This document shows, piece by piece, positions 1 to 64,000 of a DNA stretch of 64,000 nt (position 1 is the stretch's first letter; every line of letters starts with the position of its first letter). Under the pieces are notes generated by a model that was given only the letters and a program-made list of their open reading frames with translations, was not told where the DNA came from and searched no databases. Both the position numbers and the translations under genes were made by a program. Origin of the DNA: Torpedo marmorata (taxonomy: Eukaryota); NCBI GenBank assembly GCA_977017645.1, contig OZ360225.1, forward strand, positions 15,562,001-15,626,000, given 5' to 3'.

Positions 1-3000
1 ATCCAGTATTTGGAGATATCAAAGACACTCCAACAGTGAGCAGAGATGTGGGGAGGTCCAAGTCACAGCCTCATCCAAGAATAAAAGGAAGAATCTTTGC
101 CACCACTGTGACAGTTGCAGATAAGGACAATGATAAAGGAACTAAGGAAAAGGAGAGTTTGCCTGCTGTGAAGAGCTGTTTGTTCTGTGGAGGTGGACAT
201 TCTTTGGAGATGTGTCCACGGTTGGAAAAGAGGCACATAGTGAGAAAATCGCTTTCCTAAAAGAAAATGGAGTGTGTTTTGGCTGTCTGTGTAAAGGACA
301 CATCAGCAAAAACTGCAGGAAGCGACTCATCTGCAACATATGCGGTTTAAAGCATTCCAGAATGCTGCATATCCACCAAAGAAAGAAGGAAATGGAAAAG
401 GAGCAAGCAGAAATAAAGGAAGCAGCTGAAAACAGTGCTGTAGCCTCTGTTCTGACAAGTGGTCTTACTGGGGCCGGTAAACATAACTGCAAACTTTCAA
501 TAGTGCCTGTACGCGTCAAGGCCAGGAAGGGGAATGCAACAGTGCATACTTATGCATTTCTTGACCCAGGTAGCACTGCATCATTTTGCACAGTGGGGCT
601 AATGAATAAGCTTAATCTTCAGGGAAGAAGGTCAAGGATTCTATTGAGAACTATGGGTCAAAGGAAGGTCATTCAAACCAGAATTGTTTCAGGCTTAGAG
701 GTCGCTGGACTAGACAGCAGCGATTTCTGTGATCTCCCAGGCATATACACTCAAAAGACTAGGCCTTTGCACAAAGGAAACATCGCACATCTAAACGATA
801 TCGATCGGTGATTTCATCTGAGGAATGTTCATATTCCTGAAATTAGCTCTGAGATAGAGTTGCTGATTGGGTCAGATGTACCAAAGGCTCTGGAACCACT
901 AGATGTAATACGGAGTGTGGGAGATGGACCTTACGGTGTTAAAACCATGGTTGGACAATTAATGGACCATTAGGAGGAAAAAATGCTAATGCTCAGGAGC
1001 AGTCAGCGACAGGTGTCAACAGGATATCAGTTGTGAAACCTGATGAGCTGTGGGAACAGCAGTTCAGGACTGACTTTCCTGAGTGCCTCAGTGACGACCA
1101 AGAACCTTCAAGAGAAGACAAGCAATTCTTGGATTTAGACTCAAAATCTTCCAAGCTAGTCAATGGCCATTATTGCATTGGATTACCTTTAAAGGAAAGA
1201 GAAATATGCATGCCTGACAATAGAAGTGCTGCCGAACAACGTACACGAGAAGATTCAAGAGGGATTCTTCCTTTCATTCGGACGACACCAACTTCATGTC
1301 TGACATGATATCCAAACGTTATACAGAGAAAGTACCAGATGGTGTCTTGGAACGTAGTGATGGCAAAAAATGGTATCTACCACACCATGGGGTTTTGCAT
1401 CCACCAAAGAAAAAACTTTGAGTGGTGTTTGACAGTGGAGCGACATTTTGGGGAGTTTCACTAAATTCTCAGCTCTTACAGGGGCCAGACCTGACCAGTA
1501 TATTGATAGAAGTCTTGGCTAGATTCCGTAAAGAACCTGTTGTCATCACTGCAGACGTTGAAGCAATGTTACACCAGACGAAAGTACCAAATGAAGACCG
1601 TGACTTGTTAAGATTCCTCTGGTGGCCTGATGGAGATTACAGTCAGAACATGGTGGAATACAGAATGACAGTGCATCTATTTGGAGCAACTTCATCTCCA
1701 AGTTGTGCGAACTTTGCCCTTAGGAAGTGTGCTGAGGACAATGTGAAACAGCTTTGCCCTCAGGCAGTAAGCACCATCATGAACAACTTCTATGTGGATG
1801 ACTGCCTCACTTCAGCAGCCTCAGAAGAAGTTGCAATAGCTCTTTATCATGAGCTACGAGCGATTTGTTTCAAGGGAGGCTTTCTACTTACCAAGTGGAT
1901 AAGTAACAGTAGTCATGTGTTGGCTGCCATGCCTGAAACAGAGAGAGCAAAAGAAATGAAGAATCTGGACTTGGACCATGACAACCTTCCTGTGGGGAGG
2001 GTGTTAGGTGTACAATGGTGTGTTCAGTCTGACGTTTTTAAGTTCAAAATTATCTTGAAAGACCGACCCCTCACAAGAAGGGGGATTCTTTCAACAGTCA
2101 GTTCGATATATGATCCCCTAGGAATACTGGCACCAGTAGTCCTGACTGCCAAGAAAATCCTGCAAGATTTGTGTAGGAAAAGGATTGGTTGGGAAGATAC
2201 GATGCCAGACTCCATTATACAGGAATAGATGTGTTGGATTCAGGATCTTCATTAGCTTGACGACTTTAAGGTTGGCAGATGCTTCAAACCCACAAACTTT
2301 GGAACGGTGACATCTGCTCAACTGCATCATTTTGCTGATGCGTGTGAGGACGATTACGGAACTGTTAGTTACCTGTTACTGCATAATAACCATGGTCAGG
2401 CACATTATGGGTTTGTGATGGGAAAAGCAAGAGTGGCTCCATTAAAACCAGTCACTATCCCCCGAATGGAGTTGACTGCTGCCACCATGACGAGCAGAAT
2501 GGACCCAGTGTGGAGAAAAGAGCTGCAGATGGAACTAGCAGACTCCATATTTTGGACCGATAGCATTTCTGTGCTCAAATATATCAACAATAAGACCACA
2601 ATGTTCCGAACTTCGTGGCCAACAGGGTTGCTGAAATTGACAAAGTCTCACATGCACTACAGTGGAGATATGTTAACACAGTTAACAATCCAGCAGACAT
2701 GGCTTCCCGAGGTTTGAAAGTCAAATCTTTTATGAAAAAAGAAATATGGGTGTCGGGGCCTCAGTTTCTTCTTCGGCCTCAGGAAGAGTGGCCTCAAAAT
2801 CCTGATGGATTGGAATAAATCTCACCAAAGGACTCTAAAATCAGGAGCATAACTGTAAATGCTGCTCAGATAACGTCTGAAGAAATGGATCCAGTAACCC
2901 GCTTAATACATTTCTTCTCACCCTGGACTCATTTGAAAAGGGCAGTAGCATGGATGCTTAGACTTAAAGGACTGCTTCTGTATCGTAGCAGAAAGAGGAA

Positions 3001-5071
3001 ACAAGCAAGCGGTGTTCTAGCTCAGCTTCATCCAGATAACATCCATCATAGAGATCTGCCACAAAAGGAGAGAGGAAATCTTGAGACTCAGGAAAACAGT
3101 GGTCTCACAGTTGAAAAACTGGCTAATGCTGAGATGGAGATAATCTGCTTTTGCCAGAAGAAGAGATTTGCAGATGAAATCTCAAGTCTGAGAAAATGAA
3201 TGAATGTTAATAGGACTAGCCACATTCGTAAACTCAACCCCATTCTGGAAAATGATGCATTAAGAGTTGGTGGGCGACTTGGCAGAGCAGCAATGCCAGA
3301 AGAGATGAAATATCCTGTCATATTTCTAATCTAATTCTTCAACATGTTCATAAAGAGGTGGGTCATGGTGGTCGCAACCATATGTTATCCAGACTACACC
3401 AAAAATATTGGATTCCTGGTGCCATTGTGCTAATCAGAAAAATTGTGTCGAAATGTGTTGTTTGTCGATGAATAAATCCTACTCCTGGACAACAGCAGAT
3501 GGCAGATTTGCCTCTGGACAGAGTCTCTCCTGATGAACCTCCCTTCACATATGTTGGAGTTGATTATTTTGGACCCTTTGGAGTGAAGTGTGGAAGGAGT
3601 GTTGTGAAGCGCTATGGTGTTATTTTCACATGTTTAGCTGTAAGAACAATTCACATCGAAATGGCATCATCACTTGACACAGACTCTTTCATCAATGCCC
3701 TTCAGCGTTTTACCACCAGATGTAGTCAAGTGAAAGAACTACGATCTGACAATGGCACCAATTTTGTGGGAGCTCAGCGCGAGTTGAGGGAGGCAATTGA
3801 AAGCTGCAATCAGGGTCGAATCCATAATACACTGCTCCAGAAAGGAATCAATTGGATCTTCCATCCCCCTGCTGGCTCACACCATGGAGGTGTATGGGAA
3901 AGATTAACTAGATAAGTGCGAAAGGTTCTCAATTCCACCCTAAATGTGCAAAGTCTTGACGAGGAGGGTCTCCACATGGTTTTATGTGAAGCTGAGGCTA
4001 TCCTCAACAGTCGTCCAATCACCAAGGCTTCTACAGATCCAAATGACCTTGATGCACTTACCCCGAACCACCTTCTGCTCCTTAAGACTATGCCATCGAT
4101 GCCACCAGGGCAGTTTCAGAAGAAAGCATATATGCTCGTCACAGATGGAGGCAAGTTCAGTATATGTCGGACTTGTTCTGGAAAAGATGGATTAAAGAAT
4201 ATCTTCCCCAACTGCAGGAACGACAGAAATGGTCTAACATCAGACGCAACTTCACACCAGGAGACATCGTGATCATCATGGATGACTCAGTGCCTCGAAA
4301 CTCCTGGCTAACTGGAAAAATTGTTGAGACCAATCTGGACAAAAAGGGGCTTGTACATCATGTTCAGATCAAGACCAAAACCGGCTTTCTGAACAGACCC
4401 ATCAACAAAGTCTGCCTTCTGTAGGAGACAGAGGAACTTTGACAAGCCCAGAACTGACTTTATTTTTGTTGTTTTTTGGACCTTGCCCCTTGCCACTACA
4501 CAGACTACAGACTTTACTGGTCCAGAGTGGTGGTAAATATCACTCTTTTTCAAGGCTAGCAATCTCTGGCCTTATGAAGTATGAAGAAAGAAGATCTACA
4601 TAATATTGGAATGTACTGTGTTTGATTGTTATTTATAATTGTGTAATTATTATTTGAGACATAATAATTAGGGGCCGGTATTGTAGGAGCCAAAAGGTGC
4701 GTTGTTTGTGGTCGATGGTTTGGCTGCGGGCGTCAGCGGCGTCCCGGGGTTCGGAGGCTGCGCGCGTTCTGTTGCTGCCGGTGCGCACGCGCTATTCACT
4801 GCGAATGGTTTGCACATGCGCGCGGGTTTCGCGGGAGTTGGATTTTAGTTAGCCTGTGTTGACTGGTATGGCGGAATAGACCGTGGGTTAGTAGGGCTCC
4901 GATATTTTCTGTTGACCGTTAGTCACGTTCGCAAGAACGTTATCGTTACCAGGTTCATGGACGTTACCATATTACAATGATCATTACCACATTATGAGTC
5001 CTTTTGTGTTCACTAATAAACAGTTTAAAGCGCATCTGGACTTCGTTATGAATTTATTCGAATGCGTCACA
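1..5071 (+). mobile_element. BEL/Pao LTR retrotransposon (degenerate; 5' part outside the window)
   Basis: Frameshifted ORFs in the order: three gag Cys/His knuckles (CLFCGGGHSLEMC, CFGCLCKGHISKNC, CNICGLKH), protease (YAFLDPGS), RT (LLQGPDL...FYVDD), RNase H (LHHFADA), integrase (SDNGTNF, GGVWER) and the BEL C-terminal FWKRW domain. Then PPT AGGGGCCGG and a 3' LTR. Confidence 0.95.
4682..5071 (+). repeat. 3' LTR of first BEL element
   Basis: Begins TGTAGG immediately after the PPT, has AATAAA at 5015-5020 and ends ...GTCACA. The right end is inferred because the 5' LTR is not in the window. Confidence 0.75.
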
Positions 5072-5861
5072 GTAAAGAGCCCACTTAGCCTGCATCAGGA
5101 CTAATGAAGGTTTTGACCTGAAATGTTGACAAACCATTTTTCTTCACAGATGCTGCTTGGCTCACTGGGTTTTTCTAGCCTTCTACTTCCTTTGGCCAAT
5201 AATGAGAATGGTATCAAGCAATGATGAGTAATACGTTTATTAATCCAGTCTGTCGATGATGTTCACAAAGTTTAGTGTTGTTATTGCATTGATTACAGTT
5301 TTGATTATTGCTCATGAGCAAAATCTCATTCAATCATATGTTTCCATTCTAGTCTCTGACATCCCCTTGTATGTCTTCATGCTGATCTCATTTCGTAGTG
5401 ACTCATTTCCATTGTATTGTTATTAGGTGACACATTACTGAAAAGTCATGTCATAATTTGAATGTTTGCCTGTGTGTGACAATAGAAATATGCATGGATG
5501 AAATATAAGGGAATTTAAAATTGAAGCATGAAACTTACGGTAACTGCAAGTTTATAAGATTTCTTTACATTTGGAACCAGTCACATTGTCTGTCTCCACA
5601 TAGAAGCATGGATGGGAAATTTGATTGCAGTCAAAATTGTGAAGGGACTAAATTTTGTTCTTGCTGACTGTTGTGGAGCAAGAGCCTCATGCACAATCTC
5701 TTCTCAGATCAAAGGCAAACATTTATTCAGTGAATCTTTCTCCTGGTGATCTGGTGCATGGAATGCATCTTAAGGACTTGGTCAACATGGATGATACCAG
5801 GAGGAAGAGCATTATCTCTGCAATCATTATTAGGGGACAAGGGGGAGCATTTATCTATTTA

Positions 5862-7040
5862 TTTATTTAATTTAGACATACAGCACGGTAACAGGCCCTT
5901 CTGGACCACAAACCGTGCTGTCCAAATACTCCAATTAACCTACAAACCCCATACATTTTTGTTGTATTCAGAATGGGTTTAACGGGTTCAAAGAGAATCA
6001 AGGCTGGACATGTGTTATAAAAAACAGTTGTCTTTATTTACACACAGGGGAATTCACAAAACAGGCGCACACTGACAGACTAATGTACACAGCACACAAG
6101 CACGGTATACCGAGAAATGAGGGTTTAACTTTCTCAGCACCCACCACCCACAGGCAGGGTATACCGAGGAACGAGGGTTTAACTTGTTCAGCACCCACTA
6201 CCCACAGGCACGGTGTGCTGAGAAACGAGGGTTTAACTTTTTCAGCACCCACCATCCACAGGCACAGTATACCGTGTAACAAATAAATGAGTACATACAC
6301 ATAAACCTGGTCTCCAGTGTAGCCCCTGCTCGGGATCTGGGATGGGCCCATTGCAGTCGGCCCTCCAGAGCTGCCTGCAGCATGGATCTCAGCAATAGTC
6401 ATAATTAACAAGTACAGGCATATAAACCTGGTTTCCAGCATCGACCACGGCTTGGGATCCGCGACGGGCCCATTGCAGTTGGCCCTCTGAAGCTGCCTGC
6501 AGCCTGGAGCTCAGCAATAGTCACAACTAACAAGTACATACATATAAACCTGGTTTCCAGCATCGACCACGGCTCGCGATCCAGGACTGGCCCATTTCAA
6601 TCATCCCTCTAGAGCTGCCTGCAGCCTGGGCTTCAGGAGTGGTTTGAAGGCAGCAGCAAACAAAGAGAGAGAGATAGAGACTGCACATGCGACTTTTTCA
6701 ATGCAGAATCCATCCACGTCAGCTGCCAGGGCCAATCACGCTTCAGCCTCACAGGTAGGCAGATCTTGATTGGCAGGTGAGGTAACTTCCGACTAGGCTC
6801 CAGCCGGAGAGGTCACATGACCCTCTGCAATCTACAATCCCACCAGCTTCCAGACGGAGAGGCCACATGACCCTCCACAATCCACACTACAATTTTGAAG
6901 GGTGGGAAGAAACTGGAGCACCCGGAGGAAACCCATGCAGACATGGGGAGAATGTACACACACCTTACAGATGGCGCTGGATTCGAATCCAGTTCACTGT
7001 CGCTGTAATAGCATTGTGCTAACCGCTGCGCTAACCGTGG
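5862..7040 (-). mobile_element. tRNA-derived V-SINE (HE1-like), split by a solo LTR
   Basis: V-domain (reverse complement of ...TCTCCCCATGTCTGCATGGGTTTCCTCCGGGTGCTCC...), B-box-like GGATTCGAATCC and a CR1-like 3' tail. The halves are 5862-5959 and 6892-7040. Confidence 0.8.
5960..6891 (-). mobile_element. Solo LTR with internal tandem repeats
   Basis: TGTTGT...ACTACA termini with a 5-bp TSD ATTTT (5955-5959 / 6892-6896). The flanks rejoin into an intact SINE. It contains ~58-bp x3 and ~121-bp x3 repeats. Orientation comes only from a minus-strand AATAAA. Confidence 0.8.
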
Positions 7041-7659
7041 TCTCTCTTGTCTTGTGCTCTTTGCACAAATTAGGGCTGACATATTAAGGTGGTATTAAAA
7101 ACAATGACATGCACTATACTTTATAATAACTATGTAAATTAACCCTGCAGTTGTTCCATCCCATAACGTTAGTTTGATAAACCAGGAGCTGTAATTATAA
7201 ATAATGCAAGGTCAAACATGGGTTAGATGTCAGGTGGTTCCAATATGACTAGCAAACTATAGTTTGCACAACAAAGTGTTTCATAATGCAGTTCCTTTAA
7301 ATGTTGATTAGCTATCAACCCAGCAAACTTGGAAGCAAAAATATCAATATTTTTAATCCTAGTTACCCTGAGCACAAAGATGCAATTTTGTTGGTTATAG
7401 TACCTTTATCCACGGTACTGTATTTATGAAAAAGTAAAAAAATGATAATGCGGAGCACGATGCAGTAAAAACTGTTATTGCAAGGTCATCTGGCCTTGTA
7501 GTATAGTGGGCATCTTAGATCTCTCTTCAAAGCAGTCATGTTCTTAATTTATTTGAGAGAGCTTCTAAGGTTTGCTATAGGAAGACCAAGGAAGTGCAGG
7601 AACACATGAAGAAAGTGCACCAAGATCCTGAATTTAATGCAGCAAGACGAAAGTAGATA

Positions 7660-8385
7660 TGGTAAAACCCCTGGTATCCGGCACCTATGGGGTTCGGCCG
7701 GATAAGTGTATTTTCTGGTTGCTTGGGACTTACTCTTACAATACCTAACTAATACACCTATAAGAATAAACAGTTTAAAAGACAAAAGATAAAAATACTA
7801 TACTGTACTTACACTGATTAAACTTCACTTGCATGAATATATAAACCTTAAAATATTTTACTTTATTTTCAGTCACATTCTTTGAAAACATTTAACCGTC
7901 GCTGCATCTGCAGGTTCCTCCCCCTCACGGAGCTGCCCGAAAGATGACAATTACATTCTAGATAATTAACCCCCCCTCCCCCATGTTTACAGGTAAAGCC
8001 TCTGACCATGGCGACTCTTACTAAGCAGGGATAAGGAGACACTTTAAGAGAGTCACCCCAACGTCGAGCAGCATCAACCAGCTCTTCATCCTGAGCAACG
8101 CCATTCTATTCAAACATAACTTTATTCAAACTTTATTCAAACAGCTGCTACGAGCAAAACATGACCAAGGCACTCCACTGGCTGAATGTTTGCTCCCATC
8201 TTCAACAAAGGTTTATGTGTTACTTCAGAGAACATTTACTTTCACAATTTTAAATTTAAGTATTTTTACCTGTTATTTTATTCAGATTTATTTAAATTTT
8301 TAAAATTTATTTTCCTCAATTTTTTTTTTTGCCAGTTGCTTGAGGCTGCTGGTTGCTTGAATTCCGGATACCAGGGGTTTTACAG
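7660..8385. mobile_element. Non-autonomous pogo/Tigger-type DNA transposon (MITE)
   Basis: Perfect 20-bp inverted repeat GTAAAACCCCTGGTATCCGG (7662-7681 / 8364-8383) with TA at both flanks. No transposase ORF. Confidence 0.85.
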
Positions 8386-8639
8386 TATAAACAAAGATTC
8401 CATTATTTGTGTTAGATATTTGGACAATTGGCATATGTGATTAACCAGCATATGTCTATTCTGGACTATACTGATCATAAGCTTTTACAGTAAAGGTCAT
8501 TTTAATAAATGCTACTATCAACAAATGTAAGACAATTTAAGACACAAGCCAGACTTGAGAAAGCAAGTTATTTGTACCTAGATTCATAATGTGACATCCA
8601 AAACAAAGGACATTTCAGCATACGTGAGGCTAATACCTG

Positions 8640-8935
8640 AGATTATCAGAGCCAGCACCACCAGGCTGAGGAACAGCTTCTTCCCACGGGCAACGAGAAT
8701 GCTGAACGACCAAAGGGACTGCTCACACTAACCATCCGAGACTCTCATATTCATGAAGCAATGTTTATTTATTTATTTGTAAAGGTGAAATACTTGTCAT
8801 GCATATGTATTGCTTGTCTGTATGTGTGTTATGTCTGGTTGTGTGTCTGCATGTTTTGCACCGAGGACCGTAGAACGCTGTTTCATCGGGTTGTACTGGT
8901 GCAATCAGATGACAATAAACTTGACTTGACTTGAC
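8640..8935 (+). mobile_element. Rex1/Babar LINE 3' end fragment
   Basis: Encodes TTRLRNSFFP..RMLN, followed by a 3' UTR, AATAAA and a (CTTGA)n tail. The same family occurs on the minus strand at ~18520-18725. Confidence 0.7.
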
Positions 8936-9069
8936 TAATTCTTGCAATCTTTGAGTAAAGTTAAAATTTCATTCAATAATTGCGTGGTATTTAGAAATTG
9001 TATTTGACTTTTTAGCAAATGTTGCACATATTCAGATAGTAAAGTTTACCGGTTTCAGTAACTGCAACA

Positions 9070-10400
9070 GAAGAGCATAAACAGAAGAAATAGGAGCAGG
9101 CAATTTGGCCCATCGAGTCTGTTCTACCATTCAATAAGGTCATGGTTGATCAGGCTGTGGACTCAGCTGCACCTACCTATCTGCTTCCCATAACCCTTAA
9201 TTGCCCTACCATTCAAAAATCTATCTATGTTTCTTAAATACATTCAGCCTCTACTCCTTCCTTGGGCAGACAATACAACAGATTCTCTACTCTCTGGAAA
9301 AGCACTTCCTCCTTTTCTGTCTTAAATCTACTCCCCCGAATCGAGTTCTGGTCTCGCCTGCCAGTGGAAATTACCTCCTTGCTTCAATGTAATCCATTCC
9401 TTTCATAAATCTCTACAAGATCCCCTATCATTCTTCTAAACTCCAATGAGTTTAGTGCAAGGCCATTTCAAGATTAAGATTATTTTATTGTCATGTAATA
9501 AAACATAAAATGTAATATTACACAAAATTTCCTTTAGACTACATTAAGGCAGCCATAGATTTGCCATCTGCAGAAATTGCCCGCGCCCCTTACAGACAGA
9601 CAAAGAGAAGCAGAAGAGAGTCCTCTCAGAGTCACTGAGTGTCCATGGATTTGCTTCCGATGCTCCCGCAGCCTTCACAGCCACACAGACTTCAGTTCAA
9701 ACCATCGGCAACCCGAGCTCCAAACCCCTGACATGATCAGGAAGCTCTCGGCACCTTCTTGCACCTCGGTTCCAATACCTAGTACCCCTTCAGCCAAACC
9801 TGAGCCAGTCTCCAGCAGTCTGCAGCCTGGTGCGATTCCCTTGATTGCAGTCACTTGCAGCCCGCAGACTGTGTGGGTTCCTCACCTCGTGCCACCAACA
9901 GCATATGTGTTCTTCAGCCTCTGAGCCCGTCGCTGGTCCTCTGCTTCTCCTTCTCAAACAGAGGGTGTTATCCCCGTTTTCTGGTGCCCTGCACCAGTCC
10001 TCTGCTTCCTTGGAGTCTGCAACCCCTCATCACCGCTGCCGAACACAGGTGCCGCCATCTTGTACCGAGACCCCGTAGTCACAGGTGTCCTCGCATCCTC
10101 ATAAGATAATCCCATTCATTTCCAGAATCAACATGGTGAACCTCTTCTGCAACTTCTCCAAAGACAGTATATCCTTTATCAAGTAAGGAGACGAGAACTG
10201 CACACAGTTACTCCAGTTGCAGTCTCACCAGTAACCTATAGAGGTGCAGCAAAACCTCCCTGCTCTTAAATTCAATTCCTCTAGCAATAAAGGCCAACAT
10301 CCTGTTGGCATTTCTGATCACCTGCTGCAATAGATAACTTTCTGTGATTCATGTACAAGCACTCTCAGGTCTTTGCACGACAGCATTCTGCAATCTCTCA
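9070..10400 (-). mobile_element. Old CR1 LINE 3' region (interrupted at 9467-10087; continues at ~13681-13790)
   Basis: Degenerate similarity to the CR1 RT C-terminus and 3' UTR. Confidence 0.6.
9467..10087 (-). mobile_element. GC-rich non-autonomous retroposon, copy 1 (5'-truncated)
   Basis: Aligns by eye with the copies at 21703, 34255, 39942, 41573 and 58685. Ends CATGACAATAAA plus an (AATCTT)n-like tail. Confidence 0.8.
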
Positions 10401-10402
10401 TC

Positions 10403-13400
10403 ATAACCATATAACCATATAACAATTACAGCACGGTAACAGGCCATTAGGCCCTTCTAGTCCGCACCGAACCAAACACTCCTCTCTAGTCCCACCTACC
10501 TGCACCCTGCCCAAACCCTCCACCTCCTTCTCATCCATATACCTGTCCAACTTTTTCTTAAATAATAAAATTGACTGCCGCCACTACTTCTCCCGGAAGC
10601 TCATTCTACACTGCTACCACTCTCTGAGTAAAGAAGTTCCCCCTCATGTTACCTCTAAACCTCTGCCCCTTAACTCTTAACTCATGTCCTCTTGTTTTAA
10701 TCTCTCCTACTCTTAACGGAAATAGTCTATCCACATCCACTCTGTCTATCCCTTTCATAATCTTAAATACCTCTATCAAATCCCCTCTCAACCTTCTATG
10801 CTCCAAAGAATAAAGACCTAATATGCTCAATCTCTCCTTGTACTCTAGATGCTTAAACCCAGGTAACATTCTGGTAAATCTTCTCTGCACTCTCTCCACT
10901 CTGTTGATAACCTTCCTATAATTTGGCGACCAGAACTGCACACAGAACTCTAAATTAGGCCACCACAACGCCTTATATAATCTCAACATAACTTCCCAAC
11001 TCCTATATTCTATGCAATGATTGATAAAGACCAGCATACTAAAAGCCTTCTTCACCACCCTATTCACATGAGTTTCTACCTTCAGGGAACGATGCACCAT
11101 ATTTCCTAAATCTTTCTGCTCTTCTGTATTCATCAATGCTCTCCCATTTACTACGTATGTCCTGTTCAGATTCTTCTTACCAAAATGAAGCACCTCACAC
11201 TTATCAGCATTAAACTCCATCTGCCATTTTTCTGCCCACTTTTCTAAGCAGCCCAAATCCCTCTGCAATCCTTGAAAACCTTCTTCATTATCCACTATTC
11301 CACCTATCTTAGTATCATCTGTATATTTACTAATCCAGTTTACCACCCCATCATCTAGATCATTGATATATATAACGAACAACAATGGGCCCAATACAGA
11401 TCCCTGAGGCACACCGCTGGTCACCGGCCTCCAACCTGACAGACAATTATCCACTACCACTCTCTGGCCTCTCCCTTCCAGCCAATGTTCAATCCATTTG
11501 ACTATCTCAGAATTTATACCTAAAGACTGCACCTTCCTAACTAACCTTCCATGCGGGACCTTATCGAAGGCCTTACTGAAGTCCATATAGACAACATCCA
11601 CTGCGCTACCCTCATCCACATTCCTAGTCACCTCTTCAAAAAATTCAATCAGATTGGTCAAACAGGACCTTCCGCTCACAAATCCGTGTTGAGCGTTCCT
11701 GATCAGAACCTGTCTATCCAGATATTTATAAGTACTATCTCTGAGAACTTTCTCCATTAATTTACCTACCACAGACGTCAAACTTACAGGCCGATAATTG
11801 CCAGGCTTCCTCCTTGAACCCTTTTTAAATAACGGAACCACATGCGCAATACGCCAATCCTCCGGCACTATCCCCATCTCTAATGACATTTGGAAAATCA
11901 CCGTCAGAGCCTCTGCTATTTCCTCCCTTATTTCTCTCAAGGTCCTGGGGAAGATCCCGTCGGGTCCCGGAGACTTATCCACCTTTATATGCCTCAAAAG
12001 CCCTAACACTACATCTTTCGTAATCCCTATATTCTCCATATTTACCCAATTTGCTTTTTTTATCTCGCATATCTCAATATCCTTCTCCTTGGTGAATACC
12101 GAAGAAAAAAAACTGTTCAATATCTCCCCCATTTCTCTAGGCTCCACACACAGTTTTCTGCTCTGATTCTCTAAGGGACCAATTTTGTCCCTCGCTTTCC
12201 TTTTACCATTAACGTATTTGTAGAAACCTTTTGGATTAATTTTCACCCTGCTTGCTATAGTCTCCTCGTACCTTCTTTTAGCTTTCCTAATTCCTCTCTT
12301 AAGATTCCTTTTACATTCAATGTATTTTTCAAACATCTCCTTAATTCCATGCTTCTTATACTTAATGTACGCCTCCCTTTTTTTTCGAACCAAGTTTTCA
12401 ATATTCCTCGAAAACCACGGCTCTTTCAAACCTTTTGCCCCTCCTTTTAACCTAACAGGAACATAAAGCTTTTGCACTCTCAAAATCTGATCTTTAAAAG
12501 ACTTCCATCTCTCTACTACATCCTGCCCATAAAACAAATTGTCCCAATGCATACCCTGTAAGTCCTTTCGCATCTCCTCAAATCTAGCTTTTCCCCAATC
12601 AAAAACCTCAACCCTTGGCCCTGATTTATCTCTTTCCATAATGACATTGAAGCTGATGGCATTATGATCACTGGACCCGAAGTGCTCGCCAACACAAACC
12701 TCCGTCACTTGACCTATCTCATTTGCCAACAGTAGATCTAACACTGCTCCTTCTCTGGTCGGTACCTCTACATATTGTTGTAAAAAACTATCCTGCACAC
12801 ATTTCACAAACTCCAACCCATCCAGCCCTTTCACAGAATGTGTTTCCCAATCTATATGTGGGAAATTAAAATCTCCCATAATTACAACCCTGTGCTTATC
12901 ACAAATATCCACTATCTCCCTACAGATTTGCTCCTCTAGGTCTCGGTCCCCTCCGGGTGGTCTATAATACACCCCTACAAGTGTAACTTCTCCTTTTCCA
13001 CTCCTCAGTTCTACCCAAATAGCCTCCGTGGACGAGCCCTCTAATCTATCCTGCCTAAGCACCGCTGTAATATTCTCCCTGACAAGCAATGCAACACCAC
13101 CTCCTCTTGCCCCTCCGACTCTATCACACCTAAAGCAACGAAACCCAGGGATATTCAGCTGCCAATCACATCCCTCCTGCAATCATGTCTCACTAATCGC
13201 TACCACATCATACTTCCAAGTATCAATCCACACCTTCAGCTCATCCACCTTTTTTACAATACTCCTGGCATTAAAATATATGAATTTCAGAGATTTCCCA
13301 CTTCTTAATCTCTGTTTGCCCTCATCTTTAGTAACAACATTATTTACTTTTTCTGCCAATTGCCCTTCATCTTCATCCAGAGCATTTCCCTTCTCTATCA

Positions 13401-13680
13401 CCTGCCCATCCATATTCAAACACTGACTACAAACTTTCTCTGTTTGCATTCTAACCTTCTCATTACTGCTCGGTACTATTTTGCTCCCTCCCCCCAACCA
13501 TTCTAGTTTAAAGGATCCTGAGTAGCCCTAGCAAATACCCCTGCCAGGATCCTGGTCCCCCTGGGATTCAAGTGTAACCGTCCTTACTGTACAGGTCACA
13601 TCTTCCCCAAAAAAAGGTCCCAGTGATCCAGTAACTTGAAACCCTGCCCCTTACTCCACCCCTTCAGCCACGTGTTAATA
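10403..13680 (-). mobile_element. Young CR1 LINE (end of ORF1 esterase plus nearly intact APE-RT ORF2)
   Basis: ORF1 end LHLNPRGTRILAG...LN*. ORF2 13497-10606 has FNARS, GDFN, SDH, PGPDG, DFSKAFD, PQGSVLGP and YTDD, with premature stops at 13183 and 10606. (TTATATGG)n tail. Confidence 0.97.
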
Positions 13681-14376
13681 GTCCAGTCTACTATCTATCT
13701 TTCCAAAGTGAATGGCCTCACATTTACCGACATTGTACTCCATCCGCCAGATCCCTGCCCACTCACTTATCTATATCCATGATTGGCTTTCCTAATTGCT
13801 CGATTCACTGCATTCTAACATTTAATGAATCATTTAGTGGGACAACCAGAATCCTTTGCCTCCCAGGGCTCTACTTTCATTCTGCACCCCAATTATGTTT
13901 TATTATTTGTCTTGCCAAAATGAACAATTTCCTGTTTTCCTAATTTGTCCTCTCTCTGCCCACTGATTGAACTATTTATATCCTTTATGCGTGGTGGATA
14001 GTCGATGTGGACTCAGTTGGCTGGGACTCACTGTTTCTATGCTGTATCTTTCTGTCTGCATGATTCCATGTAACTTCTTTCAATAAGTAACTTACTTTCC
14101 TAACTTTTTAGTTAAAGAGCCCAGGGAAGATTGGATCAACTATAGAGATCTCATTTAGCTCACAAATGTGACTGTCACTGCAAGAGAGTATGGTAGAATA
14201 TGCTGGGTGAACATTGACCTCCATGTTTTGTCGGTTGATACATAAAAACATAATGTTTCAAGGGACTTTGTATTCATCACCTGGAGGAAATGAATGGTGG
14301 CGTATGAAGACTCACTTTGGTCGCAGTGTTGTTGCTGATTGTCATGCTATGCTGAACACATATCTTTTCCTTACAG

Positions 14377-14456
14377 ATATGAAGAGAGAAAATAGTTATC
14401 AGTCGGATAGTAGCGGATTTGTCGAGGAGCCACTCATTCCACTCATTCCACCACAG
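14377..14456 (+). CDS. ITPRID1: ITPRID1 internal exon: (D)MKRENSYQSDSSGFVEEPLIPLIPPQ
   Basis: ttccttacag acceptor and CAG|gtagat donor, phase 1 to 0. The SxQSDSSGFxEEP motif is characteristic of the KRAP/SSFA2/CCDC129 family. Phase matches the next exon. Confidence 0.88.
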
Positions 14457-14499
14457 GTAGATCTGTCACATGTTTTAAACATGTAAAAGGAATAAACCA

Positions 14500-15045
14500 C
14501 CTTTAATGTAGAGAGAAGCAAGGATCTTTTTACAAGGACTCCATCCCCTTCTCTCAATTTCTCCGCCTCCGCCGCATCTGTTCCCAAGATGAGGTGTTCC
14601 ACTCCAGATCTTCTGAAATGTTTGCCTTTTTCCACAAACGTGGCTTCCCCTCCACCACCATCAACTCAGCCCTCACCCGCATCTCCTCCATTGACTTTTC
14701 TGCTTTCCACTAAACCTGCTTGTTGTTCCCTTCCCCTCCCCCCTCACCTGTCCTTCCTGTTTTTTTTCCACCCACCCAGCCATCCCTCCTCCCCCTCTTT
14801 GCTGCTGTCCCCTCCCTCCTTTCTCCACCTATCATCTCCTGCCTTTGCCATCCCCCTTCCCCCTTCACTCCTTTGTTCGGAAGCCTGCCTGCATTTTCTC
14901 ATACTTTGATGAAGGGCTCAAGCCCGAAACGTCGGTTATGTATTTCTACCTTTGCTACATAAAATACACTGTTTGACCTGCTGAGTTCTCCAGCATTTGT
15001 GTTTTTAACTTCAACCATGGTGTCTACAGATTTTCGTGTTTTACT
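14500..15045 (+). mobile_element. Penelope-like element remnant with terminal hammerhead-like motif
   Basis: Encodes KDSIPFSQFLRLRRICS (PLE RT C-terminus), then a pyrimidine-rich tract, then TTGATGA-AGGGCTCAAGCCC-GAAACGTC at 14906-14933. Confidence 0.75.
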
Positions 15046-15586
15046 TTATTTTTACAACCTTGGTTCTGCTACTCTCTTTATCACCTAAAGAAAACAAATT
15101 TTAACTAAGAACAAAAGGAAAGCATGATTTTTCTCCCCTGCTAATAAACTGCATTGTTTCAGAATCAGAATTTATTGTCATAAACATGTGACACGAAATG
15201 TGTTTCTGGAAAACTCTGCATTTAACTTCCGAGACCTTTACTGAGATGCCCATTGGCATGGGTCATTGAAGGGAAAGAAAAACCTTAAAGCAGTTCTCAT
15301 AAAGTGTTGTCAGCTCATTTGTGAACAGTTTATTCATCAGTCCCATCAAGAGCAATACTTCAATCTGAAGTCAGTGAAAATCAGAATTGGGAGAAAGATG
15401 AGGCTTCTCTGAAATGAACGATTCTATACAAATAGATCGAGAGTGCAAGACCTCATAGCCAGCCCTGACCCAATTATCACCCATCTTTAAACCCACTTCA
15501 CCTGTACACTACTCCTGACTAAAAAAATAGAACGTGGTAGAAATGAACAGCACCTAAAGCAGCATCTGTGGAGAATGAAATAGAGA

Positions 15587-18428
15587 AAGGTGTGGATTGA
15601 TACTTGGAAGTATGAGGTGGTAGCCATCAGTGAGACATGGTTGCAAGAGGGATGTGATTGGCAGCTGAATATCCCTGGGTTTCGTTGCTTTAGGTGTGAT
15701 AGAGTCGGAGGAGCAAGAGGAGGTGGTGTTGCATTGCTTGTCAGGGAGAATATTACAGCGGTGCTTAGGCACGATAGATTAGAGGGCTCGTCCACAGAGG
15801 CTATTTGGGTGGAACTGAGAAGTGGGAAAGGAGCAGTTACACTTATAGGGGTGTATTAGAGACCACCTGGAGGGGACCGAGACCTAGAGGAGCAAATCTG
15901 TAGGGAGATAGTTGATATTTGTGATAAGCACAGGGTTGTGATTATGGGAGATTTTAATTTTCCACATATAGATTGGGAAACACATTCTGTGAAAGGGCTG
16001 GATGGGTTGGAGTTTGTGAAATGTGTGCAGGATAGTTTTTTACAACAATATGTAGAGGTACCGACCAGAGAAGGAGCAGTGTTAGATCTACTGTTAGCAA
16101 ATGAGATAGGTCAAGTGACGGAGGTTTGTGTTGGCGAGCACTTCGGGTCCAGTGATCATAATGCCATCAGCTTCAATGTCATTATGGAAAGAGATAAGTC
16201 AGGGCCAAGGGTTGAGGTTTTTGATTGGGGAAAAGCTAGATTTGAGGAGATGCGAAAGGACTTACAGGGTGTGCATTGGGACAATTTGTTTTATGGGCAG
16301 GATGTAGTAGAGAGATGGAAGTCTTTTAAAGATCAGATTTTGAGAGTGCAAAAGCTTTATGTTCCTGTTAGGTTAAAAGGAGGGGCAAAAGGTTTGAGAG
16401 AGCCGTGGTTTTCGAGGAATATTGGAAACTTGGTTCGAAAAAAAAGGGAGGCGTACATTAAGTATAAGAAGCATGGAAATAAGGAGATGTTTGAAAAATA
16501 CATTGAATGTAAAAAGAATCTTAAGAGAGGAATTAGGAAAGCTAAAAGAAGGTATGAAGAGACTATAGCAAGCAGGGTGAAAATTAATACAAAAGGTTTT
16601 TACAAATACGTTAATGGTAAAAGGAAAGCGAGGGACAAAATTGGTCCCTTAGAGAATCAGAGCGGAAAACTGTGTGTGGAGTCTAGAGAAAAGGGGAGAT
16701 ATTGAACAGTTTCTTTTCTTCGGTATTCACCAAGGAGAAGGATATTGAGAAATGCAAGATAAAAAAAGCAAATTGGATAAATATGGAGAATATAGGGATT
16801 ACGAAAGATGTAGTGTTAAGGCTTTTGAGGCATATAAAGGTGGATAAGTCTCCGGGACCCGACGGGATCTTCCCCAGGACCTTGAGAGAAGTAAGTGAAG
16901 AAATAGCAGAGGCTCTGACGGTGATTTTCCAAATGTCATTAGAGATGGGGATAGTGCCGGAGGATTGGCGTATTGCGCATGTGGTTCCGTTATTTAAAAA
17001 GGGTTCAAGGAGGAAGCCTGGCAATTATCGGCCTGTAAGTTTGACGTCTGTGGTAGGTAAATTAATGGAGAAAGTTCTCAGAGATAGTACTTATAAATAT
17101 CTGGATAGACAGGTTCTGATCAGGAACGCTCAACACGGATTTGTGAGCGGAAGGTCCTGTTTGACCAATCTGATTGAATTTTTTGAAGAGGTGACTAGGA
17201 ATGTGGATGAGGGTAGCGCAGTGGATGTTGTCTATATGGACTTCAGTAAGGCCTTCGATAAGGTCCCGCATGGAAGGTTAGTTAGGAAGGTGCAGTCTTT
17301 AGGTATAAATTCTGAGATAGTCAAATGGATTGAACATTGGCTGGAAGGGAGAGGCCAGAGAGTGGTAGTGGATAATTGTCTGTCAGGTTGGAGGCCGGTG
17401 ACCAGCGGTGTGCCTCAGGGATCTGTATTGGGCCCATTGTTGTTCGTTATATATATCAATGATCTAGATGATGGGGTGGTAAACTGGATTAGTAAATATG
17501 CAGATGATACTAAGATAGGTGGAATAGTGGATAATGAAGAAGGTTTTCAAGGATTGCAGAGGGATTTGGGCTGCTTAGAAAAGTGGGCAGAAAAATGGCA
17601 GATGGAGTTTAATGCTGATAAGTGTGAGGTGCTTCATTTTGGTAAGAAGAATCTGAACAGGACATACGTAGTAAATGGGAGAGCATTGATGAATACAGAA
17701 GAGCAGAAAGATTTAGGAATAACGGTGCATCGTTCCCTAAAGGTGGAAACTCATGTGAATAGGGTGGTGAAGAAGGCTTTTAGTATGCTGGCCTTTATCA
17801 ATCATTGCATAGAATATAGGAGTTGGGAAGTGATGTTGAGATTATATAAGGCTTTGGTGCGGCCTAATTTAGAGTTCTGTGTGCAATTCTGGTCGCCAAA
17901 TTATAGGAAGGATATCAACAAAGTGGAGAGAGTGCAGAGAAGGTTTACCAGAATGTTACCTGGGTTTAAGAATCTAGAGTACAAGGAGAGATTGAGCATA
18001 TTAGGTCTTTATTCTTTGGAGCGAGAAGGTTGAGAGGGGATTTGATAGAGGTATTTAAAATTATGAAAGGGATAGACAGAGTGGATGTGGATAGACTATT
18101 TCCATTAAGAGTAGGAGAGATTGAAACAAGAGGACATGAGCTAAGTGTTAAGGGGCAGAGGTTTAGAGGTAACATGAGGGGGAACTTCTTTACTCAGAGA
18201 GTGGTAGCGGTGTGGAATGAGCTTCTGGGAGAAGTAGTGGCGGCAGAGTCAATTTTATTATTTAAGAAAAGGTAGGACAAGTATATGGATGAGAAGAAAG
18301 TGGAGGGTTATGGGCAGGGTGCAGCTAGGTGGGACTAGATAGGAATGTTTGGTTCGGTGCGGACTGGAAGGGCCTAATGGCCTGTTTCCGTGCTGTAATT
18401 GTTATATGGTTATATGATTATATGGTTT
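15587..18428 (+). mobile_element. Young CR1 LINE, 5'-truncated ORF2 (same subfamily as 10403-13680)
   Basis: Near-identical to the reverse complement of 10403-13236. Has YADD, a stop at 15857, frameshifts near 16690 and 18025, and a (TTATATGG)n tail. Confidence 0.97.
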
Positions 18429-18440
18429 ATACTTAAGGGA

Positions 18441-19325
18441 GATTCAAGGTTCCTTTGTTGTCAAGTGCATGGAATACACAAACTTTGTTTCCTTTTGTTT
18501 GCCCGTAAAGGCACACACGTTCAAGTTTATTTATCATTGTACAAGTATAACCCGACGAAACAGCGTTCTCTGGTCCTCTGTGCAACACACTGCAAACACA
18601 CATACAGACCAATGATACATATGCACAGTATTTATGTATAAATATTAAAATAAATAAATATTATTGTTAAATAAATAGTTGAGTCACGGAGAGTTTATAT
18701 GAGCAATCTCACCGCCCGTGGGAAAGAGGTGCCACTATTAAGAAGAGAAGCAAAAGAGAGTCCCTTCAGAAACTTCAAGTGTCCATCGATCCCAACACCT
18801 CCTTCAATGCCTCCTGCGCCTCTAACCTCCTGTCTTATCCTGCGGTGAACCCGAGCTTAAGACATCTAAATCACCTGCCTAGCCCCTAGTTCTGATCACC
18901 TGTGGCGATCAGCGCCTGAAACCCTTCGGGAGCCCTGTTTGCTATCGGCACCTTCACGAGTCCTGGCCCCGACACCCGGATCCCACCAGCCGGTCTCCAG
19001 CAGCCCACGACCTGGTGTGAGTTCTTCAGCTGCCGAGCCCCTTGCTGCTCCGTTGCTGTGGTCTCCCACCCTGTAAGGTCCAGGCTACTCCTTCCTGGTG
19101 GCGGGGATGTTCTCCGGTTCTGGTGCCCTGCACCCATCCACAGCTCCCCTGGAGCACGCAACCTTTGTTGTCTGGGCTGCCGAGCATGTGCGCCGCTATC
19201 TTGGGCATGGACCTCCGTGGTTCTCCAATTTATAAAATAAAACACGGCCAGCCCCATTCCATAGGCAGTTTAAACCTGTATGGTATCAGTATAGTGACCG
19301 GGCAGTAGGACCCCGCGGAGGAGCT
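18441..19325 (-). mobile_element. GC-rich retroposon, divergent subfamily (interrupted by a Rex1 3' fragment ~18520-18725)
   Basis: Shares the AAGCAAAAGAGAGTCCCTTCAGA block, a GCCGCTATCTTGGGC motif and tail structure with the other copies. Confidence 0.6.
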
Positions 19326-19721
19326 CTGAAAGATGTGTTTAGATGATCTTCATCACGTTTTCATTTATATATGACTTTTGTGCAAATTGCCTGCTGTTGT
19401 TTGATGCATTCAGAATTAATTTATTTCTCAACTTTGGTCAGTCTAAGCAAGTGAAACGCCACAAAGACTGTTTCTTTTCAACTGTTAGAAAAATGCAGAG
19501 ATGATTTTGATTTGGGCTGATTAAATGATCATACTAGAACACTTGGACTTTTGAAAATAAAGTTGCAGATGTTGGAAATCTGAAACCCAGCAAAAAGCAC
19601 TGGCTGATCAGATGCTCCCAAACCTGCTGAGTGTCTCCAGTGTTTGGTTGGAAACTTTTCAATTTCTGTTGCAGTAAAAACAAACACCTGATTTCTCAAC
19701 TGTCCATTTGCACACTTTCAG

Positions 19722-20759
19722 ATACTGCATACATTAAAACATGATGGTTGCGCCAGCAAAAACAGCCAAGTCGCCTCAGAACAAAACAAGCAATGGCCTC
19801 TCCAGATCAAGGATCCAGGACAGGCACCGTGTATCATTGCTGATCAAGCCTCAGCCCCTGTGTCCATCGACAGTGGTCAAACAAAGTGTTTAGAGGCATT
19901 GTGTGTTTCACAAGAACGGAAAATAATCGATGTGCAAAATCTCGTCCCCTGTTCTCATCCCCTTGATGATCATCAGGGGATAGCAGTTCCATGCATCAGT
20001 CACCTTACAGAGAAGGAAAATGAATTCAATGACAACAATAGCCATTTGTCCACAATGCCGGCTATGAAGCACAATTCCATTGATGATGCTAATTTCAGGG
20101 AAATTAACTGGATCCAGAAGGCAAACTGTGATACAGTCAATCAACGTAATGACTCTGTGAGCTATAATCCAGCAACTGTGAAGGATTTTCTTATGAACCA
20201 GCAGGAGTTCAGCCTACATCGACAACATTCTGCTGCGTTAAACAAAGTGGTGACCATTGAAATTCCTCAAGAAAGATTGCAACAAGGAGATGTCACAGAG
20301 GTTCTTTCTTTAGAACCACCACCAGTTTTATTTCAATCTGATGAAGGCCCTCCCAAATGCACTTTATTTGAAGGAAGTGGCAAAATGAGGGATGTTTCAG
20401 TGCAGACCGAGGGCAACAGCGAGGAGTACACGATTAAAAAAAGGCAACCTGACGGAATTAAGAAACGCTCTCGACTTGCACCTGAGTTTCAATCTGGCAT
20501 CCAAATTACAAAATCAGCTTCATTGGATACTGGGCTACATGTCGTTGAGCAGAATGCTCGGAAACTAACTGCTGGCACTCCAGCCTGCTGCCTTTACTGC
20601 CATCATTGCTGCTGTCTCCAACATGGTTGTTCATCATCATGCTACAAAGCTAACAGTATGAGGAGTCCAACGAAGACTGCTGCCTCACACTCAGAGGCAC
20701 AGCTGATCAAGACCTTGCAGCAGTTACAGCAAACTGCAAGAGCCATCTCTGGATCTCCG
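19722..20759 (+). CDS. ITPRID1: ITPRID1 large internal exon (346 codons)
   Basis: tttcag acceptor and CCG|gtgagt donor, phase 0/0, open throughout. Contains TKSASLDTG, a Cys/His cluster and EAQLIKTLQQLQ, which resemble CCDC129 as I recall it. Confidence 0.88.
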
Positions 20760-21369
20760 GTGAGTATACTGCATGCAACGATTAATAGTAAACCAATCTA
20801 TGGTCTGTGAAATTTGACTGAGTTGCACTCACATTTACAGTGGTCAGATTTGTCCTGGTTTCCTGAAGTAGTAGCCATGAAGGACACAAGCACCTATATC
20901 AGCACCTTGGTCAGTGTCGACGAGTTGAGTCAAAGGACCTGCTTTTGTGCTGTAAAGCTCTATGGCTCTCTACCATTTCACCCACAAGAGGAGTATATAA
21001 AACAGGATAGCTCCCCATGAAAATTATAGGTTAGTTTTATCCAAGTCATGACTCAACATCTTTATTCTCCTGTCAGTTCCTCTTCAGCACATGGCTGGGG
21101 AAGTTATACTGAAATTACGAACAGTAAGGTCCTTCTTGTAAACTTCTTTCCTAATTTCTTCAATCAAACTTTCAGTTGATGCTTGGATAATCAGAAAGTC
21201 TACCTCCAATGGCACAATTTTACATTTTTTGTCCAAACACGTGGGAAACTAAATGTTTGTTGGACTGAATGCAAACGATCATTTTGTCCCCACTGAGCAG
21301 AGAAACCATTTTCACTTGGCATTTCCAGTTGTGCAGCTGAGCTTTCCCCTTAACCAGACTATTATTTGG

Positions 21370-22590
21370 AACATAAAATGTTACAGCACAGTACAGGCCA
21401 TCATTTTGTGCCGACTTATATAAAGCTACTCCACAATGATCTAACCATTCCCTACCCTCTACTTTTCTCACATCCATGTGCCTGTCTAAGAGTCTTTTAA
21501 ATGTCTCTTTTGTACCAGCCTCCACACCCACCTCCGACAATCCAGGCACCCACCACCCTCTGTGTAAAAAAAAAAACCGACCTCAAAATCTCCCCTAAAC
21601 TTTCCTCCACCCTCATTCAACAGATATCTTCTGGTATTGGCTATTGTCGCCCTGGGAAAAAGGTGCTGGCTGTCCACCCTATCAATGCACCTCATATTCT
21701 TGTTTCAAGATTCAAGATTCTTTTATTGTCATGTAATAAAACTGAAAAAGTTATATTACATGAAATTTCCTTTCGTCGACCATACAGCAGACAAAGATTT
21801 GCCATCAGCAGAAATTGCCTGGCACCCCTTTCAGTCAGAGAAAGAAGCAAAAGAGAGTCCCCCCAGAGTCACTGAGTGTCCGTGGATTTGCCTCCAGCGC
21901 TCCTGTTGCCTCCACAGATACACAGCCATCAGACAAATCATTGACAACCCGAGCTCCAGATCCAAACCTCCTACTCGATCAGGAAGCCTCCAGCGCCCTC
22001 GGTACCCTCTCACATCTTGGTTCCGATACCTGGTATCCCTTCAGCCAGTCTCAAGCCAGTCTCCAGCAGTCTGCAGCCTGGTGCGAGTCCCTTGACCGCA
22101 GTCGCCAGCAGCCTGTGGTCTGCGTGGGTTCCTCACCTCGAGTGACCAACAGCCCGCCGCCTATGTGTTCTTCAGCCTCAGAGCCCCTCGCTGGTGCGCC
22201 GCCGTGGTCACCATCCCATGGGTCGTCTCCTCTAGTTCTCCTTCTCAAACGGTGGGGGGGGTGGTCTCCCAATTTTCTGGTGCCATGCCCCAGTCCGCTG
22301 CTCCCCCGGAGTCTGCAACCCCTCATAGCTGCTGCCGAACATAGGTGCCACCATCTTGGGCCCAGACATCAGCTCTTTTAACAGGTCGTTTAAAACCTGT
22401 ACGGTCCTGCGGCAGTTGGACTGGGACTTTGGATCCTACGGGGGGCACTGTGTCTTTGCTCACCGCTCTCCCTGGGTCCACACCAGCGGCAGCACTGCCG
22501 TTACAGAAGCTCCGGCAGCGCCGCCATTTGTATACCTCTATTAAGTCGCATCTCATCCTTTGTCACTCCAAAGTGAAAAGCACTAGCTCT
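21370..22590 (-). mobile_element. Old CR1 3' fragment interrupted by the GC-rich retroposon
   Basis: RCDLIEVYK...IDRVDSQHLFPR. The flanks of the insert rejoin as ...CATATTCTTGT|ATACCTCTATTAAGTC. Confidence 0.7.
21703..22529 (-). mobile_element. GC-rich non-autonomous retroposon, apparently full-length copy
   Basis: Same 5' end as the copy at 41573, a 5' hairpin at 22488-22525, an (ATCTTGA)n tail and a possible TTGT duplication. Confidence 0.85.
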
Positions 22591-22606
22591 GTCATCCTTG
22601 CTTCTA

Positions 22607-22820
22607 TTTTTTTTTTGACATACAGCACATAATAGGCCTTTTTGGCCCATGAGCCCATGCCACCTAAATACCCCAATTAACCTACAACCCCCGTACGCTT
22701 TGAAGGGTGGGAGGAAACACGAGCACCCAGAAGAAACCCACGCAGACATGGGGAGAACGTACAAACTCCTGGCAGACAGCGCCGGATTCGAACCTGGGTC
22801 ACAGGCACTGTAATAGCATT
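22607..22820 (-). mobile_element. V-SINE (HE1-like)
   Basis: V-domain and B-box-like GGTTCGAATCC. Similar to 5862-7040. Confidence 0.8.
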
Positions 22821-23908
22821 GCTTCATAAGACATATTCTCCAATTAGTTGTTTCCATTTGTAGTTACTTGAAAACACTATCCAGGGTATTTATTTTATCA
22901 AGAGAAGAGAAGATTTCAGTTTTGTTGGAAAGAACAATTTGCTCAGGTATTATGCTCTCTCTTTTACTTCTCAACTGAAGAGAGGAGACAACAGCTTCTT
23001 CCACAGTCAATAAGTGATAATGAGGATTGACCACAGAATCTGGGTGAGAGTGTGAAGTGATGTTTAACACAAGCCTTAAGAACCAAAATTGCAGAATGAA
23101 GAAGTAGAGCAATGCATTTGTTTCCTTTTCAATTGACTTTGAAAGAACTTATTGACTTCAGTGTTTCAGGCAGAGCAATCTGCACTGCAGTGCTTCTCTT
23201 AGTTAATTTACTAATTGGAGTTCTACAATTGTACAGCACAAAATCAGGCCCATCACCCCTCCATGTCTATGCTAACCATCACATCTAGCTATATCATTCC
23301 CACTTGCCTGCATTAATTCCATATCCCTCTATGCTCTCCTCATTCAGGTACCATCCCGTCAACTCTTAAATATTATTACTGTTTCTACCTCCTCAGGCAT
23401 CTCATTCTGGATATCGACTACCCCTTAGATCCCTATTAAACCTCCTCCTCTCACCTTCAACCACCTGCTCTTTAATTTTAGATGCCTACCATGGCAAACA
23501 GACACTGGATATCCATCTGTCTATATACCGTACCTCTATCCTGTCACCTCTCAGCCTCTTTTGCTCTGGAGCAAAAACTAGCCTATCCAATCTCTCCTTA
23601 CTACTCAAGTGCTCCAATCTAGGCAAAATCCTTGTGAATCTTTACTGCACTTTTTCAAGCTTAGATACATCTTTCCTATAGTCTAATCAGTTGAACTGAA
23701 CACAATATTCCAGTTACAGCCTAACCATCATCCTGCACAGGTGTAGCATGGCGTATACAGAGAACTGTATACTTGTACCCCGAGATCTCTCTGTTCAACA
23801 ACACTCCACTGAGCCCTGGTATTCACTGTGTAGGTCCTGCCCTGGTTTAACTTCCTAAAATGCATCACTTCTCCCTTATATAAGTTAAATTTCATCTCCC
23901 ATTCCTTT

Positions 23909-25121
23909 TTTTTAATTTTTAATTTTATTTAAACTTTTAAATCACAAAATACATAAAATAAAATATAAAATTATCAAAATACATGTGATATATTTTTACC
24001 CTCCCACCCTCCCCTCTCCTCACAAAATACATAAAATAAAATATAAAATTATCAAAATACATGTGATATATTTTTACCCTCCCACCCTCCCCTCTCCTCA
24101 CTAATCTAATAAAATAAAAATTAAAGTAAAATAGAAAAAAGAAAGAAAAGAATAGAAAGAAAGAATAGAATGAGGGGAATACCTTCTAAACTAATTCTAT
24201 TATGGAGGTCAAGTGTGCCAGCAGATCTGATATCTAGAGATCTTCAAATCCTTAAACCCACAGCTCTCATATATAGGCTCCAAATTTTCAAGAAAAAAAT
24301 GATATTTATTACATAAATTATAAGTAATTTTTTCCAGTGGTATACACGAACGGAGCTCTGCATGCCATCTTTCTAATCCTAAATCTAAGTCAGATTTCCA
24401 AGTAATAGCAATGCATTTTTTTGAAACAGCTAAAGCAATTCGCAAAAATTCTACTTGAAACATATTTAATTTCATCTTAATACTAAATTTTCTAATATCT
24501 CCAAATAAAAATAACATAGGATCCATTGGAAACACAATATTAAATACTTTATCTAAAAATTTTTTAACTTTCAACCAAAAATCTTGAATCTTTGGACAAA
24601 ACCATGTAGAATGAACAAAAGAACCTTCCTCACTATTGCATTTAAAACATAAGTCTGATAATGTCGGATTAAATTTCTTTAATTTTTTAGGTGTTAAATA
24701 TAATTGATGAAAAAAATTATATTGTACTAATCTATATCTAACATTAATAATCTTCGTCATACTTAATTTACATAATTCTTTCCAATGATTTTCATCTATA
24801 TTTACATTTAAATCTAATTCCCATTTTAATCTTGATTTATGCAGTCCTATTTTAGGCATTTTCCTTTGAAACAATTTATACATTTGAGAAATGAATTTAT
24901 TAACATCTCCATTAGTAACTAATAATTCTAGTTCATTTTGTCTTGGTAAAATCAAAGCATAACCTAATTTCTCAGTCAAAAAAGCTTTAACTTGATAATA
25001 AGCTAAAAATGTATTATCTGGTATATTAAATTTATCTTTCATTCTTTGAAACGTAATAAATCTTCCAGCTTCAAAACAATCATTAATCTTTTTAATACCT
25101 TTTTGAAACCAAATTTTAAGT
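23909..25121 (-). mobile_element. L1-clade LINE, 5'-truncated
   Basis: ORF2 C-terminus (QYNFFHQLYLTP, C-C-H-C finger), G-rich 3' UTR with a 2x78-bp duplication (23942-24101), A-tail, and a 15-bp TSD ATCTCCCATTCCTTT (23894-23908 / 25122-25136). Confidence 0.9.
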
Positions 25122-25252
25122 ATCTCCCATTCCTTTGTCCACTTTCCCAGTCGAAAATTCTGTTGTAACTTTGAATAACCTGAAGCTATCCTCCTCACTA
25201 TCCACAGCACCACCAATTGGTGTGTTGTTTTCTAATTTATTGATCATACCTC

Positions 25253-26508
25253 CAGAATCAGAATTAGAATCAGAATTTATTGTCATGAACAAGTCATGAA
25301 ATTCGGTGTTTTGAGGCAGCATCATATTGCAATTAACATTCATATTAACCATCTAACGACATTACTATAAAAAATTATAAACAATAGTGCACGAAAAGTA
25401 AGGCAGTGTCTTTGGTTCATTGATTATTCAGGAATCTGATGGCAGCAGGGAAGAAGCTGACCTTGTGCCGTTGAGTGCTTGTCTTTAGGCTCCTGTACCT
25501 TTTTCCCGATGGAAGCAGAGTGAAGAGGGCATGGCCTGGGTGGTGGGGGTCTTTGAGGATAGAGGCTGCTTTTTTAAGACACCGCCTCATGTAGATGTCC
25601 TCGATGGAGTGAAGTTTGGTGCCTGTGATGTCACAGGCCGAGTTAACAACCCTCTGAAGTTTACTCTTGTCCTAAGAGTTGGCGCCTCCATACCAGGCAG
25701 TGATGCAACTAGCCAGAATGCTCTCCACGGTACACCTGTAGACATTTATGAGAGTCTTCGGTGACATACCGAATCTCCGCAGACACTTCACAAAGTATAG
25801 CCGCTGACGAGCCTTCTTTGTGATTGCATCAATGTGGATGCTCCAGGACAGATCCTCGGAGATGTTGACACCCAGGAATTTGAAGTTCTTGACCCTCTCC
25901 ACGACTGAGCCCTCGATGAGGACTGGGTCATGTTCCCCTGACTTCCTCCTGAAGTCCACAATCATCTCCTTGGTTTTGCTGACGTTGAGCTCAAGGTTGT
26001 TTTCATTACACCGTTCAACGAGCTGATCTATCTCCCTCCTGTACGCTTCCTCATTGCTGTTTGTGATTCTGCCGACAACTGTGGTGTCATCGGAAAACTT
26101 GTAGACGGCATTGGAATTGTGCCTGGCCGCACAGTCATGGGTGTATAACGAGTAGAGCAGTGGACTAAGCACGCATCCTTGGGGTGCGCCTGTGTTGATA
26201 ATCAGTGAGGAGGAGACGTTGTTTCCAATTCGTACTGACTGTGGTCTTCCGATGAGAAAGTCAAGGATCCAGTTGCAGAGTGGGGTACAGAGGCCTAGAG
26301 TTTGTAGCTTCTTGACCAGCACTGAGGGAATAATGGCATTGAAGGCCGAGCTGTAGTCGATGAAGAGCAGCCGTATGTATGAATTGCTGTTTTCGAGGTG
26401 ATCCAGAGCTGAGTGGAGAGCCAGTGATATTGCATCTGCTGTGGAGCGATTGTGACGATAGGCGAATTGCAGTGGGTCCAGATCTTTGCTTAGGTACGTG
26501 TTAATTCA
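25253..26508 (-). mobile_element. Rex1/Babar LINE, 5'-truncated
   Basis: RT motifs [23 protein letters not shown] and KKARQRLYF, with an (ATTCTG)n tail. Confidence 0.92.
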
Positions 26509-26676
26509 TAATTCAACATTCATATATGAATTATGTATATTATAACATATTATGTTGAAAACAGTAAGGACCTCAGTACAGATCCTTGTTTTTGCATCAC
26601 TGAACACAAGCCTCTAATCACAAAAAACACTCAACCATCTCCTCTTTCCAAGACAGTTTTAGATCCAGTAGATCAA

Positions 26677-26945
26677 AGGGTGGCACGGTTAGCGTAGCGG
26701 TTAGCATGATGCCATTACAGCACCAGTGACCAGGGTTCGAATCCACTGCTGTCTATAAGCAGTTTGTACATTTTCCCTGTGTCTGTGTGGGTTTCCTCCG
26801 AGTGCTCTGGTTTCCCCTCACATTCCAAAGACGTATGGGGCTGGTGGGTTAGTAGTCACATGCGTGTAGTTGAGCGACATTGGCTTGTGGGCCAGAAGAG
26901 CCTGTTAACGTACTGTACCTCTCAATAAATAGATAGAAAGATAAA
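26677..26945 (+). mobile_element. V-SINE (HE1-like)
   Basis: GGTGGCACGGTTAGCGTAGCGGTTAGC head, GGTTCGAATCC B-box and V-domain. Confidence 0.8.
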
Positions 26946-27120
26946 AAGAAAGAATCTGGAACAAAAAAAAACCAGAACTATTGAATAACACAACTGGCCA
27001 AGCAGTACCTGTGCAGGAAAAAAGGTCGCTCTTTCAGCTCGAGACCCTCCATCAGGACATATATTAATCCAATTTGCCTTGGGCCCTTGCCTTCTGGATC
27101 AGCCTTCCAGATGGGACCTT

Positions 27121-27354
27121 TGATAGGCCTATCAATGATACTCGAGAGACAGTGAGTAGAACACGAACAGTAGGCTTTTATTCACTATAAAAGGAAGCTA
27201 CAGTTGACCTGCTGATCTATCCCGGACTAAGGGCGGAGCAGTGGCACAAGGGCTTTTATTCGGGGGAGGAAGGGGGAGGAGCCACTGGGACAGACAGCAG
27301 GACATGCCCATACTTATCCCCAGCCCACAATACATGTAACAGTGGTTTACCACA
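27121..27354 (-). mobile_element. Short (234-bp) solo LTR
   Basis: TG...CA termini with a 5-bp TSD ACCTT (27116-27120 / 27355-27359). The flanks rejoin into the CR1 KAFDKVP motif. Orientation is tentative. Confidence 0.8.
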
Positions 27355-28703
27355 ACCTTGTCAAATGCTTTACTAAAGACCATGTAGGGTACATTAACCA
27401 CACGGCCATCATCTATATGGTTAGTTATGTTTCAAGACACTCTTTCTAAATGTAGGCTGTATAATAGTGTGACACAAACTAGATGGGATGAAGGGTCTGT
27501 TTCTGTGCTGTAGTGTTTCATGGTTCTAAATTAATCCTGTCCCTTTGAATTTTTTCCAAGAAGTTCCCTACCACTGGCATTAGACTCACTGTCCTATAAT
27601 TGCCTGCTTGATCTATGCTACACTTTTTGAATAAGGGATCCACATTTGATGTCCTCCAGTCTTCCAGCAACTCACCAGCGACCAATGGAATATTTAACCA
27701 TCTCTATAAGGAATATATAACCATCTCCCTTGGAATATCTAATGGAATATATAACCATCTCCCTTGCTTCCCACAGCTGCCTGGGATGCACCTCATCAGG
27801 TCCCAGAAATGTATGCGCGTATATGAGTGCTAAGGCATCTAATGCCTCCTCCCTTCTAATGAAATCACCATCTCATTCCCTGAAGTCTCCAACTGCAACC
27901 TCTCTCTTCTCAGTGAATACATGAAAAAAGTATTGCTTTAAGAACCTTGCCCACCTCCTCTGATGCCATGCCATTTTGGACCCTAATAGGTCCCACTCTT
28001 TCCTCAGCTGCCCTTTCTCCTCTTAAAAATACTTCATCCTCATAATTTTAATCTTATCTTACCAATAAAAACCAAGATGTATATGTTAAGAGTAGGCATT
28101 TTGAGCATTCCCCATTCTTCAATAATACAGTATCATGTCTATCTTTCCTAAACGATGTTGTGAGCCCTTGATTCCTTCGATGCCCCTAAATTGGTTTATC
28201 TGCGAACATTTGTGGTGGAGAATTCCAAAAATCAGCAACCTTTTCCAAACAAATTTCTGCTCAATTTTAACCAAGATGGCCAACTCCATATTCTGGAATA
28301 CCCAAGAACACAACACCCAGGTCAGGAAACATCTTTCTACGATATGTCTTCTCAAACCCTCAAACATTCTGTTTGTTTGATTCAGAATGCCTCATTCTTG
28401 TAAACTTGCTGGAATATTCAGTTTGCTCTTTCATACTATCAATCTCGTCATTCTAATTAGCCAATGTTGCACTCCTAATACATGCTTCTTGAGCAGAGAA
28501 CAGACCTGTACTATCACCAAAACCCACATATAATTTCAGTAAGACTTCTGTAGTCTTATGCATCATTCCTTTCATGATTAATGATTATGTACCATTTGCT
28601 CTCCGAATTACTTACTGCATTTGAATATTAACTTTCTGTGATTTATGTGTGATCCTGCTATCTCTGAAACAACATTTCCCAAACTTGCAAATGTTGACAA
28701 ACA

Positions 28704-29279
28704 TGGTGAAACTCCATTAATCTGGTCCACTCAGAAGGTTTGGTGGCTCCAGACTAGCAGATTTTCTGGATGAAAATTTTGTGAATACTTCAACATATTT
28801 TTAATTCAATTATTTGAAAAATATGTTACACAATGCCATTTCAGTGAAGTTGAGAGGGAGCACAGGAACCAGAACCAGATGAGGGTAAATGGAACAGGGC
28901 AATGGAAAATGGAAAGGAGTCAAAGACGGGAGCCCTGTGAAGTTGGAAGGAATGTGGAAATGGAGAGTGGTGTCTCAGTGAGAGAGCTGTAGTGTTGGTG
29001 GGAACCAGGGTCGCAGTGAGTGGAAGGGAGCATGGGAACTGTTGTCCTGGGCTGTGGGAACGAGGGTTCCAGCAGGTGGCAGGGCAGTGTGGGGGCTGGA
29101 GCCCCAGTTGATTGATGGACGGCAAACACAGGAACCTGGGTCCCGGCGAGTGAATGGAGAGTGTGATGACCAGGGTCCCGGCAGGTAGAGAGGGAGCACC
29201 GTAAACATCACCTGGTGAGACAGATGTTGAACCAATGGGATTTCCAGTAGTCGGATGGCGTATTATCAGAGTTTTACTG
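28704..29279. mobile_element. Older pogo/Tigger-like MITE with G-rich degenerate internal repeats
   Basis: Degenerate TIRs (GGTGAAACTCCATTAATC ... TATTATCAGAGTTTTACTG-TA). Confidence 0.5.
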
Positions 29280-30107
29280 TAACTTGATTCTTCTCATTTC
29301 TCCACTAAAATAGAAAATGTCGGATTATCCATATGGCACATCCATGCCTGCATCTTTCACTTCTGTATTCCTTTGTGTCCTCATCACTTACTTTACCATT
29401 TAGCTTCAGAATGTAACTGCATTACATGTTCCTCATGTAATTGGATACTAATAAAAGTATCATTGATGTTAGATTATTTTTTACAGGTGTATGACAATAA
29501 TACAGATTATATCAGTTGACATCTCATTTTCCAGCATTAACGAGCATTATATGTATATACAGGTCCTGTTTTTCCCAATGGGAACTTCAGAACATCATGC
29601 TGAATATTTCTTCTCTAATCACAGCCACTCCAAGGTAGGAATTGCACTGATGAGGCATTTCAGATGAAACTGTAATGATTTAGTTGGACTATCATACTGA
29701 ACCATTCAAAAGGTAGTCATATCGGGCTTTGGCAATATATCCTTGTGCCTAGATATTCACCTGCACTGATTTTTCTGGCATTGAAACACAGATAGCTGTG
29801 TTGAAAATCTTCTTTTAAATAAAATAGCAATATTCATTCATGCACAGAATTGTTCATTAATGACTCTTCCTGGACAGTTCCCTTCTCCGCCACTGAGGAT
29901 TGACATCACTATTTAACTCCTCTGCATTCTCAACACTATACAGATGCTACAATGTCATTGCTCCATACAATTCAACAAAAAAGTGTGGAAATTTGGTCGG
30001 ATATGTCCTGTTGACTAAAAGTTAGATAAATCCAATCTAACTAACTACAGTTCAGTCTTCTGTCAATCAACAAAACGATGGGTGTGATCCGCAGAGAAAT
30101 TTAGCTG

Positions 30108-30715
30108 GATTCAAGATTCTTTTATTGCCATGTGCGTAAAAGGCACACAAATTGTTTTTCTTTGTTTGCAAAGAGATACCACTAGTCCAACCCCACTATC
30201 AAGACAAGAAAGCGAAACAAATGAGCGTCCCTTCAGAGACATCAACCACCTCCTCCGATGTCACAATCTCTTGCGCTCCTGTAACCTCGGTAGCCTCGTG
30301 GCCTCTTGTCCAGTGTCCGGTCCAGCGGTTAACCCAAGCTCCAGGTGTCGGAGTCATTCTGAACACCTGATGCGATTAAGAAGCTGTCAGCGCCTGAACC
30401 CATCAGTCCAGTGGAGCCCTGCTCGCCATCCGCACCCTCACGAGTCCCAGTCCCAATACCTGGTTACCACGAGCCAATCTCCAGTAGCCTGGTGTGAGGC
30501 CTTTGGCCACCAAGCCCCGCACCGGTTTGCTGATTTAGCCCCCCTACCCCATAGGATCCTCTCCCAGGCTTCTCCTTCTCGGCATGGAGGTGTTCTCCTA
30601 CTCTGGTGCCTTGTGCCCCTCTGCTGCTCCCCTGAAGCCCACAACCCTTGTGGTCTGGGCTGTGAAGCATGGGTACTGCCATCATGGGCACGGACCTCCA
30701 TGGGTTCCCCAATTT
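30108..30715 (-). mobile_element. GC-rich retroposon, divergent subfamily
   Basis: GATTCAAGATTCTTTTATTG tail (reverse complement) and body similarity to 18441-19325. Confidence 0.65.
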
Positions 30716-31142
30716 TAATACCAATCTTCTCTTCCTTCTTCATCTCACTTTAGGCAGACCCTTGGGATTGAGGATGACAATCTAGGTCTGTGGGTATTGA
30801 GCTGGCAGATGAGGCCACTGTAGGACCCAGACTCTGACACAAATGAGGCAGAGATGGATAGATAGTTTGGGACATGTGTGAAGCTTCTGTTTGCTTTTAA
30901 AGAATGGATTTGAGGTTCTCAGTGCCACATTGAAAGCTTCTCCATTTGAAACATCGCAGGTCAAGAATTCCCATTGGCCCAAGAAGTTGGTGAGAATTTT
31001 ATACCTTTTCAAGGCCATCTTGAGAATGTCCAGGAGCCGTTCCTCTGTCCAACTTGTTGTGATGGAACTCAGAATAGAGTGTCTGCTTCTGGAGTCTGGC
31101 GTTGAACATGAGAATTAAGTTTTGACAGAAAATGCTAGAAAC

Positions 31143-32062
31143 AAGATCTTAATGTTACAATTGATGAAAAAAGATGGTCGGATTTATGTCAAGACAGTAT
31201 GACTAATACTGTTAATGTAAGACATAGATTAGTACAGTATAATCTTTTACATCAATTATACCTTACACCACAAAAACTGAATAAGATAAAATCTACGTTA
31301 TCAAATAGGTGTTTTAGATGTGGCGAAGTGGAGGGAACTTTTCTACACTCAACATGGTTATGTTCTAAAGTTAAAGGTTTTAGGATAGAGTTAGGGAACC
31401 GGTTAAAACAAATTACAGGTGTTACATTTCCACAGAATCCTGATTTATTTCTATTAGGAAATGTGGAAGGAACTAGACCAAAGTTGAAGTTATCTACATG
31501 TCAATTGAAATTTGTAAAAATTTCTTTAGCAGTAGCAAGGAAGTGTATAGCAGTAACTTGGAAATCAGATACAAGTTTAAGTATGGATAGGTGGAATTCA
31601 GAGATGTGGAGCTGTATTCCTTTGGAAAGAATAACATATAATATGAGAAACAAATATGGGATATTTTTGCAAATTTGGCGTCCATATATCCAATCATTAG
31701 GTATGAATATTTGAATGTGTTGCTCTACACCCTGGACCCTATTGACTCTCTCAAACTTAAAGAATAAATACTGTTGAATACCACGCGTCGAGCCGTGGAC
31801 CCAGCAGCGGTCCGTTCCGTTATATTGGATAAGAAATATTAATGCCTTCTTTTCTTTTTTCTATTAGTTTTTAGAAAGGGGAGGGAATTAAAGGGAGGCG
31901 AAGGGTGGAGGTTGGGCAACTTTATAGAGGGTGGGTTATGAGAGGGGTTAGATACACTGTAATACAAATTATGTTTTTTATGTACCGGAATTAATAATGT
32001 ATACTACGTATGTTGTATTACTGTGAGAAAATTTAAAATTTAAAATAAAATATTTAAAAAAA
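31143..32062 (+). mobile_element. L1-clade LINE, 5'-truncated (second family)
   Basis: QYNLLHQLYLTP...CFRC...HSTWLC, AATAAA and A-tail, and a 16-bp TSD AGAAAATGCTAGAAAC (31127-31142 / 32063-32078). Confidence 0.9.
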
Positions 32063-32582
32063 AGAAAATGCTAGAAACTCACCACAGGTCAGGTCATGTC
32101 TGTGGAAAGAGAAACAGGATTAACCTTTTGGGTCTTAGACCCTCTGACACATCTAGGAAAGATAGAAAATGTATTTTTTATGCTGCAGAGAGGAGAAGGA
32201 ATGGATTGAAGAAAATGAATATCTGTGAAACCAATTAAGATGGGGGATTTGGAAGCCTATAATTCTTATTAATCTCTGTTATATGTTGCCATGGAAGGGC
32301 AGTGATTCATGGTCAGTAGGTCAGGCTGTACTAATAGAGGGTGACAGAGTGGTGGCAGAGTATCAAGAAGGCAGCTCATTTCTAGAGGGCAATTAGGGAT
32401 GGGTTTATGTGCAGGTCTTGCTTGAATGACTGTGTTTCAGATAAAAGAATGAATATCATGACATTTCTGCATAAAGCATTGTACCAGGAGAAATACACAA
32501 AATGCTGGAGAGCAAAGACGGTCATTGTTTTGACATGAAATCCTTCATCAGGAACCTGAAAGTGGATTTTGCACTGATTTGA

Positions 32583-33040
32583 TATAAGACCATAAGACAT
32601 AAGAGCAAAAATAGGCTATTTAGCCCATTGAGTCTGCCCCTCCATTTAATCATGAGCTGATCCATTTTTCCACTCAGCTCCACTGCCCGGCCTTCTCCCC
32701 ATAACCTTTGATGCACTGGCTAATCAAGAACCTGTCAATCTCTCCCTTAAATACGCCCAATGACTTGGCCTCCACAACCGCCTGCGGCAACAAATTCCAC
32801 AGATTTACCACCCTCTGGCTAAAGATATTCCACAGGGGGCCACAGCCAAAAAAGGTTGAGAATCTCTGTTCTAAGTGGACGCGCTTCAATTCTGAAGTTG
32901 TGTCCTCTTGTCTTAGACTCTCCCAACCATGCAAAACAACCTTTCTACATCTACTCTGTCCATGCCTTTCAACATTTGAAATGTTTTATGAGATTCCCCC
33001 CTCATTCTCCTAAATTCTAATGAGTAAAGGCCAAGAATTG
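32583..33040 (-). mobile_element. CR1 3' fragment
   Basis: FSQRVVNLWNLLPQ and an ATAAGAC(C) repeat tail. Same subfamily as 60340-60830 and 61330-61752. Confidence 0.8.
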
Positions 33041-33175
33041 TGGATAGAAAACTGATCCCAAATCAAGTATAATCATCTCTCTACAAAATTCTTTATTTGG
33101 CTTCTCAACATATAAAACTCAGCTTCAGCATAATTCTGGTCTACCAAACTAATCAAATGTCTTTTAAATTCCCAG

Positions 33176-33303
33176 CTGGTCTTACGAGAAATTGAGACCA
33201 TGAAGAAATGTCTACAGAGCTTTTGGAATAGATTGGTGGACATAGAGCAGGGCATCGTTGAACAGCAGGCTTCAGTCTACAGTGATTTAACTGAGGAGGA
33301 GAG
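33176..33303 (+). CDS. ITPRID1: ITPRID1 exon, start of the C-terminal coiled coil (SSFA2_C-like): LVLREIETMKKCLQSF...DLTEEE(R)
   Basis: cccag acceptor and AG|gtatgt donor, phase 0 to 2. Resembles CCDC129 EMEAMKTICQSF...DMSEEER (from memory). Confidence 0.9.
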
Positions 33304-33632
33304 GTATGTGCAAATCAACATTAAATGTTGGATTATTAAAGGCATCATGACAAACTACATGACAAAATATTTAATTATGGAATGAAAAGTCTATTGTGCA
33401 CAAATTTGACAATGAAATGTAAATGTTAGTAACGCCCTTGCATATTTGCTTATAAGCAAATTCTACGGAGCTTTAGTTTGAAAGGATAGTGACTCTACGC
33501 AGTTCTTTATTCAACTAATATGATAAACTGAAGAAAAAAGTCTTCAAGTGATTCCTAACTGCCTTGGAGATCCCAATTTTACATTAATGTTGCTGGAAGC
33601 AAGGAATAGACAAACTGAAAATATTTAGCATT

Positions 33633-34090
33633 GTTTTTTTTAAAAATATTTTATTTAAAATTTTAAATCACAGAATACATTGTATAAAATGCAAAATTAT
33701 CAAAATACATGTGATATATTTTCTCCCCCCCAACCTCCCTCCCCACCCTAACCCTCCCACCCCTACTAATCTATAAAATAGAAAATAAGGAAAGAAAAAG
33801 ATATAAGGAGAATGTCAATCTGAAAAAAAGAACAACTATAAACTAATTTTATTGTGGAAAATAGGATCACCAGTCAGATCTGATATCCAGAGATCTTCAA
33901 ATCCTTAAACCAACCGTTTTTTATATATGGGCTCCATGTTTTCAAAAGGAAATGATATTTATTACGTAAATTGTAAGTAATTTTTTCACGTGGTATACAT
34001 GAACGAAGCTCTGCATGCCACCTTTCTAACCCTAAGTCTACATCAGATTTCCAAGTAATAGCAATACATTTCTTAGAAACAGCTAAAGCT
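33633..34090 (-). mobile_element. L1 3' fragment
   Basis: Same ORF2 end and 3' UTR as 23909-25121 and 61820-62577. Confidence 0.85.
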
Positions 34091-34254
34091 TTGACCCATG
34101 AACAGTGCTGATCTGGTGGACCAGTGAGTCATTAATTCTTCTGCCTGTGTTCTGGTTGGCTATCAAAAAAATTAAATGTTCTCAGTTCAGGTTGGTTTCC
34201 GTTTGGCTGTGGACAGAGGAGGTTTGGGACAACTTTCATTTTATATCCAAGTTG

Positions 34255-34788
34255 ATTGAGAAGCAGAGGAGATAACCCATGGGACAGTGACCATGGTGAC
34301 GGACCAGTGAGGGATTCTGCAGCTGAAGGACCCACACAGGCGGCGGGATGCTGGTGACTCGAGGCGAGGAACCCATGGAGGCTGTGGGCTGCTGGAGACT
34401 TCAGTCAAGGGACTTGCACCAGGCTGCAGACTGCTGGAGACTGGCTCGAAACTGGCTGAAGGGGTACCAGGTATTGGAACCGGGATGCGAGAGAGTGCCG
34501 AGGGCGTTGAAAGGTTCCTAATGGTATTGGAGGTTAGAATCTGGAGCTCGGGTTGCTGATGGTTTGTATTGGACTCTGTGTGGCTGTGGAGGCTGCGGAA
34601 TCGCTGGAGGCGAATCCACGGACACTCACTGACTCTGGGGGAACTCTCCTTTGCTTCCCTTTCTCTGACTGTAAGAGGCGCTTCAGGCAATTTCTGCCGA
34701 TGGCGAATCTGTCTGCCTTACAGCAGGCAAAAGCAATTTTGTGTAATATGACACTGTTTTTATTACATGACAATAAATTGAATCTTGA
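34255..34788 (+). mobile_element. GC-rich retroposon, 5'-truncated copy
   Basis: Reverse-complement match to 21703-22240, ending CATGACAATAAATTGAATCTTGA. Confidence 0.8.
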
Positions 34789-34789
34789 C

Positions 34790-36600
34790 CAACACACAAA
34801 CACAGAACAACATCTATTCTAAACATACTCTTTGCATTGTCAGAAATTTGCGATAAGTGATAATCAATACTGTCCCTTTGTTACATACAAAGTTATTGCA
34901 CAGATACAAGAAACTACACACTATTTATATTTTCAATTCAAAATCCTATTTACAACACAATCGATCCCCCGGGGAGCCCACCATTCTCGGAACTTGCCCA
35001 CCATCCCCTCAGATACCGCGTGCTCCCGCTCCAACACCGCACAGGCCCGGACATAATCCCAAAAGAGTGGCAGGCAGTCATCTCACCCTGAACCCTCCAT
35101 TGCCTGCTGCCTCGACCTGTGAATAGCCAGCTTGGCCAGGCCAAGTGTTATGGACCATGACTGACCATTGGGACTGCGGACGGTCAGCAGGAAGGATGAA
35201 GTCTTTTGGAGTACACACTGGGGCCAGGTACTGAAAGAGTTAACTTCCCCAGGACTTGGTGTACCCAGAGAGAGAGAGAGAGAGAGCAGAGAGAGAGACA
35301 GGCTGTGGAAAAGATACTTTGTTGCACTTTTGCAAAAGCAGGTGCAGACCTCTGCAAAAAGCAGACAGTTGGGAGTTGCAAAGGCTAGAGAACACAGCCA
35401 AATCCAGGCTTGTGCATCCCAGAGAAAAGGCTGAAAGAATAGCACATGGCCTCCTGTCTCAGAGAAATCCTGAGTTAAAAGCAACTTCTGTGGAGAACAG
35501 GCGTGAGATCAGCGAGACCAGCTGTGAGATCCAAGCACACGCCTCAATCAGTGGTATACTGATCTTAACTCGCAATCCTTATGAAAACACAAGAAGGGAA
35601 TGTCATCAGAGAAGAAAAACAAGTATTTGTAAGCATAAACAGTCATTGTCTCTCTCCAACGTTCAGTCAGAAGTACTTCTACCAGCACACAGAGCTGAAT
35701 TTGAAACCTGAACTTAGAGAGTGAATTTTGTGGACTGTATTATTCTTTTTTTGACTGACTTGTTTTTATGACTGACCTGGGGTTTTTGGGGAAAGTTTTT
35801 CCATTTTTACATAAGGGTTGGGCACAGACTGTAATGGTCTGGGCTTTACACACACACACACCTTTTAGATAAGAATAGTGTTTATAGACGTTTATAGTGG
35901 GGTTAATTGTTGTGAAATTATATGTTTAATTGTGTTTAATAAATATAAATTTCAATTTTACCCCTTTTGAAATGCGTCTTCTGTCGTTGCTGGTTTGATT
36001 TTGTAACACAAGAAACAACCCCACAAGGAAATCCTCTGAGCACCTGAACCCCCCTCCGCACTGGGCGGCTGTAGGTCAGGAGTGTGGGTCAGAACATGAG
36101 GAGCAGCCCCTTCAGGTATACGAAGAGGGGCTGAAACCTCTCACACTCCACATACATGGGTTACACCATTTCCTCCCTGCCGCAGAAATGACAGGCGAAC
36201 CGACTCAGGAAGCAGTTGCACGGCACCGCTCGTTGCAACACTCTCCACCCCAGGTCCCCGATGTAAAGGGGGAGGACACCCTTGAACGGAGATCTCCATT
36301 GGGGTCCCCCTTCGCCGCCGGGTGGTAAAACAAACCACCACAGCGCGTCCAGAAGGCAGACGAGGTCAAGGATGTGGAAAGTGTGCAGGAGCAGCCCGTA
36401 CAAGAACTATTTTGACACGTCTCGGAATGGCAAGGCATGAATCACCGCGAGGCGGCTCACTTTGTGTCGGACTGGCTCCCAAGAGAGACGTCGGGCCTTG
36501 GATCCGACGAGCAACTCCTGCTGTTTGGGGGGTCAGCACAGAGGGGATTGTTCCACCATCCTGAGCCTTCTCGAAACCCGTCGTGGCAGGATCTGGGTAC
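34790..36600 (-). mobile_element. Tx1-clade LINE 3' part, split by a solo LTR
   Basis: GDLGWRVLQRAVPCN...CHFCG (zf-RVT-like) and LGLAKLAIHRSRQ C-terminal motifs. Confidence 0.75.
35146..36008 (+). mobile_element. Solo LTR (Gypsy/ERV type)
   Basis: TGTTA...TAACA termini with a 4-bp TSD CAAG (35142-35145 / 36009-36012). AATAAA lies ~65 bp from the 3' end and there is an internal (AG)n. Confidence 0.85.
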
Positions 36601-36659
36601 CCTCTTGCTTTTAATGTACCTATAAAAAAAGCTTGGGATTTCCCTTCATCCCATTTCCA

Positions 36660-37020
36660 GATAGAAGTTTATGAGAGGCACAGATACAGTCGCTAATCAG
36701 AATCTTTTTTCCCAGAGTGGAAAGGGCACTGATTTAAGGTGAGAGGGGGAACATTTGAAGGAGATGGAAAAGGCGTGTGTTTTACACGGAGAGTGATAGG
36801 TGCCTGGAACCTGCTGTGGGAGGTGGGCGATGGGGGAGGGTGGTAGTGCAGTGGAAGCAGATATCATATGATATTTAAAAGGTATTCAGACAAGTACATA
36901 ATCATTCAAGGAATAGTGAGATGTGGATCATGTGCAGGCAGGTGGAATTAGTTTAAATTGACATCATAGTCAGCATGCTCATTGTGGGCCGAAGGGCCTG
37001 TTCCTGTGCTATGCTGTCAT
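36660..37020 (+). mobile_element. Old CR1 3' fragment
   Basis: Degenerate RT C-terminus and GGGCCGAAGGGCCTGTTCCTGTGCT 3' end. Confidence 0.65.
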
Positions 37021-37419
37021 AAATGTTCCAAATATAGAAGTTGCTCTCAACTTCTATAATTGAATCCTTCACAGATGAAAACATTTTTAAATCATTGAAC
37101 TGATGAGAATTTCATCTTTTAAAGACAATTCCCATTGTGAACTCGTTCAAATAAACTGTTGAATGGGATACAACTGAATCCATTCCTTTGATGTGGAGTG
37201 TCATTCCAGTGGCATACACTTCTGTTGGTAAAATCAAGCAACCGTGGTCCTTGGGTGTTGTATTTGGCGTCTGTTTTGTCAGTGTTTAAAAGTGACTTAC
37301 CTGAGCAGGACCTGACCTACGAAGTACAGCTTTGGAAATAGTTCAGGTATTTTCTCCTCAAGGCAAGAACTTGATACTAATCTACCTCAAGCAGGCCTGC
37401 ACCACCCTTTAAGCTGACT

Positions 37420-37802
37420 ATGAGAACGCAGGCCTTGGAAGCCATAGACATCATACAAGAATCCATGAGGGTGCCGGTGGAGAACAGGGCCTCCAAAGGG
37501 TCTCGGGCGCTGACAGCTTTGTGGGTTCACAGCCAGGGACCGAGGAGGGAGAATTGGAGCTCGGGTTCAGCGCTGGACCGGGCAGGAGGCCATGACACTA
37601 CGGAGGTTACGGGAGCACAGGAGGTGGCGGTATTGGGGGAGACGGTGGGATCCAAGGATATTCTATGTATCTGAGAGGAATCTCTTCTCTTTCTCGCCTA
37701 ATATTGGCATTGGACTAGTTGCACTCTTTGCGTGCCTTCACAGGGCAAAGAAGGAGAAAGGATTTTTGTGTATTTGACAATAAAGGAACCTTGAATCTTG
37801 AG
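37420..37802 (+). mobile_element. GC-rich retroposon, divergent subfamily, 3' part
   Basis: Ends GACAATAAAGGAACCTTGAATCTTGA and is the reverse-complement relative of 18441-18960. Confidence 0.55.
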
Positions 37803-38062
37803 CTGCTGCCACCACCCGATCACAGCCCAGAATATCCAATCGTGATGTCCTCCCTTCCATTGAAGCTGCAGTGCATCGAATACCTTTGTGCACGTTACAC
37901 GTGCGAGACTTACACTTTGGCATGCAGCACCTTGACTCTTGTGTTTTTACGCAGCTTTGAAGAAACTATTCTTGCCAAAAAGCTCCTTTTATTTTTCTGT
38001 ATGTGGCCCACAATCAAAAAAATTTGGCCACCCCTGCCATAATCCCTTAGAAACAGGAGAGC

Positions 38063-38760
38063 AGGCACGCTTAGCGTAGCAGTTAGTGCGATGCTTTTAT
38101 AGGGCCAGCGACCCGGATTTGAATCCGGTGGTGTCTATAAGGAGTTCGTATGTTTCCCCAGGTGCTCTGGGTTCCTCCCACCCTTCAAAACCTACAGGGG
38201 TTGTAGACGAATTGGGTTATTTGGACGGCACGTAAAAACACAGAAATGCTGGAGGAACTCAGCCGGTCTTGCAGTGTCCATCGACGGTAAAGATATATTA
38301 CCAACGTTTCGGGCCTGGGCGGTTGGTCATGGTATAAGTAAAAAAAGACAGGCATCTGTGTTAAAAGGCTGGGGAAGAATGGGAGGGGAGGAGTACAGAC
38401 TAACAGACAAAAGGTCTTAATTGGAAATGATGAGGACAGAAGAGAGGTGAGAATTGTTTGGGGGAGGGGGGTTGTTTTTGGCTCTGTGAAAGGAGATAGA
38501 GGGAAAAGGGAAGAGAGACAGAGCTAGAGGAAAGGAGATATAGGGAAAGATGGGGGCGTGGTTGTAACAGAAACAGGAGAAGTCGATGTTAATGCCATCT
38601 GGTTGGAGGGTACCCAGATGGAATATTAGGTGTTGTTCCTCCAATTTGCAGGTGGTCTCAGTCTGGCAGTGCATGAGACCATGGATAGACATGTCAGCAT
38701 GGGAATGGGGCGGGGAATTGAAATGGGGCCTGTTACCGTGCTATATGTCTAAAGAAAAAG
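38063..38760 (+). mobile_element. V-SINE interrupted by a Penelope fragment
   Basis: SINE head and V-domain at 38063-38232, tail at 38726-38760. Confidence 0.7.
38233..38725 (-). mobile_element. Penelope-like element 3' fragment (GIY-YIG endonuclease end)
   Basis: CKLEEQHLIFHLGTLQPDGINIDF followed by the same terminal region as 14880-15000. Confidence 0.75.
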
Positions 38761-39019
38761 TGTTAGGAAGGTTGTTGGTAGTGAAGAATAACTGCAGTTC
38801 TGATGAAGGGTCTTTGACCTGAAACATTAGCTGACCTGCCGACCAGTTCTATTATTATCCGTTTTTATATTACATGAATATTGGAGATGGTCGTAATTGC
38901 CTCAATCTATTCAACACCAGTTAGGGAATAAATGTTAGCCAGGATTCATCTTAGAAATAGAACTGTGGGATTTTATGTCCACCTGAAAAGCTGTCAATTT
39001 CATGCCTCATCTCAAAGCA

Positions 39020-39352
39020 CCTGAAATGTTGCAGCACTCTCTGAATGTTACAGCACTCTCTGAATGTTGCAGCACTCTCTGAATGTTGCAGCACTCTCTG
39101 AATGTTGCAGCACACTCTGAATGTTGCAGCACTCTCTGAATGTTGCAGAACTCTGAATGTTGCAGCACACTCTGAATGTTGCAGCACTCTCTGAATGTTG
39201 CAGCACTCTCTGAATGTTGAAGCACTCTCTGAATGTTGCAGCACTCTCTGAATGTTGCAGAACTCTGAATGTTGCAGCACTCTCTGAATGTTGCAGCACT
39301 CTCTGAATGTTGCAGCACTCTCTGAATGTTGCAGAACTCTCTGAATGCTGAA
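39020..39352. repeat. 19-bp minisatellite (TCTGAATGTTGCAGCACTC, ~17 units, with 17-bp variants)
   Basis: Head-to-tail units with no spacers. Confidence 0.95.
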
Positions 39353-39941
39353 CTGAAGTTTCCACAAGGATTGCAACTAGGGCCAACAGCAAGTTTAACT
39401 TTTGATGGGTGTCTCTGGGAACAGCAACTAGATTTCCATGTGCTGTATCTGACAATTTAGATGAAATCTGGTATCCCATTGCCATGGTTTGTAACCACTT
39501 TATCCACTTTGATTTGATCTCCATTAACTAGTTATGCCAATGAGAAGCAATACAAAATGTCTGGAATCTCCTGAATCCTGAAAGAAAAAAAATAATAAAA
39601 GAGAAAAAAAACAGCTCATGCTGGAATGAGGGAGAGGGGAACAAAAATTTTGAGAGGGAGTTGAGGGCAACACAATTTCCTCGCATTGTGGCGCGGTTGT
39701 AAAATGTCTTCATCCATGTATCAGTCAGTTTCTCTCTCAAAATGAGCCTAGCTTCCCAAAGAAAAGATTCAGTAGTCGTCAGTGATGCTATGTGGGAGTC
39801 GATCAGATTGGGGTCTAATGTTTATGATTTTAATAACCTTCTTAATCTCTTAGTAAATCCTATTATTGTATAACTTTAGTTAATTTTGATATATTGATGT
39901 GCTTTGTTGAATCAGTGAAATTGATGTGGTGGTTTTCCAGT

Positions 39942-40650
39942 GATCAGATCAGATACTATTTATTGTCATGTAATAAAAGAGAAATGTAATATTACACGAA
40001 ATTGCCTTTAGTCTGCCATAAGACAGACAAAAATTTGCCATTAGCATTGCCTGGTACCCATTACAGTCAGAGAAAGAGAAGCAAAAGAGAGTCCCCCCAG
40101 AGTCACTGAGTGTCCGTGGATTCACCTCCAGCGCTCTTGCAGCCTTTGCAGCCGCACAAGACTCCAGTTCAGTTCAAATGATTGGCAACGCAAGCCCAGG
40201 ACCAAACCTCCGACACGATGAGGAAGCCTTCAGTGCCCAGGGCCCTTCGGGAGCCCTCCTTGTCCTCAGCATCCTCTCGAATACCGGTTCCGATACCTGG
40301 TTCCCATGAGCCAGTCTCCAGCAGCCCGTAGCCTGGTGTGAGTCCTTTGACCTCAAGTTGCCAGCAGCCTGCACCCTGTGTGGGTTGCTCGCCCGCAAAT
40401 CGCCAAGGGCTCGCTGCCTGTGTGTGTCCTTCCCCCGCAGAGCCCCTTGCTGGTCCTTCACTGTGGTCACCGTCCTTTGGGTCATCTCCTCTGCTTTTCC
40501 TTCTCAACAGGGATTTTCTCCCCCATACTGGTGCCCTGTGCCAGCCTACTGCTCCCCCAGATTCTGCAACCACTCAAGGCCGCTGCCGAACACAGGCACC
40601 GCCATCTTGGGCCCAGACTCCAAGGTTGTAGGATTTTAAATTAAAAAACC
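39942..40650 (-). mobile_element. GC-rich retroposon copy
   Basis: Reverse-complement match to 41725-42400, with the CCGCCATCTTGGGCCC motif. Confidence 0.85.
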
Positions 40651-41309
40651 ATTGACAGCCCAAGTTTGTCCACCCTCTCCCCATAGTTCGTACCCTCTAA
40701 TCCAGTCAGCATTCCGGGAGATCTCTTCTGTAACCTTTCCAAAGCTTCCATATACTCCCTGCAATGGGGGAAGAAGCAGAGCTGGTAGAAATATCAGCGT
40801 GTCATCATTGTCTTCAACAGACCAGGATTTAATGTGAGAAAAGCACTTCCCCACTACCCCTGTGATCGAAAGCTTCAGACCAAAGTCATTTATTACTCCA
40901 AAGATTTCTACATGTCACATCAAATTGTTCATGCATCAACCAATGGCAGCTTGGAGCCAACTTAACCCATAGATCGCATCTCTGTCTCACAGCTCCAATG
41001 CCAATAAACCTTTTTAACCATATGTTCAGATGCAACCACTTAATTACTTTCCTGGGAAACGTAATTCTGATCATTATTTTGGCTGGATTTAAGTATTGGG
41101 GCAGAACTGTGGCCTGGGTTACTTTTGTCCTTGTTGCTTTTGCTTTACGTGGGATATCGCAGCATCTCTATGGTGTATAGTATTCCTCTTGGTCTGAAAT
41201 AATTACTTCCATGGAAGTAGATTTCTATAGTGGGGTAGGATTATAGAAAGGAAATGAACTATGAATCTTGAGAAAACTATGTATTTCAGCCCAAGTTATG
41301 AAGCATTGA

Positions 41310-42520
41310 GTGTCAGAGGAGGAAGTCACGTTACAGCTGTATAACACTTTGGTTAAGCTGCTCTTGAAGTATTGTGTGCAGTTCTGGTCGTCCCATTACA
41401 GGAAGTGTGGAAGGTTTGGAAAGGATCCAGAAGAGATCTCCCAGGATGCAGTCTGGAATAGAGGGTATGAGCTATGGGGAGAGGTTGGACAAACGTGGGT
41501 TGATTTCTCAGGTGTGTTGGAGGCTGACGGGAAACCTGATAGAAGTTTATAACTATATGCGAGTCATACAAAAAAGTGGGGGCACTGGCGGAGCTGCTGT
41601 GATGGCAGCGCTGCCTCTGGTGCAGACCCGGGGAGAGTGCGGAGCAGAGACACAGTGCTCCACCGTGGGGTCCTACTGCCCTGTGCTACTGTCAACAGCT
41701 CCGGCCTTTTAAAGGAGCAAACGGTTTTTTATCTAAAATCTGGGCCCAAGATGGCAGCGCTTGTGTTCGGCAGTGGCATCAAGGGGTTGCAGACTCCAGG
41801 GGAGCAGCAGACTTGTGCAGGGCACCAGTAACGGGGAGAACAACCTTGTTGAAATAGAGAAGCAGAGGAGACAACCCGAAGGACGGTGACCATCGTGGCG
41901 GACCAGCGAGGGGCTCTGCGGCTGAAGGATACACGCAGTGGCGAGCTGTTGGCGACATTCAGGTGAACAACCCACACAGACTGCAGGCTGCTGGCGACTT
42001 AGGTCAAATGACTCACACCAGGCTGTGGGCTGCTGGAGACTGACTCATCAGAACCAGGTATCGAAACCGGGATTCGAGAGGATGCTGAGGGCAAGGAGGG
42101 CTCCCGAAGGGCTCTGGGCACTGAAGGCTTCCTCATCGTGTCAGAGGATTTGATCTGGGCTCGGGATGTCAATGGCTGGAACTGAACTGGAGTCTTGTGC
42201 AGCTGCAGAGGCTGGGGGAGCGCTGGAGGCGAATCTATGGACACAGGTGACTCTGGGAGGACTCTCTTTTGCTTCTCTTTCTCTGAATGTAAGGGGTGCC
42301 AGGCAATGCTAATGGCGAATCTTTGTCTTCCTTATGGCAAACTAAAGGCGATTTTGTCTAATATTACATTTCTACTTTATTACATGACAATAAATAAATA
42401 GTAGTTGAGATAGGTTGTACTATCTATTCCCAGGGTAATATTGCCACATGCCAGAGGACATGCAATTATGGTAGAGCAGGGGTAGATTAAAGCAGATGGG
42501 CAGGGTAAGACTTTTCACAT
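41310..42520 (+). mobile_element. Old CR1 3' region (interrupted at 41573-42400 and by the Gypsy; resumes at 56178-56390)
   Basis: LYNTLVKLLLKYCVQFWS...NLIEVY. The sequence continues across the Gypsy TSD into the CR1 3' end. Confidence 0.75.
41573..42400 (+). mobile_element. GC-rich non-autonomous retroposon, apparently full-length copy
   Basis: 5' end matches 22529, CCCAAGATGGCAGCG lies near 41746, and it ends CATGACAATAAATAAATA. Confidence 0.85.
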
Positions 42521-43385
42521 TGTTACGTCGCAGACCAGCAGCAATGGAAATTCACCAAGGCAGTGTTATAATTTTCTTTTAAAACACTATATTTATTAGT
42601 AACTACACATTAGCCAAATCAAAACCAACTNNNNNNNNNNNNNNNNNNNNNNNNNNNNNNNNNNNNNNNNNNNNNNNNNNNNNNNNNNNNNNNNNNNNNN
42701 NNNNNNNNNNNNNNNNNNNNNNNNNNNNNNNNNNNNNNNNNNNNNNNNNNNNNNNNNNNNNNNNNNTACAGCTTAGGCACAATTCTGAAAAGTCATTCCA
42801 AAGTTCAGTCTTAGAAATCCATTGTCGAAACGCAGACTTTTAAACTGATGCACAGAAGTAATCACGAAGGAGATGGGAGAGACTGAGTGACCAGACTGCC
42901 GAAAACTCATGAATCCTCATCGAGTTTCTTCCAGAGAAATATCCTTTCAGACGAATGGTTGTCACAACTCCCCTTTTCCTTGCGTAGGGGAAACGAAATG
43001 CGTGACTTCCACGATGCTTCCAAAACCCAGGTAAGGGTCAATCAAAGTGACCTTTCCTTTGGTCACGGTGGGGTTCAATAATTCCCCTGACACGGAGAAT
43101 CAGCCGAATTGTCCATTATCACACAGAGTCATTTCTGCTCAGTGTTCGATGAGATGGCCGCTGGTCATAAAGTGTTGTTTCTTCAGTGTTCCACACGCAG
43201 GACTCTCTCTCACCACCTGTGTCCCTGGAAAAAGCACCCAATGTCCTTTCTCCTCTCCAAAGTAGCGAATTTTGTACAGCCTGTACGAGCTGATGCCACC
43301 CAATCTCTCCAAAGCTGTGAATGGTTGCAGTCTGTACTAGCCCTTAATGTGATACTCACACTAAATGAAACGGGAGCTCATAATA
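42521..43385 (-). repeat. Gypsy 3' LTR (contains assembly gap 42631-42766)
   Basis: Direct repeat of 55354-56173. Confidence 0.95.
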
Positions 43386-45058
43386 CCTCTCCCCAACAAA
43401 GAAAATTTTGATCTGTAAGAGCAAAATTTTAACTGCAACCTACAATGTTTGAAATAATACATTCACTATTGTTACATGATATAATGCAGACAAATATAAC
43501 ATTTTTCAGTAACGTTGCAAACGTAACATCTTGAAAGGCAATCAGCAATTACATTATCCTTGCCTCTAATAGGAGTTACCATTAAATCATATTCCCTGCA
43601 GAATTAGACTCCAGTTTAACAATCGTCTATTTTTGTTTTTCATTTTACTCAAGAACACTAAGGGATTATGGTCACTATACACAACAAGTGGTCCCTGAGC
43701 TGTGCAGATGTAACATCGAAATGCTGCAAAGCCCGTACAATAATACTTTGTCTATGGTAGAATAATTCTTTTGATTTTTATTGAATTTCTTGGATAAGTA
43801 AGCCACTGGATGGTCAATATCATCACAACCATTCTTTTGTAATAACACTGCTCCCGCAGCTTCATCTCTAGCATCCACTGCTAAAGAAAATGGCTTCTCA
43901 AAGTCAGATGACTTAAGCGTAGGCTGGTGACATAAAATGGCTTTCAGTTTATCAAATGCTTTCTGACAAAGTTCTGTCCAAACAAAAATTTTAATCTTCT
44001 TCAGAAGGTTAGTCAAAGGAAGGGCAATATCAGCAACATTTTTACAGAACTTTCAATAATTCCCAAAAACCTACTAACAGCTTTCTTACCTGTGCGAACG
44101 GGAAACTCAGAAATCGTTTGAACTTTCACCTGAACAGGCGCCAAATTGCCTTGACCAACAACGTAACCAAGATAAGTCACAGTAGCATGGCCAAATTCAC
44201 TTTTAGCTAAATTAACAGTAAGGTTTGCTTTTGAAAGTTTGTTAACAATTTCTCTAACTCAGAGATATGTGCTTCCCACGTGTCATTCCCCGTAACCAAA
44301 TCATCAATATAAGCATCTGTATGCTCTAAACCTTGAATCACAGAATTAGTAATTCTTTGGAATGTCCCTGGAGCATTTTTCATTCCAAATGGTAAAACAT
44401 TGTATTCATATAACCCTGATGAGGTCACAAATGCAGAAATTTCCCTACCTCTGTCTGTTAAAGGAACACACCAGTAACCTTTTATTAAGTCTATCTTCAT
44501 AAGAAACTTAGCCTTTCCAACCTTGTCCACACAATTATCCACCCTAGGGATAGGATAAGCATCTGTCTTTGTTACCGCATTAACTTTTCTATAATCAGTG
44601 CAAAATCTAACCGTCCATTTGGTTTAGGCATCAGGAAACGTGAACTCCAATCTGAGGTAGAACGTCTAATAATATCATTCTTTAACATATATTCAATCTC
44701 TTGATCTACCAGTCTGCACCTTTCAACATTCATTCGATATGGATGTTGTTTGATAGGTTTTGCATTTCCAACATCAACATCATAACAAGTTATTGGGGTT
44801 CTCTTAGGCACGTCTGGAAACAAGTTCCTAAATTTTAAAAGTAGCTGTTTCATTTGCTCCTTTTCCTGGGGCTGAAGATGAGCCAACTTTGCATCCAAAT
44901 TCTGCAAAACAATCGAATTAGACAGGTGAACTGGGACCATGTTTTGTTTGAAGTGACCCTCACAAGAGTCAGCTTGTACCGTCTCATGGTCCCTAGACTC
45001 CTTAGTTTTATCAACAACCAATATCGCTGATGAAGGCTGTTCCTTGCTAAAAGCCAAG

Positions 45059-48000
45059 TGTAAAGGTTAAAACCTTGTGGTTTGACCCTTAGTTAATTAT
45101 ATGCCTGTCTCTTTAAGAGAACTATTGTTTGTAGTGTTACCATAGTGATTATGATGTAATATATCATAATATCCTCCCAGGCTAGGGGCTTGCCTTTCAT
45201 TCTACGAGAAATTTTTTTTTGAATTGTGTTTCCATCTCTTTAAATGTTTTTTGAATCTCATAAATACTGTGAATGCTTTATTATTCAACCATATGGAAAT
45301 TTTATTACGAAGCTATGTAAAATGTTTATACGCATTATCAACGAATTAAAATGACAAAAAGTAACTGTCACAGAACTTGATTTATTGGATTAAAGGGATT
45401 ATAATTCAGAATATCATAGCTCACGCTTTGGAAGATGATTCTTTGAAATTAGAAGATCAGAATAGTCAAGTGTCGCCTATGTTTTGATTCAAATAAAAAT
45501 TCAATTGTGATCTTTGTTTGCAAGAAAAGTTCGTAAAATTTGTCTAAATGAATTGCGCAATTTTAAATTATGCCAAAGACTGGCCAGACAGCCAGTTTCC
45601 TTGAAAAAGATAAGCCGAGCTTTGGTAGCAGAATTGGCAGGAAGCCCAGAAGTTGTTTTTTTTGTAAACCAAAGATAAGAAAGTTTGTTTGCAAAACTAC
45701 AGAAAAGCCAGAAGCAATTCTCTTAAAGGGACCAAGTAAGATATAAAATTCATTTACACTTCCAGAAGAAAGCAGGAGAAGCCAGAAGCCAGGTTGCAGT
45801 GTGAAGAACCCAAGATGGATAAGAAGAAGCTACTGGCTAAGGACCTCGAGCAAACAGATCCTCTCAAAAAACTGTTTGATCATGAGTGTAGACAGCGAGG
45901 TGCAGCGATAACGCTTGATAGGAGTTTGGAGCCAGTACACAAGGAGGAAGTGGCTTCAACTAGCAAGCAAGAAGAAGAAGACGATGTCAAGGCACTGCTA
46001 ACGTCGGTATATCACTTTTAGTGACACATCAGCAGAGCCACAAGAAAGGAAAATACTTGACCAAGGAGCTAGGGTGTCACTGCAAGTGCTCAAATGATAA
46101 TGGCCAATCCTATGGAAAGAGCTAGCGACATTCAATCTCTCCAGAGTACACAATATAAGGATCTTCCTGAAAGGAGGGTATTTCTAAAAGATACAACCAT
46201 GCTAGTTGATGATACTCAACCATTGATGTCTCTTTATGTTGCTGGAGAATCACTCGCAACCCAAGGATTCCCACCAATGCCATCAGCCACAACCCAAGGA
46301 TTACCACCAATGTTACCAGCCATAACCCAAGGATTCCCATCAATTCCATCACTTAGTTACCAATGTCCTACACCTATAGAAGCAGTTCAATATCCATTTT
46401 CTCCATTCAGCTTAAGACAACCAGTCATAAGCCATGGAGGACAAGACAATATAATATCACTTATAGCAAAACAAAATGAAATCTCTGCTATGTTAGCGCA
46501 GCAACAAGGTATATATAGTTTACCTAAGAAGGAAATTCCAGTTTTTAATGGAGATCCATTACAATATATGATGTTCATGAAATCTTTTGAACATCACATT
46601 GAAAATAATACTAAAAACACTAAAGATTGTCTTTATTACTTGGAACACTATACTGGAGGACAGCCGAAGGAGTTAGTCAAAAGTTGCCAATATATGAATC
46701 CTGAACAAGGGTTTAAAAGGGCAAAAGAATTATTGCAACATCATTATGGCCATGAACGTAAAATTGCAAGGGCCCACATAGACAAGATTCTATCTTGGTC
46801 GGCAATAAAATCAGAAGACACAAAAGCTTTACAAGCATATGCACTCTTTCTGAGAGGATGTTGTAACGCAATGCGAAGTACCTTTGTTACTACTGTGTTA
46901 GATACAAGCACAGGAAAGAACAAAGAAACAAAGGAAATGGAAGATCAGACTGTTCAGAAAAGCTGTTTGTATTGCAAGGATAAGCATGCTTTAGAAAAAT
47001 GTTCACGATTGGAGAAAAAGTCGCATGATGAGAAATTAACTTTTTTAAAGAAGAATGGAATATGTTTTGGATGCTTGTGTAAAGAACACATCTGCAAAAC
47101 TTGTAATAAGCCACTCAGTTGTGATATATGCAATTTAAAGCATCCCAAGTTACTGCATACTCAACGAAAATAAAGTTGAGAAGGAAGTCAAACAATCTAA
47201 ATCTAAGACTAATGAGACAACTAGAGAGTATGCTTCAGCTTCGGTTCAGACAAACAGTCTTACTGGGGCCGGTGACAAAGCCTTCTCAATAGTTCCTGTA
47301 CAGGTTAAAGCTAAAAAGGGAAACTTCATACTGAAGACCTACGCATTTCTTGATCCAGGAAGTACTGCATCATTTTGTACTATTGAATTAATGAATAAAC
47401 TTAATCTTTATGGAAAAAGATCACAGATCTTATTGAAGACCATGAATGATGAAATAAACATTGAAACTAATATAGTTTCAGGTTTAGAGATTGCTGGATT
47501 AAATAGCAATGAATTTTGTGATCTTCCAAGTGTATATACTCAGAAGACTGCCTGTGAATAAGGAGAATATTGCATATCAGGATGATATCAAACAGTGGGC
47601 TTATCTAAAAGATGTTTGCTTACCTAAGATCGAGATGTTAATTGGATTAGATGTACCAAAGGCTCTCGAACCTCTAGAAGTAATAAGGAGTCAAATTGAT
47701 GGACCTTATGCTGTGAGAACATTGCTTGGATGGACAATTAACAGGACATTAGGAGGAAAAATGAATAATGATCAGAAGATGTTGAATGTAAATGTCAACA
47801 GAATTTCAGTTGTGTAACTTGATGATCTGTGGGAACAACAGTTTAAAATTGATTTTCCTGAATGTCTCACAGATATTCAAGAATCTTCAAAGGAGGACAA
47901 GCAGTTTCTGGATTTAGTTTCAAATTCTGTTAAACATATTGATGGTCATTACTGTATAGCATTACCTTTGAAGAAAAGAGAAATTTGTATGCCAGATAAT

Positions 48001-51000
48001 AAAATAATTGCAGAACAGGGTATGCTGAATTTAAAGAGAAAATACAAGAGGAATTCTTCCTTTCATTTGGAATATGCAAATGTCATGTTAGACATGATAG
48101 CCAAGGGTTATGTAGAAAAGGAATCAGAAGATATCTTGGAAAGTAAAGATGGTAAAAAATTGTATTTACCTCATCATGGAGTTGTACATCCACAAAAGAA
48201 AAAACTACGCATAGTATTTGATTGTGGAGCATCATTTCAAGGAGTTTCATTGAATTCTCAACTTCTACAAGGTCCAGACTTAACCAGTTCTTTAATAGGT
48301 GTTCTGATAAGATTTTGTAAAGAGCCTATTGTAATTGCTGCAGATATTGAAGCGATGTTTCATCAAGTAAAAGTACCATCGGAAGATCGTGATTTGTTAC
48401 GATTGTTGTGGTGGCCTGATGGAGATTATAGTGAAGACATGATTGAGAACAGAATGACAGTTCATCTATTTGGAGCAACATCGTCACCGAGTTGTGCAAA
48501 TTTTGCTCTCAGGAAATGTGCTGAAGATAATGAAGAACAATTTAGTTCTCAAGCCATAGGCATCATCAGAAATAATTTCTATGTTGATGATTGTCTTACT
48601 TTAGTGGTTTCAGAAAAAGAAGCAATAGATCTTTATCAAGAGTTAAAGGAGATCTTTAATAAAGGAGGTTTCATCCTTACGAAATGGATTAGCAACAGTC
48701 GAGATGTGTTGACTGTTATTCCTGAAGCAGAAATAGCAAAGAAGATAAAACATCTTGATTTGGATTGTGACATTCTACCCGTCGAAAGAATTTTAGATGT
48801 ACAATGGTGTGTTCAATCTGATGTTTTCAAATTCAAAATTGTTTTGAAAGAACGGCCATTAACAAGAAGAGGTATTCTTTCAATCGTAAGTTCAATATAT
48901 GATCCTTTAGGAATATTGGCACCAGTATTATTAATAGCCAAGAAAATTCTGCAAGAATTGTGCAGAAGAAAATTTGGATGGGATGAAGCTATACCAGAAT
49001 CCATCGCACAAGATTGGATAAATTGGATTGAGAGTCTTAAAATGTTAGAAAATTTTGAAGTCAACAGATGTTTGAAACCAAAAGACTTTGGAATTGCCAG
49101 CCATACTCAGTTACACCACTTTGCTGATGCAAGCGAAGGTGGTTTTGGTACTGTCAGTTATTTAGTACTACGAAATAACCAAGAGCGAGTACATTGTGGA
49201 TTGGTAATGGGAAAAGCCAGAGTGGCTCCATTAAAGCCAGTCACCATACCTCAGAATTGACTGCCGCTACTATGGCAAGCAAAATGGACACTATGTTAAG
49301 AAGAGAATTACAGATGGAGTTAGCAGACTCTATGTTTTGGACTGATAGTACATCAGTACTTAAATACATTAATAACAAAACCACAAGGTTTCGTACCTTT
49401 GTGGCTAACAGAATTAATGAAATTGGAAAGGTTTCTCATGCTAATCAATGGAGATATGTTAAATCAGTGGATAATACAGCTGATATGACTTCACGAGGAT
49501 TAAAAGTTCAATATTTTCTGAAAAGAGCCAACACATGGGTGTTCGGTCCTCAATTTCTTTCGCGATCTCAAGAAGAATGGCCTCTAAATCCGAAAGATTT
49601 AAAAGTAATTTCAATGGAGGATCCTGAAATTCAAAGCGCTAATGTAAATACTATTCAAATGTCTAATGAAAATGATCCAATTACTCAATTAATTTGCTAT
49701 TACTCTTCATGGTTTCATTTGAAAAAGGCAGGAGCATGGATTCTTAGATAAAAAACTATTCTTTTAAACCATATCAAGAAAGAGAATCTAAAGACTCAAA
49801 AGAGAAATTGCCTAACAGTTGTTGAGTTAGCAAATGCTGAATTGGAGATAATTTGTTTTTGTCAGAAAAGAGCATTTGATAACGAGATATCAAGAGTGAA
49901 GAAGAACCAGAATGTTACAAAAACAAGTCATATTTACAAACTAAATCCTATTCTAGCCAATGATGTATTGAGAGTAGGAGGAAGATTGGAAAAAGCAATA
50001 ATGCCAAAAGAAGTGAAACATCCAATTATATTAGCTAAAGAATTCCATATTTCTGATTTGATTGTTCGACATATGCATGAAAAAACAGGTCATGGTGGTT
50101 GTAATCACGTGTTATCAGAGCTACACCAGAAATATTGGATACTTGGTGCTACAACATTAATCAAAAGAATTATATCAAAATGTATTAATTGTCGACGTGC
50201 AAATGCTAAACCTGGACAACATCAAATGGCAGATTTGTCACAGGACAGAGTTACATCTGATGAACCCCCATTTACATACGTGGAAGTTGTTTATTTCGGT
50301 CCTTTACAAGTAAAGCGAGGAAGAAGTATAGAAAAATGATATGGAGCTATTTTTACTTGTTTGACTACAAGAGCAATTCGTATTGAAGTAGCGTCATTGC
50401 TTGATACAGACTCTTTTATCAATGTTCTTCGATGTTTTATAGCCAGACGTGGTCAAGTAAAGGAATTACATTCTGATAATGGATCTAACTTTATAGGAGC
50501 TCAACTAGAGTTAAGAAAAGCAATTCAAAAATGGAATCAACATCAAATTCATGATTCATTACTTCAGAAAGAAATTAATTGGATATTTAACCCACCTACA
50601 GGATCACATCATGGAGGTGTGTGGGAAAGAATGATTAGATCAATTAGAAAAATTCTTAATTCCATTTTGAATAGTCAAATACTCAATGATGACAATCTTC
50701 AAACAGTTTTGTGTGAAATTGAAGCTATTTTAAATAGTCGTCCAATAACAAAAATTTCAGTCGATTTGAATGACATCGAGGCACTTAAACCAAATCATCT
50801 CCTGCTTCTTAAATCTAAACTTTCGATGCCTCCAGGTCAATTTCAAAAAGAAGATATTTATGCCAGATGCAGATGGAAACAAGTGCCATTTATTACAGAT
50901 TTGTTTTGGAAAAGATGGATTAAAGAATATCTTTCATTATTACAAGAACGACAAAAATGGTCTAAAGTAAAACACAATTTTGTATGTGGAGATATTGTAA

Positions 51001-51710
51001 TTATCATGGACGATTCTTCACCAAGAAATTCTTGGTTGCTGGGGAGAATTGTGGATACAGTTCCAGACAAGAAAGGATTGGTTCGGCAAGCGCGGATTAA
51101 ATCCAAGAATGGTTACTTAAATAGACCTATTACTAAATCTGTCTTTTACAGGAAGCTGAAAGTTTTGATTTTTAATCTTATGCTTACTATATTTACTGTC
51201 ATCTGTAATAGTAATTATTATATATATATGCCATTAATGTCTATTATAATAATTAGGGGCCGGAATGTAAAGGTTAAAACCTTGTGTTTTAACCCTTAGT
51301 TAATTATATGCCTGTCTCTTTAAGATAACTATTGTTTGTATTGTTACCATAGTGATTATGATGTAATATGTCATAATATCCACCCAGGCTAGGGGCTTTC
51401 TTTTCATTCTACGAGATGTGAAGTGCGTAAGCCACGAGAAATTTTTCTTTGAATTGTGTTTCCATCTCTTTAAATGTTTTTGCATCTCTTAAATACCGTA
51501 AATGCTTTATTATTCAAACATATGGAAGTTTTATTACGAAGCTATGTAAAATGTTTATACGCTTTATCAATGAATTAAAACGACAAAAAGTAACTGCCAC
51601 AGAACTTGATTTATTGGATTAAAGGGATGATAATTCAAAATATCGTAGCTCACGCTTTGGAAGATGATACTTTGAAATTAGGAGATCAGAATATGCAAGT
51701 GTCGTCTATA
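45059..51710 (+). mobile_element. BEL/Pao LTR retrotransposon with both LTRs, nested in the Gypsy
   Basis: LTRs at 45059-45481 and 51266-51710, 5-bp TSD CCAAG (45054-45058 / 51711-51715), PPT AGGGGCCGGAA, and gag-PR-RT(YVDD)-RH-INT with stops and frameshifts. Confidence 0.96.
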
Positions 51711-51782
51711 CCAAGTTCTCAAAATAAGGTTTTAACATGTTGACATGACAACACTGTGTTTTACGTCTCTGATCAGGTGTTT

Positions 51783-52776
51783 TCAGAATCAGAATCAGAA
51801 TTTATTGTCATGAACAAGTCGTGAAATTTGGTGTTTTGCGGCATCATCATAGTGCAATTAACATTCATATTAACCATCTAACGACATTACTATACAAAAT
51901 TATAAACAACAGTGCACGAAAAGTAAGGCAGTGTCTTTGGTTCATTGATTATTCAGGAATCTGATGGCAGCGGGGAAGAAGCTGTCCTTGTGCCATTGAG
52001 TGCTCGTCTTTAGGCTCCTGTACCTTTTTCCCAATGGAAGCAGAGTGAAGAGGGCATGGCCTGGGTGGTGGGGGTCTTTGAGGATAGAGGCTGCTTTTTT
52101 AAGACACCGCCTCATGTATATGTCCTCGATGGAGTGAAGTTTGGTGCCTGTGAAGTCACAGGCCAAGTTAACAACCCTCTGGAGTTTACTCTTGTAACCA
52201 GCCAGAATGCTCTCCACGGTACACCTGTAGAACTTTACGAGAGTCTTTGGTGACATACCGAATCTCCGCAGACACCTCACAAAGTATAGCCGCTGACGAG
52301 TCTTCTTTGTGATTTCATCAATGTGGATGCTCCAGGACAGATCCTCGGAGATGTTGACACCCAGGAATTTGAAGTTCTTGACCCTCTCCATGACTGAGCC
52401 CTCGATGAGGACTGGGTCGTGTTCCCCTGACTTCCTCCTGAAGTCCACAATCATCTCCTTGGTTTTGCTGATGTTGAGCTCAAGGTTGTTGCCATTACAC
52501 CATTCAACGAGCTGATCTATCTCCCTCCTGTACGCTTCCTCATTGCCGTTTGTGATTCTGCTGACAACTGTGGTGTCATCGGAAAACTTGTAGATGGCAT
52601 TGGAATTGTGCCTGGCCACACAGTCATGGGTGTATAACGAGTAGAGCAGTGGACTAAGCACGCATCCGTGGGGTGCGCCTGTGTTGAAAATCAGTGAGGA
52701 GGAGATGTTGTTTCCAATTCGTACTGACTGTTGTCTTCCGATGAGAAAGTCAAGGATCCAGTTGCAGAGTGGGGTA
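51783..52776 (-). mobile_element. Rex1/Babar LINE nested in the Gypsy integrase
   Basis: Close copy of 25253-26287, with KFSDD and an (ATTCTG)n tail. Confidence 0.93.
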
Positions 52777-53670
52777 CTTCATTCACCTTTGATTAGCTCC
52801 TAATTTATAAACTATCTGCTGAAACAGCCCCGACATGAAATTACTTCCCTGGTCTGATTGAATCTCTTTAGGCAAACCGACTAAGGTGAAAAATTTTATA
52901 AGATCTTTTGACACAGGTTTAGCTTTAATATTTCTAAGTGGTATTGCTTCTGGAAACCTGGAGGCTGTACACATGACAGTTAACAAATACTGATTCCCAG
53001 CTTTTGTCTTGGGCAATGGGCCAACACAATCCACAATAACTTTAGAAAAAGGTTCATCAAAAGCAGGAATGGGTTGTAATGGAGCCACTGGGGGAACCTG
53101 ATTAGGTTTACCCACAACCTGACAAATGTGACATGCCCGGTAAAATGTCACAGCATATTTTCTTAAACTAGGCCAATAGAATTGTTTCTTAATCTTATAC
53201 ATAGTTTTCCTTACACCAAGATGACCACCCAAGGGCGTGCTATGGGCCAAGGTTAAAATTTCATCCCTATTGGCTTTAGGAACTACAACCTGGTGAACAA
53301 CTGCCCATTCTTCACTGACAGGGATATCAGGTGGTCTCCACTTCCTCATCAACACACCTTCCTTGAAATAATAGCCAACTGGAACTTTCTTAATTTCATC
53401 ATCAGAGAGAGCCTTATCTCTCACTTCAGTAAGATCGGGATCTTGTTCTGCCCCGCTATAAACTCTTTTCGGGATAACGACAAATCTTTACACTCGGGTT
53501 TAACACCAGAACTCTAGTCCAATAAAGAAGGAGGTAAAGTCTTTGGCCGGTCATTACAACCTGAGTGCTGTTTTGGACTATCACAGATTCCGGTCCATGT
53601 GAAATCAGTCTGCACAGGACCGTCTGCACTGGCAAGCTTTTTAGCTATAGCCCGAATCACTGCGCAGGCT

Positions 53671-53756
53671 GGATATATATCAGAATCTGTCTTTGTCTCA
53701 TCAATGACTGGCCTAGCTGTCATTGATGAGACAAAGACAGATTCTGATATATATCC
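53671..53756. repeat. Perfect 38-bp inverted repeat with 10-nt loop
   Basis: 53671-53708 is the exact reverse complement of 53719-53756. Confidence 0.97.
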
Positions 53757-55332
53757 TAATAACAACGAAACCCCTCCACTGGTATACTTGATTGGATCCC
53801 TATCGTAACAGGTCCATCAACTAATGCTGATTTCAACACTATCCTGTGCAGAGGTATCGGCTCCGGATCACCCCCCAGACCGCGAATTAAATTTATTTCA
53901 CCAGTGGCAGTCTCATCACCAAACTCCAAAACACTGTCCAACATGAGTGACTGGGCGGCCCCAGTATCTCGAAGGATTTTCACTGGCACTTGTAATGACC
54001 CTTCCTTTACCGAAACCAAACCCTCTGACACAAAATATTTGAACTCATCCCTAATGTTATCAGCAGGTCTGGAACCTTTTTGATTTCTATGTGTTTCATC
54101 TCTTTGAATACAGGCATCTGGTGCTGCCTCCTTTTCTTTCTTTTTTCTCAGCACGGAACAATTTACTGTCATGTGACCAGGTTTCTTACAATAGTGGCAA
54201 AGTGGACCTGAATGTTTTTCCTTTACTTGCTTCCCTTCATATTTACCCATAGCACTACTTCCCAATTTATTTTCTAACTTATTTGGATAGTCCATATTAC
54301 CCTTTTGGAAGGTTCTACTTGGTACAAACTTAACATTGTGGGTTAAAGCATACTCATCTGCTAATTTAGCAGATTCCTGCCAAGTTTCCACTCCCTTTTC
54401 GTCTAAATATGCTTTTATGTAATTAGGAACACACCTTTTAATTTCTGAAACTAACACCAGCTCTCTCAGTCTGTTATAATCATCATTTATTTTTTTGATG
54501 TGCACCATCGGTCAAAGCACACAGCTTTGTCATACGCAAAATCCATATAAGACTGGTTCACCGATTTTCTCAAATTCCTGAATTTTTGCCTATAAGCTTC
54601 TCGAACCAATTCATAAGCTTTAAGCATGGCTTGCTTTACAGTCTCATAATCAGCAGCTTGTTCGGTTGTAAGGGCAGAGTAAGCCTGCTGAGCCTTCCCT
54701 TTAATCACGCATTGTAACATGAAGAACCAATGGTCTTGTGGCCACTTTAAACTCTCAGCAACCTTCTCGAAATACTGGAAGTATTTATCAATCTCAGCCT
54801 CATCAAATGGAAGAACTAACCTAACCTCCCGACTGGCCACAAACCTCTCACTAGGACCAGAAGGTGGAACTCCGTTTCTCATCTTCTCTCTCTCAAACTG
54901 CCTTTGTTCTCTCTCCGCGTCAAATCTACATTTTTCTAACTCTAACTCAAATACACGTAGCTCAAACTGCCTTTGCTTCTCTGCTTCCTCCGCCTCAAAT
55001 CTACATTTTTCTAACTCAATCTGTTCCAATGCTGCTCAAGGGATTTACTCTTGGGAAACTGTTCTAACTCCTCGTCTCCAAACTTCCCCGCCGGATCTCT
55101 GCCTTTTTCATAGATGATTTTATCGCAACAAGTCCCAACTTTTTGGTAATAACCACCAACTCATCCTTTTTCGCCCTCTGCAAACCCACAGAGAATGGTG
55201 ATTTACAAAACTCATCAATATCTATTGCTGCTGTTTTCCCACACAGCCACAAGCCTTTTAATTGGCTTTCAAAAAGGAATTTAATCAATCAAATCAAAAA
55301 TCAATTGATCAATAAGCTCCAATTTTGGTCAG

Positions 55333-55350
55333 ATCCCAGACGAGCCCCCA
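55333..55350 (-). promoter_or_regulatory. tRNA-Pro primer-binding site
   Basis: Minus strand reads TGGGGGCTCGTCTGGGAT, a 17/18 match to the canonical tRNA-Pro PBS TGGGGGCTCGTCCGGGAT, 3 nt inside the 5' LTR boundary. Confidence 0.9.
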
Positions 55351-55353
55351 ATT

Positions 55354-55487
55354 TGTTACGTTGCAGACCAGCAGCAATGGAAATTCACCAAGGCAGTGTT
55401 ACATTTTTCTTTTAAAACACTATATTTATTGGTAACTACTAATAATATAACACATTAGTCAAATCAAAGCCGCCTATGGGCAAATAT

Positions 55488-55541
<54 letters not shown>

Positions 55542-56173
55542 ATACCCAAACCATTACAGCTTAGGCACAATTCTGGAAAGTCATTCCAAAGTTCAGTCTT
55601 ACAAATCCATTGTCGAAATGCAGACTTTTAAACTGATGCACAGAAGTAATCACGAAGGAGATGGGAGAGACTGAGTGACCAGACTGCCGAAAACTCATGA
55701 ATCCTCATCGAGTTTCTTCCAGAGAAATATCCTTTCAGACGAACGGTTGTCACAACTCCCCTTTTCCTTTCGTAGGGGAAACAAAATGCGTGACTTCCAC
55801 GATGCTTCCAAAACTCAGGTACGGGTCAATCAAAGTGACCTTTCCTTTGGTCACGGTGGGGTTCAATAATTCCCCTGACAGGGAGAATCAGCCGAATTGT
55901 CCATTATCACACAGAGTCATTCCTGCTCAGTGTTCGATGAGATGGCCGCTGGTCATAAAGTGTTGTTTCTTCAGTGTTCCACACACAGGACTCTCTCTCA
56001 CCACCTGTGTCCCTGGAAAAAGCACCCTATGTCCTTTCTCCTCTCCAAAGTAACGAATTTGGTACAGACTGTACGAGCTGATGCCACCCAGTCTCTCCAA
56101 AGCTGTGAATGGTTGAAGCCTGTACTAGCCCTTAAAGTGATACTCACACTAAATGAAACCAGAGCTCGTAATA
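55354..56173 (-). repeat. Gypsy 5' LTR, with (TG)n microsatellite at 55491-55540
   Basis: Direct repeat of 42521-43385, adjacent to the PBS. Confidence 0.95.
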
Positions 56174-56423
56174 ACATAAAGTGGAAGGTGACTGCAATGG
56201 GCTGCCAGGAGTGGAGGCGGAAGCAGATGCAAAAGCAACATTTAAGTTGCTTCTAGATGGACACATGAATATGCAGGGAATAGAGAGGTAGATAACATGT
56301 TCAAGCAGCAGAGTATTAGTTTAATTTGACCATATTCGGAGCAGGCCTCGTGGGCTGAAGGGCCTGTTCCTGTACTGTACTGTTCTGTGTGGGTTGCGTT
56401 AATGAGCAATTGTATTCTAACAG

Positions 56424-56535
56424 AGAGGATGTGAGCCGACTCCAATCACTACGCCGTGTAGTGCGTCAGGAGGTCACAGAAATGGAAGTTCAGCTTGAGG
56501 ATTGGGCTCGACAAGTTAGAGAAGTAATGAAAATG
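56424..56535 (+). CDS. ITPRID1: ITPRID1 coiled-coil exon: (R)EDVSRLQSLRRVVRQEVTEMEVQLEDWARQVREVMKM
   Basis: ctaacag acceptor and ATG|gtaagt donor. The phase-2 start completes the AG|A codon from 33303. Resembles CCDC129 LQTLREALRQQVAELEFQL. Confidence 0.92.
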
Positions 56536-56819
56536 GTAAGTTTAATATTATGTGAAACCATTAATCCCAGGTTACTTTAAATTACAGCTTTTACCAGACC
56601 TGTTGTTCTCCTTTGGGCCAGGACATTGAACTGTTATCTGCCTAATTTCTTAAAAAATATATTTTTTGTTTTGCAAGTAGTCCAGATTCGCAGAAGTAAA
56701 TAGTGCAAATTGTGAGTCCTGTAGGTTAATATGTTGTCTTGTATTGTTAACAGATCTCTCCACGTTGAGATCTGCCATCATTGTCTTACTTCTCAAAAGC
56801 CAACCTAATCTTACCTGGA

Positions 56820-57800
56820 TGCAATGAACAAAAATGTTGGAGAAACTCAGCAGGTCACACAGCATCAATAGGAAATAAAGGGTAACCAACGTTTCAGGCC
56901 TGAGTCCGTCGGTAAGGTATGAGCAAAAAACAGGCAGGCTCCTAAATAAAAAGGTGGGGGTGGGGGGGGGGGGGAAGGAAATGAGATGAGAGGAGAAAGG
57001 GGCAGGGAGAGGAGCACAGTCTAACAGGTAAGACATCACAGGTGGATACAAGTGGAAGGGTAGAAGAGAAAAAAGCTTAGGTGATAGGGGGAGGGGGTAG
57101 CTCTCTGATCACATCAACCTCCAATTTCTGTTAAAAACCCTCTCCCAAGTCTCTCTCCTTTCCTTTCCTCCAGCTCTCCACCCCTTCTCTCCATTCAGAG
57201 AGCTACCATCTCCCCCTATCACTCCCGAGCTTCTATCCTTTTGTGCATTGCATTCAACCCCATCATCTGCGGACTTTCCAGTTTAACTAATTCTCCCTGG
57301 AATCTGTCTGTGCAATTCTTACCTCCCTTTTGTGATGGAGCAAAAGATAGCATATGTAGGAATCTGAAATCGAGTCGGCAGGAATCACTCACAGGTCAGG
57401 CAGCATCAGTGCCGAGAGAAATTGTTGACATTTTGGGTCAAGGAGTGGCGGGGGGGGGGGGGGGGCGGGGAGGAGTGGAAAGTACAGAGGGAATGTATGT
57501 GATAGAATTCAAACCAAAGTTGTGAAGGGAACAATTACTTTAAAAACCAGCAGCTGAACACCAAGCAAAGGAAAACAATCGAGTCAGAAAGTAAACACTG
57601 CATTTATGGAAACAAAATGGTGGTCATCTGAAATATAAATCCCGAGGGCTTCAGTGTTCCCAGATGGAAGATTCCTTGAGTTAATATTGGGCAGCATTGG
57701 GCCAATGTTGTAGGCCAATGGCAGAGAGGTCAGAATGTGTTGGGGTAGAGAATGAAAGTGACAGGAAATTGGAGGCTCAGGATGGATATCCATCGTCCAC
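56820..57800 (-). mobile_element. Penelope-like remnants with local inversion
   Basis: Terminal motif at 56830-56920, inverted pair ~57070-57108 / 57194-57232, and a degenerate GIY-YIG end (LGTLKPSG) near 57640-57665. Confidence 0.55.
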
Positions 57801-57899
57801 CAGTCCATCTTCAACAAACACCCCCTTTTCACAACACTTTACTGTACAACCACTGAAGGTGCAAACCTTACCCTTTTACCACTTCCCTTTTCATTGTCC

Positions 57900-59824
57900 G
57901 GGGCCTCAAGCAATTCCAAGGAAAGCATCCAGTCCGGATGGAGGACCCAGCCGAGTTCTGAAAACCTGTGCTGACCAACTGGCCAATGTATTCAAGGATA
58001 TCTTCAACATCTCACTCCAGCAAGGCGTGGTACCCACCAGTTTCTAACAGACTTCAATCATACTGGTGCCCAAGAAGAGCGTGGTAACCTGCCTCAATGA
58101 CTACCAACCAGTGACACTCACATCCACAGTGAAGTGTTTTGACAGGCTGGTGTTGACACATATCAGCTCCTGTCTGATTGGCAACATGGATCCATTCCAA
58201 TTTGCCTATCACAGCAACAGATGCCAGTTCTACACAAAACTCTGGAACATCTGGACAGTAAAGATGTATACATCAGGATGTTCTTTATTGACTACAGTTT
58301 GGCATTCAACACCATCATTCCCTCAAATCGGATCAGCAAACTTCAAGACCTGGACCTCAATACCCCACTGTGCAATTGGATCCTGGATTTCCTCATCTCC
58401 AGATCCCAATCAGTGCAGATTGGCAAGAACATCTCCTCCACAATCTCCATCAGCAGCAGAGCACCACAGGGCTGTACACTTAGCTCCCTGTTCTATTCGC
58501 TATACATCTATGACTGTGTGGCTCGATACGGCAACAACATTTCTAAATTTGCTGACAATACCACCATATCGCTCCATAAGAAGGGGAGATGAGTCAGCAT
58601 ACAGGAGGGAGATTGAAAACTTGGCTGATGGTGTACTAACAACAACCTCTCGCACAAATTCATCAAGACCAAAGAGTTGATAAAGAAGGTTCTGAGGGCA
58701 AGAAGGGTTCCCAAAAGGCCTCAGATACTGAAGGCACCCTGATCATATCAGAGGTTTGGATCTGGAGCTCGGGTTGCCAATGGTTTGAATAGGGGTCAGT
58801 GCGGCTACAGAAGCTGCAGGAGCGCTGAAGGTGAATCTACGGACACTCAGTGACTCTGAAGGGATTCTCTTTTGCTTCTCTTTCTCTCTTATTGTTAGGG
58901 GCGCCGGACAATGCTCAAGGTGACTCTTTGTTTGCCTTACTGCAGACCAAATTGTTGTATATCATGTATATTGCATGTTTATGTATTATTATGTGACAAT
59001 AGAAGAAACCTTGAACCTTGACCTTGATTATAGACTTTAAGAAAGGAAAACCAGAAATGTACAATCCAGTTATCATTGGGGATCAGAGGTGGAGGGAATG
59101 AGTAAATTTAAATTCCTGGGAGTCACTATCTCGGAGGGATTTTCCTGGACCCAATATAATGTCATTGTGAAGAAAACACATCAGCGCCTCTACTTCCTCA
59201 GGAATTTGCGGAGGTATTGGTATGTCATCGGAAAGCTTGGCAAACTTCTACAGATGTGAGGTGAAGTATGCAGACCAGCTGCATCAGGGCCTGGTATATG
59301 GGCACCAATACCTCTGAGCGGAAATCCCTGCAAAAGTTACTGAACATAGCCCAGTTCATCACAGGCAAAATTCTTCCCCACCATCGAGAACATCTCCATG
59401 GAACGCTGCCGTCAGAGAGCAGCAGCAATCATCACGCATGCTCTCAGACATGCTCAGACATGCTCTGTTCTCACTGCTGCCATCAGGAAAGAGGTATAGG
59501 TGCCATAAGACTCCTACCACCAGGTTCAGGAACAGTTGCTACCCCTCCACCATCAGACTACCAAACAACACACTCAATCAGAGACTCATTTAAGGGCTCT
59601 TAGTTTGCATATTATTTATTAATGAATATTTTTTCTGTATTGTACAGTCTGTTTGTTTACATTTCTTTCTTTCTTTTTACATTTCTCTCTTTTGCATCCT
59701 TCATCTTGACTACAGTTTAGTTACCGATAAGTAGAAATTCTGCCTGGCCCGCAGGAAAACGAATCTCCGGTTTGTATGTGATGTCATGTATGTACTCTGA
59801 CAATAAATCTGACCTTGAACTTGA
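57900..59824 (+). mobile_element. Older Rex1/Babar LINE, interrupted by a GC-rich retroposon
   Basis: [10 protein letters not shown]...IFNISL, PKK...[16 protein letters not shown] and KFAD, with AATAAA and a CTTGA-type tail. Confidence 0.85.
58685..59027 (+). mobile_element. GC-rich retroposon, 3' part
   Basis: Matches 42080-42400 and has a (CCTTGA)n-like tail. Confidence 0.75.
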
Positions 59825-60339
59825 TCCTTCCAGATGAAGTAACACTTCAATATATCTTCCAATCAAGTGGATTGCATTTAGTGCTCTGCACAGCTGTTTT
59901 ATCCAACTGAGATATAACTTACCAAAAGGCAACTTGAGAGGAACTAGAAGTTCAAAAAAGACTGTGAAGGTTCAAGTATATTCTCAATAATGGAAAATCT
60001 AGCCACTCCGCTCTCTTGACCATCCCTCCTCCCATACAAATACACACATCCACACTCCAAAAGCAATCATACAGGTTTGGACTTATGGCTAAACTGATGG
60101 ATCTGTCGGGAAAACGAGGCAAGCAATAGCCTGATATGGTCATTCCCGGGGCTTGAACTTCTCAATATGATCTACCATCCATATTCATCCCATGGTCTCC
60201 CAAAACCTGTACAACATCCTTATTAAACCAGTATGAATGTAAGGTGTACTTTTCCTCAACCACCCTAATCCTGGAGTCAGGAGGCAAGCATCAGCAGCAA
60301 CTACCTCAGCTGGTGTACTGATGAGACTATGTCCTGTAA

Positions 60340-61752
60340 CATACATATAGGAGCAGAAATAGGCAATTCAGCCTGAGTTTGCTGCGCCATTCTATCATGA
60401 GCTGATCCATTTTCCCACTCAGCCCCACTGCCCAGCCTTCTCCCCATAACCTTTGATGCCCTCTCTAATCAAGAACCTGTCAATCTCTGCCTTAAGTACA
60501 CCCAATGGCTTGGCCTCCACAACCGCCTGTTGCAACAAATTCCACAGATTTACCACCCTCTGGCTCAAGAAATTTCACTGCAGCTCTGTTCTAAATGGAT
60601 GCCCTTCTATCTTGAAGTTGTACCCTCTTGTCCTAGACTCTCCCACCATGGGAAACAACCTTTCTACATCTACTCCATGCCTTTCAACATTAGAAATGTT
60701 TCAATGAGGTTCCCCCCTTGTTCTCCTAAATTCCAAACAGTACAGGCCAACAACCATCAAAAATGCTTCTCGTATGTTAACCCTTTCATTCCCGAAATCA
60801 TCCTTGTGAACCTCCTCTGAACCCTCTGAAGAGGAACTGCTTTTCCCAGAGAGTTGTGAAGCTATAGAATCAATAGTGGTGAATATATATATATATATAT
60901 TTATAAGACACAGTTAGGAACATTTTTGAAGAATATGGGAATTAAGGGTTATGCGGAAAAGGCGGGTAAGTGGATAAGATTCCACAGCCAGATCAACCAT
61001 GATCTTATTGAATGACAGAGCAGGCTCGACAGGCCAGATGGCCGACTCCTGCGCCTACTTATGGTCTTATGTTTCACCTCCTGTCAGTCAAGACTTTGCA
61101 AGAGTTTTTCATTTGACAAAACAACTATTGTTTTTTTTAAACACATTTAAAACTAAAGTACAAATAAATATGTAATATTGGTGGGGGAGCCCACCATCAC
61201 ATTTTCCAAAGGAGACAAAAAAAACAACCAACTTCATCTGAAGTTTTCCTCAAGAATCAGGAAACAATTGCAATTTGGATCAAGGCTTTAATATTTTAAG
61301 TTAACTGCAAACGATAGATGACAGCTCTTGGATTGTACTCCTTGGAGTTCAGAAAAATGAGGGGGGACCTCATAGAAGCATTTTGAATGTTGAAAGGCCT
61401 GGACAGATTAGATGTGGCAAAGTTGTTTCCCTTGGTAGAGGAGTCAAGGACAAGAGAAACACAACTTCAGGATTGAAGTGCGCCCATTTAAAACAGAGAT
61501 GCGGAGAAATTTCTTTAGCCTGAGAGTGGTGAATCTCTGGAATTTGCTGCTGTGGACCACTGGGGAGGCCAGAGCATTGGATGTATTTAAGGCAGAGATT
61601 GATAGGCTCATGATTAGCCAGGGCATCAAAGTTATGGAGAGAAGGCCAGGCAGAGGGACTGAGTGGGAAAATGGATCAGCTCATGATTAAATGGCGGGGC
61701 GGACTCGACAGGCCGAATGGCCTACTTCAGCTCCTCTGTTTTGTGGTCTTAT
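60340..61752. mobile_element. Cluster of CR1 3' fragments (60340-60830 minus; ~60830-61070 and 61330-61752 plus)
   Basis: RNFFSLRVVNLWN motif and CR1 3' UTR hairpin/tail in both orientations. Confidence 0.8.
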
Positions 61753-61819
61753 GAAATAATAATTACTCATTATTATTCAATTATCTGCTCCTATTTCGTG
61801 TTTACAAGATTCCATGTTT

Positions 61820-63197
61820 TTTTAAAATATTTTATTTAAAATTTTTAAATCACACAGTACATAGTTTAAAATGCAAAATTATCAAATTACATGTGATTCA
61901 TTTTCACCCCCCCTTCCTTCCTCCCTCCCTCCCCTCCCTAACCCTCCCGAAAAGAAAGAAAGAAAGAAGAAAAAGATAAAGTAAGGAGAATGTCAATCTA
62001 AAAAAGAACAACTATAAACTAATTTTATTGTGGAACACAGGTTCGCCAGTCAGATCCGATATCCAGAGATCTTCAAATCCTTAAACCGACAGTTTTTATA
62101 TATGGCCTCCATATTTTCAAAAAGAAATGATATTTATTACGTAAATTATAAGTAATTTTTTCAAGTGGTATACATGAACGAAGTTCTACATGCCATCTTT
62201 CTAACCCTAAATCTACATCAGATTTCCATGTAATAGCAATGCATTTCTTAGAAACAGCTAAAGCAATATGCAAAAATTCTGTTTGATACATATTTAATTT
62301 CATCTTAACACTAATTCTTTTAATATCTCCAAACAAAAATATCATAGGATCCATTGGGTGTGTAATTCTTAATACTTTATCTAAAAACTTTTTAACTTTC
62401 AACCAAAAATCATATATCTTTGGACAAAACCATGTAGAATGTACAAAAGAACATCTAAAACATAAACCAGATAATGTCGGATTAAATTTCTTTAATTTTT
62501 TAGGTGTTAAATATAATTGATGAAAAAAATTATATTGCACTAATCTATATCTAACGTTAATAATGTTCGCATTACTTTGATGTTTGATTTAGGAAAATCT
62601 TCTGCTTGGATTAGAATAGAATTAAATAATATAGGAGAAGATTTGAAAGAAGAAGTTATTTATAAATGGAATTCTAAATTATTATTAACAAGAGGGAAAA
62701 ACTCTCCTATTTTTAAACATTTGTTAAAAATATGGAATAGAGTGGATAGAGAGATAGGAGTGAAAGGGTTAATTTCTCGAAAAATGCCTCTGTATCAAAA
62801 TAAACTTATTCCATTTACTGTTGATAATCAATTATTTAAAATTTGGTTCCAAAAGGGAATTAAGAAAATAAATGATTGTTTTGAAGCTAGTAAATGTATT
62901 ACTTTTCAAAGAATGAAAGATAAGTTTAATGTATCAAATAATACACTTTTTGCTTATTATCAAATCAGAGCATTTTTAGTTGAAAGGTTGGACTATAGTT
63001 TGACTTTACCAAGACAAAATGAACTGGAATTATTAGTTACTAATGGAGGTGTAAATAAATTTATTTCTCAAATGTATAGATTGTTACAGAGGAAAATGCC
63101 TAAACTAGGAATTCATAAATCAAGATTAAATTGGGAATCAGATGTGAATGTAACAATAGACGAAGAACATTGGAAAGAATTATGTAAACAATGTATG
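61820..63197 (-). mobile_element. L1 insertion with inverted 5' segment
   Basis: Minus-strand 3' part 61820-~62570 and plus-strand upstream ORF2 segment ~62578-63197, enclosed by a 16-bp TSD ACAAGATTCCATGTTT (61804-61819 / 63198-63213). Confidence 0.92.
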
Positions 63198-63375
63198 ACA
63201 AGATTCCATGTTTGACATATTGCTTTGCCTTCATATTGAATTTCAGTAAATGTTTTGAACTGTTTGAATTGTGTTTAATTCCTTTGCAATCATTTCTGAC
63301 TTCGATAATTTGTGGAAAGCATTGATGATGTGATCTGAAGCATTAAAATAGTGCAAAACCTGCTTCTTTCAAAAG

Positions 63376-63708
63376 ATGCTGAGTTTGTTAGATGAACAGT
63401 CTTATCTCCTCTCACATCTGGAAGTGCTGAAGCAAACAGAGGGTGCTGCATCAGAGGGTCACGTCTGTCCTTCATCCATCGACATTTCGTCTCCACCAGC
63501 ACCAGTCACCCGCTCACAGGAGTTGCAATTAAATAAAGGAACAAGTTGCTCAAAGCATTCTACGTTAGGAGAAGGTCTGCTCAATTCAACAACCTCAAAC
63601 AAAACGGACACAGAAACATGTTCAGAAGCTATAAAAGGTACAGTGACAACAGAAAAAAAGCAAGGCCATCAAAACGAAATATTGGATTTCAGAACCATCC
63701 TCCAACAT
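63376..63708 (+). CDS. ITPRID1: Probable ITPRID1 penultimate/last exon (MLSLLDEQSYLLSHLEVL...)
   Basis: ttctttcaaaag acceptor, phase 0 matching the 56535 donor, and it continues the helical pattern. There is a donor CAT|gtaaga at 63708; otherwise the frame stays open to TAG at 63912. Confidence 0.7.
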
Positions 63709-64000
63709 GTAAGAAATCTTAAAATCTTTCATAAATTACTTGGTTGGAATATACCCTTTGTAAAGTTTCTATCAATATCTAATACCTCATTATTGTTTGA
63801 CTGTACCCATTCTAACATGCTGAAAAGTTATGCATCATTATATATCCCACTGCTCTATAGAAAAGATTCTGCAATAAAGTGGTTGCACAGAAACATAAAC
63901 GGACTATTTTAGATAGGCTAGGACCAGTTCAAGGTCATAAGTAATGATTATTAACTCCTAAGGGGATGTTTTGTGGTTGACATGAGTGGTGGAAGGCATT

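Follow-up and report, generated by a model that had tools for sequence, protein, structure and literature searches.

A Rex1-type tail on an abundant, non-coding, GC-rich retroposon of Torpedo marmorata, likely transcribed by Pol II

The GC-rich repeat lying on the reverse strand at positions 21703..22531 of the window (the whole 64-kb stretch of Torpedo marmorata DNA that was analysed) belongs to a very abundant family which, as judged from its sequence, is probably a Sadhu/SVA-like retroposon, likely transcribed by Pol II and likely mobilised by Rex1 LINEs; taken separately, mobilisation by Rex1 appears highly probable and an internal Pol II promoter quite probable. The features which place the element in the Sadhu/SVA category are a 5' boundary that is fixed regardless of the flanks, its non-coding nature and the lack of Pol III signals; with SINEs it has in common the absence of coding sequence and a LINE-type 3' tail, but neither the head nor the promoter of a SINE is found. 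Read as a LINE-dependent, non-Pol III retroposon, the family deserves notice for its scale, for the Rex1-type tail and because three heads share this one tail.

Copies, ends and abundance of the family

All nine copies listed for the window in the earlier note were recovered using BLAST, a profile HMM (made from 49 full-length copies, drawn from 62 genomic loci) and the subfamily consensuses, the last two accounting for nine of nine. The subfamily names (Y, M1-M3 and O) and the letters of the Rex1 families are labels of our own. The copies, together with the nearby Rex1 family A fragment, are the following:

9469..10085 (-): 5'-truncated copy, subfamily M1
18440..19333 (-): copy of the old subfamily (O), split at about 18521-18742 by a 3' piece of Rex1 family C
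21703..22531 (-): focal full-length copy, subfamily M1, 85.6% to the M1 consensus
25257..26507 (-): Rex1 family A LINE fragment with RVT_1 and PF09004 (second copy at 51783-52777)
30110..30713 (-): copy of the old subfamily (O), 5'-truncated
34258..34788 (+): 5'-truncated copy, subfamily M2
37466..37800 (+): 3' fragment of the old subfamily (O)
39942..40654 (-): 5'-truncated copy, subfamily M3
41574..42399 (+): second full-length copy, subfamily M3
58684..59023 (+): M3-like 3' fragment, nested in a Rex1 family B copy (57915-59812)

The focal copy and the copy at 41574 begin at the same point, and the GC hairpin at the 5' end, the two ATGGCGG-type motifs and the CAATAAA ends followed by short repeats are all present as first described; instead of the two subfamilies originally proposed, at least five were found by tree and consensuses. 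The focal copy sits inside a CR1 fragment, intronic in and antisense to an ITPRID1-like gene; since the sequences on either side of it match neighbouring parts of other CR1 copies, it represents a clean insertion. A large coding exon of this gene lies at 19692-20760 (+) of the window (open frame 19692-20807; 76% to a protein of the electric ray Narcine, the closest listed), with an apparent splice donor near 20759, and the focal element is found, antisense, about 950 bp into the next intron. The window also holds Rex1 fragments in which RVT_1 and PF09004 are recognised, pieces which from their ORFs are CR1, L1/Tx1-like or, in decayed form, BEL/Pao-like and Gypsy-like LTR retroelements (the LTR pieces at 88-4347, 46875-51076, 43678-45066 and 52786-55035), and a 2.8-kb inverted duplication (10403-13236 / 15587-18421; 97% identity, 2.3-kb spacer); the latter is a CR1-like LINE, one arm of which has an 858-codon open frame, and it adjoins the old element copy at 18440.

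A first look at the genome (6.22 Gb) yielded 17,024 candidates; 40 of them were scored and 30 loci were fetched. Among these best genomic matches, 26 of 30 align from the first 13 nt, and their flanks hold only scattered other repeats in common. In a set of 30 loci chosen by the 5' 160 nt, seven interrupted ones were read individually: two pass, at different points, into the middle of the ORF of Rex1 pieces from different families and are taken as nested insertions (the far side lies outside the view), a DNA-transposon-like repeat carries or cuts three, another repeat cuts one, and one has deletions. Head fragments of the element inside DNA-transposon-like repeats are found at loci L063, L068, L070, L224 and L240; L063 and L068 share their junctions, and so do L224 and L240, which indicates that the head fragment was amplified as cargo. 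Every copy aligned starts with a short A-rich run and ATGGCGGC and ends with CAATAAA and 7-nt repeats; the element is about 850 nt long, and its consensus (49 full copies) has 59% GC and a CpG observed/expected ratio of 0.87. Target-site duplications of 8 bp or more are present in none of 57 full copies, in which the longest word common to both flanks has a mean of 4.2, versus 4.0 in shuffled pairs. At L004, L109 and L204 the first 10-12 nt of the element are briefly duplicated at the 5' junction, which suggests re-priming or template jumps as reverse transcription ends.

A tree of 77 full copies resolves five groups (72 copies assigned, 5 left out). The five subfamilies arose successively, their non-CpG divergence from their own consensus being 16% for O, 9% for M3, 7% for M1, 6% for M2 and 4% for Y; the old group keeps the same 5' start. 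In an abundance sample of one hundred 10-kb stretches taken at round-number coordinates of large contigs (1 Mb), 38 insertions make up 2.0% of the bases (bootstrap 1.2-2.9%), bearing out the very high copy number that had been suspected; 22 of them fall in the first 40 stretches and 16 in the last 60. Extrapolation gives about 2.4×10^5 copies (1.5-3.4×10^5) before correction; since two or three of the 38 insertions are head fragments carried by another repeat and two others are maybe one insertion, about 2×10^5 copies is a fair figure. Variable 5' truncation, as the earlier note had it, holds for the older window copies but not, genome-wide, for the youngest subfamily: Y is the commonest (15 insertions), and 14 of the 15 start within 30 nt of the 5' end. 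By comparison, 14 of 41 Rex1-A 3' fragments reach at least 845 nt (Fisher p 1.4e-4 against the 14 of 15 full-length Y copies), a contrast which is exaggerated because the Rex1 fragments are unmerged across interruptions. Contigs of five sequencing runs (three organisms, three studies) cover the element and speak for its presence only; contig depth, which in one guessed-RNA run is, when summed, much greater over the element than over the adjacent Rex1, was discarded as an expression readout, since depth cannot rank expression.

Anatomy and transcription signals

In the focal copy the element is composed, from its 5' to its 3' end, of the following parts:

22521..22531 (-): 5' start, a short A-run and the first ATGGCGGC motif, YY1/TISU-like
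22501..22527 (-): 8-codon micro-ORF from the first ATG, of the same length in all five subfamily consensuses
22488..22525 (-): 5' hairpin with 13-bp arms, predicted in all five subfamily consensuses
22361..22529 (-): structured GC-rich head with three hairpins
22347..22357 (-): second AAGATGGC motif, TISU core, CpG-decayed in the focal copy
21831..22350 (-): unstructured G-rich middle (z -0.4 to -1.9)
21837-21857 (-): polypyrimidine tract with a T4 run, at the end of the middle
21703..21830 (-): tail module, common to a 5S-headed and a tRNA-headed SINE
about 21770-21796 (-): small hairpin in the tail
about 21730-21763 (-): terminal stem-loop in the tail
21722-21728 (-): CAATAAA, then 7-nt repeats

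The core AAGATGGC corresponds to the TISU/YY1 element, which lies at +5 to +30 of human Pol II starts and combines a YY1-dependent transcription element with a short-leader start codon (PMC2518114). A TISU-type motif occurs twice per element; the 11-mer of the second is present in 2 of 3000 shuffles, and at neither site does the youngest consensus keep to the strict motif. The start motif is not specific to Rex1: of its 32 matches in 1 Mb, 14 lie in other repeats, some of them at L1/Tx1-like 5' regions. The near-full L1/Tx1-like elements at L245, L247 and L112 have a 5' region with AAGATGGCGCC followed by GCGCATGCGC, presumably an NRF1-like motif; another abundant GC-rich repeat (L198, L223, L242, L243 and L244; five loci per Mb) consists of tandem AAGATGGCGGCGCCGGAAGT units, which we take to be YY1- plus ETS-like motifs, and may represent a coding region read on its antisense strand.

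The first 205 nt fold more strongly than dinucleotide shuffles (with z from -6.5 to -7.3 in four subfamilies and of -2.3 in the oldest one), and so does the tail (z -2.6 to -4.6); the 500-nt middle folds near its shuffles, with the z values listed above. Covariation of the hairpins, a check proposed in the earlier note, was judged on consensuses and not on individual copies, since neutrally decaying copies hold no such signal. Out of 265 pairs predicted across the five consensuses, 146 are invariant, 44 show one-sided changes, 7 are compensatory, 5 are compensatory with breaks and 63 are broken; these counts, for which no null was computed and in which parts of the oldest sequence are misaligned, give modest support through the 7 compensatory pairs and speak against pairing through the 63 broken ones.

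The lack of Pol III A/B boxes noticed at the outset holds for the sense strand of all five consensuses. Each consensus contains three or four internal T4 runs, those near nt 170 and 700 being found in all five, and these would be expected to stop Pol III; oligo-T has been used as the same argument against Pol III for SINEU (PMC4494074). Within the 64-kb window neither a tRNA gene nor a Rfam family at gathering score was detected (ARAGORN, Rfam), and the small-RNA head typical of a SINE is absent from the element according to the same tools which detect the heads of both sister SINEs described below; these results, and the lack of a conserved ORF, support the initial description of the element as non-autonomous, non-coding and not tRNA-derived. 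Since there is no small-RNA head, a messenger-RNA-type promoter is likely. A 5' self-cleaving ribozyme head (HDV-like or hammerhead) was considered and rejected, there being no Rfam hit in the element; a loose ribozyme descriptor fitted only M1 and M3 and none of Y, M2 and O, and the cut would fall inside the element.

In the focal copy (21821-21857 (-) of the window) and in the oldest consensus the polypyrimidine tract is followed by an AG immediately before the tail, with AATAAA about 110 nt later. The combination of tract, AG and AATAAA looks like a splice acceptor plus terminal exon and, given this putative acceptor and AATAAA, sense-oriented intronic copies could truncate host transcripts.

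Tail module, sister SINEs and the Rex1 LINEs

The Rex1/Babar-like nature of the 3' end, already recognised in the earlier note, is confirmed by its architecture: the 125-nt tail has the stem-loop, the CAATAAA and the short tandem repeat of Rex1. The Rex1 tails met in the sampled DNA are of at least seven types, each ending with (GAC)AATAAA and a 5-7-nt repeat. A stem closing directly before CAATAAA is predicted in the five subfamilies, in both SINEs and in Rex1 A, B, C and G, with stem sequences that differ; it is not predicted in Rex1 D or E (one copy each folded). Alignment of the element tail with the tails of the 5S and tRNA SINEs gives z 8-16; the primary-sequence similarity between the M1 tail and the Rex1 tails is weak (z 0.9-2.2).

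A search with a tail profile in 1.72 Mb, chosen so as to be rich in the element, gave 135 matches: the tail is preceded by the element in 113 of them, by a 5S head in 13, by a tRNA head in 1, by a nested Rex1 insertion in 2 and by nothing recognised in 6; in none of the 135 does the tail belong to a LINE's own 3' end. An origin as the long 3' UTR of a LINE, which had been named as a finding that would overturn the proposal, is rejected on this count and by the unrelated 5' flanks of the full copies; likewise, an autonomous Rex1/Babar LINE or a LINE 3' UTR was rejected as an identity of the element, there being no contiguity with an APE-RT ORF.

Two SINEs carry the same tail. The 5S rRNA-headed one (about 243 nt, about 2% from its consensus) is found at L008:576-815, L017, L089, L094, L129, L133:25-267, L143, L199, L216, L223, L227 and L253, and its 8 near-full copies per Mb correspond to tens of thousands genome-wide; the tRNA-headed one (about 207 nt; L148:8987-9193) has one full copy in 1 Mb. 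Their heads are identified by Rfam with E 3e-7 for the tRNA and about 1e-3, below the gathering score, for the 5S rRNA. At the sequence level, the element amounts to a third kind of head joined to a common tail, and simple deletion from one of the Rex1 families examined does not account for it.

Rex1-A by itself makes up about 5% of the sampled DNA and measures 3.25 kb when full length, as it is in 4 of the 20 long-frame loci fetched; all four begin at AAGATGGCG or AAAATGGCG, the ATG of which appears to open the ORF. These copies (L092, L094, L097 and L108) have essentially no 5' UTR, the ATG being at about nt 4, and their N-terminal coding extension holds short tandem repeats. Full-length Rex1-B and Rex1-C, each found at one of ten loci, both open with a CpG-decayed start motif; the single near-full Rex1-D copy is without it. 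The comparison with full-length Rex1 5' ends suggested earlier proved informative, the same motif opening A (four of four), B (one) and C (one); in Rex1 database proteins, 108 of 120 with a usable N-terminus, 28 of the 108 start with MAP, MAL or MAA. The similarity to Rex1 A, B, C and D is nevertheless confined to the extremities: at the 5' end a motif of about 10 nt is common and nothing further, and at the 3' end the terminal 11-32 nt and the stem-loop, with z 8 to Rex1-B for the youngest subfamily only. The term 'bipartite', in the sense of the 5' and 3' parts of one LINE, is not supported, since Rex1 A-D align only over these last 11-32 nt (best E 0.03).

As to the partner, Rex1 family A is by age the candidate mobiliser of the youngest subfamily (median divergence 2.9% for Y versus 3.3% for Rex1-A and about 2% for the 5S SINE), and M2 (6-8%) and M1 stand alongside Rex1-B/C (about 6%). 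The evidence conflicts: age points to Rex1-A, tail resemblance to Rex1-B, the tail of Y being closest to that of Rex1-B (z 8), with 8 of 13 Y-specific columns matching B and 1 of 13 matching A in that alignment. Counting against the preferred reading, too, are the absence of a LINE with the same tail among the 135 tail matches, the weak sequence similarity of the M1 tail to Rex1 tails and the occurrence of the start motif in other repeats. The Rex1 loads of rays are among the highest in vertebrates and Rex1 is without ORF1 (PMC13343379), both of which fit an abundant trans-acting supply.

Proposed mechanism, competing explanations and known systems

Transcription of the element would start a few bases upstream of the first ATG, as in full-length Rex1, and the 3' end of the RNA would form after CAATAAA and the short repeats; the Rex1 ORF protein would then recognise the terminal stem-loop mainly through its shape, with sequence mattering less, and carry out target-primed reverse transcription, leaving no or very short target duplications. 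By age, the youngest wave coincides with Rex1 family A. A more elaborate version, possible though doubtful, is that the capped Pol II RNA gains ribosome loading and protection from its TISU-started micro-ORF and folded head, so as to out-capture Rex1's own RNA, its tail tracking the Rex1 waves; the element would then be a vertebrate Pol II 'SINE'. The figures cited for this better capture are the full-length young copies (14/15) and the Rex1-A fragments which reach that length (14/41).

The element may instead be a classical bipartite non-autonomous LINE, formed when an internal deletion joined the two ends of an unsampled or extinct Rex1 family, a second 5' unit being perhaps a later addition. 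In keeping with such an origin, the same start motif opens full-length Rex1, a short stretch after the second motif resembles by eye the 5' end of Rex1-C, only four of the at least seven Rex1 tail types have entered the comparison of 5' ends, and the family is old (16% from consensus), so that the parent may have decayed. We consider it unlikely, however, since no alignment to full-length A, B, C or D goes past the terminal 11-32 nt, since a Rex1 N-terminal profile (108 sequences) which recognises four Rex1 families with E 4e-16 to 3e-5 does not see the frames of the element (best E 0.26), since Rex1 5' ends are scarcely structured (z -0.2 to -2.0, versus about -7 for the head) and since a two-part motif pattern matched none of the consensuses. 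The same profile, which misses all 30 element frames, led to the rejection of the middle as a Rex1 N-terminal coding extension. An improbable ancestor is a small protein-coding helper (HAL1/HeT-A-like, or a captured mRNA with its TISU start and its stop) whose frame was later lost in the younger subfamilies. No long ORF is common to the five consensuses, as had been claimed, but in the oldest one 170 codons are open from the second motif to a stop placed exactly at the start of the shared tail (37 of 2000 shuffles are open throughout this span), and one old copy reads 151 codons open. Against a coding past, the frame has no synonymous excess relative to the younger consensuses (p 0.07-0.38, in a test chosen after the frame was seen), only 2 of 18 O-to-M3 indels are triplets (8 of 42 between subfamily consensuses), and a protein search with the 151-codon copy gave one match among 1.84 billion, an unrelated-looking repeat protein, with atlas scores of 0.79 or less; Pfam gave nothing above cut-off in five frames of the window copies. 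The 170-codon frame probably arose by chance. A coding function is not supported, on the same counts (no synonymous excess, few triplet indels, no credible homologue), and the conserved frame of ORF1-bearing non-autonomous LINEs (HAL1, HeT-A, Ag-Sponge) is not found here, the frame being open only in the oldest consensus.

Even less probable is mobilisation by a LINE of another clade (L1/Tx1, CR1 or L2) with convergence of the Rex1-like end. L1/Tx1-like elements of the same genome do bear the same motif near their 5' end, and no Rex1 with an identical tail is found among the 135 tail matches; yet L1-type insertion normally leaves poly(A) tails and target duplications, and the element has no poly(A) tails and no target duplication of 8 bp or more in 57 copies. 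Moreover, in the tails listed the GACAATAAA plus 5-7-nt repeat end came after Rex1 coding sequence. The least probable reading of all is that of a Pol III (or Pol I) SINE with an unrecognised RNA-derived head or an external promoter: the tail is in common with two Pol III SINEs, the young copies are mostly full length as in SINEs, and bird SINEs with GC-rich heads of obscure origin exist (PMC7245038), but the A/B boxes are missing, the internal T4 runs are conserved, no Rfam family comes near its gathering score and the length is 850 nt.

The Sadhu/SVA-like reading preferred here takes its name from two elements classed by Kojima as neither SINE nor non-autonomous LINE (PMC4494074). Sadhu of Arabidopsis resembles the element in being non-coding, about 900 nt long and without small-RNA head or Pol III boxes, and in its conserved 5' motif, polypyrimidine tract and presumed LINE mobilisation; it differs in having about 16-21 full copies (about 2×10^5 for the element) and poly(A) with 8-18 bp target duplications, in place of a Rex1-type stem-loop/repeat tail with no duplications beyond chance (PMC2848041; PMC4494074). 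The TISU/YY1-type start is a further difference, and no homology is claimed. SVA of hominids is likewise non-autonomous, GC-rich and trans-mobilised by a LINE; its Pol II transcription has been shown, that of the element being inferred, it is about 2 kb long and a composite of known parts, unlike the head and middle of the element, and it is driven by L1, the likely driver here being Rex1 (PMC4494074). Bipartite LINEs (RIME, NARTc, Bov-A, RTESINE, Vingi derivatives) have, like the element, a LINE-type 3' end, LINE-like first bases, presumed Pol II transcription and possible head exchange with SINEs, but they keep extended parental 5' and 3' parts, the similarity between the element and Rex1 being limited to terminal motifs and fold; ORF-less bipartite LINEs are reported only for RTE, Ingi, Vingi and R2 (PMC5786205). 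SINE2-5_NV of Nematostella has a Rex1-type tail and is Rex1-partnered; it and the two local SINEs differ from the element in their tRNA or 5S heads, Pol III promoters and length of about 210-245 nt (PMC3747384). In bird SINEs a GC-rich, non-small-RNA head is joined to a LINE-type tail (PMC7245038, citing its ref. 31), but the partner is RTE and the 5' and 3' LINE parts are identifiable (PMC7245038).

No description of the family was found in the literature searched (main texts; supplements, Repbase Reports and most subscription papers were outside the scope), nor do the excerpts of PMC6274825 and PMC5499810 describe it; an automatic entry in Dfam/Repbase is likely. If the proposed reading is true, the element would be a non-Pol III LINE passenger of Alu-like abundance in a vertebrate, with about 2×10^5 copies amounting to roughly 120 Mb; in the same literature no such passenger is described for the Rex1 clade. 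A single tail would then bear tRNA, 5S and likely Pol II heads in one genome, and these three heads on one tail would offer a natural experiment on the role of the head in trans-mobilisation and on the recognition of RNA by Rex1. With the copies, CpG-rich YY1-type starts, a polypyrimidine tract and AATAAA are spread through introns, and host transcripts could be affected in this way; the family is also a sizeable contributor to the large size of the genome.
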